DNA of 63,737 nucleotides, filler included, from an uncultured Methanosarcinales archaeon (GTDB taxonomy: Archaea; Nanobdellota; Nanobdellia; Woesearchaeales; UBA12501): NCBI GenBank assembly GCA_964397315.1. It is 5 parts of 5 records of this genome, joined end to end, with 100 filler letters (N's around TTAATTAATTAA, not from the genome) between each part and the next. Parts side by side here need not be neighbours in the genome. Positions count along the whole stretch, not along the records: positions 29,414 to 42,458 come from CAYNHV010000031.1; 4 more parts are not named here. The stretch is one strand, 5' to 3'. The number at the start of each line of letters is the position of its first letter. Positions within the stretch are counted from its first letter, which is position 1. The position numbers and the translations under genes were made by a program. Shown here in pieces: positions 1 through 63,737 of this stretch. The notes beneath the pieces were generated by a model that ran no database searches, was not told the DNA's origin, and worked only from the letters and a program-made list of their open reading frames with translations.

Positions 1-178
1 TTGTACTAAAGGATATAATTGATAAAAATCTAAGAATTATTAGCTATGCACATACTATAAACCGAAAGTTTTAAATATAAGCGAGAAATTTTATTTATAA
101 ATTTATTGTAATTGCATTATATATTCCAAAAGACTGTGGGTGGTTCAGGAAGATTATATAAACCTAGATGGTGATACT

Positions 179-1105
179 ATGTCAGGAGAATTTGTGAGAA
201 AATGCCCTGAGTGTGGCGGAATTAATCTGTTCTTTAACAAGGAGAAAGGGGAAGTCATCTGCAAGGACTGCGGCCTGGTTGTTGAGGAGAAGATGGTGGA
301 CTTTGACCAGGAGTGGAGGGAGTTTGAAAGTGACGATGGAGAGCTCAAGAGGAGGACAGGAGCTCCGATGACCTACACCCAGTACGACCAGGGCCTTGGA
401 ACAGAGGTCGGCCAGAAAGGCGACCTTTACAAGCTTGAAGGCAGCGACAAGAACAAGTTCTTCAGGCTCAGGAAGTGGCAGTACAGGATATCAACAGCAA
501 TTGAAAGGAACCTCAAGCTGGCTCTTGCAGAGCTGAAGAGAGTCTCATCATACCTGAAGCTTCCCAAGTCAGTTGAGGAAGAGGCTGCAAGGATATACAC
601 TCTTGCAGTGCAGAGAGGCCTTGTTAGGGGAAGGTCAATGGAGTCTGTTGTTGCAGGATCACTCTATGCAGCGTGCAGGAGGCATGACGTGCCGAGAACC
701 CTTGACGAGCTTTCAGAAGCGTCAGGCATTGACAAGAAAGAGGTTGGAAGGACATACAGGTTCATAACAAGAGAGCTTGGAATATCAATACTTCCGTCAA
801 ACCCTGCTGATTACATAGCAAGGTTCGCATCCTCGCTCAAGCTGAGCGCAGAGACGCAGTCAAGGGCGATTGAGATTCTTGAGAAGGCCCAGAAGGGAGA
901 GCTTACCTCTGGAAGGGGGCCGACAGGCATTGCCGCTGCAGCCCTTTACGTGTCAGCTCTCATTCACGGGGAGAAGAGGACGCAGAGAGAGGTTGCTGAT
1001 GTTGCGGGAGTCACAGAGGTGACCATAAGGAACAGGTACAAGGAGCTCCTTGACAGGCTGAAGCTTGAGAAGGAGATAAAGAAGACCAAGAAGAAGAGCG
1101 AGTGA
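179..1105 (+). CDS. tfb: Transcription initiation factor IIB
   Basis: Zn ribbon CPECG..CKDCG, EWREF, RRTGAP, two cyclin repeats, TQREVADVAGVTEVTIRNRYKEL; ATG 179 follows a GGTGAT SD (ORF track starts at GTG 140). Confidence 0.97.
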   Translation: MSGEFVRKCPECGGINLFFNKEKGEVICKDCGLVVEEKMVDFDQEWREFESDDGELKRRTGAPMTYTQYDQGLGTEVGQKGDLYKLEGSDKNKFFRLRKWQYRISTAIERNLKLALAELKRVSSYLKLPKSVEEEAARIYTLAVQRGLVRGRSMESVVAGSLYAACRRHDVPRTLDELSEASGIDKKEVGRTYRFITRELGISILPSNPADYIARFASSLKLSAETQSRAIEILEKAQKGELTSGRGPTGIAAAALYVSALIHGEKRTQREVADVAGVTEVTIRNRYKELLDRLKLEKEIKKTKKKSE

Positions 1106-1120
1106 GACAAGGCTGTTATG

Positions 1121-1429
1121 TCACAGCCTTTTCAGCACCTTGTCAAAATCAACAATCATGTTTTTCCTTATTCTTATTCCCTCTTTTTTCAGCAGCTCAA
1201 TCTTCTTTCTGCTTCCATGCGCGAAACCTCCCACTGAGCCGTCGCTTTTCACGACACGGTGGCACGGCACATTACCTCCTGACATAAAGCCGTGATGGTT
1301 CCTGTTCAGGGCATTGCCAACTGCCCTGTAAGCCTTAGTGCCGAGCTTTCTTGCAATCATGCCATATGTTGTCACTCTCCCTTCCGGCACTTTCTTTGCA
1401 AGATTCCAGACTTTTTCTTCAAATCCCAT
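1121..1429 (-). CDS. ogt: MGMT family O6-alkylguanine DNA alkyltransferase (C-terminal domain only)
   Basis: VPEGRVTTYG, RAVGNAL, active-site PCHRVV. Confidence 0.9.
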   Translation of the reverse strand: MGFEEKVWNLAKKVPEGRVTTYGMIARKLGTKAYRAVGNALNRNHHGFMSGGNVPCHRVVKSDGSVGGFAHGSRKKIELLKKEGIRIRKNMIVDFDKVLKRL

Positions 1430-1473
1430 GCAAAACCGCCAAATTTATATATCAAATAGTGCCCTCGGCCATT

Positions 1474-2016
1474 ATGGACAAACAGCCGGATGACATTCCT
1501 GAGTATGAGGGCATAAAGACCAGATACGTTCTTTATATAATTTTTGCTGTCACCGCCCTCCTTGTCGGGCTTGCAGTAATCAACGGCATAAAGCCAATAA
1601 CCTTTGCAGTCTACAACACGGACAAGGTTGATTACTATCTTGAGCACATGGACAAGGCCAGGGCAATGTACAATGAGGAGTCAGACAAGCTCCCCTCGCT
1701 CTTCAGGGTTGTCTTTGGGGATGAAAAGATAAACTCAACCCTTGTGAGGCAAAGAGGTGAGGAAATAAACCTCGCCATTGAGACAGACAACGGCAGGATA
1801 AAAAGCATAAACATGGGGGAGATGGCAGAGCCGACAATGCAGCTCAGGGTGAAAGAGGACACCCTCCTGAGGATCAGCGGGGCAGAGAATGCAGCTGACG
1901 AGCTTGAGGAAGCCCTTGACAATGGAGAGATAGATTACGAGACAGAAAGAGCAAGGTCTGCCGTGAAGATGGCTGCTGTCAGGGCAACAGTCCAGGTCTG
2001 GTCATGGTTCACTTAG
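1474..2016 (+). CDS. Hypothetical single-pass membrane protein, possible SCP2-like C-terminal domain
   Basis: ATG 1474 after TATA TTTATATA; one N-terminal TM helix; host-like codon usage. Confidence 0.65.
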   Translation: MDKQPDDIPEYEGIKTRYVLYIIFAVTALLVGLAVINGIKPITFAVYNTDKVDYYLEHMDKARAMYNEESDKLPSLFRVVFGDEKINSTLVRQRGEEINLAIETDNGRIKSINMGEMAEPTMQLRVKEDTLLRISGAENAADELEEALDNGEIDYETERARSAVKMAAVRATVQVWSWFT

Positions 2017-2019
2017 TTA

Positions 2020-2510
2020 TGCATTAATATGAGGGATAAGTTTCTGGTGGTTTTCATGACGTGCTTATATCTCCTGGTGCTTCTATGAAGTATAACAAGG
2101 TCATGCTTATTATTCCTGATACTTCCCGCTATTTAGAGAATTTGCTTGTGCTTATGATTCCAGATTCCTCCCACCCTTACTGCACAACCGCCTCACAGGT
2201 TTTTTCCTTACAAAACAGCACGACTCTCTGCTTCTGCCTCCAATAAGCCCACCCAATCATATGCTTAAAGCGCTCTGTGGAGTTGGTGCGATTAGCATAT
2301 GTGAGGGGGATGGAGGGTGGGAAAAATCAGTTTGTAATCGCGACAAGGGAGGGGGAGAACTCAGGAGGAATCCCCATTTTACAATGAGCAGTATCTTTAA
2401 CTCATAAACAGGCAGATGCAACATCTGGAGGATTTCCCTTTGTAAAACAAGCATCATTCTTAGATTTCTTAAACAAGGAAGGGCAGCACCTGAAGATTTA
2501 TTTCCCCTGT
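2020..2510 (+). repeat. Dispersed non-coding element, copy A (core plus two degenerate arrays)
   Basis: Core CTGCCTCCAATAAGCCCACCCAATCATATGCTTAAAGCGCTCTGTGGAGTTGGTGC recurs near 29.3, 36.3 and 42.3 kb; TGCTTAT..TCC units at 2062, 2104, 2149. Confidence 0.85.
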
Positions 2511-2531
2511 AATGCCTGCAACATAATATCC

Positions 2532-3692
2532 TCATGAAGAGCTTATAACTGATTTTATCTCTTCAAAGCTCTCTTCTGACATTTCTTTCTTGTAACTTGC
2601 CGCGAGTTTTCTCAGCTCTTCAGCCCTGATATTTATCTTTTCGCCTGTAATCTGCCTTAACTTCCGGCTTGTGACATACTGGCAGAACTGGGTTACATTG
2701 TGCGGTCTCTCTGTGTTCCTCGCTCTCTCAAAGTCAAGCAGCACAGGCTCTCCTGCCTTTGTCACGACAATATGCTTATGGGGATGGTGCATCTCCTCCT
2801 TGTTCACTCCCAGCACATCCATTGCCCTGCACTGCTCAAGCACTTTTTTCAGCACCCTCTTCAGATTACTCTTTCCTGCTCTGCCTGCGAATTCGGGCAG
2901 GAAATCTCCTTCAACAAACTCATACACCATAAAATCCCTGCCTGAGAACAGAAGTTTAGACCCTATTCCATGCATGTTGAGAGTCTTAAGCATCACTGAC
3001 TCATGCTCCACAGCGCCCCTTGCAGCTGTGTCCCTCCTCTGAACCTTGACTGCAATCCTCTTTCTGCCTTTAACTGCTGTGAATATTATGCCCCTGTGGC
3101 CTTTTGCAAATTTAATTATCCCTGCAAGGCCTTTTGACTCCAGCTCTTTCCTCAGCGCGGATTTTCTTATCAGGTATGTGTAGAGCTCTTCAAAGAAGAA
3201 CCTCTTTTTCTCCAGCTCCTCATGCTCCATGAGGCTGTCTTTTATGAACTCATTGACCTTCTCCTTTCTGGTGAGCGAGGAGAACACTATGAGAATGATT
3301 CCGTCTGCAGCGAGATAATCCCCTGCTTTCCTGAAGAACCGCTCCAGTGTCTCATAACCCTTCCTGCCCCCCTCAACAGTGATATCCTTTAGCTTGACAT
3401 TCTCAGGAAGGTATGGGGGGTTGAATATTATGGTGTCAAAGACACCCTTCACATTGCTGAAGAGGTCGCTCTGCGCAAAGCGTATCTTCTCCCCCCATTT
3501 CTTTCTTCTGCCCCCATCCACGACAGATTTCTGGATGTCAACAGCAAGAACGGACTTCACATTATGTTTCTCTGCCGCGGTTTCCGCGAGTATTCCCGAG
3601 CCGGTGCCCATATCAAGGACATTTCCGAAAGCGCGCTCCTTCACGTGCTTTGCAAGAAGGTAAGAGTCCTCTCTGGGATGGTATAATGCCAT
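2532..3692 (-). CDS. HemK2/Mtq2-like SAM methyltransferase fused to an archaeal Ser/Thr kinase-like domain
   Basis: YHPREDSYLL, LDMGTGSG, NPPY in the N-terminal half; KGHRG, IAVK, EEMHHPHKHI, LDFER in the C-terminal half. Confidence 0.85.
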   Translation of the reverse strand: MALYHPREDSYLLAKHVKERAFGNVLDMGTGSGILAETAAEKHNVKSVLAVDIQKSVVDGGRRKKWGEKIRFAQSDLFSNVKGVFDTIIFNPPYLPENVKLKDITVEGGRKGYETLERFFRKAGDYLAADGIILIVFSSLTRKEKVNEFIKDSLMEHEELEKKRFFFEELYTYLIRKSALRKELESKGLAGIIKFAKGHRGIIFTAVKGRKRIAVKVQRRDTAARGAVEHESVMLKTLNMHGIGSKLLFSGRDFMVYEFVEGDFLPEFAGRAGKSNLKRVLKKVLEQCRAMDVLGVNKEEMHHPHKHIVVTKAGEPVLLDFERARNTERPHNVTQFCQYVTSRKLRQITGEKINIRAEELRKLAASYKKEMSEESFEEIKSVISSS

Positions 3693-3734
3693 GCGCCTGA
3701 AGATAAGACAGGGTTATATAAATATTGCCACAGC

Positions 3735-4211
3735 TCAGAGCAGCTCCACATCCTCCCTGTCAAAGGATCTCTCGCAGTAGTGGCATTTCACAGAAAGAGG
3801 ATTCCTGCTCTCTGTTTTGAACAATGATCTCATGTCATAATTCCTTGTCACGCACCTGGGGTTGGGGCATCTTACAAGGTTTAGGAATCTTTGCGGAATG
3901 CTTATCTTCAGCTTTTCAGAAACAGCCCCCTTACTTATTATGTTGATTGAGGCGTCAGGGGCTATGAGTGATATCTTGTTCAGCTCGTCTCTTGTCAGCT
4001 TCTTGTTCTCCACCTTAACAACATCCTTCTTGCCCATCTTGGTGCTGTCAAGGTTCATCCCGGTTGTTATTATGCCCTCCCCCATGTTGTCAGCCACGCC
4101 CAGCACGCTTATTACAGAGAGGGATTTTCCAGCGGGTATGTGGTCCACCACAACGCCTTCCTCAATCCTGAATACCTTGTAAGGCCTGTCTTTCATCTTC
4201 CTCCCTGTCAT
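3735..4211 (-). CDS. pyrI: Aspartate carbamoyltransferase regulatory subunit
   Basis: IEEGVVVDHIPAG, KKDVVKVE, CPNPRC..CHYC. Confidence 0.95.
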   Translation of the reverse strand: MTGRKMKDRPYKVFRIEEGVVVDHIPAGKSLSVISVLGVADNMGEGIITTGMNLDSTKMGKKDVVKVENKKLTRDELNKISLIAPDASINIISKGAVSEKLKISIPQRFLNLVRCPNPRCVTRNYDMRSLFKTESRNPLSVKCHYCERSFDREDVELL

Positions 4212-5149
4212 CTCATCACCCCCATGACCAGGCTGAGCAGCGCCTGCCTTACAGGAACGCCGTTGGCTGACTGCTCAAAATAATATGCATAAGGAGTGTC
4301 ATCAATGCTCTTGTCTATCTCATTCACCCTTGGCAGGGGATGCATTATCATAAGGTTCTTCTTTACCTTGCCGAGCATTCCTTTTGTGAGTATGTAGACA
4401 TCCCTCACCTTCTCATACTCTGTCTCGTCAGGGAACCTTTCCTTCTGTATTCTTGTGGAGTAGAACACATCAACATCATTTATGACCTCCCCTATCTTCT
4501 CATGCTCTGAGAATTCAATGCCCTTCTTTGACAGCATCTTAAGGTAATGGGGGGGCATCTTAAGAGATGGCGGCGAGACAAAGTACAGCCTGCAGTTGAA
4601 GTGGCTTAGCGCAGTTGCGAGCGAATGCACGGTCCTGCCATATTTAAGGTCTCCGCACAATGCCACCTTCAGGCCTGACAGCTTTCCCTGCACTTTCTTT
4701 ATTGAGTAAAGGTCAAGAAGCGTCTGCGTTGGATGCTGGTTCGCGCCATCCCCTCCGTTTATCACAGGCTTTTCTGTTGACTCTGCAGCAAGCCTTGCAG
4801 AGCCCTCTAGTGGATGCCTCATTACAATGACATCAGAGTATCTCTCAACAATCTTCACAGTGTCATACAATGTCTCTCCCTTGACAAGGGAGCTTGTGCC
4901 GGGGTCGGAAAATCCAATCACCTTCCCCCCAAGCCTTCTCATCGCGCTCTCAAAGCTGAGTCTTGTTCTTGTGCTGGGCTCAAAGAATATGGATGCCATC
5001 ACAAAGCCTTTTAGGAGCCCGTCTTTCTTTTTCCTGCTCATTGACTCTATCTTTCTGGCTGTCTCAAGAATATGCAATATTCCTCTCTTGTTAAGGTCAT
5101 TTATAGAAATAATTGACTTTCCCCTGAACTCAGGCTTGTCCCCAACCAT
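4208..5149 (-). CDS. pyrB: Aspartate carbamoyltransferase catalytic subunit
   Basis: FFEPSTRTRLSFE, HPTQTLLD, GDLKYGRTVHSL, HPLPR. Confidence 0.97.
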   Translation of the reverse strand: MVGDKPEFRGKSIISINDLNKRGILHILETARKIESMSRKKKDGLLKGFVMASIFFEPSTRTRLSFESAMRRLGGKVIGFSDPGTSSLVKGETLYDTVKIVERYSDVIVMRHPLEGSARLAAESTEKPVINGGDGANQHPTQTLLDLYSIKKVQGKLSGLKVALCGDLKYGRTVHSLATALSHFNCRLYFVSPPSLKMPPHYLKMLSKKGIEFSEHEKIGEVINDVDVFYSTRIQKERFPDETEYEKVRDVYILTKGMLGKVKKNLMIMHPLPRVNEIDKSIDDTPYAYYFEQSANGVPVRQALLSLVMGVMR

Positions 5150-5191
5150 ATTAAAAAATTAAGGAATACAGCGTCATTTAAATAGCTTTCG

Positions 5192-6052
5192 CTATTGCCC
5201 TGCTTTTTTCCACTCTCCCGCAATCTCCCTGTTCAGCCTTTTCACCTCTCTTGCTGCAGCGCCTGCAAAGTCATCTGTATTCTCTTTCTGGTGCGCGTAG
5301 ATTATTCCCCTTGAGGAGTTTATCCTGTGCATTGGCATCTCACTGCCTGAGCTGAGCAGTGACCTCACGACCTCAGCTGCGCTTCCTCCCTGGGCTCCAA
5401 CACCAGGTATGAGCAGGGGCACCCTCCTGCCTGAGCCTGTAAAGTATTCTGCTATGCTCTCAAGCTCTCCGGGGTACGTGGCTCCCACAACAGCTCCTGT
5501 CCCCTCCTGGTGCCACTCCACAATCCTTTTTGCTGTCTCCATGTAGACAGGATTCCCGTCAACCTTGAGGTCCTGGATGTCACCAGCTCCCTTGTTTGAC
5601 GTCCTGTTAAGGATGTAAACTCCCTTTCCGCTTTTGCAGTATTCAATGAACGGCCCGACTGAGTCAGAGCCCATGTACGGAGCTACAGTCACTGCATCCG
5701 CCTCAAGGAAGTCAAACACTGATCTTGCATATGCTTTTGACGTGTTTCCTATGTCAGCCCTCTTTGCATCAAGTATGACAGGATAGCCTCTCTTCCTGCT
5801 GTCATCAATCACTCTCTTGAGCGCTTTGATTCCCTCAATGCCGTACTGCTCGTAGAATGCTGAGTTAGGCTTTATTGCGCCGGGCCTGCAGCCCTCTTCC
5901 TCAAATGCGTCAAGTATTGCAGAGAAGAATTCAGGTATCACATCTCCGGGCTCTCCCTTGATAGGGATTTTCTCAATGTCAGGGTCAAAGCCTGCGCATA
6001 CTATGCTGCTGTTCTCTTCAGCTGCTTTTACGAGCTTTTCTGTGAAGTTCAT
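5192..6052 (-). CDS. pyrF: Orotidine-5'-phosphate decarboxylase (type 2)
   Basis: GFDP, LDAKRADIGNT, GAVVGATYP, LIPGVGAQGG, NSSRGII. Confidence 0.95.
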   Translation of the reverse strand: MNFTEKLVKAAEENSSIVCAGFDPDIEKIPIKGEPGDVIPEFFSAILDAFEEEGCRPGAIKPNSAFYEQYGIEGIKALKRVIDDSRKRGYPVILDAKRADIGNTSKAYARSVFDFLEADAVTVAPYMGSDSVGPFIEYCKSGKGVYILNRTSNKGAGDIQDLKVDGNPVYMETAKRIVEWHQEGTGAVVGATYPGELESIAEYFTGSGRRVPLLIPGVGAQGGSAAEVVRSLLSSGSEMPMHRINSSRGIIYAHQKENTDDFAGAAAREVKRLNREIAGEWKKAGQ

Positions 6053-6068
6053 TATGCTTATGCCTGCT

Positions 6069-6755
6069 CTATTCTGCCTTCTGCATTACGCTTATCTGCT
6101 CAACAGAGTGCTCATTAAGGTTCTTCTGCACTTTTGACATAAGACCCTTTGAGAGGTCTGCCTCTTTTGCAGCCATTGGCAGCAGGGTTTTTGCGTCAGA
6201 GAGCCAGTGATAATCAATTCCGAATGTGTTCTTTATGTACTCTGCGACGCTCATTCCATCATCCCTTCTCTCAAGCCTGTTTATAAGGGCCACTACAGCA
6301 ACAACCTCTGCCTTTGCCTCTGCAAGGTATTCAAGCTGGCTTATCACAGAGCCGCCTGTTGTTGTCACGTCCTCAAGCACAACAACCTTGTCCCCCTCTT
6401 CCACCGGGCCTATGAAGTACTTGTCCCTTGCATCACCATGCTCTTTTGGCTTCTCTCTCCCAATTATCATCTTCTGCTCAGGCCTGCCTGCTCCCAGCTT
6501 GTAATTGACAGCAATGCCGAGCTTTGTTGCTCCTGCAGGAACGCCATAAACATAGTCAAATTCAATCCCTCTTCCCTTCAGGTAATCAGTAACAAACTCC
6601 GCTGTCCTGTTAAGCAGGCCGTATGTGTCAGAGAGCACCCTGCAGTTGGCGTACCAGTGGGAGAGCCTGCCTGACTTTAGCTTGAAGGGCTCTTCTTTTA
6701 TGCCCACCACATTGTTGTCCAGAACAAACCTGTTGAACTCATCTTTTTTGAACAT
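6069..6755 (-). CDS. pyrE: Orotate phosphoribosyltransferase
   Basis: FKLKSGRLS, REKPKEHG, PRPP motif VVLEDVTTTGGS; pyr context. Confidence 0.9.
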   Translation of the reverse strand: MFKKDEFNRFVLDNNVVGIKEEPFKLKSGRLSHWYANCRVLSDTYGLLNRTAEFVTDYLKGRGIEFDYVYGVPAGATKLGIAVNYKLGAGRPEQKMIIGREKPKEHGDARDKYFIGPVEEGDKVVVLEDVTTTGGSVISQLEYLAEAKAEVVAVVALINRLERRDDGMSVAEYIKNTFGIDYHWLSDAKTLLPMAAKEADLSKGLMSKVQKNLNEHSVEQISVMQKAE

Positions 6756-6775
6756 TGTATCACTCTCTTGTTTTT

Positions 6776-7385
6776 TTATTGTTGCTCTTGATACTCCTGG
6801 GGTTGCATGCAGTATCCCTTGATGATTTCCTCAGCAGCCTGGATTGCGCTGTTCGGCTCTCCTGTGTCAATCATATGCTCTATTGTCATTTCCATGCACT
6901 TCTGAAGCCCTTCTATTGCTCCTGTATTGCTTGGATCTGTATTAACTGCTGATAAATACAATGCTGTTGCAGCGGGCACGTCTCCTTCTCTCATATGTTG
7001 TGTTGCAGCCCTGGCTGCTTCTCTCGCAGATACCTTCCGGCTGTAAGAACCTCTCAAGTTTTCTGTTCCGCATTCTATCTCAATCCCTGCCAGGGTCTCT
7101 TCTATGTGTTCCCCCTCATCTTTGGCGCCTGACTTGATCTTTTGCTCTAACAATGACACAAGAGTCCCATACTTCATGAATTTCAGCTCCCTGTTTCCGG
7201 GAATCTCCTTCATGGCCATCTCATAAGCCAGAACTGCGGACTCATAATCTTCCTCAAGCAGGAGCTCTGCTGCTGCATCAAGATAAGGCGCTATTTCCCT
7301 GACTCTTGAGTCAAAGGGGTGGATTTCATCAATAGGCACTTCTTGTGCTTTTTCTTCCGGATCTTTTCTCTCCATGTCCCCCATA
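6776..7385 (-). CDS. Hypothetical helical (TPR-like) protein inside the pyr cluster
   Basis: Acidic helical ORF with TPR-like AVLAYEMAMKEIPGN and ALYLSAVNTDPSN; start approximate (ORF track 7441). Confidence 0.6.
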
Positions 7386-8588
7386 CTACCCCCTGAACAC
7401 TGCTTCCTTGCCTTTGTGTTTATAAAGCTTGCCCCTGTCAAACACCACTCTGCCTCTTGATATCGTGGTTACAGGCCAGCCTTTCAGCTTCCATCCATTG
7501 AAGGGGCTCCACCCGCATCTTGTCCGCAGCTCCTCATTGTTCACCTCTTTCTTCATGCTCATGTCAACTATTACAAGGTCAGCGTCAAAGCCGGGAGCTA
7601 TTCTTCCCTTATTCCTTATCCCGAATATGCCTGCAGGGTTTGCTGATGTCAGATCAACAGTTTTTTTCAGGCTCAGCTTTCTCCTGTTAACTGCGTCAAG
7701 CAGCAGGGGCAGTAAAGTCTCAACACCAGGGACCCCTCCAGGAGGGTCCTCTCTTCTCTTCTCCTCTTCAGTGTGGGGAGCGTGGTCAGAGCCTATTGTG
7801 TCAATGATTCCATCCTCTATGGCCTTCCAAAGAGCATTCTGGTCGCTCTTTTTCTTCAGGGAGGGGAACATCTTTGCAAATCCTTTCTGCTTTTTGAAGT
7901 CCTTTTCTGTGAGAAAAAGATGGTGCGGTGTTGCTTCAGCATATATGCCTGGGAACTTCTCTCTCCTGAGAAATTCCACCTCGCTCTTCTGCGAGAGATG
8001 GCACAGGTAGAGCCTTCTTGCTGTCTTCTTTGCGTAGTGCACTGCCTCTCCGACTTTCTCACCCTCTGCGTGGACAGCAACTATCTTTGATGATCTGAAT
8101 GCCTTTTCTATTGATGCGCTGTCTTTCAGCATCATCTTTCCTGTTGAGAGGTTCATGAATATCTTTGTTGAGGGAATGTTCATGCGCGATGCCTTCCTTA
8201 TCTCCTTTGCATTATCTTCAGCAGCCCCGAAGTGCAGGCCGTAATCAATTATGCTCTTCCCTGCAAGAAGCTTCTTCTCCTCAAGGCATTCAGCAGAGAT
8301 GGTGGGCGGGATCGTGTTTGGCATGTCAAGGAATGTTGTTATCCCTCCTGCTGCAGCTGCCATGCTTCCTGTGCGGAAATCCTCCTTGTAAGTGAGCCCT
8401 GGCTCGCGGAAGTGCACGTGAGGGTCAATGACTCCCGGAAGGACAAATTTCTCGCCTGCATCAAGGACCTTCTCCGCTTTCACCGGCCTTTCGCTTATCC
8501 TCTTTATCTTCTCCCCTGACACAAGAATGTGCCTTATGACCTCATCATCGCCTGAGAGGAGCCTGCAGTTCTTTATGAGCATGCTCAT
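7386..8588 (-). CDS. pyrC: Dihydroorotase
   Basis: PGVIDPHVHFREPG, DMPNT, EATPHHL, SDHAPH. Confidence 0.95.
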   Translation of the reverse strand: MSMLIKNCRLLSGDDEVIRHILVSGEKIKRISERPVKAEKVLDAGEKFVLPGVIDPHVHFREPGLTYKEDFRTGSMAAAAGGITTFLDMPNTIPPTISAECLEEKKLLAGKSIIDYGLHFGAAEDNAKEIRKASRMNIPSTKIFMNLSTGKMMLKDSASIEKAFRSSKIVAVHAEGEKVGEAVHYAKKTARRLYLCHLSQKSEVEFLRREKFPGIYAEATPHHLFLTEKDFKKQKGFAKMFPSLKKKSDQNALWKAIEDGIIDTIGSDHAPHTEEEKRREDPPGGVPGVETLLPLLLDAVNRRKLSLKKTVDLTSANPAGIFGIRNKGRIAPGFDADLVIVDMSMKKEVNNEELRTRCGWSPFNGWKLKGWPVTTISRGRVVFDRGKLYKHKGKEAVFRG

Positions 8589-9403
8589 GATTTCCCTCCC
8601 AGATGGGTTTTCTTTCCTGCGCTGTCGCGCTTGTACTTGTTGAACTCAAAAATCCTCTTTGCCCTGCTCTTGCTGAACACAGGGCCTTCCCTGCAAACCC
8701 TCTCCCCTGTGTTGTCAACACAGCACTGGCCGCATATGCCGAACCCGCACTTCATGTGCCTTTCCAGGCTTATCTCGCAGTCAATGCTGCGCATGTCGCA
8801 CAGGTCAATTGTTTTCTTCATCATCACCTCAGGGCCGCAGGCGTAAGCCATGCTTATTCCCTTGTTTTTCTCAAGGATGTCTTTCAGCAGGTCTGTTGCA
8901 AATCCTTTTACTCCTGCGCTTCCGTCATCAGTGGCTATGTGGAACTTAACCCCTGCCTTCTCCATCCTCTCCCTAAACAGCACATAGTCAACAGTCCTCG
9001 CGCCGACTATGAAATGCACCTTTGCTTTTTTCTTCCTGAGCTCGTTTGCGAGGAATGCCAATGGGGCGGTGCCGCAGCCCCCGCCCACAATGGCAGTGCG
9101 ACCTCTTTTTAGAGTGAATCCCCTTCCGTAGGGCCCTCTTATCCCCACTTTATCCCCTGCCTTCATCCTGTTGAGCTTTCTTGAGAAAGGGCCTACTGCA
9201 AAGACTGTTATGCCGAATTTCTCGTCATCCTGATAGCTGACTGAGAACGGCTTCTCATCCAATCCAGGAATCCAGACATTGACGAACTGGCCGGGCCTTG
9301 CATTCAGGGGCTTGCTGAGTATGAAAGTCCTTATGTCCCTGGCCTCCTCAACCACCTTCTCTATCCTCAGGACTTTGGGCTGTTCTGTTATCTTGCCTGT
9401 CAT
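8585..9403 (-). CDS. pyrK: Dihydroorotate dehydrogenase electron transfer subunit
   Basis: RGPYGRGF, GGGCGTAP, CGPEVMM, MKCGFGICGQC 2Fe-2S motif. Confidence 0.95.
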   Translation of the reverse strand: MTGKITEQPKVLRIEKVVEEARDIRTFILSKPLNARPGQFVNVWIPGLDEKPFSVSYQDDEKFGITVFAVGPFSRKLNRMKAGDKVGIRGPYGRGFTLKRGRTAIVGGGCGTAPLAFLANELRKKKAKVHFIVGARTVDYVLFRERMEKAGVKFHIATDDGSAGVKGFATDLLKDILEKNKGISMAYACGPEVMMKKTIDLCDMRSIDCEISLERHMKCGFGICGQCCVDNTGERVCREGPVFSKSRAKRIFEFNKYKRDSAGKKTHLGGKS

Positions 9404-9404
9404 C

Positions 9405-10067
9405 TTATTCCTTCTTCCTTGCTAATACTGCAAGCTCGTGCAGTTCATATCCGAAAAAATCGCCCTCCTTCGGCTCGTGAACAGCCGAGTTTAGGGCGAG
9501 GATTTCAAAATTTGAAATATAGCTTTCCAGCTCTTCTCTGCTGAAAAAGTGGTGCGGCATCTTTCCGTCCGGCATCCTTGGGGTGTTGATGAATGTGTGG
9601 GGTTCGATCTCTTCTCCTTTGCCGTAAAAGGGGTGTGTTCTTGAGATTGTTCTTAAGAACAATAAACCTCCCTCTTTCAGCGTCCTTTCAAGAGCGGAAA
9701 TCGCTCTTTTTCTCTGCCTCTCTTTCATGTGCTGGACTATGTGAATGCTAAGGGCGGCATCAAAAAATCCGTCCTCATAGGGGATTTGGGAGGCATCCGA
9801 ATTAACAAATTCAACATTGTCCATCCCCCTTGCGGCCGCCTGCGCCTCCCTTAAAGCAGCTGCTGAACTGTCCAGCCCGACAGCATAAAAACCCTCCTGC
9901 GCTAGATACAGGGTGTGCCTTCCTGTGCCGCAGCCCAGGTCTATTATCCTCTCCACCCCCTCATCTCTCAAGACGGGGACAAGGTGTGTCACCTGTTCGC
10001 TTGCTCCGGCCTGTACAGCGCCTTTTTTCTTATATATCTCATCCCATGTTCCTGTTTTGTCATCCAT
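9405..10067 (-). CDS. Class I SAM-dependent methyltransferase
   Basis: IDLGCGTGRH motif I, FFDAAL, LKEGGLL. Confidence 0.85.
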   Translation of the reverse strand: MDDKTGTWDEIYKKKGAVQAGASEQVTHLVPVLRDEGVERIIDLGCGTGRHTLYLAQEGFYAVGLDSSAAALREAQAAARGMDNVEFVNSDASQIPYEDGFFDAALSIHIVQHMKERQRKRAISALERTLKEGGLLFLRTISRTHPFYGKGEEIEPHTFINTPRMPDGKMPHHFFSREELESYISNFEILALNSAVHEPKEGDFFGYELHELAVLARKKE

Positions 10068-11004
10068 GCGCCAGCCCCCTCATCTCCCTTATTGTGTTAT
10101 AGCCCTCTTTTTCCATGAAATTTCCTATCTCATTGCAAACCCTCCTGAAGACATCAATGCCCCTGTAGTAGACTGCACTCCCTATGCCCACAGCAGACGC
10201 CCCTGCCATGAACATCTCCACGGCATCCCTGCCGTAAGTGACACCTCCTGTGCCTATTATTGGAATCTTTCCTTTTGTTGCCTCATACATGTCATAGACG
10301 CACCTCACTGCAATCGGCTTTATTGCAGGGCCTGAAATGCCCCCTTTCCTGTTTGAGAGAACAGGCATTCCTGCCTCTGGATTTATTATCATTCCCGGCC
10401 CTACAGTGTTTATTGCGTTTATGCAGTCTGTTCCTGCCTTCTGCACTGCCTTTGCTGTCTCCCCTATGCTGCTGACATTGGGTGAAAGCTTTATGATAAC
10501 AGGGGCGCCTGTGTTTTTCTTCACCTCTCTTGTGACAGCTGCTGCTGTTTTTGGCTCAGCTGCAAACGGCTTTCCGAATTCTGACTCCACATTAGGGCAT
10601 GAGATGTTCGCTTCAATCAGGTTAGGCCCTGCCTTTGATATCTCTTTTGCTGTTGCGCCAAACCCCTTTATTGTTGAGGCGAATATTGAGGCTATAACAG
10701 GAGCCTTTGCAGCTTTTTTCGCGTATTCAATCTCTGCAATGCTTTCCTCAGCTCCTGCATTGGAAAGGCCGACAGCATTTATCATGCCTCCCTCATAAGT
10801 GAGGATGACAGGGCAAGGGTGGCCCTTTCTTGGCTCCATGCCTGTTGATTTTGTGGTCACAGCCCCTGCTCCGTTCCTTGCCACGTTGGCAAGCGATGCG
10901 CCTGTAACTCCCAGAATTCCAGAAGCAAGTATTGTAGGATTCTTCAGTTTTACCCTGCAGATTTCAGCGGAAATGTCCAATATCAAAACCCCCTGCAGTC
11001 TCAC
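10060..11004 (-). CDS. pyrD: Dihydroorotate dehydrogenase family 1B catalytic subunit
   Basis: NPTILASG, TTKS, NAVGLSN, NISCPN, KLSPN, GGISGPAIKP; true start may be TTG 10980. Confidence 0.95.
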   Translation of the reverse strand: MRLQGVLILDISAEICRVKLKNPTILASGILGVTGASLANVARNGAGAVTTKSTGMEPRKGHPCPVILTYEGGMINAVGLSNAGAEESIAEIEYAKKAAKAPVIASIFASTIKGFGATAKEISKAGPNLIEANISCPNVESEFGKPFAAEPKTAAAVTREVKKNTGAPVIIKLSPNVSSIGETAKAVQKAGTDCINAINTVGPGMIINPEAGMPVLSNRKGGISGPAIKPIAVRCVYDMYEATKGKIPIIGTGGVTYGRDAVEMFMAGASAVGIGSAVYYRGIDVFRRVCNEIGNFMEKEGYNTIREMRGLAHG

Positions 11005-11156
11005 TGACCTATTGGTTTATATTTTTTATGCAACAGCAGAACATAATCAGCCCCTTTCGTCTGGGTTCGGGGGTGACAAGATCATAAAAAAGTTTAAATA
11101 GGAGGGCGCCCTCCCATCACAAAAAGAGGTTCTTGATTATCACAGGGGGTTTGATT

Positions 11157-12434
11157 ATGGGAAAGAAAGCCGTACTTGCATATAGTGGAGGATTGGATAC
11201 CTCTGTTATCCTTAAATATATTGTTGAAAAGGGTTTTGATGTGGTGGCCTTTACAGCCAATATCGGCCAGGAGGAAAGTGATTTCCCCACCATAGAAGAA
11301 AAAGCAATGAATTGTGGCGCATCAAAATATGTCGCTGTTGACGCGAGAGAAAGATTTGTTACGGATTTTGTCTTTCCAGCTATCAGGGCCAATGCGAAAT
11401 ATCAGGGGAGATATCTTTTAGGAACAGCTATTGCAAGGCCTTTAACAGCCCAGCTGCAGGTGGAGGTGGCTAAAGATAACGGCGCTACTGTGCTTTCACA
11501 TGGAGCGACCGGAAAAGGAAATGACCAAGTTAGGTTTGAGATAGCATACAGAACACTCTTTCCTGAAGCAGAAATATATGCCCCCTGGAAAGACCCTGAG
11601 TTTTTAAAGGCATTTGAAGGAAGAGACCAAATGTTTGAATATGCTGAAAAGCACGGAATACCCCTGAGCCAAAGTGTAAAAGATCCCTGGAGTGAGGATG
11701 ATAACCTGTTGCACATAAGCCATGAAGCAGGGATACTGGAGAATCCCTCATTAAGACCTCCAATGAGGATCTACAAGATGATGGTGCACCCGACAGACGC
11801 GCCTGATGAGGAGACTTACATCCGGATTCATTTTGAGGATGGCACGCCTGTAAAAGTTGATAAACTAAATGTTGATATGGTTAGTGATACTGAACAAGTA
11901 AAGGAAGTGGTTGAGTCAGCGGAAGGGCCGCTTGATTTATTTCTGTACCTCAATAAGCTTGGCGGCGATAACGGCATTGGCCTTGTTGACATGGTAGAAG
12001 ACAGGTTTATAGGCATGAAGTCAAGAGGAGTCTATGAAACACCTGGAGGAGCAATTCTCTATGCAGCACATGAAGACCTTGAAGGTTTAACAATGGACAG
12101 GGAAGTAAAGGGGATAAGAGACAGGATGTCTCCTGATTTTGCAACAATAGCTTACAGGGGATTCTGGTTCTCTCCAGAAGGACAGTACATGAGAAAGGTG
12201 ATGGATGAGGCGCAGAAGGGAGTGACAGGCGCAGTTGATCTTGCTTTGTATAAAGGAAATATAATGCCCATCGGAAGGATGTCTCCTTTTTCATTATATG
12301 ATGAGAAGGTTGCAAGCATGCATGAGGAGGGCGGTTATGATCCTACAAAAGCAAGAGGATTTGTTGATCTCAATGCATTAAGAGTGCAGACTTGGGCTAA
12401 AACAATGCAAGAAAGAGAAGAGGATGTTGTTTAG
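11157..12434 (+). CDS. argG: Argininosuccinate synthase
   Basis: AYSGGLDTS, HGATGKGNDQVRFE, GMKSRGVYETPG. Confidence 0.97.
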   Translation: MGKKAVLAYSGGLDTSVILKYIVEKGFDVVAFTANIGQEESDFPTIEEKAMNCGASKYVAVDARERFVTDFVFPAIRANAKYQGRYLLGTAIARPLTAQLQVEVAKDNGATVLSHGATGKGNDQVRFEIAYRTLFPEAEIYAPWKDPEFLKAFEGRDQMFEYAEKHGIPLSQSVKDPWSEDDNLLHISHEAGILENPSLRPPMRIYKMMVHPTDAPDEETYIRIHFEDGTPVKVDKLNVDMVSDTEQVKEVVESAEGPLDLFLYLNKLGGDNGIGLVDMVEDRFIGMKSRGVYETPGGAILYAAHEDLEGLTMDREVKGIRDRMSPDFATIAYRGFWFSPEGQYMRKVMDEAQKGVTGAVDLALYKGNIMPIGRMSPFSLYDEKVASMHEEGGYDPTKARGFVDLNALRVQTWAKTMQEREEDVV

Positions 12435-12610
12435 ATTATCTTTTCTTTTGTTTTTTGGTTAATCATATTTTCAGGACTCCTCTTGTGCATAGGGGCATTA
12501 CTCTTTCATCTTTCCCTGCCTTTGTATTCTTTGAGCCTCATATTACCCTTATTGTTCCGCCCATTCTAAAACCTGGCATTACAGAATATGCTCAATATTG
12601 CAGTGGCGGC

Positions 12611-13199
12611 CTAGATGTGTTTTTTAAGGTATTGGACAACTTTAATCAAGAATTCTTTATCTTCAGGGTTCCATCTGTCAATAACCATATGTCCAAAGTC
12701 TTTATCAAAAAAAGTTCTTCCTTCAAACTTCCTTTTGCCCTTATATCTTGGAACCAATTGCAGATGCAAATGCTCAGCCATATTCCCTAATTGCATGATA
12801 TTGAACCAGTCAGGATGAAATGTTTCTTCCAAAGCTGATTTTAAATCTGAAACAACCTGTCTTAGTTCAATCAATTCCTCATCGGTTAATTCTTCAAAAA
12901 AGAAAATATGCCTTTTTAATATGTCAGAAATATACCACTGGTTTATTTAACCAGTGGACAAAGTCCACAAAGGCATATCCGCAGAGGGTATATTTCTGAG
13001 CATGCTCAAAAACCACAGGTCAATAAAGAAGGAGAATGAAGCTTTCGCTTCATGCCACCGGTCTCTGACCGGTGGTTTTTGACACAGCATGACTCCAACC
13101 AATCAAAAATTGGCTGTCTGCTAAATATAGATTCCAATATTTATATTCTTTTAATTTAAGATAATCTTCTTTGAAATCACACCACTTGCATTTCTTCAT
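12611..13199 (-). pseudogene. HIT family protein interrupted by a 163-bp insertion
   Basis: MKKCKWCDF..GWSHA (13085-13199) joins VLKRHIFFFEELT..HLHLQLVPRY in frame when 12922-13084 is removed. Confidence 0.85.
12922..13084. mobile_element. Non-autonomous palindromic insertion (MITE/PATE-like)
   Basis: Ends TGTCA..TGACA, subterminal hairpins CCACTGGTT..AACCAGTGG and CCACCGGTC..GACCGGTGG, no clear TSD. Confidence 0.8.
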
Positions 13200-13733
13200 A
13201 GGGCTGCAAAAGGATTCTTAAGTTTATAAATGTAATGCCTCCCCATGCATGATATCGCCTGTCGCTTCACCCCCCCATGCCTCATCTCAACAATGCAGTC
13301 CTTGAACCCGTGCTTCCTGTAGGCCCTCACCGCAGGCTCGTTGTTTTGGTAGACCTGAAGCCTTATGTCCTTTATTCCTTTCCTGCGGAACCATTTCAGG
13401 AGCTCCTCTATTATCTTTCCTGCGATGCCCCTGCGCCTGTACTCATCCTTCACATACATTGTTCCTATGAACCCCTTGTATTTGTACCTTGACCATGTCC
13501 CCTTATTCTTTGAGATTTCTCCTGAGCCGCATCCTACTGCCTTGCCGTCTGCCTCTGCTATAAGAAAGAGACAGTTCCTTGACCTTATCTTTCTCCTTAT
13601 CTCTTTTTGGGAGGTGAGAATCTTATCCTTCCTCCTGAAGCTTGGGTCAATATTCCTCTCATGCAGGCCTATCTGGTGCTGGAACCTGTCTATTGTCTTA
13701 ACATCAGACAGTCCTGCCTTTCTTATGTTCATT
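13196..13733 (-). CDS. GNAT family N-acetyltransferase
   Basis: YVKDEYRRRGIA motif A, NEPAVRAYRKHGF; start approximate (ORF track 13765). Confidence 0.9.
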
Positions 13734-13739
13734 TTCATT

Positions 13740-14123
13740 CTAATCATACATGAAGTCAAGCTCATCAGACCTTACTGTTGTCTCTTTCGGCCCTGTGTCC
13801 TCTTTTTTTATCTCTGACTTCACTTCCTCAAACTTCTTTTTCTTCTTCAGCTCAGGCTCTTTCTTTTTGTTTATCCTTCCCTCATTCATCTCAAGGCCTC
13901 GCCTGAAGTTTATGTTTCCACAGTTCATGCAGTGGAAGTAAGGGCCGAATTTTCCTGTCCTGGGCTCAAGATCCTCCCCGCATACGCACCTGAGATCATC
14001 AAGGGTGAGGTCCTTGTGCCTCCTGCATACAGGGATTCCCTGGGAATTCTGGAATGTGGCCTGAGTGTTGCAGAAAGGACACTTGTTTATCTTTGACTGG
14101 CCGTAGCGCTTTGGAATTCTCAT
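13740..14123 (-). CDS. Hypothetical Zn-ribbon protein
   Basis: CPFC, CRRH, CVCG..GKFGPYFHCMNC; upstream TATA. Confidence 0.7.
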   Translation of the reverse strand: MRIPKRYGQSKINKCPFCNTQATFQNSQGIPVCRRHKDLTLDDLRCVCGEDLEPRTGKFGPYFHCMNCGNINFRRGLEMNEGRINKKKEPELKKKKKFEEVKSEIKKEDTGPKETTVRSDELDFMYD

Positions 14124-14397
14124 GAGGGAGTGTAAGATGAAGTTGTTTTTAAATATGGTGGTTTACTGTATTTTTTGTTGTATTATTTTTACAGGACACC
14201 TGTTTAAGGCGAGAGATTTCCGTGAGTAAAGACAGAAAACAAAAATCATTGCTCAAATAAAATTTCTTTCAGTATGGCAAAGAGCATAAGGAATATCATC
14301 AGGAGATTAATGCAGAAAAAGCGGAACCTCAGAAACCGCAAACTTTATATATGAAAGTGCATCTTATGTGCATATTAAGTGTATACAAGGTGATAAA

Positions 14398-14652
14398 ATG
14401 GTCCATGCGAGAATGTCCTTGAATGAATACACCAACAAGGTATTGAATGTGATAAAAGCAAAGTTTGACCTCCATGACAAGAGCGAGGCGATGGACAAGT
14501 TTGCAGAGATGTTCGGAGATGAGATAGTTGAGAAGGAAGCTGATGACAAGTTCGTGAAAGATGTCATAAAATCCTGCGAGCAGCACATAAAGAAGTACGG
14601 CCACAGAAAGATGTCCCTTGATGAGCTGGACAAGGTCTGCGGTATAAAATGA
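14398..14652 (+). CDS. Antitoxin (DUF2683-like)
   Basis: NKVLNVIKAKFDLHDKSEA; overlaps the downstream toxin start; paralog at 60332. Confidence 0.75.
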   Translation: MVHARMSLNEYTNKVLNVIKAKFDLHDKSEAMDKFAEMFGDEIVEKEADDKFVKDVIKSCEQHIKKYGHRKMSLDELDKVCGIK

Positions 14653-14924
14653 GCTTTAACTTTGACCTGTCAGATGAGCTTAAGGCAGTGCTCAGGAAAC
14701 TCTCAAAAAAAGACCTTAAAAGGGTTCTTATTGTAAACAAGAAAATAAAAGAGGTCATAAATAATGATGAAGATTCTGTTGACAGATACAAAAACCTGAA
14801 ACATGGCTTAAAAGAATATAAGCGAGTCCATATTGACAAAAGCTTTGTTCTTGTGTTCAAGGTTGATAAGCCACGAAATCATATCCTCTTTGACAGAATG
14901 GCTCATCATGATGACATATATTAA
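14649..14924 (+). CDS. RelE/ParE-family toxin
   Basis: YKNLKHGLKEYKRVHI..FVLVF..HHDDIY. Confidence 0.8.
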   Translation: MSFNFDLSDELKAVLRKLSKKDLKRVLIVNKKIKEVINNDEDSVDRYKNLKHGLKEYKRVHIDKSFVLVFKVDKPRNHILFDRMAHHDDIY

Positions 14925-15028
14925 TCTCCCCTGCTTTCGCAGGAACAGATGGCACACTGTGGTATTCTGCCGAAGCCTGCCTGAAAGCCAGCCCGAAGAT
15001 GATCTTTCCATATGCTCATGATAATCCC

Positions 15029-15514
15029 TCAAAACTCCCTGTCCAGCACCTTAACATAGTCTTTCACTCTTGACAGCACTGTCTGCAGGAGGTACTGCTC
15101 TATCCTCTCCTGGAATATGTTGTTCAGGCTCTCATGCTCGTTTATCCTATACCTGTTCCTGACCTTCTCAACCAGGAAAAGATCCCTCAGCCTCTTGAGC
15201 TGCCTTCTTATGTTGGATGAGGCAACTCCTGCAACAGCCAGGCCTGCGTTCTTTCTTGACTCTATAACCTTCTCCTTTATCTCCTCAGAATTAAGCTCTG
15301 TCTTGTCCTTCCTTGCCTTGAGCAGGACATGAAGTATGTCCACTATTATGTCCCTTGAGTCTCCTGGCTGCAGCAGCCCTGTGGAGAGGCAGAGCTTTCT
15401 CACCAGGTCCCTCTGGTCCATTTTCGCGGGCTTCTCGTACTTCCTTAGGGTTATCTCTGCCAGGGGCGTGTCCTTTGATATTATCTTGTTTTTCATGCAT
15501 TCTAGTGTGTTCAC
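15029..15514 (-). CDS. Hypothetical winged-helix protein
   Basis: EITLRKYEKP, SNIRRQLKRLRDLFLVEK wHTH-like segment; GGAGGTG SD. Confidence 0.7.
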   Translation of the reverse strand: MNTLECMKNKIISKDTPLAEITLRKYEKPAKMDQRDLVRKLCLSTGLLQPGDSRDIIVDILHVLLKARKDKTELNSEEIKEKVIESRKNAGLAVAGVASSNIRRQLKRLRDLFLVEKVRNRYRINEHESLNNIFQERIEQYLLQTVLSRVKDYVKVLDREF

Positions 15515-15769
15515 CTCCTTTTAAATATCTGACCCTCGTAAGTCCAGTGTCCAGTGCTTTCCTGCAAGTCTCCTGCAGGCCCTGGAAAGCTGTTATCAAG
15601 GCAAAACCGGATGTCCAGTGAAAGCTTAAATCATGTTGTAAACGCTTATTTTAAACTGTTTTTGCCAGGAGGGCGGCCTTTACAGCAAAATATTTATATA
15701 TCTTTCGGATAATGCGAGGTTGGTGCGAAAATAGTGTAATAAAATAAGGGCTTTTGCCCTTATTAGTGT

Positions 15770-15869
15770 NNNNNNNNNNNNNNNNNNNNNNNNNNNNNNN
15801 NNNNNNNNNNNNNTTAATTAATTAANNNNNNNNNNNNNNNNNNNNNNNNNNNNNNNNNNNNNNNNNNNN
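15770..15869. other. Artificial contig linker
   Basis: 100 nt of N with central TTAATTAATTAA (stops in all six frames). Confidence 0.97.
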
Positions 15870-15980
15870 ACATTATGGCATAATCTATTTTGGGTAGGAA
15901 AATAGTTTTACTGTCCCACACCCTGCCAGCTCAAAAAATATTTAAACTAACAGGGAATATCCATTCTCAGGGGGTAAAAA

Positions 15981-16496
15981 ATGAAAAAAAAAGCGCTTAT
16001 TGCATTGTCCTTCATCTTCCTGCTCAGCCTGCTCTCTGCCATTGCCATTGCCCAGGGAAAAGAGGCCAATGTAAGCCTTAATGTTGAGAGGATGGAGGAT
16101 GCCACTCCCCTCTTCACTGTCATAGTGCTGGCCATAGTGTTTGTCATACTGCTCTTTCTCTCAATGTACCTCCTCAGGCATATAGTGCAGGAGCAGAAGA
16201 AGAAAAAAGCATTAAAAGAGAAGATAAGCGACCCTGACGAGACCGAATACAGGGAAGAGCATGAGGACGTTTCAGAATTCTCTGCAGACACAGAGCTGGA
16301 CAAGTACCTCAAGGAGGATGAGAGGAATGTTGTGAGCATACTGAGGCAGAGAGGCGGGGTTTGCTCCCAGTCAACCCTGAGAATAGCAGGAGACTTCTCA
16401 AAGGCCACTCTCAGCAGGCTGCTGAAGGAGCTTGAGGAGAGGAACATAATAAGGAAAGAGAAGAGGGGCAAGAAAAACCTTGTAATACTGAAATAA
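15981..16496 (+). CDS. Membrane-anchored wHTH regulator
   Basis: Signal/TM plus TM helix, C-terminal QSTL..FSKATLSRLLKELEERNII; paralog at 57590. Confidence 0.75.
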   Translation: MKKKALIALSFIFLLSLLSAIAIAQGKEANVSLNVERMEDATPLFTVIVLAIVFVILLFLSMYLLRHIVQEQKKKKALKEKISDPDETEYREEHEDVSEFSADTELDKYLKEDERNVVSILRQRGGVCSQSTLRIAGDFSKATLSRLLKELEERNIIRKEKRGKKNLVILK

Positions 16497-16603
16497 GGCG
16501 CGGCCTGCTTTAACCATGTTCTATGTTACCACTTTCATATACTCAAAAAATAGAAAGTTTTATATAGAAACTCCACTCCCTAACTTTAGTAAGGGGGTTC
16601 AGG

Positions 16604-17998
16604 ATGAGCGAACAGGAGAACATGAACAAAGGGCTTGTGGAGAGAATTCTTGACATCACAAGAGCAGACATAGCAAAAAATCCTGAGCATATGCTCATCA
16701 ACCCCTCCAGAGAGCATTCCATAGCTGACCTTCTTGAGTTCAATTATGATAAAGGAACTACAACAAATGATGTTGAGGAATTCTCGCGCTTTGTGGCATC
16801 CCACCTCAACTACCAGCCCAGAGCCGACTCTCCTGTCTATGAGATTTTCGGCAAGAAGATAGATGAGATTAATGGCGAGGAGTTCTCAAAACAGCCGCGC
16901 TCAAGCATGGTGGAGCTGCTTAAGGGCATATCAAACAACCTTTTCAACTATTTTGATGTGCATTTTGACCCTGAAAACCTGAATGAAAGGGACAAGAAGA
17001 GATATGAAGAGCTCACCACAAGGCTTGGGGTAAGAGACCCTTTCATGAGCAGGGAATCAGGAGGAAAGAGAAGGATAGAATTCAAGCAGGAAGTGAAAGA
17101 CAACCCGCGAGATTACCTTAGCATAAGGTTTGAGGCAGGAGAGATCTACAATGCAAACAAGGAAAAGTTTGATGATGCTCTTGCAGCTTTCCTGATTGAA
17201 TCGCATGAAGCAGGCAAGGAGTGGCAGGGAGGGCCTTCAGATGTTCCTGGAGAGGATACATTGACTGGACTCTCTCCAGCACTGGTTCATACAGAGCTTC
17301 CTGAGGTAAGCCGCTTAAAAGAATTCTGGCATAAAAACCCTTTCAGCACATTCGGCCGGATTCTCAGAAAGGCAAAACACAACAGGAAAAAGCTGGAACG
17401 TGGAAAGATAGAATACTGGGAGGAAAGCTTCACTGTGTACAGGGAGGCGGACAATGAGGTTGGACAGGAAAGAAGGAAATACCATCTTGAGAATCCTGAA
17501 AGTTTAGAAGCGCTTACAGGCAAGGAGAAGGCCTATCTGGGAGTTGAGTACAAGAAAAGAAGATTAAGGGACTGGAAAATTGCGGCAGGCATCCTGATAG
17601 GAATGATACCTGAACTTATTCTGGGAGGTGGGTGGCTTTGGGAGAGGTACATAAACAAGACCACAAACAAGCCACTTTCAGAATATGTGGGTGAGACACT
17701 CCAGAACATGGGTCCTGGCCAGCCTCCTGGAGAGGGCCGAGAGCCAAAGATAATAACTCTTCCGCCAGAGTACACAGAAAGAGCGTGCGAGGACAACTGC
17801 AGCGAGTATTTCGAGCAGCCTGAACAAGAAAAAATAGCTCCAGCCCCAATATGCACGCCTGAGAAGCAGATTGAGGTGAGGTACAGGGACAGGGAAATAA
17901 TAAAATATGTGGAAAAAGACTGCCCCCCTTGCAATTGCGAGGGAAGAAAGGAAGGCGGCGGAGTTCCGAGCGGAGCAGGAAGAAAGATTGTTCCGTGA
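16604..17998 (+). CDS. Hypothetical single-pass membrane protein with Cys/Pro-rich C-terminus
   Basis: 464-aa ORF, TM IAAGILIGMIPELILGGGWLW, upstream TATA. Confidence 0.7.
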   Translation: MSEQENMNKGLVERILDITRADIAKNPEHMLINPSREHSIADLLEFNYDKGTTTNDVEEFSRFVASHLNYQPRADSPVYEIFGKKIDEINGEEFSKQPRSSMVELLKGISNNLFNYFDVHFDPENLNERDKKRYEELTTRLGVRDPFMSRESGGKRRIEFKQEVKDNPRDYLSIRFEAGEIYNANKEKFDDALAAFLIESHEAGKEWQGGPSDVPGEDTLTGLSPALVHTELPEVSRLKEFWHKNPFSTFGRILRKAKHNRKKLERGKIEYWEESFTVYREADNEVGQERRKYHLENPESLEALTGKEKAYLGVEYKKRRLRDWKIAAGILIGMIPELILGGGWLWERYINKTTNKPLSEYVGETLQNMGPGQPPGEGREPKIITLPPEYTERACEDNCSEYFEQPEQEKIAPAPICTPEKQIEVRYRDREIIKYVEKDCPPCNCEGRKEGGGVPSGAGRKIVP

Positions 17999-18313
17999 AA
18001 GAAGGCCTAAAACAGCTTTAATCCAGCTGAGCGCGCTCATGGAACATTATGGAACAAAAAGAAGTGATTCTTGGCCTGGCTGGCATGGGGCAGCCAGACA
18101 GTTTCATGGATAATATATTTTTACACTGCCGGAACAGGGCAATAAAGAGGCTGCAGCCCCAAAAGGCAGCAAGAGTATTTACCACTGAGGTATACTAAAC
18201 AAACAAAAGATTTATATATCTGGTATGTTTACAGCAGTGGAATACTCGGTCTTGGATTATAAAAGGGGGGAAGAGGCAGAGCCTCACAGCCAAAAGAGCA
18301 TATTCCGGAATAC

Positions 18314-20059
18314 ATGAAAATGGGCTTGAACAAAACAATCAGGGACATTGGCCAGACAGTAGAGGGCATGTACTGGGACGCGTCCCACCTTGCAGGAGAA
18401 TCATTCAGCAAGCTAAAGGATTCCAGAACAGCAAGACTGACAGCAGAACTTGCGCTTCTTTTGTCAGGGGGGGCAGCTGCAGCAGTCCATTCTCCGGCAA
18501 CCGCCCAGCCAAACGAGAAGAAGATACCCTACTGCGACTTTTCTGACACTGAAAGCAAGGAGAAAAAAAATGTTCTTAACAACATAACAAGCCTTTTTGA
18601 GTCAGGACAATACAATATGTTCTCTGTTGTTGTCAGGCAGGGAGAAACAATAGAGGAGGCAATAAGGGCTTATGCCACAACATGGGCAGTCCAGGAACAG
18701 AGGGAGCAGTTCACACGCCAGGCTCTTGATTTTGTAGGCCAAGTGTACGGGCCTGAGCATGTATCCAATAGAACATACAGCTCAACAAGAAAAGTGCCTG
18801 TTTGCGCTCCAATAGATGGATGCAGTTCTGATGAGGTAATAAGGATAGCAACAAGCCCAGTGCCCTCTGCAAGCCTTGAGGAAAGGGCAAGAACAGAAGA
18901 GTCTGAGACTGCAACAAGCGAGGCAGCAATAGGAAGTGGAGAAAGAGGAAGAAAGAAAACCGATGAAAAAAAGACAGACACAGAAACAACAGAGGAGACA
19001 ACAGGAAGCAATGATGAGGGGTATGATTCTCTCACTGAAGGCAACAACCCTGCAGCCATATTCAGCACAGCAATAGGCCAGTACATTGAAGCAAGAGACG
19101 GCAATCTCACATGCCAGGTCGGAGCAGGCCCGATATTCGGTGTTGCAGAAAGGACAGACAATGACATTATTGAGATAAGGGACCCTGTTACAGGAGACCT
19201 TATGGGAACTGAATCGCTTGAGAAAGTGCTTGAGTCAGACATCACAGGATGGTATGCAAACGCATTTGCGAGAATAGGGGACTCAACACTCCTTAGCCTT
19301 AACATACAGAACATTAACCAGGACGGAACATTCTCAATAGAGGGAGAGGATGTAAGCGACTACACAAGGGAGGACCTCACAGCAAGGCTCGGCATGAGAA
19401 GGGGATTGAAGAAATGGGATGGCAAGGCAGTAATAACAGGAGACATATTCCTCGGCTATGAGCAGTCAAAAGACAGGGGAAGCGATGCCTCAGGAGACCA
19501 TGAGAGCAGCACAGAGCTTTACGGCATAGGGGGAGGCCTTAATGGAGCGTTCAGACTCTCACTGGGAGACTTTGAATTCATACCCGGCCTGGGTCTTGGA
19601 TACAGCTATTTTTCAGACCAGGACGAGGACATGCACACCCTGCTCTGGACAAAAGCAGGCGTATTTGACATAAAGCTGAGCGAACTCCTGTCAATGGGAG
19701 TGGGTTACACACTCAATATTGACGAGAGCACAAACTCGGACAAGGAGCTTGACCATCTCATAAACAGGACTCACAACATAGGCCTGCAGGCCACGCTAAG
19801 GCCTGTTGGAAACAACGGCTCCCTTGGATTCAGCGTGGATTATTTTGCAGGAACTCATGAAGAGGATTTTGCAGGAGATCTGCTTGATATTGAGGGTGAC
19901 ATAACAGGATACGGGCTAAAGCTTACAGGAAGCTATCCGCTTGGCAAAAGTGCAGTGGGCATGAGCCTTGGAGTCAAACACACAGAGGTCAGGTTTGCTG
20001 ACAATGCCGGAGACTCAAGCAGGACTGTATGGAATATTGAAGGAAATTACCAGTTTTAG
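18314..20059 (+). CDS. Hypothetical secreted protein with beta-barrel-like C-terminal region
   Basis: Hydrophobic N-terminal segment, alternating amphipathic strands over the last ~310 aa, terminal VWNIEGNYQF. Confidence 0.6.
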   Translation: MKMGLNKTIRDIGQTVEGMYWDASHLAGESFSKLKDSRTARLTAELALLLSGGAAAAVHSPATAQPNEKKIPYCDFSDTESKEKKNVLNNITSLFESGQYNMFSVVVRQGETIEEAIRAYATTWAVQEQREQFTRQALDFVGQVYGPEHVSNRTYSSTRKVPVCAPIDGCSSDEVIRIATSPVPSASLEERARTEESETATSEAAIGSGERGRKKTDEKKTDTETTEETTGSNDEGYDSLTEGNNPAAIFSTAIGQYIEARDGNLTCQVGAGPIFGVAERTDNDIIEIRDPVTGDLMGTESLEKVLESDITGWYANAFARIGDSTLLSLNIQNINQDGTFSIEGEDVSDYTREDLTARLGMRRGLKKWDGKAVITGDIFLGYEQSKDRGSDASGDHESSTELYGIGGGLNGAFRLSLGDFEFIPGLGLGYSYFSDQDEDMHTLLWTKAGVFDIKLSELLSMGVGYTLNIDESTNSDKELDHLINRTHNIGLQATLRPVGNNGSLGFSVDYFAGTHEEDFAGDLLDIEGDITGYGLKLTGSYPLGKSAVGMSLGVKHTEVRFADNAGDSSRTVWNIEGNYQF

Positions 20060-20287
20060 CCGGATAAGTCCTTTACGGGCCTGAAATGACATTCAAAAGC
20101 ATCACAGGGCTTCAAAAGCCCGCAAAAGAGGGGTGGAACATTATGGAACCAAACAATGCGCCATAAAGCCTCGGCGTCCTGCTTTTAGGCATGGTTCCGC
20201 CAATAATGTATTAATAAATACAAATGTCAATGCGTTAAGTCAGTGCATCAATACCTTATCAAAACCAGTTCAGGGGGTGTCAAAGAC

Positions 20288-23200
20288 ATGAGAAAGAACA
20301 TCAGAGGGTTTGTAATCTTCCTAGCCCTGCTTGTGTTGCTTTCAGGTATCGCGTACTCAGCTTCTGTCTACATAACGCCAAAGCCTGCAGGCCCTAATGA
20401 TGATCTTGTCTGCCACGTGAGCGGGGGCTGCGCAGGCTACCACATCATCAGATGGTACAGGAACAGCGACCTGCACAGCGAGACAATAACAAACGGAGCA
20501 TTCTCAGTGGACTCAAGCCAGACCGCAGAGGGAGAGACATGGGAGTGCAAAGCTTATGATTACTGCACAAACAACCCAATAGGGGATGATTCAGTGAGCA
20601 TCCAGATAAGCAATTACCCCCCTCAAATCTCGCCGAATCTTCCTGACAGGAACCTGTCAGAGAACTCAGGATTCCATGACGACCTGACAGACATCTGGGC
20701 TTATGTGACAGACGAGAGCCCTGACAATGAGCTTTATTATACGATAGTTGAGGAGACAGACACCTCAGTGGTTGACTGCGCCATAGACAATAACAGGTTT
20801 GTTGACTGCACAGTCCAGCCTGACATGGTAGGCTATTCTGATGTGAGGGTGAGGGTCACAGATCCTGAAGGATTGTCATCAGAGGACGTGTTCAGGGTTC
20901 ATGTGCATCCGGTAAACCAGCTTCCCAACATAACACTTGTTTCGCCTGTGCAGGGCTCATCATACGAGAACTGCGACAGCATATGGTTCTATGTTGACAC
21001 AACAGATTATGACGGAACAATACAGGACATAACATGGTATGTTGACGGAACAGAGCTTTTAGGAAGAAACAACTTTACCATAATCGCATCCGACTTTGGA
21101 GCGGGGGACCATACAGGCTCGGTTGTTGTCTCTGACAATCTCGGCGGAACAGCAAGCATAAGCCTTGACTTCACAGTGCAGGAGCATACAAACCCAACGT
21201 GCATGATAACAGGGCCGGTGAACAATCCTGACCCTGCAGCAGTATATTCCTTCCTGTTCGGGGAGATGCTTAACTTCTCATCCACTGCATCAGCAACAGA
21301 CTCATGCCAGCCCTCATTCCACTACATGTGGAGGGACAACGATGAGCCGATAGTCAATGACCAGCAGAACTTCAGCAGGGACAACCTCACCCTGGGAAGG
21401 CACAACATGACACTCTATGTGACAGACGGCCACGGAGGAGAGTGTTATGACACCATGAACATCAACATAACCCAGGACCTTGAGAGCCCGACTGCAAACA
21501 TAACATCGCCTGCAGAGGGCTCTTCATTTGTCAGCGAGTGCGAGAGGATATTCTTCAATGTGACAGCAGAAGATACTGACGGCATCATAAACAGCATATT
21601 CTGGTACTGGGGAAGCTCGCAGATAAGCACAAGCCAGTCATTTTTCATGAACGCTTCTGACTTTGACATGGGAGACAATACTGTATCAGTTGATGTTGTG
21701 GACGATGACAACCTTCACGGAAGCGACAGCGTGACATTCAATGTTGTTGAGCACACAAACCCTTACGTGAACATAACCAGCCCTGTCATGTATCCTGAGG
21801 ACGGAGTATATTATAATTTCTCAGAGAATGCGATGCTCCTGTTCAATGCAACCGCAACACCCACAGACCCTTGTGTTGTCAGCGAGTTCAATTACTTCTG
21901 GAGGCTTGACGGAACCCCTATTGTAAGCGATGACAGGGCGTTCAGCCTTGACAATATCTCTGTGGGGCTTCATAACATGACTGTCTACGCCACAGACAGC
22001 TATAATGGAGAGGCTTATGACTCCATGCTGCTCAACATAACAGAAGAGCCCAATGAGCCTCCTGTAATAGACAGCATAAACTGCTACAACGAGTTTGGGG
22101 GGACGCTCCTCTCAGAGCATGACCCGATAATCTGCAATGCCTCTGCATACGATCCTGACGGGTACATAAACATATGGCAGTGGTTCATAGACGGCGTGCT
22201 AGGGCCTGAGTATGGGGCAGAGCTTGAAGTTCCCTCCCCCTACCTTGATGCAGGCAACTACACAGTCATCCTCACTGTCATTGACAATGAGTCAGCTGCT
22301 GTGACAAACTCAACAAGCATAACAGTCGTTCCAAACCAGCCGCCGGAGGTTAACATAACACTGCCGTCAGCAGACCCTTACCAGAACATGGAGTACTGCA
22401 GCATTGACTTCAGCGCGATTGCTGATGACGCAGACGGATACATCGTCCCTGAGTGGGATCCCGCCTACAACTGGAGGGTCTCCATGGCAAATGGGACAAG
22501 CCTTGACCTCACGACAGAGCAGAACTTCACATACTCAGACATGCTTCCCCCTGGAATCAGCACATTCACAGTCGGAGTTACAGATGATGACGGAGCCCAG
22601 GCTTCGGACAGCCTGGCAGTCAACACAACAGAAAATGACGACCCTGTTGTGAACATAACAATGCCACCCTTTGACAACCACACAGTCATATACAACAGGA
22701 CACTCGGAACAGCCTCAATAGACCTTGACGCTGAGGTGGTTGACGGCTACCAGAATGATTGTGATGACTGCAACATATCTGATTACTCCTGGACGTGGTA
22801 TGACAGGTTCAAAGGGACTACAACAAGAATCTCAAGCCAGAAGTCATTCACCTATGAGGATGTTGAGGACGGCATCCACACCATAACAGTTGAGTCAGAG
22901 GACTGCTACGGGGCAGGAGGCATGGACACAATAGTTGTCAATGTCACAGAAATGCCCAACCAGAACCCTGTTGTCACAATACACTCACCAAATGAGGGAG
23001 AGAATTTTGTCAATGTGTGCAGTATAATACCATTCAATGCAACAGCTGATGATCCTGACGGCGATGACATCTCATCCTGGATGTGGAATTACGAAGGCAA
23101 CACAATAAGCAACCTCCCCTACTTTGAGATGGACGCGTCATCATTCAACCTCGGCAACAACACAGTCAGGGCTTACGCGTTTGACAACCAGACGCCTGCT

Positions 23201-26200
23201 GGAACAGGCTCAAGCGCAGTAAGCTTTAATGTGGCAGACCACACAGGGCCTGACGTGTCAGTCAGTGCAGAGGATGTCATGCTCGGAACAGCAATATCCA
23301 ATGGAAGCAGCGTGAACGAGTCAAGGCCGATACTCTTCACAGGCTCAGCATTGCCGACAGACATGTGCAATGCAGATGATTTTGCTTACGAGTGGGAGGA
23401 CTTCTTCGGAACAACGACAACAACGCTCTCAACATCCCAGAACTTCACAACAGACAGCTTTGAGGTCGGCCTGCACAGGATAAGGCTCACAGCCACAGAC
23501 CAATACAATTACAGGGGAAGGGCGTACATCATAATAAACATAACAGATGTCCCGAACAGGCAGCCTGTTGTTAACTTTACGTGCTATGATGCAGATACAG
23601 GCAGCACAACCTTGACAGAATATGAGGACATTGTCTGCAACGCGACAGTCACAGACCCTGACGGCCACAACATAACAAGCTACCTATGGGATGTTGATGG
23701 TGATGGTGTTGCTCCTGAAGGAGATGATGAGTCATACACTCTTCCCGCGCTTCTCGGCAACGGCACGTATAACGTGAGCCTTACAGTCACTGATGATGGA
23801 GAGCCGATAGCAAGCTCAACAGCAGTGAGGGAGATTGTTGTTGAGAACAACGCGCCGCAGGTAACACTCTTCTCACAGCCGGATCCTGCAGAAGGGCTTG
23901 AGCCAGAGAGCGTACAATTCAACTGCAGCATTGCAGCAGGAACAGGGAATGCTGATTTTGTCTATAACATGAGCTACGGGGGAGATTATGGAGATGACGT
24001 GACCTCTGCAGTGAGCAACACCTACATGACCTTCAGCCAGAATTATGATGAGGACGGAACATACAATGCAACATGCTATGTGCGGGACATGGACGGTGAT
24101 GTGGGGGCTGACAGCATAATCGTGACAGTGCTTGACTCCCCTCTCATTGCAAACTTCACTTATATCCCCCAGGCTCCTGTGGAGAACGACACAATAAACT
24201 TCACAGACGCGTCAGAATCATATGACACAATAACCAGCTGGGAGTGGGACTTTGACAATGACGGAACAGAGGATGCAACAACACAGAACGCAACCCACAG
24301 GTTCATCCAGGACGGAACATATCCTGTTACCCTGACTGTGGAGGACATAAACGGAGAGACAGACTCTTATACTGAGGATGTTGTTGTGGCAGACACCGTG
24401 CCTGCTAACCTACAGATAGCAGCGCCTAACCAGACAGTGGAGGGCACAAATGTCACCTTGTCTGGATTTGCAACAGCATATGACATGCCACTGAGTTATT
24501 CATGGGACTTTGATGTCAGCGACGGGATTGGGGTGGATGCTGAAGGTCAGACAGTAAGCAACTTGTTTGTGCAGGACGGCAATTATACAGTCACGCTTAC
24601 AGTGACCGACAATGATGGAGATTCAACACAGCTGACCCATGTCATTGAGGTCCTGGACACAATACCTGTTGCAGAGGCAGGGCCTGCTGAGATATGGGTG
24701 GATGAAGACATAGGAGTATTCTTCAATGGAAGCAATTCAACAGCATATGACCAGCCTCCAAACTGCGGAACACCAATGCAGTATTTCTGGGAGTTTGGAG
24801 ACGGAGGAACAAGTGCTCTTGCTGAAGATACCCATATTTATCCAACACAGGGGGATTATGTTGCCAACCTGACTGTCACTGACTGCGACGGAAGCCAGGA
24901 CTCTGACACAATAACAGTGCATGTGGCAGACTCAGTGCCTGTAGCTGAGGCAGGAGTATCACAGATAGTGGATGAGGGAGAGACTGTCACATTTGACGGC
25001 TCAGGCTCTACACCTTCAACTGACGCTCCAAACAACTATACATGGTATTTTGGTGATGGAGAGAATGATACAGGCATATCAGTGACCCACCAGTACAATA
25101 CCACAGGTCCTCAGACGATATTCACAGCAATACTTGTCGTGAACGACACAGACGGCAGCGCTAACACAGACAATGTGGATATATTCGTGAATGACATACA
25201 CCCTCAGGTAAGTGCAGGAGCTGATGTCACAATAGACGAGGGAGAAACAGTGGACTTTTCTGGAAGCGGAACATCATTATATCCCTCATTTGACCCCATA
25301 ACCTGGTTTGACTGGGACTTTGGAGATGGAAACACCCAAAACGGACCAAACCCAAGCAACCAGTACCTCGACAATGGAACCTATAAGGTCAATCTTACAG
25401 TCACAGATGAGGACAGCTCAAGATCAGATACCCTCATAGTGACATCAAACAATATGCCTCCTGTTCCGGATGCTCACGGGCCTTATGCATGCACAATCAC
25501 TGAAGTTACATCAAGGCAGTTCATAGGCACTGCCACAGACGCAAGCCCTGTTGACGAAGCAGCGCTCAATGACTCAAGCTTTGAGTGGGATATGGATTAT
25601 TATAATGACACTTCCAATTTTGATGTGAACCTCACCAACAGGACACCTTACTTCATGTGTTCTGATTACCCAAGCACAGGGATATACACAGTCGGATTGA
25701 GGGTTACTGACAAGGACGGGGGATGGAACATAAGCACCGCAACAATCAATGTTACAGATGATCCGGTGAACAATCCGCCTTTCTTCAACCACACGATGGG
25801 GCCTCTGACAACAGTCAACAACACATACACTGAATATGACACTAATGCAACAGACATAGACGGCGACAGCATAACCTACTCAACAGACACGTCACTTTGG
25901 GATCTCTCAATTGACCCCTCAACAGGCATGGTGACGTTCACTCCTGAGGAGACAGGCCTTGGATTCACAGCTAACATAACAGCATGCGATGATTCAGGCT
26001 TCCCTAACAGCTGCACAAGCGAGCAGCTCGTGATAAGTGTTGTGGCTGATTATGCTGATCCTGTGGCTAACATAACAGGGGATTATTCATCCTATCAGGA
26101 GGGAGACATGATAACATTTGACGGCTCAGACAGCTATGATCCTGATGGTGGAAGCATACAGAGCTGGACATGGTATTGGGGTGACGGAACAACACCTAGC

Positions 26201-28846
26201 GCAGGAGCCACTCCCTCTCATGATTACGCGGATAACGGCGTATTCACTATCAACCTCACTGTGACAGATGATGAGGGTGCAAGAAACTCAACAACACTTG
26301 ACATAAGCATAGCAAATGCTGATCCTGTGCAGACAATAACCTCAAACAGCCCTGTTGACGAGGGGCAGGATGCGGAGATAACAGTCAGCGTGGATGACAA
26401 CGGAACAAATGACACCCACCTGTATTCCTTTGACTGGAATGATGACGGCTGGGATGTGAGTAACAACCCATCAAACACATTCACGTACACCACAACACAA
26501 GACGGGACCTTTGATGTAAGGGTCAGGACAACAGACGACGACAGCGGCTTTGATGAGGACACCATCCCCTTTGTTGTGAATGATGTTGCTGCACCTGACA
26601 CCACCTCTCCAACTGTGACACTGGAGAGCCCTGCTGACGGCTCAACAGACACTGACGGTGACGTTACAGTACAGTATCATGTCACAGATGATATTGCAGG
26701 AACACTTGTTTGTGATGTCTATTCAAACACATCTGGAACATGGTCAGTGGACCTTGGAGGACAGAACACTGCAAATGATACGTCAAATACTTTTGATTAC
26801 ACAGGGCTTGCTGACGGGCTCTATGCATGGAATGTGGAGTGTAGCGACGGAACAAACACAGACAGAGGAGACAATAATTTCACGTTCATAGTGGACACTT
26901 CAGCGCCAAACACCAATCCAACAATAACAGGGCTTCCTGACCAGAACTACCTTGAAGGATCAGGACTGCATGATAATGTCATGGACCTCTGGAATTATGC
27001 AAGCGATGCAGAGGATGCAGCCAACGCGATGACATACACAATAACTTCAGAGACAGACACTTCAGTAGTGGACTGTTTCATAGACTCAAACAGGTGGATA
27101 GACTGCAATGTGCTGCCGGGCATGACCGGAACCTCGGATGTCACAGTGCAGGTCATGGATACAGGAGGCCTCACAGACACAGACATCTTCACTGTCACAG
27201 TAAGCGCAGCCCCTCCCGCACCAACAGGCCAGGATGTTATAAACTCAACAATCTACGGGACTTTTTACCCCTACAACTTCAGCAGCAACGTGACCACTAC
27301 GACGGTCACTGGCTCATGGCTCTACAATTCAACAGTGGAAGGCGCGCCTGTTACCAACATAACAAACGCCAACCTGACATACGCGATACTCACGAATGTG
27401 AGTCCTATAATCAACTGCACTGTGATTGGGAACAGCACCAACCCTTCAACAATGGATGGAGGCTCCTGCGTCAATACGTATATAGACCCTTCATCAATAA
27501 CAGAGAGCAACACCACAGGCTCTTCCATACGCAACTCGCAGATATCCTACTCTAATGTGACCAACTCAGATGTGGAGGATTCCACAATAAGCTATTCAGA
27601 CCTTGACAATTGCACAGTAACCAACTCAGACCTTGACAATGTTGAGGGAAGCAGCTGCACCATAACAGACTCAACAGTGGAGGACTCAACAGTGAATGAC
27701 TCCACAGTAAAGAACAATTCAACAGTCACGAACAGCAGCATAACAGACAACTCCACAGTTGACAATTCAACAGTGGATAATTCCAGTCTTGAAAACACAA
27801 CAGTGACAAACTCAACAATCACTGATTCTGACCTCTCAAACACAACAGTAACAAACTCAACCATAGACAACTCAACACTTGAGGATGCTACTGTTGAGAA
27901 CGCAAACATAACAGACGGAGTGATGCACAGCGGAAACATAGCCTGGAACGGCACAGAGACAGTGATAACCAACTCCACGAACCTCACAGACCTGGTGAAT
28001 TACGCTCCCACAGCAGTCATAAGCGCAAGCACTACCAGCGGAGAGGCCACCCTGAATGTTGATTTTAATGCCTCAGGAAGCTCTGACCCTAACGTCGGGG
28101 GAGCTCTCGGAGACAGCCTCAGCTACTCATGGGACTTTGACAATGACGGAACAGAGGATGCCACAGGAGTCACAGCCTCCCACAGCTTCAGCTCAGGAAC
28201 TTATGTTGTCACCCTCACAGTCACAGACAGCTTTGGAAAGAGTGACACTGACAGCGTGCAGATTGACGTGTCAAGCAGCTCATCCAATGGAGGCGGCGGA
28301 GGAGGGGGAAGCTCATCAGACAGCAGCGGAGGAGGCAGCTCCACAGGAGGAGCCCTTGTATCAAAAACATACAACTGCCTTGAGGAGGATGTAAAGGTTG
28401 CCCCTAATGACAAGATTGTGGTTGAATATAAGGGGGAGAATTACACCTTTTTTGTCAAGGACATAATCTCAAACGCTCTCGTGACAAAGCTCTACCCAAT
28501 ACCAAGCAGGGACATACAGCTCAGGGCTGACGAGCCAAAAAAGATTGACCTTGACTGGAACAACAAGTATGACTTCAGCATTGAAGTCAGCGACGTGAGG
28601 GCAAACACAGAGGCAACAGTGAGCTGCAAGTTTATCAAGGAAGAGAAAGCTGAAGAGGAGGAGGTTGAGGAGAAGACATTATCAAACATCAAGGAAGGCA
28701 TACTTAAGATAGCGAGCGAGGTGGTGCCTAAAGAGAAGGCATCCCCAATAGTGGGATCAGTACTTGCCCTGGCAATAATAGTCATAGGCCTGCTCGGCTA
28801 CTCAATATACAAGAGAAGGCAGGATTATTCAGACGAGGAGTTTTAA
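20288..28846 (+). CDS. Giant cell-surface protein with PKD/Ig-like repeats, beta-helix region and C-terminal TM anchor
   Basis: Signal peptide, many WDFGDG/WDFD PKD motifs, NSTV pentapeptide repeats, Gly/Ser linker, C-terminal TM followed by KRR. Confidence 0.9.
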   Translation: MRKNIRGFVIFLALLVLLSGIAYSASVYITPKPAGPNDDLVCHVSGGCAGYHIIRWYRNSDLHSETITNGAFSVDSSQTAEGETWECKAYDYCTNNPIGDDSVSIQISNYPPQISPNLPDRNLSENSGFHDDLTDIWAYVTDESPDNELYYTIVEETDTSVVDCAIDNNRFVDCTVQPDMVGYSDVRVRVTDPEGLSSEDVFRVHVHPVNQLPNITLVSPVQGSSYENCDSIWFYVDTTDYDGTIQDITWYVDGTELLGRNNFTIIASDFGAGDHTGSVVVSDNLGGTASISLDFTVQEHTNPTCMITGPVNNPDPAAVYSFLFGEMLNFSSTASATDSCQPSFHYMWRDNDEPIVNDQQNFSRDNLTLGRHNMTLYVTDGHGGECYDTMNINITQDLESPTANITSPAEGSSFVSECERIFFNVTAEDTDGIINSIFWYWGSSQISTSQSFFMNASDFDMGDNTVSVDVVDDDNLHGSDSVTFNVVEHTNPYVNITSPVMYPEDGVYYNFSENAMLLFNATATPTDPCVVSEFNYFWRLDGTPIVSDDRAFSLDNISVGLHNMTVYATDSYNGEAYDSMLLNITEEPNEPPVIDSINCYNEFGGTLLSEHDPIICNASAYDPDGYINIWQWFIDGVLGPEYGAELEVPSPYLDAGNYTVILTVIDNESAAVTNSTSITVVPNQPPEVNITLPSADPYQNMEYCSIDFSAIADDADGYIVPEWDPAYNWRVSMANGTSLDLTTEQNFTYSDMLPPGISTFTVGVTDDDGAQASDSLAVNTTENDDPVVNITMPPFDNHTVIYNRTLGTASIDLDAEVVDGYQNDCDDCNISDYSWTWYDRFKGTTTRISSQKSFTYEDVEDGIHTITVESEDCYGAGGMDTIVVNVTEMPNQNPVVTIHSPNEGENFVNVCSIIPFNATADDPDGDDISSWMWNYEGNTISNLPYFEMDASSFNLGNNTVRAYAFDNQTPAGTGSSAVSFNVADHTGPDVSVSAEDVMLGTAISNGSSVNESRPILFTGSALPTDMCNADDFAYEWEDFFGTTTTTLSTSQNFTTDSFEVGLHRIRLTATDQYNYRGRAYIIINITDVPNRQPVVNFTCYDADTGSTTLTEYEDIVCNATVTDPDGHNITSYLWDVDGDGVAPEGDDESYTLPALLGNGTYNVSLTVTDDGEPIASSTAVREIVVENNAPQVTLFSQPDPAEGLEPESVQFNCSIAAGTGNADFVYNMSYGGDYGDDVTSAVSNTYMTFSQNYDEDGTYNATCYVRDMDGDVGADSIIVTVLDSPLIANFTYIPQAPVENDTINFTDASESYDTITSWEWDFDNDGTEDATTQNATHRFIQDGTYPVTLTVEDINGETDSYTEDVVVADTVPANLQIAAPNQTVEGTNVTLSGFATAYDMPLSYSWDFDVSDGIGVDAEGQTVSNLFVQDGNYTVTLTVTDNDGDSTQLTHVIEVLDTIPVAEAGPAEIWVDEDIGVFFNGSNSTAYDQPPNCGTPMQYFWEFGDGGTSALAEDTHIYPTQGDYVANLTVTDCDGSQDSDTITVHVADSVPVAEAGVSQIVDEGETVTFDGSGSTPSTDAPNNYTWYFGDGENDTGISVTHQYNTTGPQTIFTAILVVNDTDGSANTDNVDIFVNDIHPQVSAGADVTIDEGETVDFSGSGTSLYPSFDPITWFDWDFGDGNTQNGPNPSNQYLDNGTYKVNLTVTDEDSSRSDTLIVTSNNMPPVPDAHGPYACTITEVTSRQFIGTATDASPVDEAALNDSSFEWDMDYYNDTSNFDVNLTNRTPYFMCSDYPSTGIYTVGLRVTDKDGGWNISTATINVTDDPVNNPPFFNHTMGPLTTVNNTYTEYDTNATDIDGDSITYSTDTSLWDLSIDPSTGMVTFTPEETGLGFTANITACDDSGFPNSCTSEQLVISVVADYADPVANITGDYSSYQEGDMITFDGSDSYDPDGGSIQSWTWYWGDGTTPSAGATPSHDYADNGVFTINLTVTDDEGARNSTTLDISIANADPVQTITSNSPVDEGQDAEITVSVDDNGTNDTHLYSFDWNDDGWDVSNNPSNTFTYTTTQDGTFDVRVRTTDDDSGFDEDTIPFVVNDVAAPDTTSPTVTLESPADGSTDTDGDVTVQYHVTDDIAGTLVCDVYSNTSGTWSVDLGGQNTANDTSNTFDYTGLADGLYAWNVECSDGTNTDRGDNNFTFIVDTSAPNTNPTITGLPDQNYLEGSGLHDNVMDLWNYASDAEDAANAMTYTITSETDTSVVDCFIDSNRWIDCNVLPGMTGTSDVTVQVMDTGGLTDTDIFTVTVSAAPPAPTGQDVINSTIYGTFYPYNFSSNVTTTTVTGSWLYNSTVEGAPVTNITNANLTYAILTNVSPIINCTVIGNSTNPSTMDGGSCVNTYIDPSSITESNTTGSSIRNSQISYSNVTNSDVEDSTISYSDLDNCTVTNSDLDNVEGSSCTITDSTVEDSTVNDSTVKNNSTVTNSSITDNSTVDNSTVDNSSLENTTVTNSTITDSDLSNTTVTNSTIDNSTLEDATVENANITDGVMHSGNIAWNGTETVITNSTNLTDLVNYAPTAVISASTTSGEATLNVDFNASGSSDPNVGGALGDSLSYSWDFDNDGTEDATGVTASHSFSSGTYVVTLTVTDSFGKSDTDSVQIDVSSSSSNGGGGGGGSSSDSSGGGSSTGGALVSKTYNCLEEDVKVAPNDKIVVEYKGENYTFFVKDIISNALVTKLYPIPSRDIQLRADEPKKIDLDWNNKYDFSIEVSDVRANTEATVSCKFIKEEKAEEEEVEEKTLSNIKEGILKIASEVVPKEKASPIVGSVLALAIIVIGLLGYSIYKRRQDYSDEEF

Positions 28847-28925
28847 CACGCCTTTGCCTTTTTCTTTTGTTTTTCCACAATCAAAAACCTTTAAATACCA
28901 CTGTGTTATGCTTCTGTATAATAAA

Positions 28926-29060
28926 GGGCCCATGGTCTAGCGGCTATGCCAATGAAGCAATGCTTCAGCACTGCGGATGACACTGCCTCGACACGGCAGG
29001 GGTCGCCGGTTCAAAACGCCTGCGGAATATTTCCCAGGCATGAAAGTCCGGCTGGGCCCA
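28926..29060 (+). tRNA. tRNA-Val(GAC) with two 31-nt non-canonical introns
   Basis: Acceptor GGGCCCA/TGGGCCC, anticodon arm CTGCC-TCGACAC-GGCAG, T stem GCCGG/CCGGC; introns at ~28946-28976 (D arm) and 29016-29046 (T loop). Confidence 0.9.
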
Positions 29061-29069
29061 TAGTGTTCT

Positions 29070-29313
29070 TTATTGGAGATGGTTAAAAAGCATCCCTCCA
29101 GAGTTTGCCTCCGCCCTCGCTGTCTGGAGTTAACCAACCATCAGATTCCTGATGTTGTGTTAATTAATCCTCCAAATGTTGCCGCCACCCTGTTTAGAGT
29201 TACAACTGCTTCGCCCACCCCCCTCCCCCTTCAACAGCTTTAGAGCACCAACCCACAGAGAGCGCTTTAAGCATATCATTGGGTGGGCTTATTAATGGCA
29301 GAAGAAAGAAGTT
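29070..29313 (-). repeat. Dispersed non-coding element, copy B (runs into contig end)
   Basis: GAGCGCTTTAAGCATATCATTGGGTGGGCTTATT is the near-exact reverse complement of the copy A core. Confidence 0.85.
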
Positions 29314-29413
29314 NNNNNNNNNNNNNNNNNNNNNNNNNNNNNNNNNNNNNNNNNNNNTTAATTAATTAANNNNNNNNNNNNNNNNNNNNNNNNNNNNNNN
29401 NNNNNNNNNNNNN
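29314..29413. other. Artificial contig linker
   Basis: 100-nt N/TTAATTAATTAA. Confidence 0.97.
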
Positions 29414-29468
29414 TTGATTTAGAATTAGTTGGTGCTATCTCATTTAGAAAATCCCTTCGGAGATACTG
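29414..29468. mobile_element. Terminal end of a multicopy IS (TIR CAGTATCTCCGAA)
   Basis: 54 nt identical to 55518-55571; same 13-nt terminus at 63685. Confidence 0.7.
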
Positions 29469-29545
29469 GCAGTTCCATCATCTTTATAATTAAATCTTTC
29501 TCTCAGTTCAGATACTTGTCCTTTGATTTTATCATAAAAAGTCAT
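29469..29545 (-). pseudogene. 5' fragment of a gene cut by the IS end
   Basis: GGAGG SD then MTFYDKIKGQVSELRERFNYKDDGTA, ending at the IS terminus. Confidence 0.5.
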
Positions 29546-29589
29546 TTTATAACCTCCCCATTAAATCCTCAATTCTGTTAACATAGCTA

Positions 29590-30174
29590 TCAAACCACCC
29601 TCAGCCTTCCAGCTTCTGTAATATTTAAAGCTTCTGTCAGCAGGCCTTCCTTCTGCATCTCCTTGAAGTTCGCGTATATGAGTGAGAGGTGAACGCCCAG
29701 CTTGCCTGCCAGCTCCTTTGCATTGGTATTGCCTTTCCCTATCTCCTCAAGCATCCTCCTCTTTGTATCATTGATTTTCAGGTCAAGCATTGGCAGCTGC
29801 AGCATCTCCCCTGTCTCCTCAACAATGTAATAGACTCCCTCAACCTTCTGCTTCCTCATGAACGCGCCGTACATCGCGCCTATTGACTGTATCTTCCTTG
29901 ACTCTGTTATGTGGACATATACCTCATTGCCTGCCTCGCTGTCTATTGCAGATGCCACAGCAGATGCTATCTCAACAAGCCCGTAGGCAGAGACATCCAC
30001 TGTCTCAACATCCATTATGCCCTTGTACTGCTCCCTGAGCTTCTTTATGGCCTTTTTCCTGGTGTCCTGCCTGTCATCAGCATTCAGGAGAATGAGCTTG
30101 TCAGGCCCCAGCTTGTGCACTGCCTTTGGAACCACCTGGCCCTCATACACTGTTGAGATCATCACCTTTCCCAT
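29590..30174 (-). CDS. Csa3-like CARF-domain plus wHTH transcriptional regulator
   Basis: Rossmann-like KVMISTVY..PDKLILL..VYVHITESRK, C-terminal ELAGKLGVHLSLIYANFKEM. Confidence 0.7.
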   Translation of the reverse strand: MGKVMISTVYEGQVVPKAVHKLGPDKLILLNADDRQDTRKKAIKKLREQYKGIMDVETVDVSAYGLVEIASAVASAIDSEAGNEVYVHITESRKIQSIGAMYGAFMRKQKVEGVYYIVEETGEMLQLPMLDLKINDTKRRMLEEIGKGNTNAKELAGKLGVHLSLIYANFKEMQKEGLLTEALNITEAGRLRVV

Positions 30175-30321
30175 ATTGACACCCTGTTTTATGGTTATGA
30201 AACAGGCCTTGTTTATAAAGTTTTCGTTTATAATACTATAATTTCTACCAAAAATATAGAAAGATTTAAATAATAGCTTATTCTATCAAATACCTATAAA
30301 ATATAATGATGGATTATAAAG

Positions 30322-30684
30322 ATGAACAAAATGAAAAAGCAGATTGTGATAGGTCCGCGGGTTGTCATCCCCTCTATGTGGAACATATTCATGATAAGGA
30401 AGAGGATGCCCCTCTCAGATGATGTTTTCCTGGAGGAGGGAAGGCGCTACATTCAGGCAGGGGAGAGGGGGAAAACTGCCTGCAGCGAATACATGGCAGT
30501 GGTAAGGCAGGACATAAACCACTACAGCAACATCACAAAGAGGAACAGGCGCAAGAGAGAATACCTTATTGTGGCTGAAAAATCAGGCAGAGGCTGGCTG
30601 ATTTACGGAAAAAAAGATGCCAATGCCAGGAGCAAAAAGAAAGCAAGAGAAGCGCTCATAAGAAGGTGGAGGAAGGATAGATGA
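30322..30684 (+). CDS. Hypothetical basic protein
   Basis: 120-aa ORF after AT-rich divergent promoter. Confidence 0.55.
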   Translation: MNKMKKQIVIGPRVVIPSMWNIFMIRKRMPLSDDVFLEEGRRYIQAGERGKTACSEYMAVVRQDINHYSNITKRNRRKREYLIVAEKSGRGWLIYGKKDANARSKKKAREALIRRWRKDR

Positions 30685-30809
30685 AGATCAAGAGTCTTAT
30701 CAGGAGAGCATGGAGTCCTCCTGAAGAGGAGATAGAGAAAAGGTTTCCGGAGAAAGCGGCTCCCAAAGAGAGATCAACCCATGCGGGGAAGTTGTTCAGG
30801 ATGAGGTGA
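30681..30809 (+). CDS. Small ORF paralogous to the N-terminus of 32319
   Basis: MKIKSLIRRAWSPPEEEI versus MKLTHLIRRAWSPAQEDI; ATGA coupling. Confidence 0.5.
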   Translation: MKIKSLIRRAWSPPEEEIEKRFPEKAAPKERSTHAGKLFRMR

Positions 30810-31049
30810 TGCAGGATGGAGAAGATGTTTTACAGCAGCAGGGTGCCGGACAAAAATGCAATCAAAAATATTTAGGCAGCTCCGGCAGACGGCCTTCACA
30901 GCCGCACTGATGATGTCAGCAGGCTTTACTTTGTGCAGGATGCCAAAGCACGGCCTCAAGGCTTTTACGGCTTTTTTTGTTATCTTTTTGGCTGTCATTG
31001 CCGCAGCAGGAGTTATGGAGCGCAGGGTAAAAAGATGCAAGGAAAATAC

Positions 31050-31301
31050 ATGAGGATAACAACAATCATATTGACTGCACTTGCTTTAGTGATTGTTTTT
31101 ATAGGCCTTATCAGAGCCTGCAACCTTGAAAAGCATGAATTGGAAGGCGGCAGGTATTCCATCCAATCCGCCGCCCGGATTGATGGGGATTGCTCCAGGT
31201 CCTGCTTAAAGAGGTGTGAAGGAATAGGGTTTGATTTTTCCAGCTTGGAGGGCTATAATGAGAGTGAATGTATCTGCAGATGCGAAAAAAGTTTTGATTG
31301 A
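31050..31301 (+). CDS. Small Cys-rich membrane-anchored or secreted protein
   Basis: N-terminal TM then CSRSCLKRC..CICRC. Confidence 0.6.
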   Translation: MRITTIILTALALVIVFIGLIRACNLEKHELEGGRYSIQSAARIDGDCSRSCLKRCEGIGFDFSSLEGYNESECICRCEKSFD

Positions 31302-31493
31302 GCCTGCAGCCATTATTGGCATCATCCCCTGAGTCAGCGGATACTGGTGTTGTGATTGTGTTCCTTATCATGGGCATGATAAAGATACGCATAAAGGCCG
31401 GCTGGAAGGATTGCCTTTTTGCGGGGCGCATAATACCTGCTTTGGGAGGCCTGAAAAGACTGATCATCATATTTGTAATTTGTCGGAACTGAG

Positions 31494-32069
31494 GTGAATG
31501 AAATGAGAAAGAAATATTGCACCCACTTTGAAAGAAGCAGAGCAGATGACTTTGAAGAGATTGTTGTCTACAACGGAAAGAAGGTTATCAAGAAACTTTA
31601 TGCTACAGATTTGATTGAAGACTGGCTGAAAAGGAATAATTTTGTATGCAAAACAACCCATCTTGAAGAGGTTTCCGGAAAACGGGGAAAAAAAGAGCTG
31701 GAATTAGTTAAAGTTCTCTATACATACAGTGATGGAAGCCAAAGGGCTTATGAAGGCAGGAATCTGAAAAAATATGGGGAGTTCATGGACCGCATTGCTC
31801 CTTTGGTCTTGACCCATAAGAAAAGCTGGAAACTGCCTGACAGCCCGGCACCAAGGCTTGTCAAGGAAGAAAAAATAAGATTCACAAAAAAAGAGCTGGA
31901 AATCCTGCACAGGCTGGTTGCCGGCAGATTGACTGAAGTCAGCAAAAAAGGCAGTACAAAATACCATCAGCCAACCATGAAAAAGCACATAAAGGAAAAA
32001 GAACTGCTTGATCTGGCCTGCAGGCTGAAAAAGGCAGCGCATGAAAAAAAGAAGATTTATGCAAGGTGA
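31494..32069 (+). CDS. Hypothetical basic protein
   Basis: 191-aa ORF, GAGGTG SD nearby. Confidence 0.6.
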   Translation: MNEMRKKYCTHFERSRADDFEEIVVYNGKKVIKKLYATDLIEDWLKRNNFVCKTTHLEEVSGKRGKKELELVKVLYTYSDGSQRAYEGRNLKKYGEFMDRIAPLVLTHKKSWKLPDSPAPRLVKEEKIRFTKKELEILHRLVAGRLTEVSKKGSTKYHQPTMKKHIKEKELLDLACRLKKAAHEKKKIYAR

Positions 32070-32073
32070 CAAA

Positions 32074-32322
32074 ATGGCAGGGAAAAAATATGCATTCATC
32101 ATACCGCAGATAAAGTGCCCTTTCTGCAGGAGAACACTCCCAAAGAAATACCTGCTGCTGGAACAGCGGATAGCTGATGTAAAAAGGGAGCTTGAGGCAA
32201 GAATAATGCACCCCATAACCGAGAAACAGAAAAAGGAGAGGGAAAGGAAGCTCAAAGCAGAACTGAAAAGGCTCAGGAAGGAGAGAATAAAGTTTCTTAA
32301 GAATCTGGAGGGGGATAGATGA
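32074..32322 (+). CDS. Hypothetical coiled-coil protein with CPFC motif
   Basis: GGTGA SD before ATG 32074; coupled to the next gene. Confidence 0.55.
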   Translation: MAGKKYAFIIPQIKCPFCRRTLPKKYLLLEQRIADVKRELEARIMHPITEKQKKERERKLKAELKRLRKERIKFLKNLEGDR

Positions 32323-32732
32323 AGCTCACTCATCTTATCAGGAGAGCATGGAGTCCTGCCCAGGAGGATATCAAGGATACTCCAAGATGGCTTGTTGTCT
32401 TTGCGATGAGATTTGCCATGATCGCTTTTGCATTAGCCATATTATTGATTCCTCTTGCAGCCTACCAGGCGTATGATTACAAGCATACAAGAGTCAGGCA
32501 CGGCTCTGTCCATTGGGACGAGCATTTCATTGAGTGCAGGGACTGCTCTGAAAACAGGTGTGAAGCATTATGCAGGGAAAAATGCAGCAGGGACGAGCAT
32601 GATATTATGCGCATCTCCAGGATGAACACCACCAGCTGCGGCTGCGTATGCATAAGCATTTCCAGGGACTGTGTTTTCTGTGAGCAGGATACAGACCTCA
32701 TGGAGTTGTCAGAATGGCTGAGAGGAGAATAA
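32319..32732 (+). CDS. Cys-rich single-pass membrane protein
   Basis: TM then CRDC..CEALCREKC..CGCVC..CVFC. Confidence 0.65.
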   Translation: MKLTHLIRRAWSPAQEDIKDTPRWLVVFAMRFAMIAFALAILLIPLAAYQAYDYKHTRVRHGSVHWDEHFIECRDCSENRCEALCREKCSRDEHDIMRISRMNTTSCGCVCISISRDCVFCEQDTDLMELSEWLRGE

Positions 32733-32902
32733 ACCTGAACCGCATAACAGGCATGCTGAACAATGACGAGATTGCAGAGCTTGTTGAAAGGCTTGTCACT
32801 GATGAGCCCCGTTCCAGCAGGAGATTCAAAAAATTCCTTGAAAGAAATAAACTCAAACAACAGTAATAGTTTAACAATTAAACTTTAATTTTTTAAACAA
32901 AA

Positions 32903-33472
32903 ATGACAGCAATGTTTAACTTAATGGACAACAGGAGGAGAAAGCTTACAAAGAATGAGAAAGAGGTTATATGCTGCCTTCTGGACAATGCAAGGATGCA
33001 TGATGTTGAGATTGCCAGAAAGCTGAGGATAACAACGCAGGCAGTCGGCAAGATAAGGAAAAGGCTTGAGAAGGAGGGCATAATAGAGAGCTATTCTGCG
33101 AGGATCAATTACACCAGCGTAGGCATCAATGTTTTTGCTGTCGCAATGATTAGGGCAAGCCCCCGTGTCTGGAGCAATGGCATTGATGCTGTGAGGAAAA
33201 AGCTCGGAGAGCTTGCCAACATCGTCTATATCTGCAGGGTTGCCAGGACAGACATAAGCATAATAGCAGTGTTCGGCTTCAAAAACCTCGCAGAGCTTGA
33301 GGATTACTTCCACAACATCCAGCAGGATGACGTGATAGGGGTCACGGAGCTCTTCACATTTTCGGCAAGAAGCCTTCTGAAGCAGAATATCAACGGGCTG
33401 GTGAGGTACGGGCTCGGCAAGTGCAGGGGAGGAAAGAATCTCTCAACTGAGATGAACAACATACTTTCATAA
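32903..33472 (+). CDS. Lrp/AsnC-family transcriptional regulator
   Basis: LLDNARMHDVEIARKLRITTQAVGKIRKRLEKEGII. Confidence 0.85.
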   Translation: MTAMFNLMDNRRRKLTKNEKEVICCLLDNARMHDVEIARKLRITTQAVGKIRKRLEKEGIIESYSARINYTSVGINVFAVAMIRASPRVWSNGIDAVRKKLGELANIVYICRVARTDISIIAVFGFKNLAELEDYFHNIQQDDVIGVTELFTFSARSLLKQNINGLVRYGLGKCRGGKNLSTEMNNILS

Positions 33473-33572
33473 GTAAATCACAAGAAAACAATGGTTTAAG
33501 ATTTCAACCACAGTTTTTTATAGTTGTGGGGGAGATGACATTACCTAATAGATACACAATGTTGGGGGCAAA

Positions 33573-33836
33573 ATGAGAGTAAAAAATCCGCTTTTTATTA
33601 TTCTGGCATTTCTGATACTGGCAGGAGCGGGTTCTGCAGCAGTGGTAAATTATGTGAGTAACTCTCTTACAGCAACAGTCACAATACAAACACAATGCAA
33701 TGACGGCATTGACAATGACGGAAATGGTGATATAGACATAGATGATCCAGACTGCCATACCGGCGGGGACGCAACAAACTCATCAAGTTATGATATCTGC
33801 CGCACTGAGGACGGCACAATCACGCAATGCATATAG
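33573..33836 (+). CDS. Small secreted protein with CNDGIDNDGNGDID..C motif
   Basis: Signal peptide, AVVNYVSNSLTA, Asp-rich Ca-binding-like motif. Confidence 0.7.
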   Translation: MRVKNPLFIILAFLILAGAGSAAVVNYVSNSLTATVTIQTQCNDGIDNDGNGDIDIDDPDCHTGGDATNSSSYDICRTEDGTITQCI

Positions 33837-33892
33837 TCACCATTCAAATGGCCTGACATGATTTGAGAAAACAGGACAGGAGGGAAGCAAAA

Positions 33893-34699
33893 ATGAAAGT
33901 TAGAGGGAAAGAACTGACAAAAAAGATGGTTGTGATGTTAGCCCTGGGACTTCTGCTTGCAGGAACAGCAAGCGCAGCGCTGGTGAACTACGTGAGCAAC
34001 AGCCTGACAGCATCAGTGGATGTCAGCGCAGTAAGCCTGGAGCTTGGTTTGGCTGAGGCGGATCCGGCAGACCCGACAACATTCTCAGGCTGGGATGACG
34101 GAAGTGGAGGAGTGATACCCCTGACAGGAATCACAGCAGGGGATGACAGCGAGATAGTTACGCTGATGATATCAAACCCGACAAGCCAGGATCTGACAGC
34201 TGATGTAAACATAGCCCTGAACTACATAAACACAGAAGGAATCGACGATCCAGAGAATTGCGATGCAAACGGTATGTATGACCCTGCAGGAAGTGAGCCT
34301 TGTGCTGTCTGCGGACTTTCAAACGACGAGCTCTGCATGGACGGGCAGGAATTTGAGGTCATCGGCGTAAGGGTATGGAACGACGAGTACGACAGGTGGG
34401 GCCCTAGAGTGAACAGCAACCCCTTTGGAGATAATTGCGAGGATGCGGGAATCACCGTAGCAGGAGACTACAATGACGAGGTCTACTATGACGGAAACCA
34501 CTGCTACTGGAACTTTGCGGATGAGGTGCAGGCACAGGTCAGCGCTGGAGAGAATCCCCTGACACTGATAGGGACAAGCAACCAGAACATTCCCCCGGGA
34601 GCGCTGTACACACAGATCTTGGTAAAGTCCAAGTTTGACGGAACATCAGGACTGCAGATAGCACCAGGAGAGTACAGCCTGACCGCAAACATCCAGTAA
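33893..34699 (+). CDS. Secreted acidic protein, possible filament subunit
   Basis: Signal peptide, ALVNYVSNSLTA shared with the upstream gene, ends PGEYSLTANIQ. Confidence 0.7.
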   Translation: MKVRGKELTKKMVVMLALGLLLAGTASAALVNYVSNSLTASVDVSAVSLELGLAEADPADPTTFSGWDDGSGGVIPLTGITAGDDSEIVTLMISNPTSQDLTADVNIALNYINTEGIDDPENCDANGMYDPAGSEPCAVCGLSNDELCMDGQEFEVIGVRVWNDEYDRWGPRVNSNPFGDNCEDAGITVAGDYNDEVYYDGNHCYWNFADEVQAQVSAGENPLTLIGTSNQNIPPGALYTQILVKSKFDGTSGLQIAPGEYSLTANIQ

Positions 34700-34740
34700 A
34701 TTTTTCTTTTTTTATTTCTTTTTGATTAGAGAGGGAGAGA

Positions 34741-35778
34741 ATGAAAAGAACAATCACATACCCAATAATAATGATCCTTTTATCACTGGCAGTGCTGGCA
34801 CAGCAGGAATGCGAGGACGGCATGACCTTAAGCATTCAGGGAGGGGACTCATTCAGCTGCCATATCGCAGAATGCGAGAACCTCACAGTTGAAGTTTCAA
34901 TAACCCCTCATCAGGACGCGCTCAGCGGAGAATATGACCTTACAGGATGCACCAATATAGACCCCCTGCAGGACAACTACACAGGAGCAATAAAATATCA
35001 CTGCCCCTGCACGGATGACTATGTCTTTAATCTCACAACAGCGCAGAACAGCAACGGAACTTATCATCTAATCTTTAACCAGACCATAATAGAATACGGC
35101 CCTGAATTCACCTTAAACATGACCAACGCAACAATCCAGGAGACAGACACTTTCACGATAGAGCTTGAGGCGCAGGACAACGACACAGCCCAATCAAACC
35201 TCGCCTACTCAACAACTGCTTCGTTCGGAAGCATGACCAACAGCACATACACCTGGCAGACAGACTACGACTCTGAGGGAACATATAACATAACATTCTT
35301 TGTTTCTGACGGCAAACATGAAGATAACCAGACAGTTATTCTTAAGGTCACGCACAAGGACAAGCCGAGCCCACCTCCATCAGATGATGATGACACCAGC
35401 GGCGGAGGAGGCGGAGGCGGTTATGTCTCCACCTGCGGCGACGGCATCTGCTCAGGATATGAGAGCTGCGATAACTGCGCTGAAGACTGTGGAGAGTGTG
35501 AGGAGGAAAGCGCTGAAGAGGAAGAGACAGCAGAGGCAGAAACAGAAGAGAAAGGGGGAGAAGGCGCTGGAGAAGAGGAAACAGGTCTTGAAGGAGTGAC
35601 AGGAGGGGCTGCCGGCAATATTACTGAGGAACAAAAGAACGAAGGCCTGTCAGGAATTCTTGGAGCAGTAATCGGAGGCGGAAATAAGAGCATAATGCCT
35701 GCAATAGGCCTCGGCCTTATAATCTTCGGGCTTCTCGGCCTTGCAGGAATGTTCATCCTGTGGAGAAAGAGGAGCTAG
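34741..35778 (+). CDS. Cell-surface protein with Ig/cadherin-like domain, CGDxxC motif and C-terminal TM
   Basis: Signal peptide, GTYNITFFVSDG, CGDGICSGYESCDNCAEDC, TM plus RKR. Confidence 0.8.
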   Translation: MKRTITYPIIMILLSLAVLAQQECEDGMTLSIQGGDSFSCHIAECENLTVEVSITPHQDALSGEYDLTGCTNIDPLQDNYTGAIKYHCPCTDDYVFNLTTAQNSNGTYHLIFNQTIIEYGPEFTLNMTNATIQETDTFTIELEAQDNDTAQSNLAYSTTASFGSMTNSTYTWQTDYDSEGTYNITFFVSDGKHEDNQTVILKVTHKDKPSPPPSDDDDTSGGGGGGGYVSTCGDGICSGYESCDNCAEDCGECEEESAEEEETAEAETEEKGGEGAGEEETGLEGVTGGAAGNITEEQKNEGLSGILGAVIGGGNKSIMPAIGLGLIIFGLLGLAGMFILWRKRS

Positions 35779-35808
35779 ATTTTTTTATTCTCTTTTTTGG
35801 TGGTTATC

Positions 35809-35967
35809 ATGGCAGAAGAAAGTTTCATGCAAGGCATTAAGACAATAAAGGAGGACACCATTCTTGCCCTGCAGGCAGTAAGATATGACTTCAACAATCT
35901 CAGGAATGACATCAAGCTTGCCCTGAACCGGGAGCTGGCTGAGTTCGCGGAGACAGCAAGGCTGTAG
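35809..35967 (+). CDS. Small helical protein (paralog of 38284-38457)
   Basis: MAEESFMQGIKTIKEDTILALQAVRYDFNNLRNDIKLALNRELAEFAETARL; GGTGG SD. Confidence 0.65.
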   Translation: MAEESFMQGIKTIKEDTILALQAVRYDFNNLRNDIKLALNRELAEFAETARL

Positions 35968-35974
35968 TTTCCGG

Positions 35975-36450
35975 TTGACATATTCAGGAATATGTAATCC
36001 AGGGGACAATAACTTTATGCTTATAATCCAGATGCTTCTTATGAGAATAACTTGAGGATATTATTTCTGGCACTTCCCGCTATTTAGAGAATCTGCTTGT
36101 GCTTATGATTCCAGGTGCTCCCCCGAGGGATAATAGACCTATGCTTACAATTCATGGTACTTCCCGCCTTTGTGAAGCTGTATTCTGGTTTTAATGATTC
36201 CAGATTCCACCCTCCCTTTTTGCACAACCACCCAGCAGGCCTCCTGCTTCTGCAACAGCACAACTCCCTGCTCCTGCCTCCAATAAGCCCACCCCTTATT
36301 TGCTTAAAGTGCTCTGTGGAGTTGGTGCTCTGAGCATGTGTGAGGGGGATGGAGGGAGGGACTTATCCATCTGTAAGTGCGACCGGGGCGGTGGAGAACT
36401 CAGGAGGAATTCGCCATTATAAAACATTGTTCTTGAATTCTAAGAATGAT
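35975..36450 (+). repeat. Dispersed non-coding element, copy C (longest ~42-nt array, 5 units)
   Basis: Core at 36274-36328; units at 36018, ~36056, 36100, 36142, ~36187. Confidence 0.85.
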
Positions 36451-36545
36451 GAAAGGTTGCGGCAAAGAGCCGGTGCAGCGATAATCCCCTCTGGAGATTA
36501 CAAGCCTTACAAAGAACCCTGCTTTGTTTAGGCTAAACAGCTTTC

Positions 36546-37556
36546 TCACCCTTCAAAAACCGTTATCTCGTTCCTTGAACCCAGCCGCATGTAAGGCCCC
36601 CAAGTGCCTGTGCCAGGAGAGACATAGAGTTTCATCCTGCCTATCCTGTACATTCCCCTTATCCTGGGAAAGAAAAGCTTGACAATCAGATTGAACGGAA
36701 ATATCTGGCCGTTATGGGTGTGGCCTGACAGCTGGAGCCTGAAGCCCGCCCTTTCCGCCTGCTTCATGCCTGAGGGGGCGTGCCTCAGAAGCACTGCATG
36801 GCCTGAACCCCCTCTCTTGAGCCTCTTTTTGAAGCCGACACCTGTGAACTGCACTCCCTTTATCCTTTTAGAGGTGTTGTCAAGTATTGTAACATTCTTC
36901 AGCATCTTCCTGACTTTCTCCTCTCCCTCGTAAACCTCATGGTTTCCTGTCACGAACAGCACAGGGGCATTAAGCTTCTTCAGCGGCTCAAACATGCCCT
37001 CTTTCAGTGGCGCTGTGCCGTCAACAAGATCCCCTGTTATTGCCACAACATCAGGCTTCAGGGAGTTGGTAATGTCCGCCACCTTCCTCAGGTAGCATGA
37101 GTTCCTCACAGTTCCGAAGTGGATGTCAGACAGCTGGACAATCCTCAGGGGAAGGCCTGTCCTCACCCGCCTCACCCTTATCCTTGAGGCATTGAACACT
37201 GAGTATGCTGTCAGGCCTGCTGTTATGGTGATTATTGCAATGCCTGCAGTGAACGCGGGTATTGCCGCAAATATTCTCAGCAGGTTGTAGATGCCGAACA
37301 GCACAGCGAGGAACAGCAGCACCCCCATCCACAACGCGGTTATTGTGTAGAGAACCCTTGTTGCAATGTTCGGGAATGACCTCTCAATGACTGTTGCAAA
37401 AGGGAATGCGAGAGTGAAGAACGCAGTGAGGATTAGAGTAAGAATTCCATCCATTTCAACAAGATTCAGGATTGAGGACAGCACGAAATAATTAAGAGCA
37501 GCGTATGCTGCCATGAACACCCCCAGAAAGACTGCCATTGAGATGGTTCTTCTCAT
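36546..37556 (-). CDS. Membrane-bound metallophosphoesterase (YkuE-like)
   Basis: SDIH, TGDLVD, GNHE, GHTHNGQ motifs after 4 TM helices; start 37556 or 37574. Confidence 0.9.
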   Translation of the reverse strand: MRRTISMAVFLGVFMAAYAALNYFVLSSILNLVEMDGILTLILTAFFTLAFPFATVIERSFPNIATRVLYTITALWMGVLLFLAVLFGIYNLLRIFAAIPAFTAGIAIITITAGLTAYSVFNASRIRVRRVRTGLPLRIVQLSDIHFGTVRNSCYLRKVADITNSLKPDVVAITGDLVDGTAPLKEGMFEPLKKLNAPVLFVTGNHEVYEGEEKVRKMLKNVTILDNTSKRIKGVQFTGVGFKKRLKRGGSGHAVLLRHAPSGMKQAERAGFRLQLSGHTHNGQIFPFNLIVKLFFPRIRGMYRIGRMKLYVSPGTGTWGPYMRLGSRNEITVFEG

Positions 37557-37710
37557 TCTGAAGAGAGTCTGCATATTATTATAAAAATATTCTGCCTCCA
37601 TCCATTCGCTGGCAGATCTCTGCTGCGCAGGAAAACCTTTTAAACCACCTTTGGTATAGGCATAAAAAAGAGGTTCTAAAGGCGCGCGGAGATATGCTAG
37701 GTGCGGGACT

Positions 37711-38271
37711 ATGGGCATTATAGAATATGACGGAAGGCCGGTGATGGCTGACATAAACAAGGAAGAGGGATGCATTGACATAAAGGTCATGCAGGCTCCT
37801 GGAGACTGCCCGAATACTTACAGCACTGACGAGATGAGCTCCTGCCTGGGCGATTGCGGGGGAATATACGCTCTCCTTAGCTCCAACATCATCTCCCCTG
37901 ATCTGAAGCTGGAGAAGATCCTCATTAAGCATGTTTTTGAGCCTGTCAGTGGGGGCATGGATAAAACAGGCTTTAGTTATGATGAGGCTTTCAGACTGTG
38001 CAAGAGCACCTTGTCTAAAAAATTCGACGAACTTCCCTCTCATGATGTTGAGATAACCCACAAAGGAGTTTATGTGGGGCATTACATGCCCTGCGCTCTT
38101 GCCGAGCCCATGGACGTTGCTAATGATAAAAGAGCAGCGCCTCTCATGTTCTTTATCATAAATAACTTTGCGGACATACTTCAGAGCAGCGGAATAATCA
38201 TCAGCGGAGAATACATATTCAAGAAAGGGGACAGCTTCATTATCGGGGGGTCATATTTACCCCTTCAGTGA
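37711..38271 (+). CDS. Hypothetical protein
   Basis: 186-aa ORF with ATG start, no recognisable motif. Confidence 0.5.
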   Translation: MGIIEYDGRPVMADINKEEGCIDIKVMQAPGDCPNTYSTDEMSSCLGDCGGIYALLSSNIISPDLKLEKILIKHVFEPVSGGMDKTGFSYDEAFRLCKSTLSKKFDELPSHDVEITHKGVYVGHYMPCALAEPMDVANDKRAAPLMFFIINNFADILQSSGIIISGEYIFKKGDSFIIGGSYLPLQ

Positions 38272-38283
38272 ATCCTTCTGTTC

Positions 38284-38457
38284 TTACAAGTTCATGACAG
38301 GGAATGCAAAGTGGGCCTTCTCAGCGAACTCTCTTGCCTGCCTGTCCACGAGAAGATGGATGTCGCTTCTTAGGTCATGAAAGTCTCTCGCGATCATGCC
38401 TGCAGCCAGGCGGATGTCTTCTGCCATGCTCTTTAAATCATCTTTTGTCAGGCCCAT
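38284..38457 (-). CDS. Small helical protein (paralog of 35809-35967)
   Basis: MGLTKDDLKSMAEDIRLAAGMIARDFHDLRSDIHLLVDRQAREFAEKAHFAFPVMNL; AGGTGA SD. Confidence 0.65.
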   Translation of the reverse strand: MGLTKDDLKSMAEDIRLAAGMIARDFHDLRSDIHLLVDRQAREFAEKAHFAFPVMNL

Positions 38458-38490
38458 TGTGTCACCTTCTGAAGCAATAAAAACAAAAAA

Positions 38491-40077
38491 TCATCTTTTG
38501 AATATTCCAATGCTGTATCTGGTCTTCTCGTCAACCAGCCCTGCTATCAGGATGCTGAGCAGTATGACAGCTGCAGTCCAGAATGCAATGCCTATTGTCT
38601 CTCCAAGGCCTGTTGAGTCTCCTGGGCCGGCTGCTGCTCCTGTTACTTCAGGCAGACCTTCTCCGGTGTTGTTCTTGCCTGCAGTAGGTGCAGGCACTGT
38701 CTCGCTGGTTTTTTCTCCTGCCTGTTCTTTCTCTTCAGCGCACTGGCCGCAATCTTGAGGGCAGTTGCTGCAGGTTTCCTCTCCAAGGCAGATGTTGTCT
38801 CCGCAGGTTGAGGTGTAAGTGCTGCCATGATCATCCTCATATTCCTCGCCTGCGTTATCTTCTGTTTCATCATCATCCTGGCTTTCATCCTCATAATCAA
38901 GCTCTACTCTTATCTCGCTGCTTGAGCTGTCCTGCCCGTCATGCGCTGTTACCCTTATCCTGTATTCACCATCTGACAGGGCGAGGCGGTCAGGGAAAAA
39001 TCCCTCTATAATGCCGTCATTATCCTCATTCTCTGCAACAGTAATCCACTCATCCCCTCCTGGGCTGTAGCTTACGCTGATTGAGATACCATCATCTTCA
39101 GGATCTTCTGCCTTCCACTCAAGATCCTTCTTGTCAGTTATGATCTCTCCATCCTCTGGATTCTCTATCTCAACAGACGGCGCCTCATTGGTGTTGTCAA
39201 CACTTATTGCTATCCTGTCCTGGCCTGTAAGCCCTTCCTCATCCTCTGCTGTCAGCCTGAGGAAATACCTGCCGTCATCTATCCTGCTGGTGTTGAACAT
39301 CACGCTTCCCTGCTGATCTGAGGTCTCCAGAATCTCTGTCCATGAGCTCTTGTCAGGGCTGTACTCAAGCACAGCGCTCCTGAAGTCACTATCAGGATCG
39401 TCTATCTCCCATGCTATCTCTGTCATGCCTGAAACGCTCTCATCATCAGAAGGCATTGTTATCGTGACATCAGGTTCTGAAGGCTCAGGGTATGCTTCTG
39501 TTGAGTATTCTGCCTCCATGTCGGGTATGTTCTTGAGCTTGCTGCCGTTTACTGTAGCTTTTATTGTCTCGCCTCGCTTGAGGTCAGCCTCAAACCTTGC
39601 TTTTCCGTTGCTGTCAGTGAAGACCTGCTTTCCATTGACATGCACTCCGATACATGGCCTGGGCTTGCCTGTTTTTGAGGTTACTGTGGCAACAAGCTTT
39701 CCGCCGTCATAATCAAGCTCAAGATTAGATGGAGCTCCGTTGAAGTCAGGCATTGGGTATCCTGTGGCAGTCTGGAAAGCCTCTTCAATGCCTGGTATAT
39801 CAGCAGCTGAGAGAGAGCCGTCTCCGTCAACATCCCACAATTGCTTGTGGTATTCAGCAGGGCATATTGATGTGTTAAGCCCCTCAAGTTCAAGAGAATC
39901 TCCTGTAATAGCCCCCTCTATCTCGCCCCTGTTGGTCATGTCATCAGCTGCAAGATGGCAGTCTCCGTTTGTGTCAAGCCAATAGCAGGTATCCTCCACA
40001 GCAATAGCTGCGGGAATCATCATAAAGAATGCTGTAAGCATTATTAATATTGCTTTTGCCCTCATTTTATCACCCAA
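38491..40077 (-). CDS. Cell-surface protein with dockerin-like N-terminus, Ig-like domains, CGDxxC motif and C-terminal TM
   Basis: DTNGDCHLAADD and DVDGDGSLSAAD repeats, CGDNICLGEETCSNCPQDC, TM anchor. Confidence 0.8.
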   Translation of the reverse strand: MGDKMRAKAILIMLTAFFMMIPAAIAVEDTCYWLDTNGDCHLAADDMTNRGEIEGAITGDSLELEGLNTSICPAEYHKQLWDVDGDGSLSAADIPGIEEAFQTATGYPMPDFNGAPSNLELDYDGGKLVATVTSKTGKPRPCIGVHVNGKQVFTDSNGKARFEADLKRGETIKATVNGSKLKNIPDMEAEYSTEAYPEPSEPDVTITMPSDDESVSGMTEIAWEIDDPDSDFRSAVLEYSPDKSSWTEILETSDQQGSVMFNTSRIDDGRYFLRLTAEDEEGLTGQDRIAISVDNTNEAPSVEIENPEDGEIITDKKDLEWKAEDPEDDGISISVSYSPGGDEWITVAENEDNDGIIEGFFPDRLALSDGEYRIRVTAHDGQDSSSSEIRVELDYEDESQDDDETEDNAGEEYEDDHGSTYTSTCGDNICLGEETCSNCPQDCGQCAEEKEQAGEKTSETVPAPTAGKNNTGEGLPEVTGAAAGPGDSTGLGETIGIAFWTAAVILLSILIAGLVDEKTRYSIGIFKR

Positions 40078-40275
40078 ATACCACTGTTTAGTGAGTAAAC
40101 CAGTGGTGATATATAAATCTTTCGGTTATTAGCTACTCTTTAGTGGTTATACGGTCAGGGGTTGTGAAACCTTTATAAAGAGAGCTTCACTCCAGCTTCT
40201 GAAGAGCTTAAGCCAGTCTTTTGGAATACACTTGCGTTTTTGCTGTTTCCGGAGGCAGGAGAGCAGGAGGGAACA

Positions 40276-40407
40276 ATGACTGAATATAACATTGTAAAGT
40301 ACTGCAGGCTGTGCAGGAAGAGATATGTTGTTGGAAAGGCAGACGCAAGAAAGAACTACTGTGACAAGTGCAAGGCAAGAATAGACGCAGGAGAGGTTGA
40401 GGACTGA
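40276..40407 (+). CDS. Small Zn-finger protein
   Basis: MTEYNIVKYCRLC..YCDKC; GGAGG SD. Confidence 0.65.
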   Translation: MTEYNIVKYCRLCRKRYVVGKADARKNYCDKCKARIDAGEVED

Positions 40408-40453
40408 GGCAGAGACCGCATGATTTATAAACATAATCCAATAATTGCATGTA

Positions 40454-40924
40454 ATGGATGTCTCAAAAATACTTAAGCTCGCCATATCAGTAACAATCTG
40501 CCAGGCCGCGGGCATTCTCGGCGCAGCTTCAACATCAGCAGGAGGATGGTATGACAGCCTTGCAAAGCCTTTCTTCACACCTCCATCATGGGTTTTCGGG
40601 CCTGCATGGATAGCACTCTACCTCCTCATGGGAATCTCGCTCTATCTTGTGTGGCAGACTGGCGCAGAATCAAAACAGAAGAAAAAAGCCATCATAGTTT
40701 TTGCAGTCCAGCTCGCGCTTAATGCTGCGTGGTCTCCATTGTTCTTCGGCATCAGATCGCCTGCAGCAGGGCTGGCTGACATTGCTCTTCTGCTGCCTGC
40801 AATACTCATGACAATGCTTCTCTTCTGGAGGGTTGAGAGGAAAGCATCTCTGCTGTTACTGCCCTACTTGCTGTGGACCGGGTTTGCCCTTGCCCTGAAC
40901 CTCTCCATTGTCCTGATGAACTGA
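40454..40924 (+). CDS. tspO: TspO/MBR family protein
   Basis: WYDSLAKPFFTPPSWVFGPAW, LNAAWSPLFFG, LLLPYLLW. Confidence 0.93.
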   Translation: MDVSKILKLAISVTICQAAGILGAASTSAGGWYDSLAKPFFTPPSWVFGPAWIALYLLMGISLYLVWQTGAESKQKKKAIIVFAVQLALNAAWSPLFFGIRSPAAGLADIALLLPAILMTMLLFWRVERKASLLLLPYLLWTGFALALNLSIVLMN

Positions 40925-40972
40925 CAATTGAAGTCCAAAACCTTTATATACTTCGCACACCTATACAATTTT

Positions 40973-41857
40973 ATGGCAGGGAAAAACAGGGGCGGCAGGA
41001 AAAAGAAAAGCAAGAGCAGGAAAAAGGCAGAAAAAAAGCAGCCTGAAAAAGAGCCGGAAGAGACACCTGAAGAATCCTATTCTGAGGAGGTTGTCCCTGA
41101 GGAGCAGAAGGAGCTGGATGAGGCAGAAGAGGATGCAGGAGAGAGCAAAAAAGAAGACACTGGAAGGAGCAACAGACTCAGGATATTTCTCATGCTGCTT
41201 GTCATAGCAGGCCTGTTCATACCAATAAGCGCTTATGTTGAGATGAATGTGGCATCTGAGCGTAATGTGAGAGAGGCTGTAACAAGCACAGCAATTAATG
41301 TTTGCGAGATGGAAGAGTCAAATCCTGCTGAGAACTGCGCAAAGCCGCGGCTCTCCTCAACAATGTTCACAGAGGAGTACACGTACCAGGATGTGATTGA
41401 TGACGCCACAAACCTCATATACTACGGCGGAGGCAGGGCAACAGACAAGCTCACCCAGGCCCAGAAGAATTTTGTCAGCATATACAGGCTAAAGAACTTC
41501 CATGGATACTCGTACTACGCGCTCTTCTGTGCCATACTCGCCCTTATAGGGATTGTATCCCTCGCCGCGCTATACAGGGGAAGGGATGTTCTTGCAGGAA
41601 CCTTCATGACAGTAGTCAATGCAACCCTGTTCCTGCTCTTCCTGCTCCACACCATAATATTCATAATCTGGACAGGCTGTGTTCCAAGGGTTATGTCAGC
41701 CCTCGCAAGAAGCTCCGGGGAGTCCCTTAAGGTGCTGGTCTTCGGAGCTGACTTCGGCTTCAGCCTTGCAAAGCTCCACCTTGTCACAGCAGCAGTATCC
41801 CTTGTTCTCCTGATAATCATCATAATCATAAGAAAGGCAAGGAACAGGGGAGTATGA
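40973..41857 (+). CDS. Hypothetical multi-pass membrane protein
   Basis: Charged N-terminus, four hydrophobic segments. Confidence 0.7.
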   Translation: MAGKNRGGRKKKSKSRKKAEKKQPEKEPEETPEESYSEEVVPEEQKELDEAEEDAGESKKEDTGRSNRLRIFLMLLVIAGLFIPISAYVEMNVASERNVREAVTSTAINVCEMEESNPAENCAKPRLSSTMFTEEYTYQDVIDDATNLIYYGGGRATDKLTQAQKNFVSIYRLKNFHGYSYYALFCAILALIGIVSLAALYRGRDVLAGTFMTVVNATLFLLFLLHTIIFIIWTGCVPRVMSALARSSGESLKVLVFGADFGFSLAKLHLVTAAVSLVLLIIIIIIRKARNRGV

Positions 41858-42057
41858 TGGACTGGCTATGGCCCGCAGCAGGGCTTGGGACAGGCTTTGT
41901 TCTCGGGCTTGTGACGGGTTTCTGGATTGCAAGGCTCGGACAGGCAAGGCGCGAGAGGAAGCACAGGAGGTTCAGGAAGCTGGCAGGTTTTATAATATCA
42001 CTGCTTGCAATAGCTGCATTAGTGGGCATTATTGCATTCATGATTCTCAAAGGATGA
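41854..42057 (+). CDS. Small two-TM protein
   Basis: Two hydrophobic helices with basic loop; ATGA coupling. Confidence 0.55.
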   Translation: MMDWLWPAAGLGTGFVLGLVTGFWIARLGQARRERKHRRFRKLAGFIISLLAIAALVGIIAFMILKG

Positions 42058-42059
42058 TG

Positions 42060-42405
42060 GAGTTTGTTTATTCTTACAACTCATAGTACTTCCCAGACTG
42101 ATAATATGTTTGCGATAATAACTCCCGGTAATTCCTGGGGATAATAAGTTTGTGCTGGCCCTTCCAGGTACTTCCCTCCCTTTCTGCACAATCGCTTAGC
42201 AGGCTTACACCTTCCAAAACAGCACAACTTCCCTCTTCTGCCTCCAATAAGCCATCCCATTAATATGCTTAAAACGCTCTGTTGGAGTTGGTGCTCTCAA
42301 ACTGTTGAAGGGAGGGTGGGCTTTGTCCATATGTAACTGCGACTGGGGCGGTGGAGAACTCTGGAGAAATCCCCTTTTTTTACAATGAGCATTATTCTTA
42401 GAATT
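42060..42405 (+). repeat. Dispersed non-coding element, copy D
   Basis: Core CTGCCTCCAATAAGCC..ATGCTTAAAACGCTCTGTTGGAGTTGGTGC, three degenerate units upstream. Confidence 0.85.
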
Positions 42406-42406
42406 T

Positions 42407-42458
42407 TAGAAGCTGAGCTTTCCACCAGTCTTTGACTGGTGGCGTAAAAAACTTATTC
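42407..42458 (+). mobile_element. End of multicopy element with hairpin CCACCAGTC-TTT-GACTGGTGG (IS200/IS605-like)
   Basis: 52 nt identical to the reverse complement of 42562-42613. Confidence 0.6.
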
Positions 42459-42558
42459 NNNNNNNNNNNNNNNNNNNNNNNNNNNNNNNNNNNNNNNNNN
42501 NNTTAATTAATTAANNNNNNNNNNNNNNNNNNNNNNNNNNNNNNNNNNNNNNNNNNNN
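42459..42558. other. Artificial contig linker
   Basis: 100-nt N/TTAATTAATTAA. Confidence 0.97.
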
Positions 42559-42561
42559 CTA

Positions 42562-42613
42562 GAATAAGTTTTTTACGCCACCAGTCAAAGACTGGTGGAA
42601 AGCTCAGCTTCTA
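42562..42613 (-). mobile_element. Second copy of the hairpin element end
   Basis: Reverse complement of 42407-42458; supplies the stop codon of ORF 42585-42818. Confidence 0.6.
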
Positions 42614-42818
42614 GAGTCATGTGAGGATCATTTCTGAATTCCTGTCTAAAAACTTTTACAAACTTATTATCTGAAGTTAAATAGTATTCATCAAAATAAC
42701 CTATCTCATTCTCAATTAAGGGTATTTTCTCTGACAGCACATTAGCTTCTTTTAGGAGTTCTTCGATATTCGGCTTTCCTGTAAGATCGATGATTGACAT
42801 TCTTATATGCAATACCAT
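42585..42818 (-). pseudogene. Hypothetical gene truncated by element insertion
   Basis: Last ~9 codons derive from the repeat; AT-rich ORF. Confidence 0.5.
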
Positions 42819-43008
42819 ATTCCATATTTAAATCTTTCTATTTTTATCTACTATTTAGTAATAACGTTATTCATTACTTTATAGACAGGAGATTATAATT
42901 CAACCATGCGCCCAAAAAACCCTCAAAAACAGAGGATATGCTGTTGAGGACACCCCACAAGGGCCGGGGGTGAAGAGGATTTAATTCTATGAAAGGCATT
43001 GCTGTAAC

Positions 43009-43135
43009 AAAAATCCGCAGCTCACGGTTAATAGGCTAAAGCCTATGGTTTTGCGCTGCCGCTTTTGGCAGGCGGATTCTTGGAGCTTTTAAAAGCCTTC
43101 ATCTCCGCACTGAAGTGCGGAGCTTCCGGCTTATT
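43009..43135 (+). repeat. Hairpin-rich IS200/IS605-like remnant
   Basis: GCGGATT..AAAAGCCTTCATCT-hairpin-CGGCTT homologous to the reverse complement of 59404-59465. Confidence 0.6.
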
Positions 43136-43283
43136 AAAAGTAATCTTTTTGAAACATGGCCAAAAGAAGCGCCTCTGCCCGTATTTGACAGGTATTACCC
43201 AATAAAACCACAAAAATTATATATTATTATGGACTATCAAGAGTATTATTATAAAAGAGATTCGCGGGGCAAGGAGGCTCAAT

Positions 43284-43985
43284 ATGGGGGTTATACTACA
43301 GTTAAAAATTGCAGTGGAATGGATTTCCCCTGAAATATGGAGAAGATTTCTAGTTAAAGACAAAATAAGCTTTGAGGATTTGCACAATATAATCCAGGTC
43401 ATTATGGGGTGGGAAAATTACCATATGTTTGAATTCCAGGTAGGTGATGAAGTAATCACTTCTGATGAAGAAGAACCATTTAATGCGGCGGAGAGCTGTT
43501 TGCATAAACTCGTTGAATCTCCTGAATTCCATAAGATGATGGAACAAGAGGATCTGAGCAGAGGCTCAGCATCTTTGGATGTAGACAAGTTAAATAAGAT
43601 TCTTAAGAATGCGGAGAAAAACCAGACCAAAAGTAAGTTTAATGTGGCCGCCAAAATTGGCGAACTTATAAAATCAGAAGGCCAGAAATTTGCTTACCTC
43701 TATGATTTTGGTGATAATTGGGTGCATAGCATTATTGTAGAGAAAATACTGGATGAAAAAGAGGCGGGCGGGGCTCCGGTATGCCTGGCTGGTGAACGTG
43801 CCTGCCCCCCTGAAGATTGCGGAAGCGTGGAAGGCTATTATGAACTGTTAAAAATACAAAAGAACAAAAAACATCCCAGATACAGAGAAATGATAGCTGA
43901 ATGGCTTGGTGAAGATTTTGATTTTGAAGTGTTTGATATCAAAATGGTGAATAAAGAGCTGAAAACCATTGCAGGGATAAAATGA
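43284..43985 (+). CDS. Plasmid pRiA4b ORF-3 family protein
   Basis: PEIWRRF, MGWENYHMFEF, YLYDFGDNWVH, GERACPPEDCG. Confidence 0.9.
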   Translation: MGVILQLKIAVEWISPEIWRRFLVKDKISFEDLHNIIQVIMGWENYHMFEFQVGDEVITSDEEEPFNAAESCLHKLVESPEFHKMMEQEDLSRGSASLDVDKLNKILKNAEKNQTKSKFNVAAKIGELIKSEGQKFAYLYDFGDNWVHSIIVEKILDEKEAGGAPVCLAGERACPPEDCGSVEGYYELLKIQKNKKHPRYREMIAEWLGEDFDFEVFDIKMVNKELKTIAGIK

Positions 43986-44248
43986 AGGAATCTCAAAACT
44001 TAGAAGAGAATAATGGCTTCTGGTCAGAGGGTTATTTTGCAGAGACAATGGACCCTCGGGAATGGAAGAAAAGGAAAAGGACTTTTTCAATGGGGCATGA
44101 TGAAGAGATGAATTATAACTGCAAGAGATGTAATAAAAAGATATCTGCCCATAATAAAGACTGGCATGATGGAATGTGCGACAGCTGCTTTGATAAAGAA
44201 TACCATCAAGAATTTGATGAAACCCAAAAGACCCTACTTGATATGTGA
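43982..44248 (+). CDS. Hypothetical Zn-binding protein
   Basis: CKRC..HNKDWHDGMCDSC. Confidence 0.6.
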   Translation: MKESQNLEENNGFWSEGYFAETMDPREWKKRKRTFSMGHDEEMNYNCKRCNKKISAHNKDWHDGMCDSCFDKEYHQEFDETQKTLLDM

Positions 44249-44390
44249 TTCAGAGCCATCCACCCATTTTTCCTCAACAAAGCTTATATTCCTGATCTTA
44301 TCAATCCCTGTAGAAAGAGAGTCATCCGCAAAAGTCTTTTCATGGGAGAAGACAGACATCGCCCCTAAGCTCAAAGCGGATGCAGACGGA

Positions 44391-44441
44391 ATGCCCGGCT
44401 CTGAGAAGGAGGGAGAAGAGGTTCCTCTGGACGGGCAGTGA
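44391..44441 (+). repeat. 51-bp direct repeat copy 1 (encodes MPGSEKEGEEVPLDGQ*)
   Basis: 46/51 identical to 45259-45309. Confidence 0.85.
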
Positions 44442-44473
44442 AGCTTTTTTATTATCTCTTTTTATTCAGGATT

Positions 44474-44818
44474 TCATTTATAACCCATCAGTTTATTGTA
44501 TTCCTTGTGGTCTGCAATAGTCAGAACAAATAAGAATATCTCTATTTTATTGCCTTCAACTGTGTATAGCATTCTCCAGTAATTTGATAATTCAATCCTG
44601 TAAAGATTATGTACTCCATGTTTTACAAATTCTTTGGGTATAAGTCTCTTTGGTATTGGGTCACCATATTGAGGATTATCCTTCAGTATATCCTTTATCC
44701 TTCTTATTGAATTAAGTATGCTTTTTGCTTCTCTATCATTTCTTTTCTTCAGCTTGATATAGCTTTCTTTTGCCCTGTCTTTCAGTAATATCCTGACCTC
44801 TTTTCCAAGAAACATCAT
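44474..44818 (-). CDS. RelE-like toxin
   Basis: NPQYGDPIPK..NLYRIELSNYWRMLYT..DHKEYNKL. Confidence 0.7.
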   Translation of the reverse strand: MMFLGKEVRILLKDRAKESYIKLKKRNDREAKSILNSIRRIKDILKDNPQYGDPIPKRLIPKEFVKHGVHNLYRIELSNYWRMLYTVEGNKIEIFLFVLTIADHKEYNKLMGYK

Positions 44819-45123
44819 CAGATCTCCACAGTGTTCTCAAGCATCTTCTTGAGATGCTCCGGCTCGCTGTATATCCACTGAACACCTTTTGGTCCGTATA
44901 TAATCTTTCCGCTCCTGAAAAGGTATTCAAGTATTATCTTGAGAGTCTGGTGCATAACCTGTCTGGGGAGCTTTTTCCTTATCTCAGATATCTTCATGGG
45001 CATATCCCTGTGTTTCTTTAGGAAATCCTCTACCATCAGCACAGTATTAAGGTTAGGATACCTGAAAGCCTTATGATCCTTTCTTTTAATCATTTCAGTG
45101 TTGGTAAATTCCAGTCTTTGCAT
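44818..45123 (-). CDS. Putative wHTH antitoxin
   Basis: PNLNTVLMVE..LPRQVMHQTLKIILEYL; coupled to the toxin gene. Confidence 0.6.
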   Translation of the reverse strand: MQRLEFTNTEMIKRKDHKAFRYPNLNTVLMVEDFLKKHRDMPMKISEIRKKLPRQVMHQTLKIILEYLFRSGKIIYGPKGVQWIYSEPEHLKKMLENTVEI

Positions 45124-45258
45124 ATTTATTCCCCTTTCATATCAACTGATACCTATAATGTATCAATTAGTATATAAATGTTTCGGTTTTTGTGAAAATG
45201 CCCTTGCTAAAGGCAATGTCAATGTTTCTGCTTATCTGATGGAGCTGGGGCTGACAGC

Positions 45259-45309
45259 ATGCCCGGCTCTGAGAAAGAAGGTGAGGAGGTTCCGCTGGAC
45301 GGGCAGTGA
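45259..45309 (+). repeat. 51-bp direct repeat copy 2
   Basis: Same peptide, five synonymous differences. Confidence 0.85.
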
Positions 45310-45343
45310 GAATATTTTCTTTTGTTTTTTTTACTTTTATTGT

Positions 45344-45853
45344 TTAATCATATTTTACAAAAAACTGAGCGTTCTTTCTGTCAAACATGGAGGGCATTAT
45401 TGAAAACTCTTTAGGCAGATCACCTTCACTTATCAGATTTATATCATGCACAAAATAAACCCCATTGGATTTAAGAACCCTGTTAACTTCCCAAATCATC
45501 CTGTTAACATCATAACTGACATCTGAGTAACCCTGGTCAAGTATGCATGTTGATACAACTGCATCAAATGTATGATCAGCAAAAGGGATGTGCTGGAAGT
45601 CTGCTTTGACTATATCTGCTGAAGGAACTGACTCTTTTGCTATCTTTACCATTCTCTGACTCTTATCAATGCCATACAGTTCTGTATCAGGATACTTTTC
45701 TGCAATCTTGTTAAGCATATATCCTTCTCCGCATCCTATATCAAGAATCCTGCTGCCTGGCTCAACAATACTTTCAAGCCCTAAATCTCTCATTCCTGTA
45801 CTGAGAAGGCGCATTGTGCTCCTTATTCTTGCTGCTTCATATTTTGGTATCAT
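45344..45853 (-). CDS. Class I SAM-dependent methyltransferase
   Basis: ILDIGCGEG, PFADHTFDAV, RVLKSNG. Confidence 0.85.
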   Translation of the reverse strand: MIPKYEAARIRSTMRLLSTGMRDLGLESIVEPGSRILDIGCGEGYMLNKIAEKYPDTELYGIDKSQRMVKIAKESVPSADIVKADFQHIPFADHTFDAVVSTCILDQGYSDVSYDVNRMIWEVNRVLKSNGVYFVHDINLISEGDLPKEFSIMPSMFDRKNAQFFVKYD

Positions 45854-45964
45854 GTCTGTTCTTACTGATTTCTAATATATAAATCTTTCTCTTTTAGTTA
45901 CTATATGATGGTTACAGTGGGATGTTCCACAATATTTAAATATCCATATACGCAACTGAGGGGC

Positions 45965-47131
45965 ATGTGCGGCATAATAGGCTATGTTGGCCAAAAACAG
46001 GCTTATGATATACTTCTCAAAGGCCTCAAGAGGCCTGAATACAATGGCTATGATTCTGCAGGCATAAGTATTATTGATAGAAAATCAGGCTTTATTATGC
46101 CTAATACCTCCAGTGAGAACATAAGTTTGAATGAAAATAATCATTACTTTATGTATGGACACACAGGGTGGGCTATAGGAAGATTTAAAAAGTCTAATCA
46201 TTCCCTTGATCCAGAAAAATTTGAGAAGAAAGATGATTCTATGAATATACTAAACCTGATTGAAAAAGAGAACTATTATGCTAGGGTCACTGAGGGATTT
46301 CAAGGACTTTTAGATAATAAGACAAAAACCCATAAAAAAATATGCAATGAATTAGGAATTTCTGCCAGAACTTTCTATCGTATGAGAAAACATAAAGGTC
46401 ATTGGTGTAATCTGGAAATCTTGTTTAATATTTCAAGACTATTACAAATAGAAGATAGTTTGCTTATAAATAATATCAATGAGATTAAGACAAAAAACTC
46501 ATTCCCTATAACTCCCATTGAAATAAAATTAAATGATTCTTTGGGAAGGATATTGGGTCATATTCTTGGAGATGGTGGCATTCATGTTAATAAGACGGAG
46601 AGAAAATATCGCGTATTTTATGTTAATAATGAAGAGAGGCTTCTAGATAGATTTAAGCTGGATGTTGAGAATGTATTTGGAGGAAAATCTTTATATTTCA
46701 GAAAAAGAAAGAGCCATGGGGATGAAATCTGGATTTTTTCTTCATTGGGTTTTGTGTTATATGGGCTATTAGATTATGATAAACATATAAATAAAAGAGT
46801 GCCTCTTCTTATAAAGAATTCAGAAGACAAGAGATTTATAGGATCTTTTCTGCAGGCCTTATATGACGATGATGGATTTCTTTACTCTGATAAAAAGATG
46901 ATTGTAATATCCCTTGTTAATCAAAATTTACTGAATGATATACGAAGATTGATAATAAAACTCGGAATCAAGCCAAATAAGGTTTTAATTCATGAATCCA
47001 AGAATAGAAGCAGAATGTATTACTTTTCAATAACAGGAAGAGAGAATATAGTCTGCTTTAAGAAGAGAATAGGTTTTATGCACCCAGTAAAGAAGGACAA
47101 ACTGAATAGGCTATTAGAAAGTTACAAGTGA
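45965..47131 (+). CDS. Free-standing LAGLIDADG endonuclease fused to a degenerate GlmS N-terminus
   Basis: [27 protein letters not shown], then an [13 protein letters not shown] and [10 protein letters not shown] motifs; AT-rich. Confidence 0.85.
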
Positions 47132-47135
47132 TAAT

Positions 47136-48875
47136 ATGTGCGGAATAGCAGGATACATTGGAAGAAGAAAAGCAAGTGGAATATTACTTAACGCTCTTAA
47201 AAGATTGGAGTATAGGGGTTATGATTCTGTAGGTATAGCAACAATGTCTAATAAGAAAATAGATGTCAAAAAGGATATTGGCAGAGTTGAAGATGTTAAC
47301 AAGAGATTGCATCTTGGAGAAATGAAAGGGACTGTAGGAATAGCTCATACTCGTTGGGCCACCACAGGTATACCTTCCCAGACGAACGCCCATCCCCACA
47401 TGGACTGCACTGGAGACATTGCAGTTGTCCACAATGGCATAATAGAAAACTTTCTTGAGCTCAGGCAGAAGCTCAAGAATCACAATTTCCAGTCTGAGAC
47501 TGATTCTGAAGTCATTGCTCATATTATAGAGCAGAACTACACCGGAGATATTAAGCAGGCAGTAATGGATACACTGTCTGAACTCTATGGAACATATGCA
47601 TTATGTGTAATGCACAAGGATCATGATAAGATTATTGTGGCAAGGAACGGAAGCCCGATCGTGATAGGTGTAGGAGATAATGAGAACCTTGTTGCAAGTG
47701 ATGTATCAGCTCTTGTTGAGCATACAAAAAAGGTCATATATCTTGATGATCTTGAGACAGCAGTGCTCAAGAAAGACAGTGTTGAGGTGTCTGACAGGAA
47801 CGGAAAAAAGACTGACAAGAAGATAACAGATATTGATTGGGACCTTACACTGGCAGAGAAAGCAGGGTACAAGCATTTCATGCTGAAGGAGATCAACGAG
47901 CAGCCTGATGTCATAAGAAACACCCTGAATGTTGAGATGCCTGAGATAAAGGATGACTACAGGAACATATTCATAGTTGCGTGCGGAACAGCATTCCATG
48001 CAGGTCTTGCAGGAAAGTACATAATAGAGAAGCATGCAAAGATTCCGGTAATAGTTGATTCTGCTTCAGAATTCAGGTACAGGGATCCGATCATAGGAAA
48101 GGAAGACCTGTTCATAGCAATATCCCAGTCAGGAGAGACAGCAGACACTCTTGAAGCTCTCAGGCTTGCAAAGAAGAAAGGCGCAAAGACACTGGGAATA
48201 ATCAATGTGATGAACTCCACAATAGCAAGAGAGAGCGATGAAGTTGTCTATACAAGAGCAGGCATGGAGATAGGTGTTGCATCAACAAAAGCATATACCT
48301 CACAGCTCATTGTGCTTTACATGCTGGCAGAAAAGCTTGCAGGAAAGAGCATTGAAGGCATTCAGTCACTCGCATCCTCTGTGCAGGACATACTTGATGG
48401 AAACCACATACATGATGTTGCAAAGAGATACTTCAGAGTCTATAACTTCCTCTTCATAGGAAGGAATTTCAATTATCCCACAGCCCTTGAAGGGGCCCTC
48501 AAGCTCAAGGAGATATCATACATACACGCAGAAGGCTACGGCGCAGGAGAGATGAAGCACGGCCCTATTGCCCTTGTCACAGACCAGGTCCCCACTGTTG
48601 CGATCGCCCCAAAGGATAGTGTGTATCCGAAGATGGTCAGCAATATGCAGGAGATAAAGGCAAGGAATGGAAAGATAATTGCAGTGGCCACAAAAGGGGA
48701 TAAAAGCATAGAGAAATACGCAGATGATGTGATATACATACCAGAGGCAGAGGAGATGCTCTATCCTGTTCTTGCAGTTGTTCCTCTGCAGCTGCTGGCC
48801 TACCACATAGCAGACATGAGAGACTGTGATGTGGACAAACCGAGGAATCTGGCAAAGAGCGTTACAGTTGAGTGA
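47136..48875 (+). CDS. glmS: Glutamine-fructose-6-phosphate transaminase
   Basis: MCGIAG, LEYRGYDS, AHTRWAT, SQSGETADT, VDKPRNLAKSVTVE. Confidence 0.97.
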   Translation: MCGIAGYIGRRKASGILLNALKRLEYRGYDSVGIATMSNKKIDVKKDIGRVEDVNKRLHLGEMKGTVGIAHTRWATTGIPSQTNAHPHMDCTGDIAVVHNGIIENFLELRQKLKNHNFQSETDSEVIAHIIEQNYTGDIKQAVMDTLSELYGTYALCVMHKDHDKIIVARNGSPIVIGVGDNENLVASDVSALVEHTKKVIYLDDLETAVLKKDSVEVSDRNGKKTDKKITDIDWDLTLAEKAGYKHFMLKEINEQPDVIRNTLNVEMPEIKDDYRNIFIVACGTAFHAGLAGKYIIEKHAKIPVIVDSASEFRYRDPIIGKEDLFIAISQSGETADTLEALRLAKKKGAKTLGIINVMNSTIARESDEVVYTRAGMEIGVASTKAYTSQLIVLYMLAEKLAGKSIEGIQSLASSVQDILDGNHIHDVAKRYFRVYNFLFIGRNFNYPTALEGALKLKEISYIHAEGYGAGEMKHGPIALVTDQVPTVAIAPKDSVYPKMVSNMQEIKARNGKIIAVATKGDKSIEKYADDVIYIPEAEEMLYPVLAVVPLQLLAYHIADMRDCDVDKPRNLAKSVTVE

Positions 48876-49051
48876 TTTTTCTGATTAGAATCTAGTTACA
48901 ATGATTATTCAGAGGGCTTCTGACTAAAGGAAAGAATGCCCTCCTTGATTGCTGGGTCAAGGAAGAAGATCCTTGGTGGACAAGCTAAGGAATTTAGCTA
49001 AAAGTGTTACAGTAAAATGAAACTCTAATTATGGCATCTGCTCTCTCTGTT

Positions 49052-49681
49052 TCAGAGCAATTCAATCCCGTCCCTTATTATCTCATTAACCAGTGAATGC
49101 TTTGATTTCCTGAGCTTCTCAAACTCCTGCTCAGTGAATGAGTGCATCTGAATATTTTTCTTGAATCTCTTCTCAATCCTTTCTGCAATCTGCTCCAGCA
49201 TCAAGTCATCTTCAGCCTTTATTTTTTTCTCTGTGATTATGCAGAGGTCAATATCTGAATCCTTTCTGTACCTTGTCTTTACAGATGAGCCAAAGAGGCT
49301 TATTTTCCTGGGCTCTATTACATCCAGGCACATCCTTGTGAATTCCCTCAATATTATTGATATCTCAAGACCCAGGTTGTTCAGTTTTTCTTTTTCCAGC
49401 CTGCATAACTCGCTTATCAGCGCTGTGAATTTATTGGCAAGATTCAGTTTGTAGTATATTTTTTTGCCGTCTTTTGCTGATTTAATTATGTCAAATTCTT
49501 TCAGGATTTTCAGGGTGTCTGTGAGTGATTTTGAGCCCAGCCTGGTGAATCTTTTAATTTCTTCCCTAGTTATGCCTCTTCCAGGCACATCCGAAAGAAC
49601 AGCAAGAATCCTCCATGCTGATTTTGATCCCATACAGATGTCAAGCAGCATTTTTATGGTCATCCTCTTCTGGTTTTTCAT
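49052..49681 (-). CDS. wHTH plus minimal nucleotidyltransferase (MNT antitoxin)
   Basis: LFGSS..DSDIDLC; N-terminal wHTH. Confidence 0.85.
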   Translation of the reverse strand: MKNQKRMTIKMLLDICMGSKSAWRILAVLSDVPGRGITREEIKRFTRLGSKSLTDTLKILKEFDIIKSAKDGKKIYYKLNLANKFTALISELCRLEKEKLNNLGLEISIILREFTRMCLDVIEPRKISLFGSSVKTRYRKDSDIDLCIITEKKIKAEDDLMLEQIAERIEKRFKKNIQMHSFTEQEFEKLRKSKHSLVNEIIRDGIELL

Positions 49682-50249
49682 GATCTGCTGACAGCATTTC
49701 CTCCATTGTGCTGATATAAGGCCTTACTATGTTATCAAGAAAATATACAGATTTTTGGGAGTTTATCTCCTGGAAATCCCTGGAATAATACTGTGTCTTG
49801 CCTCTTTCTGTCCTGCCTTTCCTGAGCATTAATGATATGGTCTTTTCCTGTAGCCTTGTTACATTAAAGAAGCTTATTTCAGCTTTTTTTAATAATTCAA
49901 TTATTCTTTCTTTCTCTTTTTTGTCCTGGATAAACCTCCCCAGAGCTTCCAGTGTCCTGCTGTGAATGTTCTCCCCTGTAATCTTTATATTATGGATTAT
50001 TCCCAGGTAAAGCTTTGTGATGTCGTGCATTGCGTAATACCCTGAGATAATGCTCCAGCGCGGGAATTCTATCATGTCTTTCTTTGCATGTTTTAAGTCA
50101 TCCTTATATGCGTTCTCATGGAACCTGATCCAGAAATCCTTCTCAACCTCAGGCAGGCTGTCATAAGGAGCGGGCTCTTCTGACTCCTTGTTCTCTTCTT
50201 CTCCTGCAGTGTTTTCCCTGCTCTTTTCTTTTTCCATTCTAAATAACAA
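49641..50249 (-). CDS. HEPN-domain protein
   Basis: WSIISGYYAMHD, ENIH, ERGKTQYY; adjacent to MNT. Confidence 0.7.
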   Translation of the reverse strand: MLFRMEKEKSRENTAGEEENKESEEPAPYDSLPEVEKDFWIRFHENAYKDDLKHAKKDMIEFPRWSIISGYYAMHDITKLYLGIIHNIKITGENIHSRTLEALGRFIQDKKEKERIIELLKKAEISFFNVTRLQEKTISLMLRKGRTERGKTQYYSRDFQEINSQKSVYFLDNIVRPYISTMEEMLSADHEKPEEDDHKNAA

Positions 50250-50630
50250 AAAAGTGTCATAAAAATCATTTATTTAAATATTTAGACACTTTTCTGCTTT
50301 ATTTTAGGCAGAAAAGTGGCAGAAGTATATAAAGGTTTTGGTTTTTCAAGCCCAGGAACCTGGCGAAAAGTGTCACAGTAGAATGATATAAAGGAATAGC
50401 GAGACAGGACCCTGCAGGTGTCCCGCCTCTTTTTTCTAAAAAAATGCATCAGGCTGTGCCGGCTCACGCCCTTATTTTTTCACACCCTGATATATGGATT
50501 ATGGTTTTTCACTATTATAAATTTATCCAGGGTTTATCCAAACAATAATAGCAAAATAACAAATTATACTATACATTTGTTTGATTATAAGGCCAAAATA
50601 TTTATATATTTTAAACAAGTATACCATGCC

Positions 50631-51122
50631 ATGGCAGGCGGAAGTTCAGCTGGGAAGCTCAGGAGCGCGGAAAACGCAGGTATTGACGAGACAGACACCT
50701 CTATCATGAACATACTTCTTGACAACAGCAGGCTGTCCTACAGGCAGATAGCAAAAAAAGCAGGAGTGTCTGTGGCAACAGTCATGCACAGGATAAAAAG
50801 GCTTGAGAGCAGGGGCATAATAAGGAAATACACTGCAAAGCTTGACTACGACAAGATAGGGTATGACATTGTGGCCATCATTGACATAAAGATATCAAAG
50901 GGAAAGCTTGCCATGATGGAGAAAAGGATAGCCTCTCATGAGAATGTGATAGCCTGCTATGACATAACAGGCGAGTTTGATGCCCAGATAACAACAAGAT
51001 TCAGGAGCAGGAAAGGCCTTGACTCTTTCCTAAAGAAGATACAGACTTACGAGTTCGTGGAGAGGACAAGAACCAACCTTGTGCTTAATGTCATAAAAGA
51101 GGAGCAGAACAAGGTGAGATAA
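50631..51122 (+). CDS. Lrp/AsnC-family regulator
   Basis: NSRLSYRQIAKKAGVSVATVMHRIKRLE, YDITGEFD; ATG 50631 after TATA. Confidence 0.9.
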   Translation: MAGGSSAGKLRSAENAGIDETDTSIMNILLDNSRLSYRQIAKKAGVSVATVMHRIKRLESRGIIRKYTAKLDYDKIGYDIVAIIDIKISKGKLAMMEKRIASHENVIACYDITGEFDAQITTRFRSRKGLDSFLKKIQTYEFVERTRTNLVLNVIKEEQNKVR

Positions 51123-51127
51123 CCGCT

Positions 51128-51289
51128 TCAATCCCCCTTCCCGCGGAGTATGAATGTTTTCAGCATGAGATAGACCGAGGCAATTATTATGACATAGCTT
51201 ATTGCAGTCAGGACTGTTGTTTCTGAGAAATAGAGCAGGACAAGGCCTGCTATGAAAAGCAGGAAAAACTTGACAAGGTGTATCTTCAT
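51128..51289 (-). CDS. Small two-TM protein
   Basis: MKIHLVKFFLLFIAGLVLLYF..; 53 aa, downstream of apt. Confidence 0.55.
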   Translation of the reverse strand: MKIHLVKFFLLFIAGLVLLYFSETTVLTAISYVIIIASVYLMLKTFILRGKGD

Positions 51290-51313
51290 TTTGCTCAAAC
51301 CGCCTCCCTAAGT

Positions 51314-51841
51314 TTACTCGCCCTCAAAGGCGCACTGGGAATATAGATTATATCCTGCCTTTTTTAATTTTGCGCTTCCCCCTATATCAGGCAGGTCAAC
51401 TATGAATGCGCATTCAACCACTTTCCCGCCCAGCTTCTCAACAAGCCTGCAGGTTGCGAGAGCCGTACCTCCTGTGGCAAGCAGGTCGTCAACAACAAGA
51501 GCCTTCTGGCCTTTTGGCATAGCATCCTTGTGTATCTCCACAGTGTCAGTGCCATACTCAAGCTCATACTCTTCTGACTCAGTCTCATGGGGCAGCTTGC
51601 CCTTTTTTCTGACAGGCACAAACCCCTTCTCAAGAAGGTAAGCCAGAGCTCCGCCGAGTATGAAGCCCCTGCTGTCAATGCCCACTATGACATCAATATC
51701 GCTATCCTTGTACCTCTTCATGAAATCATCAATAACCAGCCTGAACCCGACAGGGTCCTTGAGAAGCGTTGTTATGTCCCTGAACATTATTCCCTTCTTG
51801 GGCCAGTCAGGCACTGTCCTTATTCTTGATTTTATTGGCAT
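51314..51841 (-). CDS. apt: Adenine phosphoribosyltransferase
   Basis: PDWPKKGIMFRDIT, RKKGKLP, VDDLLATGGT. Confidence 0.96.
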   Translation of the reverse strand: MPIKSRIRTVPDWPKKGIMFRDITTLLKDPVGFRLVIDDFMKRYKDSDIDVIVGIDSRGFILGGALAYLLEKGFVPVRKKGKLPHETESEEYELEYGTDTVEIHKDAMPKGQKALVVDDLLATGGTALATCRLVEKLGGKVVECAFIVDLPDIGGSAKLKKAGYNLYSQCAFEGE

Positions 51842-51845
51842 TTTC

Positions 51846-52598
51846 TCAGTCCTTTATTCTGGATATTGTATTCACCAGAAGTTTTGTAACTTTGCCGACA
51901 TTCTCCTCAAATATCTTCAGGACCGCCTCCCAAGTGACAGGCTCCTCATCCTGTTTCCAGCAGTCATAGTCAGTTGACATTGCAACTGCGGCATAAGGTA
52001 TGCCTGCCTCGTTTGCAAGTATTGCCTCAGGAGCTATGCTCATGTTTATCACGTCAGCACCCAACTGCCTGAACATAACACTCTCTGCCCTTGTGGAGAA
52101 CCTGGGGCCTTCAATGGTAACAACAGTGCCGGAAGGGTGATGCTTTATGCCAAGCTCTTTCGCGGATTCTATAAGCGCTGACCTCATCTCCCTGCTGAAG
52201 GGCTCTGCCATCGGAGTATGTTTCATGCCGCCGGGCTTGAACTCCTCATGGAATGTTACATGCCTGTGCCTTGTGAAGTCAATGAACTGGTCAAGTATGA
52301 CAAAATCACCCCTGCCTATCCCCTCCTTAAGAGAGCCGCACGCAGTCGTCGCCAGGATATGGGTGCAGCCTGCATCCTTCAGCGCCCTGATGTTGGCCCT
52401 GTAATTGACCTGCGTGGGAGGCACAGTGTGCTGCCTGCCGTGCCTTGCGAGAAGCACCACATCAACCCCATTAATCCTTCCCTGCTTCAGCATTGAGGAG
52501 GGCTTGCCGTAGGGGGTGTTGGCCTCAACATCCCCTGCGTCCTCCAGAATATCAGGATCATCCAGCCCAGAGCCCCCGATTATGCCTATCTTTACCAT
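51846..52598 (-). CDS. mtnP: S-methyl-5'-thioadenosine phosphorylase
   Basis: IGIIGGSG, ARHG, EGPRFSTRAES, STDYDCW. Confidence 0.95.
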   Translation of the reverse strand: MVKIGIIGGSGLDDPDILEDAGDVEANTPYGKPSSMLKQGRINGVDVVLLARHGRQHTVPPTQVNYRANIRALKDAGCTHILATTACGSLKEGIGRGDFVILDQFIDFTRHRHVTFHEEFKPGGMKHTPMAEPFSREMRSALIESAKELGIKHHPSGTVVTIEGPRFSTRAESVMFRQLGADVINMSIAPEAILANEAGIPYAAVAMSTDYDCWKQDEEPVTWEAVLKIFEENVGKVTKLLVNTISRIKD

Positions 52599-52737
52599 TT
52601 GCTGATTACTTGGTGCCAGTAAAATGAGATGGTTTTTATATATTTTGTTCTTTGCGCCACCAGCCTATAATCCACACCCTCTTTGACACCATTATAAAAT
52701 GATAAAATTTATATATTAAGTTTACAGACTGCATTTT

Positions 52738-53241
52738 ATGGGTGGTTACAAAAGGAATGTGGACCTTTATGATATGTTTCAGGATCTCCTGAACAGCGGA
52801 TTTGGTTACAATGATATCGGGCTTCTTTATGTAAGGGCTGTCAGCAATATCCCAAAGATTTCAAAGCTGTCGCATATTCCATCCACGAATGAAAAGACTC
52901 AGAGGAAGATTAAAAAGAGGTTTCAGGATTATCTAAGGGAATTCTTTAAAGGCGTAAGAAATGATGTTGTGATGAGGAGGCGGGACAGAAAGGAAGTTCT
53001 TGAGCATTACATTTCCCAGGATATATCTCCTGAGAGAACAGAAGTTTCCAAAGGCAAGAACATAGAATCAGCAATAAACAAGATTCTATCATCAGGCATT
53101 GAAGACCCTTATGCCAGGATAGGAGAAGCAATTATCTCGGGCTCCAAGGATTATCTTTCAGAAAAGCCGCCCCAGATGGGAGCATACAAGGTGTTCCTTG
53201 AGTACAACAGGACATACAGTAAACTTGAAGATCTCTTATAG
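52738..53241 (+). CDS. Hypothetical protein
   Basis: 167-aa ORF after TATA, abutting the PhoH gene. Confidence 0.6.
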   Translation: MGGYKRNVDLYDMFQDLLNSGFGYNDIGLLYVRAVSNIPKISKLSHIPSTNEKTQRKIKKRFQDYLREFFKGVRNDVVMRRRDRKEVLEHYISQDISPERTEVSKGKNIESAINKILSSGIEDPYARIGEAIISGSKDYLSEKPPQMGAYKVFLEYNRTYSKLEDLL

Positions 53242-54675
53242 GTGCTGAAGATGGAGGAGAAATACAAGATACCAGACACAAACATACTCCTGACAGACCC
53301 TCAGGCTCTTTACTCTTTCAGACCCCACAAGGAATCTGAAGATAATGGAGGAGTTAATATAATACTTCTGCCTCTTGTGCTTGAAAGGGAACTGGAAAAG
53401 TTTAAAGGAGAGTCGTACAGCCAAAGAGGCGCTAATGCCAGAGAAGTGTTCAGGCAACTTGACATGCTGGAAATAAAATACGGGCAGAAGCTGCATGAGG
53501 GAGTCTGGATCAGTGATGATTACTGCATAAGGTCTGCTTTCTTCATGAGGGAGCATATGCTCGGTGCCTTAGACGGCCTGGTTGAGGAAGGCAATGACAA
53601 GATTTTTCTGGAAGTTGCAAACCAGCTGAAACAGGAGGGAAAAGATGCGGAGCTCATAACAATAGACAGGAGCATGAGAGTAATAGGAAGCTCTCTTGGC
53701 CTGAACGTTTCAGGATGGAGGGACCTGGAACAACAGGAGATCTATAAGGGATGGAGGCAGTTTAGTGTGGACTACACTGTGATAGAGAACATTTATTCAA
53801 CAGCTAAGAACAAGGATGGTGCAAGAAGAATCCCCCCTGAAAAAACAGGAATTGAGGATCCCCTACCCAATGAGTATTTTCTGGTTACTTCAGGAGATAA
53901 GGAAATACCTCTTAAATTCAAGACGAGCGAACAAGGGGGGATGTTCATTACCCTGAAGAGAAGCCCTAACTTCAGCAGCAAGAAAGGTTGTCTTGAGCCT
54001 AAGAACAGAAGACAGGAATTTCTGATGGACGCACTGTATGACCCTGACATAGACTGTGTATTCTCTATAGGTGACGCAGGAACAGGGAAAACCTTTCTGG
54101 CCACTTTTGCGGGGTTTGAACAGTCGCTGATGTACCACCTAAGCGATAAGAACATAGTCATAGACATGCCTTATGAAAGGCTTATAATAACAAGGCCCTT
54201 GATAGGCATAAATGATGAGGAGGATATAGGGGCCCTGCCAGGAGAACTGCATGAGAAGCTCACACCCTGGAACAGGCCTGTCTATGATAATCTTGATCAG
54301 GTTATGGAATTGACCAACACAAAGGATGTGGATATGGACTACCTAAAGGACGAGAAATTCCTTGATGTGCTGCCTATACAAATGGCAAGGGGCTCAAGCC
54401 TGAAGTCATATTACTGGATTGTTGACGAAGCTCAGAACCTTGCCATAGAGAAAATAATGCTTATAGGCACAAGGTCCGGAGAGTACAGCAAGCTTGTGTT
54501 CACCGGCGACCCGCTGCAGTCTGACATAAACCACAGCAGCCCTGCCGCAAGCCCGCTTGTCAGGGCCAGCAACAAGTTTGCTGATTATGAGCATTCTGCC
54601 ACAATATATTTTGAGGAGGAGGATTGTGTCAGGAGCAGGCTCGCAAGAGAGTTCCTCAAGAGATTAAGGCATTAA
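53242..54675 (+). CDS. PIN-domain PhoH-family ATPase (PhoH2/YlaK-like)
   Basis: PDTNILL PIN start, GDAGTGKT Walker A, IGALPG, VDEAQN, TGDPLQSD. Confidence 0.9.
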   Translation: MLKMEEKYKIPDTNILLTDPQALYSFRPHKESEDNGGVNIILLPLVLERELEKFKGESYSQRGANAREVFRQLDMLEIKYGQKLHEGVWISDDYCIRSAFFMREHMLGALDGLVEEGNDKIFLEVANQLKQEGKDAELITIDRSMRVIGSSLGLNVSGWRDLEQQEIYKGWRQFSVDYTVIENIYSTAKNKDGARRIPPEKTGIEDPLPNEYFLVTSGDKEIPLKFKTSEQGGMFITLKRSPNFSSKKGCLEPKNRRQEFLMDALYDPDIDCVFSIGDAGTGKTFLATFAGFEQSLMYHLSDKNIVIDMPYERLIITRPLIGINDEEDIGALPGELHEKLTPWNRPVYDNLDQVMELTNTKDVDMDYLKDEKFLDVLPIQMARGSSLKSYYWIVDEAQNLAIEKIMLIGTRSGEYSKLVFTGDPLQSDINHSSPAASPLVRASNKFADYEHSATIYFEEEDCVRSRLAREFLKRLRH

Positions 54676-55208
54676 AGCTTCTTCCTCTCTGTCTTCCCGC
54701 TCAGAATGTCAGAGTTTCCTGTCTTGTCCTCTATGATTATCCTGCACTTCTCCTGGCCCCACATGATTCTTGTGAGCTTTTTCAGCAGGTTCTTTGCCTT
54801 TTTCTTCTCCTGCTCATCCTCGGAGTTCTCCTTTCTCAGCTCAATGATTCCCTTAACCCTCTTAAGGAGGCCCTCCACTGTGGTTATGTAGCCGTTGGAT
54901 GTGGGGCCTCCTTCTATGGTGACTATGTGAGGAACCTTTACAGTGCCTTCCCCAGACCTCACAACCATTGTATTGAGGTCCTTTTCTCCAGAAACCTCAA
55001 AGGTGCATTTGGAAGGGGCCTGCTGCTCGGCAAACTCAACATCTGCCTTGTGGTACCTGCAGTTTGAGCAGGTCATTGAGAACACGAGAACAGGGATGTT
55101 CCTGCTGCCAAATGGGATGTGCCTTTCCATCTCTGTGAGCCTGCACTTTTTCTCATGGCATACAGGGCATTCCTGGCCTTCAATCGTGTTTATCTTGTCC
55201 TCTGGCAT
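54672..55208 (-). CDS. ZPR1-type zinc finger protein
   Basis: CPVC..IPFG..CSNC, GYITTVEGLL, DKTGNS. Confidence 0.9.
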   Translation of the reverse strand: MPEDKINTIEGQECPVCHEKKCRLTEMERHIPFGSRNIPVLVFSMTCSNCRYHKADVEFAEQQAPSKCTFEVSGEKDLNTMVVRSGEGTVKVPHIVTIEGGPTSNGYITTVEGLLKRVKGIIELRKENSEDEQEKKKAKNLLKKLTRIMWGQEKCRIIIEDKTGNSDILSGKTERKKL

Positions 55209-55274
55209 GGAATAAATTAGGGGAACAGATTATATAAATTTTGTGATTGAATATGATGAAACAATAAAATGAGT

Positions 55275-55417
55275 GATCTTGCCAGAGTTTACCGCCGCCC
55301 TCTTTAGAGTTGGGTTAAGTTATGTTATGGATTTAATGTAAAGATTGTAATTTTTCCAGGCATTACCGCCTCCCTGTTCAGGGATTTTTGTAAATGCTTT
55401 TTCTGCAATCTCTGTTC
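55275..55417 (-). repeat. Partial copy E of the dispersed element (right-arm units only)
   Basis: CCAGAGTTTACCGCCGCCCTCTTTAGAGTT resembles the copy B units; second unit 74 nt on; ends at gap. Confidence 0.55.
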
Positions 55418-55517
55418 NNNNNNNNNNNNNNNNNNNNNNNNNNNNNNNNNNNNNNNNNNNNTTAATTAATTAANNNNNNNNNNNNNNNNNNNNNNNNNNN
55501 NNNNNNNNNNNNNNNNN
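55418..55517. other. Artificial contig linker
   Basis: 100-nt N/TTAATTAATTAA. Confidence 0.97.
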
Positions 55518-55571
55518 TGATTTAGAATTAGTTGGTGCTATCTCATTTAGAAAATCCCTTCGGAGATACTG
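55518..55571. mobile_element. Terminal end of multicopy IS
   Basis: Identical to 29415-29468. Confidence 0.7.
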
Positions 55572-55663
55572 CGAAACATGGAAACATTTATATACTAAAA
55601 ATTATGGTATATGTTAAGTTGTAACGCCAAGCAGCCTTATCAATTTGCTCCAGGACTATCAAT

Positions 55664-57379
55664 ATGAATCCGGATATTTTTACAGAACTGAGCATAATAC
55701 TTCTTATAACAGTACTTGTGACAGGTTTTATAAGATTACTCAGGCAGCCTGCTATCATAGGGTATATCCTGAGCGGTATTTTAGCGGGACCATTTGTTTT
55801 CAACATAATTGATTCGCATGATACTCTATCAGCCTTTTCACAGATAGGTATTGCTCTTCTGTTGTTTTTAGTTGGGCTAAATCTCAATCCAAGAGTTATC
55901 AAAGATGTTGGCAAAGTATCGCTTATGACCGGACTCGGACAGGTAATCTTCACGACCTCTATTGGTTTCTTGATTGCAAAAGCTCTCGGATTTTCAAATA
56001 TAGTCTCATTATATGTTGCAATTGCATTAGCATTCAGCAGCACAATAATCATAATGAAATTGTTGTCAGATAAACGAGACCTAGAGTCACTTTATGGGAG
56101 AATATCCATAGGGTTTTTGATTGTACAGGATTTTATCGTTATATTGATCTTCTTAGTTATTTCTACCTTGAATATGGGTGTGGATATCGCTTCTTTGGTT
56201 CTTGAGACTGTACTAAAAGGCATGGGAGGCATGTTAATCCTGTTCTTGCTGACAATATATCTTCTTCCTAAGCTTACAAAAATTATAGCAAAATCTCAGG
56301 AGTTTTTGCTTCTTTTTTCCCTCAGCTGGTGTTTTATTGTTGCAGCCGCTTTTTATTACCTTAATTTCTCTATTGAAGCAGGGGCTCTGCTTGCAGGAAT
56401 AACACTGTCAATGTCACCATATCATTTTGAGATAAGCTCCAGAATGAGGCCGCTAAGGGATTTTTTCCTGATACTCTTTTTTATTGTGCTTGGCTCTCAG
56501 ATGGTATTCTCAAATATTATTTCAAACCTCTCAGCCATACTATTGCTTTCTTTTTTTGTTTTGATAGGAAATCCGATTATTGTCATGACTTTGATGGGAA
56601 TTCTGGGATACACTAGAAGGAACAGTTTCCTGGCCGGCCTTACTGTTGCCCAGATAAGCGAATTCTCGTTAATATTAATTACAATGGGGGTGTCCTTAGG
56701 GCATTTAAGCAATGATATATTATCTTTAGTTACTGCAGTAGGCTTGATAACGTTTGCAGGATCAACCTACATGATAATATATTCCCATAAGATTTATCCC
56801 AGGATCTCCAAGTTTTTGTCCATATTTGAAAAGAAAGGAAAGAAAGTTGATGAACACAAACACCATAAAGATGATGATCATGAAATAATCTTGTTTGGAT
56901 ATAATAGGATTGGGTTTGATGTATTAGAGACTCTAAAGAAAATAAAAAAGAAATTCTTAATTATTGATTTTGATCCTGAAATTATAACTAAACTGTCAAA
57001 AGAAGGGTATGATTGCAGATATGGCGATGCTAATGATTCTGAGCTTTTAGACGAGCTGAATCTTTCTGGAGCAAAAATGATCATATCAACAATCCCTGTA
57101 ATAGATACAAATCTACTTATAATAAACAAGGTAAATGAAGTTAATAAGAAAGCAATTATCGCTGTTGTTTCTCATCAGATTGAGGATGCTGAAAGGTTAT
57201 ATGAAGCAGGGGCAACTTATGTTATCATGCCACATTTCCTTGGGGGCCGGCATTTTTCCACGATGCTTGAGAGAAACAGCATTAGGCCAGATAAATTCTT
57301 GAAAGAGAAAATTGCTCATTTAGAGCATATAAATTATAGAAAAAATTTAGGACATAAGCACCCGACCCATCATAGATGA
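55664..57379 (+). CDS. CPA2/Kef-type cation:proton antiporter with TrkA-N domain
   Basis: LLFLVGL, FSSTII, LIVQD, QISEFS, LFGYNRIG, YGDA. Confidence 0.92.
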   Translation: MNPDIFTELSIILLITVLVTGFIRLLRQPAIIGYILSGILAGPFVFNIIDSHDTLSAFSQIGIALLLFLVGLNLNPRVIKDVGKVSLMTGLGQVIFTTSIGFLIAKALGFSNIVSLYVAIALAFSSTIIIMKLLSDKRDLESLYGRISIGFLIVQDFIVILIFLVISTLNMGVDIASLVLETVLKGMGGMLILFLLTIYLLPKLTKIIAKSQEFLLLFSLSWCFIVAAAFYYLNFSIEAGALLAGITLSMSPYHFEISSRMRPLRDFFLILFFIVLGSQMVFSNIISNLSAILLLSFFVLIGNPIIVMTLMGILGYTRRNSFLAGLTVAQISEFSLILITMGVSLGHLSNDILSLVTAVGLITFAGSTYMIIYSHKIYPRISKFLSIFEKKGKKVDEHKHHKDDDHEIILFGYNRIGFDVLETLKKIKKKFLIIDFDPEIITKLSKEGYDCRYGDANDSELLDELNLSGAKMIISTIPVIDTNLLIINKVNEVNKKAIIAVVSHQIEDAERLYEAGATYVIMPHFLGGRHFSTMLERNSIRPDKFLKEKIAHLEHINYRKNLGHKHPTHHR

Positions 57380-57589
57380 TTAAGATTGCCCCCAAAATAA
57401 ATTTCTCTGAAGGCGACTGTGTGCGCGAAGCATGGAACTCCCCTGTTTTTCCCGCCGAAAATAGCGCCTGCGCCGTAGTTCTCTAGTGAACTTATCAAAT
57501 GCTTCGGAGAATTTCTGGGATGGAGAGCTGCATTATTTCAAAAGGAATTTTTAAGCAAATTATTTAAATGCCCAGATCATATTAAATAT

Positions 57590-58486
57590 ATGGTTAAGCT
57601 CATTTACCTGTTCATACTTTTGCTGCTGATACCGGCTGCATTAGGTATAGAAGCGCATGATATTAGTTATACTGTTAATGATGTTGTAAAAGTGCAACAT
57701 CTGCTGACAACTACGGACGAGTCCTCTGTACAGCTGCTTGTTCCGGAGGACGCGTATAGTTTTGATATTGTAGTTGATAAGAAACCGGCAGAATTTACCT
57801 TGTCAAGAACAGACCAGCACAAACAAGCCGTTATCCCTCTTTCTTCTGGCTCTCATAAGGTTGGAGTTTCCTATTTGACTGCATCATATTTGGAAAAAGG
57901 AAGGCATTCCTATTTTGTGGGTTCATTACAAACAACTCAATTTACGGATATGCTTTCTGTTTATCTGATACTGCCTGATGAAGCACTTTTAGCACGGCCA
58001 CTGACTGCTTTGAATCCTCCAGTAAGCCCATCTCCTGCCTCTGTTGAAACTACTGGAAGACAGATTATGATTAAATGGGCTGAAGAGGATGTAACTGCTG
58101 ATGATGTTTTTTCAATGTTTGTAGTGTATGATGAAGAAAGAGGAATTATTTGGCTTGTTGTTATAGGGATTGTTATAATCTTGATTATTGGAGCTGTGCT
58201 TTACTTTTATACTAAAAATAAAAAGACTATGCCTCTTAAAGAAAAAGCATTTTCTCATCTGCTTGAATCCGAGCAGGCTATTGCCAATGCTTTACTGAAA
58301 GCAAAAGATCATACTATGTGGCAGAAGGAGTTACAGATAGCAGTGGGGTTTACGAAGTCAAAATTGAGCAGAACAATCAGGAACATGGAGCAGCGAGGTT
58401 TGGTAAAGAAGATACCCTACGGAGCAACGAACAAGATTGGGCTGATCACAAAGGGAGAGCCGGAAGAAACAAAAGCGGAAAAATAG
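57590..58486 (+). CDS. Membrane-anchored wHTH regulator with extracellular domain
   Basis: Signal peptide, TM, QKEL..FTKSKLSRTIRNMEQRGLV. Confidence 0.75.
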   Translation: MVKLIYLFILLLLIPAALGIEAHDISYTVNDVVKVQHLLTTTDESSVQLLVPEDAYSFDIVVDKKPAEFTLSRTDQHKQAVIPLSSGSHKVGVSYLTASYLEKGRHSYFVGSLQTTQFTDMLSVYLILPDEALLARPLTALNPPVSPSPASVETTGRQIMIKWAEEDVTADDVFSMFVVYDEERGIIWLVVIGIVIILIIGAVLYFYTKNKKTMPLKEKAFSHLLESEQAIANALLKAKDHTMWQKELQIAVGFTKSKLSRTIRNMEQRGLVKKIPYGATNKIGLITKGEPEETKAEK

Positions 58487-58593
58487 CTTTGTTCTATGGG
58501 TGTTGCATGCTGTTGCAGGGTGTTTCGGGCATATTTAATATAGGGGTTACACCATATGGTGCTATAGGAGCGGAAAGCTCTGGAGGTTAGAAA

Positions 58594-59373
58594 ATGAGAT
58601 GGATACAAAATATGGCAACCATTTTGGCCATGGTGGTCTTAATGGCAGTGCCTGTAGCAGCCCAGCCAGAGTTGCCTGGTCCGGGAATAACACCTGACAG
58701 CCCATTTTACTTTTTAGACAGGCTGTCTGATGTGTTCCAGTCTGCTGAATCAGTGGCGGATGAGAAGGCATCTGAAATGGTAGCTATGGCACAGACAGCA
58801 GATGCAAAAGGATTGGAAAAGGCAAAAGAAAGGTATGCTAAAGCAATGGAAAAGAGACAGCAGAAAGCTGAGGGAGATGAAAATGCAGCTGAAGAAGTTG
58901 CAAGGCAATCAAGCAACCACCTGGCTGTTCTGGCTCGTGTCAGGGAGCAAGTTCCTGAGCAGGCAAAAGCAGGGATTGACCGGGCAATGAACGAGAGCAT
59001 GAAAGGGCGTGAAAGAGCTATCAAATCACTGGAGCAGAAGAACCGCCAGAGGGCAACAATGGTTGCACAGGCAACGCTTCAGGAAGTGATTGCTAATACG
59101 CCAGAAGCAGCACAAGAGGGATTGCAGCGTGCTTTGGAATCTGTACAGAGGAAAGTCAGACAACAAGCTGGAGCACCACCTGAAGAAGATAGACAACAAG
59201 CTGGAGCACCAACTGAAGAAACTGCTAAAGAAGAACAAAAAGTCAGACAACAAGCTGGAGCACCAACTGAAGATGAAACAGATGCAAGTGATGAAGGTGT
59301 TGAGCAGGAAGAATCAACCCGTGAAGAAGTGCCTGTGACTGATCAACCAAGCACACCTGGTGGAAGATCGTAA
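58594..59373 (+). CDS. Secreted helical protein (DUF5667-like)
   Basis: PGITPDSPFYFLDR, HLAVLARVREQVPEQAK; three RQQAGAP repeats. Confidence 0.75.
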   Translation: MRWIQNMATILAMVVLMAVPVAAQPELPGPGITPDSPFYFLDRLSDVFQSAESVADEKASEMVAMAQTADAKGLEKAKERYAKAMEKRQQKAEGDENAAEEVARQSSNHLAVLARVREQVPEQAKAGIDRAMNESMKGRERAIKSLEQKNRQRATMVAQATLQEVIANTPEAAQEGLQRALESVQRKVRQQAGAPPEEDRQQAGAPTEETAKEEQKVRQQAGAPTEDETDASDEGVEQEESTREEVPVTDQPSTPGGRS

Positions 59374-59403
59374 ATTTCTTTTTTTTTCTTTTATTATTTC
59401 TAT

Positions 59404-59578
59404 AAAGCCGAAAACTGCAGTTTCAGGCTGCAGATGAAGGCTTTTGAAGGTTCCAAAAATCCGCTATGCATACAATCGCTGTCAAACTGAACCAACAGAA
59501 AATATTTCATATTTTCTTAGTTCCAAAACCTTTGGTTTTGAAACCTTTATGTTTCACTTAGGCGACTGTGCGGATTTT
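59404..59578 (-). repeat. Hairpin-rich IS200/IS605-like remnant
   Basis: Homologous to 43009-43135; AAAATCCGC..GCGGATTTT internal inverted repeat. Confidence 0.6.
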
Positions 59579-60096
59579 TATGATTTTTCAACCCTGTAAA
59601 ACTCAGCAAAATACTTCTTCATGCCCTCAACAAATGGAGGGGTGTATTCCTCAGGATTTTCCTGGATGTCTTTTTTAAGATCTTCAGCAGGAATCCACTT
59701 GATTTCTGTCATCTCTCTGTTATCCGGTTTTATTTTATCATCGCTCCTCCCCACAAAAACAGCATGAAACGCTTTATCTAATTCATCAAAAAAAGGATAT
59801 TTGAAGATGAATTTGACCGGAATTGAGATCCCAATTTCTTCTTGCATTTCTTTTTTCACGCAGTCTTCATAACTTTCATCTGCAACAGTTCCGCTTGTTG
59901 AATATGTGTACAGGTTGGGATACCACTTTTTTGTTGGAGCTCTTTTTTGAACAAGAATCTCATTCTTTGAATTGAGTAATATTAGATGGGAAGAGCGATG
60001 GATATATTTTCCAGTATAAAAATCATCTCTGGGCCTTAATCCAAGAACATTATCTTCTTTGTCAACTTCAATATTTTGCTCAACCATGTTAGTCAT
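59578..60096 (-). CDS. NUDIX hydrolase (IDI type 1-like)
   Basis: HRSSH, LVQKRA, SGTVADESYEDCVKKEMQEEIGI, YTPPF. Confidence 0.85.
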   Translation of the reverse strand: MTNMVEQNIEVDKEDNVLGLRPRDDFYTGKYIHRSSHLILLNSKNEILVQKRAPTKKWYPNLYTYSTSGTVADESYEDCVKKEMQEEIGISIPVKFIFKYPFFDELDKAFHAVFVGRSDDKIKPDNREMTEIKWIPAEDLKKDIQENPEEYTPPFVEGMKKYFAEFYRVEKS

Positions 60097-60331
60097 AAAA
60101 TATATACATTATAAAAAGGTATTGATAGGGGCTGGATAATTACACATAACTTAGCGATTAGCCTAAGTTCAAGCGGTGAAGCTTGAATTTGGGCGGAAGA
60201 CGCAGTCTGGAGCCGGTCTGTTATGTGGTGAGCCTGCAAGGAGAACGAGCGGAGTGAAGGGATAGCATGACGCAGGCCTAAAACCGAAAGGTTTATATAT
60301 ATCCCATATATACCTATATATGTGATGTAAT

Positions 60332-60559
60332 ATGGTGCAAGCTGTAATAAATATCGATGAACATGCGAACAGGGTTCTGAATATAGTAAAGGCTAAGTTT
60401 GGGCTGAAAGATAAATCAGAAGCCATAAACCTTGTGGTGGGTGAATATGAAAAAACAGCCTTAGAACCTGAATTAAGACCGGATTATAAGGCTAAAATCA
60501 AAGGGATTATAGGGGGAAAACATTTTTCTAGAGAGGAACGTGAAAAAGAGGTTGCTTGA
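60332..60559 (+). CDS. Antitoxin (DUF2683-like)
   Basis: NRVLNIVKAKFGLKDKSEAIN, EPELRP. Confidence 0.75.
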   Translation: MVQAVINIDEHANRVLNIVKAKFGLKDKSEAINLVVGEYEKTALEPELRPDYKAKIKGIIGGKHFSREEREKEVA

Positions 60560-60827
60560 TGTATAAGGATCTCTATAGCGAAGAGATAGTGAAGAAACTG
60601 TCTAAAATCAAAAAGAAAGACCCTGCAGAATATTCTAAGATTAGAAAGAAGATGGATTCAATTTTAGCATATCCTAATCACAGCTATAAATTCCTGACTC
60701 ATGATATGAAAGGCCTTAACAGAGGGTTTATCTAGGACATTTTGTGTTAGTATTTAGGATTGATCATCAGAACCAAATTGTTTCTTTTGAAGATTACGAA
60801 CATCATGATAATATATATCTGAAATAA
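60559..60827 (+). pseudogene. Frameshifted RelE-family toxin
   Basis: MYKDLYS..MKGLNR, frameshift at AGAGGGTTT (~60724), then VYLGHFVLVF..HHDNIYLK*. Confidence 0.75.
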
Positions 60828-61034
60828 GTCCCAAGCCCTTTCTATAAACAGCCGCAATTCAATTGTGCTTGACGATGTAGGCTCCCGAGCTTGCGAGGAC
60901 GAGAGACGAAGTTGCGAAGAGTTAAGGTGCAGGCAGGTTTTTCGTAATTATTTAGCTTTCTGAAGTGGTTTTTCTTGATTTATATACTCCAGTACCGAAA
61001 TCTTAATATATCTGTGTAGTTACATTGTAACTAC

Positions 61035-61172
61035 ATGGCAAAACCAATCAAGATGGAGATGGAAGGTTTTGAAATTGTTGAAAAAGTCGCTGATGCCGGT
61101 GGCAACAGTGCTCGTATCTACGTTCCTAAGCATTGGCTTGGTAAAAAAGTGAGGGCGGTGCTTATAGAATGA
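61035..61172 (+). CDS. DUF2080-like transposase-associated protein
   Basis: GGNSARIYVPKHWLGKKVRAV; ATGA overlap with the transposase. Confidence 0.8.
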   Translation: MAKPIKMEMEGFEIVEKVADAGGNSARIYVPKHWLGKKVRAVLIE

Positions 61173-62494
61173 TTTCTAAAGGAGAAGCCAAGAAATTGAA
61201 AGATAGGATTAGAGAGCTTGAGGAAGAAATTAAGCGTCTTAAAAAAGTGGAGAAAGAATTCGAGGAATTCAAAGCAAAATATGCAGGCACTGTTGATAAC
61301 CTTAAGCAAGCCATGAGAATCAAGCCAAATCTTAAAACAAAACCTAAATCTCTAGGTGCTCCCAAAGGCCATAAAGGATATGCCAGGCATATACCAGAAA
61401 GAATTGATAAGGTCAAAGCCTTAAACCCCTCAAGATGCCCGCATTGCAATACAAAACTAAGTGCAACACAAGAGATAAGGCACAGGCATGTTACTGACAT
61501 TAAGCTGACAGCAAAATCCATAACAACAAAATATAATATTCACAGGAAATATTGTCCTGAATGCAAAAAACTTGTTGAAAAACAAGTTCCAAATGCCTTG
61601 CCTCATGCAAGGTTCGGGCTTAACATTATGCTCCTTGTCATGTATCTCAAGCTTGGCTTGAGACTGCCCTGCAACAAGGTATGTGATTTCTTTATGACAT
61701 TTTATTCACTGAGCATTAGCGAAGGCGAAATAATTGTCATACTTAGGCAATTAGCCAATGCTTTTGGTGATTATTACTCTTATCTCGAGAAATTAGTAAA
61801 ATTAGCCAGAGTCAAGCATACTGATTCTACAGGTTGGCGAATCAGCGGCAAGAATTATTTTGCATGGGTATTTGTGGCAGCAGGAGTTGTGCTTTACAAG
61901 ATTCGCAAGCGCAACAACCACAAAGTAGGGCTTGCACTATTTGGTAAAAGGCAGGAAGGCAAAACTTTAGTAGTGGACAGGCATTCAGCGCATAGAACAT
62001 TAGCAGAAAAATCAGGATTTGTACTGCAATTTTGCTGGTCGCATATCCTTAAGGAGTCAAAAAGGTTAGCTAAGGATTTTGGTGCTAATGGAAGTTATGT
62101 CCATAGAAAACTAAAGAGGATATATTCTTTAGCTAAAGGATTGGATCATAAAGGAACAGAGGAGATGGTTCAGCAGCTGCAAGGGCAAATAATTGAATTG
62201 CTTGACAGACATTATCAAAGCAAGACAGTATGGAAATTTGTTAAAGGGCTTAATAGAGATGTTGGTGGTTTGTTCAGATTTGTGGCAGATCAGGATGTTG
62301 ATTCAACTAATAACATCAGTGAAAGGGAATTAAGGGCATTGGTCATTATCAGGAAGATTAGCAATGGCTCGAGAAGCAGAAGAGGAGCAAATGCTTCTGC
62401 TATGCTTCTATCGGTTATTCAGACATTAAGGCTTCAGAAAAAGAATGTACTGGAAGGATTATGTGATATAATCAATAATCCTTCAGGTTGGTAA
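61169..62494 (+). CDS. IS66-family transposase
   Basis: GAPKGHKG, CPHC..CPEC, HTDSTGW, VVDR, CWSHI, TNNISERELR. Confidence 0.93.
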   Translation: MISKGEAKKLKDRIRELEEEIKRLKKVEKEFEEFKAKYAGTVDNLKQAMRIKPNLKTKPKSLGAPKGHKGYARHIPERIDKVKALNPSRCPHCNTKLSATQEIRHRHVTDIKLTAKSITTKYNIHRKYCPECKKLVEKQVPNALPHARFGLNIMLLVMYLKLGLRLPCNKVCDFFMTFYSLSISEGEIIVILRQLANAFGDYYSYLEKLVKLARVKHTDSTGWRISGKNYFAWVFVAAGVVLYKIRKRNNHKVGLALFGKRQEGKTLVVDRHSAHRTLAEKSGFVLQFCWSHILKESKRLAKDFGANGSYVHRKLKRIYSLAKGLDHKGTEEMVQQLQGQIIELLDRHYQSKTVWKFVKGLNRDVGGLFRFVADQDVDSTNNISERELRALVIIRKISNGSRSRRGANASAMLLSVIQTLRLQKKNVLEGLCDIINNPSGW

Positions 62495-62546
62495 ATAATT
62501 ACGGTTTTTCGTTAACTTTAAATATCCATGTATCATTCATATAAAT

Positions 62547-62939
62547 ATGGAAGAAAATGAATCACTTGATCAAGTAATTGAATTTGAAGGTGAATGGAAA
62601 GGAGGATTTAGTTTTGAAGATAATGGTTATGATTCTGGGAAGTTTGATATGGCAGTAAATTTAAGACCCAATGGTGCTTTTTCTGGTACAACTAAGGACA
62701 AACATGGTATTGCCAATGTTGAGGGAGAAATAAGAAATAGCCATATCAAGTTCACAAAAAAGTATGTAAAAGATAATTGTTCTTCTGACGCTCTAAAAGC
62801 AGGCATAATATATGAGGGTGAAAGAGTGGGTGAGGGTGTCTTCAAAGGATTGTGGTGTCCTGAGTGGGCTTATGGGCATGAACCCAAAACCGAATTACAC
62901 TACGAATTCACCCTAAGTGAAAAATCTGCCGAGCATTAA
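62547..62939 (+). CDS. Hypothetical beta-rich protein
   Basis: 130-aa AT-rich ORF with upstream TATA. Confidence 0.6.
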   Translation: MEENESLDQVIEFEGEWKGGFSFEDNGYDSGKFDMAVNLRPNGAFSGTTKDKHGIANVEGEIRNSHIKFTKKYVKDNCSSDALKAGIIYEGERVGEGVFKGLWCPEWAYGHEPKTELHYEFTLSEKSAEH

Positions 62940-63054
62940 TTGAAACTAACGATGTCAGGCGATCCGAAGCCTTTAGGTTGAGGGCAAAATCTGACTGAAG
63001 GGAGTATTTTGAGTCGAGAAAAAAGCGTAAAAAATAGAAGGGCAAAAAACAGAT

Positions 63055-63468
63055 TTATCCTTTATCATTTTGAGAAGCTTCTTGGTAACTTCTTTTAAGA
63101 TCTATTGCTTCTTGGCAGTTTGGATCAATGATTAAAGCAGAATCTACTGCTAATTTACCCCCAAGATATTCTTTAGTCTCGTGAGGTTTGCTTAAACCTT
63201 CTTTCCCTAATTGAAGAAAATTTTCGCGTAGTCTTGCTTGTGCTTCTTCCTGATTAATGGTAATTTTAGTTCCATCTCTTGATGTAGAAATATTTTTTGA
63301 TTCTGTGTCATTGATATATTCTATCGCTGATTCAAGACATATTATAGCATCCTGATATCTTCCTGAATCATGGGCCATTAAACTCTGTGTCATAAGGAGA
63401 CTTATAGGAAATTGATGACCCAATCTTTGTATTATTCCCACCAAAGGATCATTTTTATTTTCTGTCAT
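63055..63468 (-). CDS. Hypothetical TPR-like protein
   Basis: GRYQDAIICLESAI, ALIIDPNCQEA; GGAGG SD and TATA. Confidence 0.6.
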   Translation of the reverse strand: MTENKNDPLVGIIQRLGHQFPISLLMTQSLMAHDSGRYQDAIICLESAIEYINDTESKNISTSRDGTKITINQEEAQARLRENFLQLGKEGLSKPHETKEYLGGKLAVDSALIIDPNCQEAIDLKRSYQEASQNDKG

Positions 63469-63684
63469 ATATTACCTCCCAATATATCACCAAGAAGTAA
63501 TAACACCTATTTATATCTTTCGGTTTTGCCCTTCTCGAAACACCTTTTTCTTGATTTTGCCTAACGATGTTATATACCCAAGCCTCGGGAGCCCCCTAAA
63601 CAGAGAGATAGCGGAGTTCTGGCTGGGGCGATAGAGCTGAGCCGGCGAGAAGCCTTGAAGAGGCGATGAAGAGTTCAGAAACCT

Positions 63685-63737
63685 CAGTATCTCCGAAAGC
63701 AAATGATTTCTAAAAAGTAGTTTCAAAAACCGAAAAT
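63685..63737 (+). mobile_element. Probable opposite end of the CAGTATCTCCGAA IS
   Basis: 13-nt match to the terminus seen at two contig starts, then diverges. Confidence 0.55.

Follow-up and report, generated by a model that had tools for sequence, protein, structure and literature searches.

Among the known systems closest to the element described here are the BOX elements of Streptococcus pneumoniae, and the comparison is one of architecture, sequence similarity being no part of it. According to excerpts of PMC3049150, these consist of boxA, a variable number of tandem boxB modules and boxC, and form composite repeats dispersed through intergenic regions, whose end modules are conserved and whose short internal modules vary in tandem number, often co-oriented with and adjacent to genes; the repeat can itself form open-reading frames (ORFs). 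MITE and REP sequences are short, dispersed and intergenic, carry no transposase gene and break assemblies. A CRISPR array is composed of near-identical direct repeats (~23–50 nt) separated by unique spacers of similar length, with cas genes nearby. [quoted passage not shown]

The element is a repeated intergenic module of 400–580 bases from an uncultured DPANN-type archaeon. The window, i.e., the whole stretch of DNA analysed, is 63,737 nucleotides long and contains five contigs joined by N spacers (1-15769, 15870-29313, 29414-42458, 42559-55417 and 55518-63737). Four copies on three contigs had been proposed, and an nhmmer profile of these copies, searched against the whole window, gave strong matches at exactly these four loci, so that three of the five contigs carry diverged copies. 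The original prediction omits a partial fifth locus (E), which contains two units of a right-hand direct repeat (R units) and no core in view.

Copy A, profile match, 2157-2401, plus strand, E 3.5e-80
Copy B, profile match, 29313-29143, minus strand, E 1.2e-46, truncated where contig 2 ends
Copy C, profile match, 36197-36442, plus strand, E 2.7e-77
Copy D, profile match, 42161-42409, plus strand, E 3.9e-77
Locus E, 55247..55417, minus strand: R units QGGGNAWKN... and EGGGKLWQD..., lying at the contig 4 end, upstream of a ZPR1-like gene and its promoter

Contig ends lie in or adjoin copies B, D and E, and the genome therefore probably holds more copies than are assembled here. In the best-aligned stretches of the body (80–158 nt, blastn-short) the copies are ~84–86% identical, which indicates that they are old. 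The identity varies by part: 81–85% in the core, 61–71% in the small ORF and 52% in the tails. The tight conservation of the core, also part of the original prediction, is borne out by a pattern that matches three of the four copies with no mismatches, versus 0 expected from 100 shuffles; the sole reason for missing copy C is a 1-nt deletion. All datable copies (A, C and B) sit between convergent genes or 3' ends, and in A, C and D a same-strand ORF has its stop codon where the array begins or a few bases away. The element is tentatively explained here as a lineage-specific multi-copy micro-gene cassette.

To the left of the core lie degenerate direct repeats with a period of 41–47 nt.

Copy A, left array, 2019..2148, plus strand: a weak unit at 2019, then those at 2062 and 2104; the leader begins with the unit at 2149
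Copy C, left array, 35986..36188, plus strand: five units at ~35986, 36018, 36055, 36100 and 36142 (repeats, position weight matrix and layout)
Copy C, sixth left unit, 36189, plus strand: runs into the leader
Copy D, left array, 42033..42152, plus strand: units at ~42033 (weak), 42071 and 42112 (weak) (position weight matrix and layout)
Copy D, unit at ~42033: overlaps the last codons of ORF 41854-42057
Copy D, unit at 42153, plus strand: starts the leader

The claimed array of such units is real, as its 24-nt consensus matches four times at ≤3 mismatches versus 0 expected. A repeat search finds three units in copy A (spacing 42 and 45) and four in copy C (spacing 45, 42 and 47), each 68–83% identical to the reference unit. 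With a position weight matrix made from seven units, the cut-off of ≥19 bits is reached only at the element loci and only on the plus strand (three sites in A, three in C and two in D, the latter 82 nt apart and flanking a degenerate unit), and no inverted copy is found in any element. The left arrays are unreported by Tandem Repeats Finder (TRF) because they are too degenerate. The sharing of unit variants between copies likewise stands: A 2108-2163 and C 36059-36114 are 92.9% identical over 56 nt, and C 36144-36165 and D 42073-42094 are 90.9% identical over 22 nt. The 56-nt block common to A and C (93%) lies two units further from the body in C, indicating gain or loss of units or gene conversion. 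In some frames the left units can be read as a 14–15-residue repeat, (M/V)LxIPG(T/A)S. The left-unit motif ATTCCAGG, as read by eye from the layout, appears to complement part of the R units (CCTGGA..AAT).

The element resembles CRISPR in having a conserved block with direct repeats on one side, whose degeneracy grows with distance. It differs in that its period leaves “spacers” of only ~18–23 nt, which share a GATAATA-like motif, while the repeats are 68–83% alike; this is therefore not a repeat-plus-unique-spacer arrangement. A CRISPR array was rejected, there being no near-identical repeats, no unique spacers, no array found by TRF and no Cas by the copies.

The left array passes into a pyrimidine-rich leader, which ends at the core.

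Copy A, leader, 2149..2260, plus strand: pyrimidine-rich, up to the core (~2230-2290)
Copy B, leader fragment and core, 29280-29313, minus strand: the contig end cuts inside the leader
Copy C, leader, 36189..36299, plus strand: pyrimidine-rich, from the last left unit to the core (~36270-36330), by alignment
Copy D, leader and core, 42153..42304, plus strand: by alignment

In copy C the leader has a purine fraction of 0.31 and a GC skew of -0.63. The left half of the body shows no frame preference and no coding signal, and its minus strand is purine-rich (0.66–0.69), as are transcribed strands in this genome. The box GCTTAAAGC is nearly palindromic, AT-rich and invariant except for its last 2–3 bases, and the TAA inside AATAAGCC is invariant in all four copies. 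The core carries 1-nt indels, and the two indels just upstream of the ORF region are of 1 nt each. Its conservation exceeds that of the ORF and it tolerates such indels, so that the strongest constraint is not on the protein.

The near-palindromic box and the purine-rich minus strand of the left half are the features that agree with the mechanism originally proposed, where a minus-strand promoter in the core would drive a precursor of the 41–47-nt array, processed into small RNAs. This mechanism is very improbable. A BRE/TATA matrix learned from 23 upstream regions of the window, with a consensus close to CGAAAGATTTATATAT, gives 10–18.5 bits for 19 of the 23 regions of its own training set, versus -2.8 to 1.4 bits for the core on the minus strand and -1.3 to 5.7 bits on the plus strand. 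The claimed promoter thus falls far below the range of the genes, the plus strand scores higher in four of four copies, and the highest-scoring site in the elements reaches 9.0 bits. The claim of a structured or processed non-coding RNA fares no better: Rfam, run on the whole window, gives no matches at the gathering score, and at a relaxed threshold two chance-level matches (E 0.5–0.6) in the region of copy C and none in that of copy B. Six fold z-scores, from both strands, lie between -0.88 and +0.90 relative to shuffles (-0.88, +0.76 and +0.90 on the minus strand), and compensatory pairs number 2/34 (RNAalifold), 1/21 (minus strand) and 0/23, counts of low power given only 3–4 sequences. 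The degenerate units with motif-sharing “spacers” also speak against an array of this type, which would in addition leave the coding-like right half unexplained.

This right half is G-rich and contains a small plus-strand ORF of 27–48 codons.

Copy A, small ORF, 2261..2407, plus strand: 48 codons from ATG, MLKALCGVGAISICEGDGGWEKSVCNRDKGGGELRRNPHFTMSSIFNS followed by a stop
Copy B, small ORF, 29279-29160, minus strand: 39 codons from ATG (copy span 29160..29313)
Copy C, small ORF, 36300..36422, plus strand: 40 codons from TTG, in-frame ATG at 36336, ending in ...CDRGGGELRRNSPL and a stop
Copy D, small ORF in the homologous frame, 42305..42388, plus strand: 27 codons from TTG, (M)KGGWALSICNCDWGGGELWRNPLFLQ followed by a stop

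A start in the homologous frame is kept in four of four copies: ATG in A, TTG with an internal ATG in C, a shifted ATG with a TTG in B, and TTG in D. The ATG of copy B lies 5 nt upstream of the A/D position, which offsets a +1 indel. In copy D the upstream ATG frame is lost, as a 1-nt insertion puts ATG 42265 out of frame and yields a 23-codon ORF (42265-42336). SD-like GGAG/GGTG sequences are found 8–14 nt before the internal starts of C, B and D only, and copy A has no SD directly before its ATG. A T7 run overlaps the end of the copy D small ORF.

The coding test used the 89 gap-free columns that follow the indel site, i.e., ~29 codons in four related copies. In frame +0, 38 of 112 differing codon pairs are synonymous and no copy has a stop, while the four out-of-phase frames have 7–14 synonymous pairs and contain stops. 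The antisense frame with coincident third positions has 32 synonymous pairs, with 9 conservative replacements versus 21 in +0. In 5000 column shuffles, 38 synonymous pairs were reached in 0.58% of cases for the +0 frame; when the best of three frames is taken, this becomes 1.5%. At the first, second and third codon positions, 16/30, 10/30 and 21/29 columns vary. The pooled pN/pS of frame +0 is 0.51, the lowest of the six frames (0.15–0.62 for the six pairs), compared with 0.60 for the antisense frame and 0.88–1.95 for the others; as the copies are paralogues, the ratio implies constraint after duplication. Only two indels are found inside the ORF region, of 6 nt (D) and 3 nt (B). The coding strands of 18 sampled genes have on average 0.58 purine and a GC skew of +0.15, and the ORF region, with 0.52–0.61 purine and a skew of +0.25 to +0.42, fits a plus-strand gene. 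The non-coding nature claimed for the element is not supported, as the conserved right half shows coding-type substitutions and indels in one plus-strand frame. The coding signal, read from four aligned copies, is of moderate strength and not decisive.

The small ORFs were left uncalled by the gene caller behind the protein database. AlphaFold2 with the four-sequence alignment gave an uninformative model (pLDDT 42.5). An alignment of the peptides searched against a 5.8-billion protein set retrieved nothing at E ≤ 10, and the frame alignment retrieved only P0124 from the same set. Among 1.84 billion representative proteins, P0124 and P0125 were the only matches; the latter, a low-complexity repeat protein matched at 13 profile positions, was put down to chance. 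P0124, encoded on a 41.8-kb contig, is a predicted protein that reads through another copy of the element outside the window, where the reading is shifted out of the GGGELRRN frame after ~25 codons. Pfam and NCBIfam gave no matches to the peptides or to P0124, and in the ESM Atlas recognition was below the level of real families, with unnamed matches only. Among the GTDB species genomes, a 21-base core pattern had no matches and the translated-frame alignment had 86 pattern matches, none confirmed; this genome or a close relative is therefore not recognisably among the species representatives. Plasmids and phages gave no match to copy C (blastn, distant mode) or to the 95-residue open frame of copy A (tblastn). 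Literature on Woesearchaeota intergenic repeats contained nothing relevant by title or abstract, excerpts of the Nanobdellota preprint 10.64898/2026.05.13.725050 have nothing on such repeats, and no work on archaeal MITEs, among the matches listed, describes the element in its title or abstract.

The element could alternatively be a dispersed REP/BOX-type repeat of intergenic regions, entirely non-coding and located between convergent genes. If it acts at all, it would do so as a site at the DNA level or as a 3' adduct that affects the stability or termination of the upstream mRNA; the coding-like pattern would then be a relic of the source sequence. This is rather unlikely, although a number of observations are in line with it: the placement of A, C and B between convergent genes or 3' ends, the array that begins at an upstream stop codon, the modular build with a variable number of internal units, as described for BOX in the excerpts of PMC3049150, and a core more conserved at the nucleotide level than the ORF, with 1-nt indels. 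The small ORF has no canonical BRE/TATA at the distance usual for the window's other genes, where the match ends ~20–38 nt before the start codon, and the frameshift in the outside copy read by P0124 points the same way. In contrast, a paralogue pN/pS of 0.51 together with in-frame indels is unexpected if the element was non-coding during divergence, there is no inverted-repeat symmetry, and fold stability does not exceed that of shuffles on either strand. BOX elements, as excerpted from PMC3049150, are bacterial and have TIRs similar to those of IS and predicted stem-loops, whereas the element here has neither a TIR nor a fold signal; it also has an array on either side of its long conserved body, and one of its frames appears to be under purifying selection. 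If non-coding, it would be an archaeal counterpart of modular bacterial repeats like BOX and, in practice, one reason why assemblies of these MAGs break.

Direct repeats, absent from the original prediction, are also found in the right-hand tail, as R units of 60–90 nt.

Copy A, tail, 2411..2531, plus strand: two decayed R units (2411-2475 and 2476-2535); nhmmer match 2411-2469, E 4.8e-6
Copy B, second R unit, 29064..29136, minus strand: ...SEGGGKLWRDAF and a stop, no start codon
Copy C, tail, 36423..36545, plus strand: one weak R-like unit, up to the stop of a convergent phosphoesterase gene (36546-37790, minus strand)
Copy D, tail, 42389..42458, plus strand: a weak R-like unit with a 9-bp hairpin

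The tail of copy A runs to the stop of a convergent HemK2-type methyltransferase gene (2532-3692, minus strand). The second R unit of copy B adjoins, on the opposite strand, the 3' end of a tRNA-like gene that bears an intron; ARAGORN, including an intron-tolerant run, reported no genes. The R units are partial copies of the ORF 3' end and carry the motif GGG-[EKN]-[LIA]-[WR]-[RKQ]-[NDI]. A strict pattern, GGNGGNGGN-RAN-NYY-WGG, occurs seven times in the window, each time at an element locus. The Gly codons of the motif vary at the third base, and the replacements are conservative (E/K/N, L/I/A, W/R, R/K/Q and N/D/I). A coding test on the seven R units was non-significant (p 0.115) and is circular, because the motif served to select the units. 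The second units of B and E and the tail of A are R units that lie downstream without a start codon.

Such start-less units may suggest that the copies are pseudogene fragments, decaying and functionless relics of a duplicated gene, perhaps of a repeat protein. The left units, readable as an (M/V)LxIPG(T/A)S repeat, the 1-nt indel that separates A and C from B and D, and the single frame shared by the left unit, core and ORF of D, broken by stops, would agree with such an origin. It is nevertheless improbable, since the searches of the 1.84-billion and 5.8-billion protein sets, with P0124 and a chance match as their only yield, found no intact parent gene or relative, the TAA inside AATAAGCC is kept in four of four copies, the left half has no preferred frame, and the core (81–85%) is too conserved for neutral decay when compared with the tails (52%).

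Mobility has also been considered, in the form of a non-autonomous element, MITE-like or trans-mobilised by an unseen recombinase, with the units as binding sites for the enzyme. The copies are dispersed and contigs break at them, the end of ORF 41854-42057 is built from a left unit, as if DNA had been inserted there, and ATTCCAGG appears, by eye, to be complementary to part of the R units. Even so, such an element is quite improbable. The absence of a TIR, claimed originally, was confirmed for A, C and D, whose self reverse-complement scores (20, 26 and 27) are no better than the means of 100 shuffles (23.9, 24.4 and 21.6), the best inverted pair in copy D being a small hairpin in the tail; a long-palindrome or TIR architecture was rejected on the same basis. 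No left unit is inverted, and the copies are old. Pfam, run on 39 + 30 ORFs of the window, agrees with the original prediction that no cas or transposase gene is adjacent: the only transposase in the window is an IS66 on contig 5 (61169-62494), where blastn-short of all copies against the window, with 64 kb of genome in view, found nothing. Plasmids and phages likewise showed no similarity. The only Cas-related match is a CARF/HFX_2341-like wHTH protein at 29590-30174, ~6 kb from C. The element shares with MITE and REP sequences its small size, dispersal, intergenic location, lack of a transposase gene and association with assembly breaks; unlike MITEs it has no defining TIRs, and its copies are diverged (~84–86% where best aligned) rather than near-identical. 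Of the proposal of an undescribed repeat or MITE family, the undescribed dispersed family with a modular, variable-number array is retained, while the assignment to MITEs is not.

In the tentatively preferred micro-gene cassette, ~230–250 nt in length, a pyrimidine-rich, highly conserved leader of ~100 nt would precede the small plus-strand ORF, which is presumably translated into a Gly/Cys-rich peptide of 27–48 residues with the C-terminal motif [CP]-N-x-[KD]-x-G-G-G-[EKN]-[LIA]-[WR]-[RKQ]-[NDI]. The core would represent the junction of leader and ORF start rather than a strong promoter. The left and right arrays are interpreted as decaying tandem partial duplications of the cassette edges, on the left of the leader's first 24 nt with ~18–23 nt more, and on the right of the last 60–90 nt including the ORF 3' end. 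They may have been made by slippage or unequal recombination and shuffled by gene conversion between copies, and the copies themselves probably spread by recombination, not transposition. Transcription might be provided by read-through from the preceding gene on the same strand (A, C and D) or by weak TATA-like boxes. The leader may regulate the ORF, possibly with AGCACAACUCC pairing to the SD-like GGAGUUGGUGCU, which lies just before the internal start codon. In this candidate helix 96.6% of 59 cells pair, versus 32–48% when the partners are slid, and all five one-sided changes give G-U on the plus strand; compensatory changes number zero, and the duplex is no stronger than that of shuffled halves.

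If the small ORF is real, a poorly known DPANN lineage would have a family of micro-proteins, encoded in multiple copies behind a conserved regulatory leader, missed by gene callers and with no relative in the databases searched. This would add to the evidence for small genes hidden in “repeats”. Coding or not, it is lineage-restricted, and its present value is mainly as a well-defined target for transcript or peptide data.

The cassette shares with hok/sok-like type I TA systems an ORF of <60 codons, an intergenic, multi-copy, nucleotide-conserved locus, a long leader that could cover the site of ribosome binding, and duplicates that are decayed or in tandem. An antagonistic, selfish module of two transcripts could be envisaged, in which a plus-strand mRNA encodes the peptide of 27–48 residues, the peptide start region is masked through pairing with its own pyrimidine-rich leader, and a minus-strand RNA starting from GCTTAAAGC, antisense to the leader, runs into the 41–47-nt repeats. 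Such a module is very unlikely. Unlike type I toxins, the peptides have no transmembrane-hydrophobic segment (maximum 19-residue Kyte-Doolittle mean 0.19–0.98; GRAVY -0.27 to 0.00), and the antisense promoter is unsupported, there being only a weak minus-strand TATA-like box. If true, it would be a type-I-TA-like small-gene system with a non-membrane peptide in a DPANN archaeon, and would explain why the cassette has spread in multiple copies, why its core is conserved at the nucleotide level and why decayed tandem duplicates occur.

Several other candidates were rejected. A remnant of TnpB omega-RNA and a group II intron were discarded, as the window contains no TnpB and no RT. A DGR template/variable repeat was likewise discarded in the absence of an RT in the window, and the substitutions, read from the alignment, are not adenine-specific. 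A replication origin with ORB boxes does not fit the number of copies, which is too high, and the window has no Orc1. An alternative genetic code, by which the stops would be read through, was set aside as improbable since neighbouring genes translate normally and end in TAA/TAG. Homology of the small proteins upstream of A and C was dismissed, being limited to a 7-residue match (E 0.017).

Two further observations concern copy D. The last codons of ORF 41854-42057 are made from a degenerate left unit, and the last 52 nt of the copy recur reverse-complemented at the start of contig 4 (42562-42613).

The element is a real, new and lineage-restricted repeat, which plausibly hides a small gene. 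An nhmmer profile recovers all four copies of the original prediction with E-values of 3.5e-80 to 1.2e-46 and finds nothing comparable outside them in the window. The core pattern, at the junction of leader and small ORF, and the 24-nt consensus of the direct repeats to the left (left units) are each far more frequent than in shuffled sequence, where the expected number is 0. A fifth, partial locus (E) had been overlooked.

2157-2401, plus strand: copy A
29313-29143, minus strand: copy B, truncated by the end of contig 2
36197-36442, plus strand: copy C
42161-42409, plus strand: copy D
55247-55417, minus strand: locus E, two units of the right-hand tail (R units), core not in view, at the end of contig 4

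The five contigs, with N spacers between them, occupy 1-15769, 15870-29313, 29414-42458, 42559-55417 and 55518-63737. Their breaks fall inside or beside element copies (B, D and E), which had also escaped notice, and therefore more copies probably exist than are seen in the window. Contig 3 ends, after copy D, in 52 nt (42407-42458) that match the reverse-complemented start of contig 4 (42562-42613) at 100%; this stretch, in which a 77-codon ORF of contig 4 (42585-42818, minus strand) terminates and which holds a 9-bp hairpin (CCACCAGTC/GACTGGTGG), represents either a junction in the assembly graph or another repeat. The first 54 nt are identical in contigs 3 and 5 (29415-29468 and 55518-55571) and include AGTTGGTGCT, which also occurs in the element core, together with a TTAGAATT motif resembling the right end of copy D. 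Two further copies may lie just beyond these starts.

The body of the element is strongly asymmetric in strand composition. Pyrimidines prevail in its left ~100 nt (purine 0.31-0.34, GC skew about -0.62), while its right ~125-145 nt are purine- and G-rich (purine 0.52-0.61, skew +0.25 to +0.42), in agreement with the coding strands of 18 sampled window genes (mean purine 0.58, skew +0.15). In this right half, each of the four copies keeps one and the same plus-strand frame of the element open and has a start codon for it.

2261-2407, plus strand: small ORF of copy A, ATG, 48 codons
29279-29160, minus strand: small ORF of copy B, 39 codons; an ATG 5 nt upstream offsets a +1 indel
36300-36422, plus strand: small ORF of copy C, TTG, 40 codons; in-frame ATG at 36336
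42265, plus strand: ATG of copy D, thrown out of frame by the same +1 indel as in B, leaving a 23-codon ORF
42305, plus strand: TTG of copy D, where the homologous frame restarts, 27 codons

Coding statistics were computed for copies A-D on the 89 alignment columns without gaps that follow the indel site. In the small-ORF frame, 38 of 112 differing codon pairs are synonymous, with 7-14 in the four out-of-phase frames and 32 in the antisense frame with coinciding third positions; against the latter, conservative replacements number 21 vs 9 and the BLOSUM sum is -50 vs -100. Of 5000 column shuffles, 0.58% reach 38 synonymous pairs, or 1.5% when the best of three frames is counted. The pooled pN/pS of 0.51 (pairs 0.15-0.62) is the lowest among the six frames, and indels inside the small-ORF region are of 6 and 3 nt only, the two just upstream being of 1 nt each. 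No frame preference was found in the left half of the body. The element had been described as non-coding, but its right half carries a coding-type substitution and indel pattern in one plus-strand frame.

The strict pattern GGN GGN GGN RAN NYY WGG, found seven times in the window and always at element loci, reads xGGG-[EKN]-[LIA]-[WR]-[RKQ]-[NDI], its Gly codons differing at the third base; a test on these seven units alone is circular and not significant (p 0.115). Copy A also has a minus-strand ORF of 92 codons (2257-2535) that covers its tail and right half in the antisense frame with coinciding third positions; the ORF's ATG and the methyltransferase gene's TGA overlap as ATGA. More radical replacements and a purine-poor strand make coding less likely for this ORF.

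The coding reading is based on four related sequences and ~29 codons. A canonical promoter for the small ORF is absent, as is an SD before the ATG of copy A. The peptide profile has no homologue among 1.84 billion representative proteins and gives two matches only, AlphaFold2 is uninformative on the peptides (pLDDT 42.5), and Atlas, Pfam and NCBIfam add nothing. One of the two matches, P0124 (149 residues, E 1e-6), is encoded on a 41.8-kb contig outside the window and is an ORF call reading straight through another element copy (...LPPFLHN.LAGLHL..KHNSLLLPPISPP..LLKALCGVGAISICEGDGG...). There the frame departs from the GGGELRRN register after ~25 codons, and therefore the same peptide would not be made. 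Pseudogene fragments are an improbable explanation of the element.

Pairwise identity is 81-85% in the core, which comprises the leader end and the first ~10 codons counted from the ATG of A, 61-71% in the ORF and 52% in the tail. Because 1-nt indels are tolerated in the core, constraint there acts on nucleic acid and not on protein. As a candidate explanation, AGCACAACUCC in the leader may form a helix with GGAGUUGGUGCU, UAAGC/GCUUA being part of it; GGAGUUGGUGCU is SD-like and precedes the internal start codons of C, B and D by 8-14 nt. Of the 59 cells of this helix 96.6% pair, vs 32-48% with slid partners, and all five one-sided changes lead to G-U pairs, on the plus strand only. The helix is a lead only, because compensatory change is absent among the copies and duplexes of its halves are no stronger than shuffled ones. 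Gene conversion between copies could likewise account for a uniform core.

A processed ncRNA locus had been proposed, but the element matches no Rfam family. For the ~226-nt body, the six fold z-scores from the two strands of A, C and D are -0.82, -0.88, -0.84, +0.76, -0.13 and +0.90, and consensus folds show compensatory change in 2/34, 1/21 and 0/23 pairs, which speaks against a stably folded RNA. Window genes carry a clear BRE/TATA close to CGAAAGATTTATATAT, whose end lies ~20-38 nt upstream of the start codon. When a matrix was trained on 23 upstream regions of the window, 19 of these same training sequences scored 10-18.5 bits. With this matrix the element's plus strand reaches -1.3 to 5.7 bits in the core and its minus strand -2.8 to 1.4 bits, the latter lower in all four copies, and the core is a poor promoter by this genome's standard. 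The minus-strand promoter proposed for the core is thus not supported, and its combination with a processed array is highly improbable.

The ~42-nt left array itself was correctly recognized. It consists of degenerate direct repeats in a single orientation with a period of 41-47 nt (3-4 units in A, 5-6 in C, 3-4 in D), weakening with growing distance from the body. Unit variants are indeed shared: a 56-nt block is common to A and C (93% identity), lying in C two units further from the body, and a 22-nt unit to C and D (91%). The right-hand tail, overlooked before, is likewise repetitive: A has three R units of 60-90 nt and B two, and weak ones are present in C and D. A CRISPR-like array was rejected: the units are 68-83% alike only, the "spacers" of 18-23 nt have a common motif and, as noted earlier, cas genes are not near.

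The left-unit matrix detects no inverted units in any element, and self reverse-complement scores (20, 26 and 27) are at shuffle level (means 23.9, 24.4 and 21.6), in line with the reported lack of TIRs. Inverted-repeat architecture, and therefore the defining feature of a MITE, is absent, and membership of this class is not supported. A mobile element devoid of TIRs, which the dispersed copies might suggest, is decidedly improbable. Contig 5 carries an IS66-family DDE transposase gene (61169-62494, plus strand), unrelated in sequence to the element.

The preferred but tentative reading is that the element is a multi-copy micro-gene cassette of leader and small ORF. Its copies and arrays, the frame-dependent pattern and the outcomes of the negative tests are direct observations; that the ORF is translated, how the cassette is transcribed and spreads, and what the leader does are inferences. 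In A, C and D the array begins at the stop codon of the preceding same-strand gene, and between this gene and the cassette there are no T runs of at least five except T6 inside the leader of A. The cassette would probably be transcribed together with, or just after, that gene. Both arrays would be decaying tandem partial duplications of the cassette edges, generated by slippage or unequal recombination, and gene conversion would shuffle their units.

The nearest architectural analogue is the pneumococcal BOX element, for which PMC3049150 describes conserved end modules, a variable tandem boxB array, frequent co-transcription with genes and repeat-formed ORFs. BOX elements have IS-like TIRs and stem-loop folding, whereas the present element has neither. 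A purely non-coding repeat of the REP/BOX kind would agree with the missing canonical promoter, but less so with the frame-specific pattern, and is rather unlikely. Type I toxin-antitoxin loci resemble the cassette in having a small ORF, a long leader, multiple copies and decayed duplicates; their toxins are typically small hydrophobic proteins (PMC2887945, PMC6563280), while the present peptides are not hydrophobic. The element is assigned to no known family. No description of such an element was found in the portions of literature searched, nor any similar sequence in GTDB species genomes, plasmids or phages. The repeat, with its plausible hidden small gene, merits targeted follow-up, although a new RNA-array system would have been more remarkable.

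The gene content of the window is archaeal (TFB, pyrimidine and arginine pathways, a PKD-repeat surface protein of 2867 residues). The HemK2-type methyltransferase adjoining copy A has closest relatives at 58-59% identity only, with source names mostly Woesearchaeota or Nanoarchaeota among the matches listed, which points to a DPANN-type host with no close sequenced relative. The giant PKD protein (20243-28846, plus strand), with at least nine PKD-type domains, is probably a surface or adhesion protein, and its gene has tandem repeats of 15 and 30 nt near the 3' end (27560-27877). Immediately upstream of glmS (47136-48875) lies a gene (45905-47131, plus strand) for a protein of 408 residues whose C-terminal domain is LAGLIDADG; this gene has a palindromic TATA region (TTTATATAT/ATATATAAA) in common with a divergent methyltransferase gene (45344-45853). 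The contig 4 region 43284-45123 may be a plasmid-derived or toxin-antitoxin island; it contains a PRiA4_ORF3-like protein (43284-43985), an ORF with a weak ParE-like toxin domain (44474-44818, minus strand) and an overlapping small ORF upstream (44818-45123, minus strand).

A tRNA-like gene (28930-29063, plus strand), undetected by ARAGORN (intron mode included) and by Rfam, has an acceptor stem GGGCCCA...TGGGCCCA, a T-loop GTTCAAA and an anticodon stem-loop of Val type (GAC). Its D-arm and T-loop each appear to be interrupted by an insert of ~30 nt, possibly a non-canonical intron, and the 3' end of the gene lies only a few bases from the end of copy B.

Follow-up and report, generated by a model that had tools for sequence, protein, structure and literature searches.

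The glmS locus of an uncultured archaeon very probably carries a mobile cassette, composed of a linker, a free-standing LAGLIDADG endonuclease gene and a replacement for glmS codons 1 to about 90, which would target the DNA encoding HTRWA/THG (the slash marks the insertion point) in DPANN archaea. The source is the MAG of an uncultured Methanosarcinales archaeon, GCA_964397315.1 (GTDB Nanobdellota; Nanobdellia; Woesearchaeales; UBA12501), in 61 contigs and designated G000. The window, meaning the whole stretch of DNA analysed, is 63,737 nt long and comprises five records joined with 100-N filler, adjacent parts of which are not necessarily neighbours in the genome; the locus is on CAYNHV010000032.1 (window positions 42,559 to 55,417). 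All of the evidence comes from MAGs and metagenome contigs.

An ORF on the + strand extends from 45905 to 47131, with an in-frame ATG at 45965 and a TGA stop at 47129-47131, and ends 4 nt before an intact glmS of 579 codons (47136-48875), as the first-pass annotation of the sequence had described. The order is glmS promoter and start, 70-codon glmS remnant, 22-codon linker, 296-codon endonuclease, 4 nt and 579-codon glmS, and the features are as follows.

45935..45942, +, TATA-like box TTTAAATA, putative native glmS promoter, 30 nt 5' of the remnant ATG
45965..46174, +, displaced native glmS 5' end, 70 codons (MCGI...GHTGWA), in frame with the endonuclease; assigned by GlmS homology
46175..46240, +, 22-codon linker, the element's left end, sharing the reading frame of the remnant; semi-conserved in homologues
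46241..47131, +, gene for a free-standing homing endonuclease (296 codons and a stop) that has a conserved ATG of its own (MNILN); assigned by LAGLIDADG_3
about 46316-46396, +, N-terminal helix-turn-helix region of the endonuclease
46553-46579, +, LAGLIDADG motif LGHILGDGG
46850-46876, +, LAGLIDADG motif LQALYDDDG
47132..47135, +, spacer TAAT, 4 nt, from the endonuclease stop to the glmS ATG
47136..47339, +, replacement glmS 5' segment, codons 1-68, AT-rich, probably foreign by composition and divergence
47340..47411, +, glmS codons 69-92, GC-rich, probably also foreign by pN/pS, with the variant target site inside
47412..48875, +, native 3' part of glmS, from codon 93 to the stop after codon 579; assigned by 3' trees and SIS domains

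The downstream GlmS starts with MCGI, contains GATase_6/7 and SIS domains, scores 798 bits (cut-off 418) over model positions 1-607 of NCBIfam TIGR01135, and is encoded by the sole full-length glmS copy in the G000 genome. A partial Shine-Dalgarno-like GTGAT (47128-47132) overlaps the endonuclease stop, and as no clear Shine-Dalgarno 4-mer precedes this glmS its mode of translation is uncertain.

The endonuclease, its loci and the proposed target site

The in-frame run from the remnant into a helix-turn-helix (HTH) and two LAGLIDADG motifs, reported in the first-pass annotation, was confirmed by a Pfam LAGLIDADG_3 match (E 5.5e-11, 43 bits, cut-off 22.5); the HTH matches in Pfam are weak (E 0.02-0.05) and under their cut-offs. 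An AlphaFold2 model of the endonuclease (pLDDT 90.8) has helices in the N-terminal HTH region, and its best Foldseek matches are I-DmoI and the intein endonucleases of the TliVMA intein, PI-PkoII and PI-PfuI (probability 1.00, E 2e-10 to 2e-8, sequence identity 16-23 %), with a TM-score of up to 0.76 normalised to I-DmoI. PI-PkoII is also matched by profile at 1.5e-6. By motifs, profile and predicted fold the protein is assigned to the single-chain, two-motif LAGLIDADG homing endonucleases. G110-D111-G112-G113 and D209-D210-G212, among them the acidic residues of the two motifs, do not vary in any of the 12 family members compared, and we take these acidic positions, by analogy with I-DmoI, to be the catalytic ones. 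The endonuclease is under purifying selection, with dN/dS of 0.07-0.23 in seven homologue pairs.

Close relatives were found by an alignment-based scan of genome contigs, and none by a single-protein scan. Many of the 47 homologous proteins begin with MCGI and have remnants ending at H-x-R-W-A, and in many a semi-conserved linker follows; a 98 %-identical homologue of the endonuclease is encoded on another contig. Full-length glmS directly follows the endonuclease in 11/11 close loci from genomes and in 16/16 informative loci from metagenomes (2/18 are cut by contig ends; L087 and L090, whose contigs break off inside the endonuclease or at its edge, do not enter the architecture counts). The same holds for the full non-redundant set of 24 loci, in which the spacer measures -16 to +5 nt. 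A glmS remnant is detectable in 17 of these 24 and an upstream ATGTGYGG start motif in 16, always in frame with the endonuclease (16/16) and with the frame open in 15/16; remnant and linker together measure 28 to 97 aa. A Shine-Dalgarno-like 4-mer precedes glmS in 17/24 loci, G000 not among them.

Within the order, 6 of 401 genomes have the endonuclease, and no two of these share a genus or family. Same-genus genomes have an uninterrupted glmS, and no match to the endonuclease was found in the glmS loci of 29 relatives, so that empty alleles, which the earlier reading had called for, do occur in related MAGs. Another 28 more distant LAGLIDADG loci (L046-L073, identity of at most 36 %) have neither an adjoining glmS nor a host-gene remnant at the N-terminus, and were set aside as members of other lineages.

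Remnants at G000, in the homologous proteins and at the other loci end at H-x-R/G-W-A, and in L085, the freshest case, an intact ...GIAHTRWA runs straight into the linker, which bears out the proposed insertion at HTRWA; the essentially intact remnant of L085 indicates a recent insertion event. The reconstituted site of G000 is the variant HTRWATTG (47346-47369), with the equivalent of the insertion point between 47360 and 47361. Canonical HTRWATHG occurs in 0/23 endonuclease-bearing alleles versus 23/28 endonuclease-free relatives (Fisher p 1e-9, a value overstated because the sequences are related). All 23 carriers have a variant at the insertion point, either A to S or G, or H to T, N, M or C, and these variant sites presumably shield the working glmS from self-cleavage. 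The site is also non-canonical in five endonuclease-free relatives, L018, L019, L021, L023 and L028.

The HTH-LAGLIDADG protein might instead have stopped homing and been kept as a co-transcribed DNA-binding regulator of glmS or an expression helper, a reading with which the purifying selection, the N-terminal HTH region, the tight coupling to glmS in 24/24 loci and the presence of WhiA, a LAGLIDADG-fold transcription factor, among the fold matches (rank 49) would all agree. We consider such domestication improbable, given that the acidic residues of both motifs are invariant, that occurrence is sporadic and close relatives manage without the endonuclease, that 5' segments travel with it across hosts (see below), and that site variants fall exactly at the insertion point; all four observations fit an active or recently active nuclease.

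The displaced and the replacement glmS 5' ends

That the upstream ORF begins as a decayed GlmS N-terminus, with GHTGWA for AHTRWA and a decayed counterpart of KRLEYRGYDS, was verified: remnant residues 1-70 align with GlmS 1-75 (31/75 identical, E 3e-12) and match positions 1-74 of the NCBIfam glmS model with 48 bits. Remnant codons 1-33 are identical to those of the same-genus genome G001 at 87/99 nt (pS 0.28; genus relatives mutually 0.30-0.39), whereas codons 1-33 of the functional copy are identical at just 65/99 nt (pS 0.82). Similarity of the remnant drops after about codon 33, codons 34-64 being strongly diverged, and reappears at GHTGWA. The 197 nt around the TATA-like box are 82.5 % identical to G001, the box region and first 99 nt share 82-88 % of their positions with the empty allele of the same genus, and an identical box is found at equal distance in family-f1 empty alleles. 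Compared with G001, G000 has an extra ~1.26 kb, bordered on one side by the counterpart of the G001 promoter plus first 101 nt and on the other by that of the G001 codons beginning at about 63. Judged by these identities, the native glmS 5' end is the upstream remnant, which is closer to the genus relatives than the inserted end is, and the borrowing of host promoter and start suggested at first pass holds as far as sequence can tell. The distance of 30 nt from the box to the remnant ATG implies a leaderless or near-leaderless transcript.

Remnants of the L037/L077/L081 clade have dN/dS of 0.20-0.32, which is not as expected of a freely decaying pseudogene and is explicable if each remnant comes from its own host's gene; in this one clade the value fits neutral decay and inheritance of the host's once-functional 5' end alike. 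The remnants of P0034 and L040 look element-type, with weak tree support, and possibly reflect serial invasions.

The GC content is 0.458 for the genome, 0.305 for the endonuclease and 0.288 for the linker. Within glmS, codons 1-68 have a GC content of 0.358 (GC3 0.25), codons 69-92 of 0.556 and codons 93-579 of 0.443 (GC3 0.47), and a 5' GC deficit as large as that of glmS is found in just 2.1 % of 514 long ORFs of G000. Composition switches at about 47340, just 5' of HTRWAT, in agreement with the first-pass annotation, which had described an AT-rich start changing to host-like codons near that motif; synonymous divergence, however, moves the boundary of the foreign tract to about codon 92 (47411), about 17 codons past HTRWA. 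Codons 1-68 of the functional copy have pS of 0.72-0.82 to genus relatives (relatives mutually 0.46-0.64), and the amino acid identity of the 5' segment to them is 0.59-0.63 (mutually 0.77-0.85). For codons 69-92, pN is 0.23-0.24 and pS 0.81-1.00, with pN of 0.02-0.06 among the relatives, so that codons 1-92 are saturated at synonymous sites; the 3' part has 82 % amino acid identity to G001. The closest match found in a donor search for the 5' segment has an identity of 0.64 at best. The AT-rich 5' contrast of G000 is not general at other loci. These data support a foreign origin of the replacement 5' segment of G000.

Across hosts, 5' segments group according to whether an endonuclease is present, and 3' parts follow the host. 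The 49-row trees and the site counts include the variant-site sequences L018, L019 and L021 plus L031-L033; L024, whose glmS is frameshifted, and L034, which at 29 % identity is no GlmS orthologue, were excluded from the trees. The 5' tree of 49 sequences needs 7 changes of endonuclease label (0/500 shuffles as low); the 3' tree needs 12, and starred branches force at least 9 of these. A seven-member, endonuclease-only 5' group joins hosts from three separate starred 3' clades, and the 3' data reject its monophyly (p-AU 7e-56). L039 and L043, joined by the endonuclease tree (92/91) and a 33-row 5' tree (80/85), are likewise rejected by the 3' data (p 6e-32). The L085 remnant falls inside a starred clade of host-family empty alleles (99*), as does its 3' part (100*), and its functional 5' segment falls outside. 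The 3' part of G000 is sister to that of G001 (support 97*, 95*, 94).

The 5' trees are poorly resolved, with 4-11 of 46 branches starred. When the 5' end of G000 was held with its genus relatives, the AU test gave p 0.002 (33 rows, careful tree), p 0.16 (49 rows, careful tree) and p 0.54 (49 rows, quick tree), the last being uninformative because the free search missed a better tree and the constrained tree scored above the free one. With these values the 92-column tree, taken alone, is compatible with a long-branch native 5' end in G000. Of the recoded 5' half-gene proposed at first pass, synonymous saturation, composition and cross-host clustering stand, and a robust AU result for the G000 5' end alone does not; the expected disagreement of 5' and 3' phylogenies is likewise found across hosts and is equivocal for that one end. 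The 5' and the 3' tree alike place the endonuclease-free L018 and L021 together with endonuclease-bearing sequences, and the 'element-type' 5' end of that clade may be no more than the native one. In L037, L077 and L081, which form a clade, the 5' segments seem to agree with the host.

The equivocal AU values for G000, and the monophyly of some endonuclease-bearing clades in the 3' tree (L035/36/38, L037/77/81 and L039/80/83), which indicates vertical inheritance within clades, are what would be expected if the 5' end of glmS had been duplicated in tandem once, long ago, and the duplication had captured an endonuclease and since been inherited vertically, with many losses and fast in-situ evolution of the 5' end. 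A working copy cannot outpace its pseudogenised twin since a shared duplication, and this contradicts such an old, immobile insertion, as the remnant is near G001 in codons 1-33 while the constrained functional copy is synonymously saturated. The scatter over six families, the forced label changes in the 3' tree, the 5' group spanning three starred 3' clades and the essentially intact L085 remnant also oppose it, and we give it, if anything, slightly less credence than domestication.

Descent of the endonuclease, as a leftover, from a group I intron or from an intein of GlmS at the site is highly improbable. An intein is known in GlmS of Methanocaldococcus jannaschii. In favour of such an origin, the nearest solved relatives by profile and fold are intein endonucleases, the longer relatives belong to the MCM and ribonucleotide reductase inteins and carry HTH inserts, and the Thr after the insertion point could serve as a +1 nucleophile. 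No Hint or Intein_splicing family was detected in the ORF at E <= 0.1, whereas distant relatives that are true inteins reach 1e-30 to 1e-47 for Intein_splicing; the residue after the remnant junction is Ile, and the ORF ends in ...ESYK with no terminal HN, followed by a stop, a new ATG and a complete second 5' end. A search for longer proteins found no fused long form, which is weak evidence, and no GlmS-sized intein host was among the best 150 of 2810 profile matches. No Rfam intron family was found in 45300-49000 at E <= 1, and the element thus appears to be free of both intein and intron, as first supposed. Least probable of all is a join of the glmS 5' ends of two strains during assembly, as although the MAG is in 61 contigs and the window consists of joined contigs, the locus is 3.4 kb inside a 12,859-nt contig, both junctions (remnant/endonuclease and endonuclease/glmS) are bridged with 0-1 differences by contigs of two further samples of the same study (X2 and X3), which shows that the joins are no chimera, and a matching architecture is present in 23 other non-redundant assemblies.

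A proposed homing cycle

We propose that the target of the cassette is the DNA for the conserved HTRWA/THG of the GlmS glutaminase domain in archaea of the Woesearchaeota/Nanoarchaeia type (DPANN), and that the cassette would enter after the Ala codon of HTRWA and displace the 5' end of the host glmS, which would persist upstream as a decaying in-frame leader. Because the displaced end is kept upstream and in frame, the endonuclease would be transcribed from the native glmS promoter and be translatable from the native start as a fusion, its own conserved ATG being an alternative start. Working GlmS would be made from the cassette-borne 5' segment and the native 3' part, as a second cistron that starts only a few bases from where the endonuclease frame stops. 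Spread would follow cleavage of the target site in an empty allele, through double-strand-break repair in which the old remnant would act as the left homology arm and glmS 3' of the site as the right arm, so that flanking sequence would be co-converted.

Taken jointly, the observations may mean that the glutaminase-encoding 5' third of glmS is a horizontally mobile 'exon' in DPANN archaea, repeatedly swapped by an active endonuclease family, a reading that we offer tentatively and rate a little short of an even chance. As parts of the same tentative reading, each invasion would turn the prior 5' end, whether native or element-borne, into the next in-frame leader, and substitutions at the insertion point would be immunity alleles able to outlast loss of the endonuclease, for which L018, L021, L023 and L028 are candidates. 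The leader frame would stay open since the endonuclease relies on the start codon at the very 5' end of a leaderless glmS mRNA. If true, this would be a complete homing cycle of archaeal chromosomes that needs neither intron nor intein.

Comparison with known systems

Several known elements share some of these properties. Free-standing phage endonucleases such as T4 SegF and MobE are in neither intron nor intein, and spread by cutting genomes that lack the endonuclease, with co-conversion of flanking markers; their genes are intergenic and cut a neighbouring gene, whereas the glmS cassette interrupts its target frame and brings a replacement end. Phage 21 and e14 in icd, and integrators into tRNA genes, carry a substitute end of the target gene and leave a working gene plus a displaced partial copy. 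They use a site-specific recombinase with att sites and replace 3' ends; the glmS cassette has no integrase, and its probable route is homology-directed repair after cleavage by the endonuclease. PI-PkoII, PI-PfuI, the TliVMA intein and I-DmoI have fold and motifs in common with the glmS endonuclease, which differs in having no splicing domain or intron and an extra N-terminal HTH region of about 95 residues.

To our knowledge, homing endonucleases are thought to survive in essential genes only within self-splicing introns or inteins. The known exception is gene-end replacement, described for the C-termini of fungal mitochondrial genes. A description of a glmS endonuclease cassette was not found in the open-access literature searched. 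In the 'fractured genes' of Dassa et al. 2009 (PMC2677866), a free-standing endonuclease gene is in an essential gene whose function is kept; there the host protein is rebuilt by trans-splicing of split inteins, whereas GlmS is encoded whole by way of the replacement segment.

The mORF hybrids of fungal mitochondria comprise a free-standing LAGLIDADG or GIY-YIG ORF and a foreign gene end inside a conserved protein gene, and are listed for Allomyces macrogynus atp6 (as cited there), Glomus sp. atp6, atp9, cox2 and nad3, Rhizopus atp9 and Mortierella cox2; the displaced native end is nearer to close relatives than the inserted end is, and the ORF is often in phase (PMC3630166). There, as in the glmS cassette, the endonuclease ORF stands between a displaced native end and an inserted duplicate end. 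The mORF cassettes supply a new C-terminus, with the native 3' end left behind downstream, whereas the glmS cassette supplies a new N-terminus and it is the native 5' end that stays behind, upstream; the mORF cassettes are organellar, and the glmS cassette is in a chromosomal housekeeping gene of archaea, as one family at one site (24 loci).

By replacing the N-terminal segment, the element takes over an essential gene's promoter and start codon. Selfish nucleases would thus have a third route into conserved active-site codons of prokaryotes, with neither protein nor RNA splicing. The differing phylogenies of glmS parts in carrier genomes call for caution with marker-gene trees and MAG chimera checks, and the endonuclease is a candidate nuclease whose natural target encodes HTRWATHG, very widely conserved in GlmS, and for which candidate resistant alleles are catalogued here. 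The glmS cassette is the mirror image of the C-terminus replacement described for fungi, in archaeal chromosomes and in at least 24 lineages.

Organization of the glmS locus

The locus lies on contig C32 (positions 42559-55417, 12,859 nt), 3.4 kb from the contig end. Paired runs of N at 15770-15869, 29314-29413, 42459-42558 and 55418-55517 separate at least five contigs of the metagenome-assembled genome, designated G000, and because the contigs are concatenated, neighbourhood across these runs is not to be assumed. The features of the contig are listed below.

44375-44463 and 45243-45331: a GC-rich element of 89 nt in two copies that are 79% identical and both finish in a T-run
44474-45123, minus strand: two short ORFs (114 aa and 101 aa) that overlap each other, between the two 89-nt copies
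45935-45942: TATA-like box TTTAAATA, 30 nt 5′ of the remnant ATG
45965 (in-frame ATG) to 47129-47131 (TGA), plus strand: upstream ORF consisting of remnant, linker and endonuclease
First part of the upstream ORF, plus strand: GlmS N-terminal remnant, 70 codons, ending at GHTGWA
Second part, plus strand: linker of 22 codons between remnant and endonuclease
Third part, plus strand: endonuclease, 296 codons; it has an ATG of its own (MNILN...), a helical region at the N-terminus that resembles a helix-turn-helix (HTH), and two LAGLIDADG motifs
47136 onward, plus strand: glmS, 579 codons, starting 4 bases past the endonuclease TGA
49052-50249, minus strand: 209-aa nucleotidyltransferase (Polbeta/NTP_transf_2, 1e-9) overlapping a 202-aa ORF

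The remnant is identical to the downstream GlmS at 31 of 75 positions (E 3e-12) and aligns to the NCBIfam glmS model over positions 1-74, and the downstream gene is the sole full-length copy in the genome (798 bits, cut-off 418). The endonuclease has a Pfam LAGLIDADG_3 match (5.5e-11), by Foldseek its AlphaFold2 model (pLDDT 90.8) resembles intein endonucleases and I-DmoI (probability 1.00), and PI-PkoII is its nearest solved relative by sequence profile (1.5e-6). The first-pass annotation had described a decayed GlmS start that runs in frame into an HTH and two LAGLIDADG motifs and stops 4 nt before glmS, and every element of this description was confirmed. Its claim that no intein is present also held, with no intein or Hint domain found in the upstream ORF (Pfam, E ≤ 0.1); an Rfam search of the locus returned no intron. 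Intein and intron-borne identities for the element were both tried and rejected on their defining features. The TATA-like box stands at an equal distance from the ATG in the family's empty (endonuclease-free) alleles, and this spacing suggests that the glmS mRNA may be leaderless or near-leaderless.

A chimeric join, which the same annotation had named as an outcome that would refute it, was examined by aligning Logan contigs to positions 45700-47600; the contigs came from three runs, all belonging to one study. The probable source run spans this interval in a single piece. In the other two samples, contigs 45711-46572 and 46096-46260 bridge promoter, remnant, linker and endonuclease, and contigs 46829-47221 and 47032-47579 bridge endonuclease, glmS and the HTRWA site, each with 0-1 differences; the bridging samples share one study, which makes them only partly independent. 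However, 23 other non-redundant assemblies have this architecture too, and the join is real.

Elsewhere on the contig, the 89-nt copies flank the two-ORF cassette, and the copy at 45243-45331 has a weak, sub-threshold match to an Rfam group II intron (21.6 bits, gathering score 40, E 0.14). The 114-aa ORF gave weak matches to ParE-like toxins below the cut-offs (E 5e-4 to 8e-4) and the 101-aa ORF matched no Pfam family; the two may form a toxin-antitoxin pair. The 202-aa ORF likewise matched no Pfam family, and the layout of 49052-50249 is reminiscent of nucleotidyltransferase/HEPN pairs. A tRNA was not found on C32.

Native and replacement 5′ ends

Among 29 glmS loci from 40 relatives, none carried the endonuclease (0 tblastn matches), and the glmS genes of the same genus are uninterrupted; empty alleles, which the first-pass annotation had proposed for comparison, thus exist. 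Against G001, a same-genus relative with an uninterrupted glmS, blastn returned one block at 45869-46065 (82.5%), which takes in the promoter and 101 nt from the start of the remnant, and a second from 47323 onward (78%); the two blocks are about 80 nt apart in G001 versus about 1.26 kb in G000.

Divergence of G000 glmS segments from genus relatives (segment; comparison; result; range among genus relatives)
Remnant codons 1-33; G001; 87/99 nt identical, pS 0.28; pS 0.30-0.39
Functional copy codons 1-33; G001; 65/99 nt identical, pS 0.82; pS 0.30-0.39
Functional copy codons 1-68; genus relatives; pS 0.72-0.82; pS 0.46-0.64
Functional copy codons 69-92; genus relatives; pN 0.23-0.24; pN 0.02-0.06
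Codons 93-579; G001; pS 0.56, 82% aa identity, ordinary genus member; pS 0.59-0.68

A working copy under constraint cannot have diverged more than the pseudogenised one since both arose by duplication, and the functional 5′ end therefore appears to be of a different DNA lineage; that this lineage is foreign is very likely from these comparisons, and is held with more confidence than the cassette model as a whole. In line with this, the GC content is 0.458 for the genome, 0.305 for the endonuclease and 0.358 for functional glmS codons 1-68 (GC3 0.25), and a 5′ GC deficit as large as that of glmS occurs in just 2.1% of 514 long ORFs. The boundary of the foreign tract had been placed near HTRWAT; the AT-rich character of codons 1-68 agrees with this, but the tract goes on for ~17 codons beyond HTRWA and includes a GC-rich run of codons (GC 0.556). 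As a limit to the reading, no donor of the G000 5′ segment was found, the best amino acid identity being 0.64, to the endonuclease-bearing locus (carrier) L036.

Similarity of the remnant to G001 drops abruptly after about codon 33 and returns only at GHTGWA, as would be expected if the part of the remnant next to the junction had come by co-conversion from a donor whose own remnant was already decayed. A 98%-identical protein on another contig has the same decayed stretch, and differs from that of G000 at 10 of 92 leader positions versus 6 of 296 endonuclease positions (Fisher p 8e-4).

The endonuclease family and its proposed target site

A protein search returned 47 homologues of 211-415 aa, many of which start MCGI... 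and hold GlmS remnants at every stage of decay, ending H-x-R/G-W-A; a semi-conserved linker comes next, then MNILN. Species-representative genomes gave 39 loci, among them 11 close relatives (44-53% identity), and in all 11 only a few bases separate the endonuclease stop from the start of a full-length glmS; the remaining 28 (≤ 36% identity) are other LAGLIDADG lineages without glmS. Metagenomes gave 18 close relatives among 80 loci, 16 with the same arrangement and 2 that end at a contig edge. Removal of near-duplicates left 24 loci, G000 included, with endonuclease-glmS spacers of -16 to +5 nt.

An ATGTGYGG start motif lies ≤ 500 nt upstream in 16 of the 24; in every one of the 16 it shares the frame of the endonuclease, and in 15 that frame is open, even though the leaders vary from 28 to 97 aa. 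Locus L085, cut by a contig end, still has a virtually intact remnant in frame (...GIAHTRWA|LERFNKS). The leader thus decays in sequence but not in frame, an indication that it is important for the element to be translated from the glmS start. A Shine-Dalgarno-like 4-mer precedes the new glmS ATG in 17 of 24 loci, and only a partial one in G000. Seven endonuclease pairs have dN/dS values of 0.07-0.23. The gene occurs in 6 of 401 sampled genomes of the order, in six different genera and families. A whole-library profile search gave 2810 matches at E ≤ 1e-3 (622 at E ≤ 1e-10), of which about 13 top cluster representatives are the glmS endonuclease family; the longer proteins checked among the best 150 of the 2810 are MCM or ribonucleotide reductase inteins, with no GlmS.

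In carriers L035 and L038 (metagenome duplicates L074 and L076) no remnant is detectable and the Shine-Dalgarno-like 4-mer is absent. About 33 nt 5′ of the endonuclease's own ATG there is a TATA-like CTTATAAAG, and about 26 nt 5′ of the glmS ATG, inside the endonuclease 3′ end, a TTTTAAAAAG; these features suggest two leaderless transcripts and not one operon. A much larger set of free-standing HTH and LAGLIDADG_3 proteins of 300-400 aa (L046-L073, L092-L153) is 24-36% identical to the G000 endonuclease; its hosts are DPANN archaea and some candidate-phyla bacteria, and its neighbours are varied, e.g. ribosomal protein L44e-like ORFs and an alanyl-tRNA-synthetase-sized ORF.

In the codon alignment, empty alleles read G-H-T-R-W-A-T-H-G. 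This canonical site is present in 23 of 28 endonuclease-free relatives and in none of the 23 carriers in which the site is present (Fisher p 1e-9, overstated as the sequences are related). Ala is replaced by Ser in 11 carriers and by Gly in one, and in the other 11 Ala is kept and the His two codons later is T, N, M or C, the G000 site being HTRWATTG. The variants would confer cleavage resistance. The five endonuclease-free variants, listed below, are candidate immune alleles or former carriers.

L018 (G025): HSRWSTHG
L019 (G039): HCRWATHG
L021 (G031): HCRWGTHG
L023 (G034): HTRWSTHG
L028 (G017): HTRWATTG

Three other endonuclease-free genes, L031 (G036:C50), L017 (G012:C16) and L012 (G011:C55), hold in-frame inserts of about 20-65 aa, that of G036 being the largest, in a variable loop (residues ~40 to ~64) upstream of HTRWATHG.

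Phylogeny of the two glmS parts and proposed movement

Trees were built from 49 sequences (22 carriers and 27 empties) for codons 1-92 (5′) and codons 93-end (3′). Carrier labels change 7 times on the 5′ tree (shuffled mean 16.3; as low in 0/500 shuffles) and 12 times on the 3′ tree, where at least 9 changes are forced by supported branches (shuffled mean 16.3; as low in 10-12/500). Seven 5′ segments, all from carriers, form a group (SH-aLRT 89) whose members belong to three different supported clades of the 3′ tree, and the 3′ data reject this group as a clade (p-AU 7e-56). Carriers L039 and L043 come together in the endonuclease tree (92/91) and in a 33-row 5′ tree (80/85), but are rejected as a clade by the 3′ data (p 6e-32). 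The L085 remnant falls in a supported clade of its host family's empties (99) and its 3′ part inside the family's clade (100, supported), while its functional 5′ segment lies outside. Against such co-transfer, the 5′ ends of L037, L077 and L081 look congruent with their hosts.

Separate phylogenies of the two parts, as the first-pass annotation had advised, speak for its reading in the cross-host clustering of 5′ segments and in the position of G000 as sister to G001 in 3′ trees (97 and 95, both supported, and 94), and less evenly for the G000 5′ end itself: holding this end with its genus relatives gave AU p 0.002 with 33 rows, and 0.16 (careful tree) or 0.54 (quick tree, uninformative) with 49, from an alignment of just 92 columns with few supported branches. 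A further limit to the reading is that the endonuclease-free L018 and L021 group with carriers L039, L080 and L083 in both trees, and L018, L019 and L021 form a supported 3′ clade with the same carriers. The clade of L018 and L021 with these carriers may natively own the element-type 5′ end and possibly be its source; the five endonuclease-free variants may be former carriers, immune alleles or the source lineage of this segment.

The reading of the locus as an intron-less, intein-less homing element with a replacement glmS 5′ end is supported. We infer that the endonuclease would cut an empty allele at the HTRWA|THG codons, and that repair of the break would copy the cassette from a carrier allele, with homology provided on the left by the carrier's remnant and on the right by glmS past the site. 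What had been the recipient's 5′ end would then serve as leader, still under its own promoter. The imported 5′ segment would restore GlmS, and its site variant would escape cutting. Alternatively, the left end could pair with the imported 5′ copy, so that only the variant site would be transferred and endonuclease-free immune alleles would arise. The cassette model as a whole is considered likely and the locus architecture more certain still; active cleavage, variant-site immunity and translation of the fusion are each given somewhat better than even chances.

In the open-access literature, no description of a glmS endonuclease system and no paper on an intein in a GlmS-type enzyme was found, and a paper on homing endonucleases in Woesearchaeota is confined to rRNA group I introns. 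The closest analogue is known from fungal mitochondria, in mobile-ORF gene hybrids where a LAGLIDADG or GIY-YIG ORF enters atp6, atp9, cox2 or nad3 and brings a foreign C-terminal segment, the native C-terminus staying downstream and closer to relatives (PMC3630166). The archaeal element mirrors this arrangement, in that the N-terminus is replaced and promoter and start are captured, whereas in the fungal hybrids it is the C-terminus, and it differs in occupying a chromosomal housekeeping gene, as one conserved family at one site, and not mitochondria.
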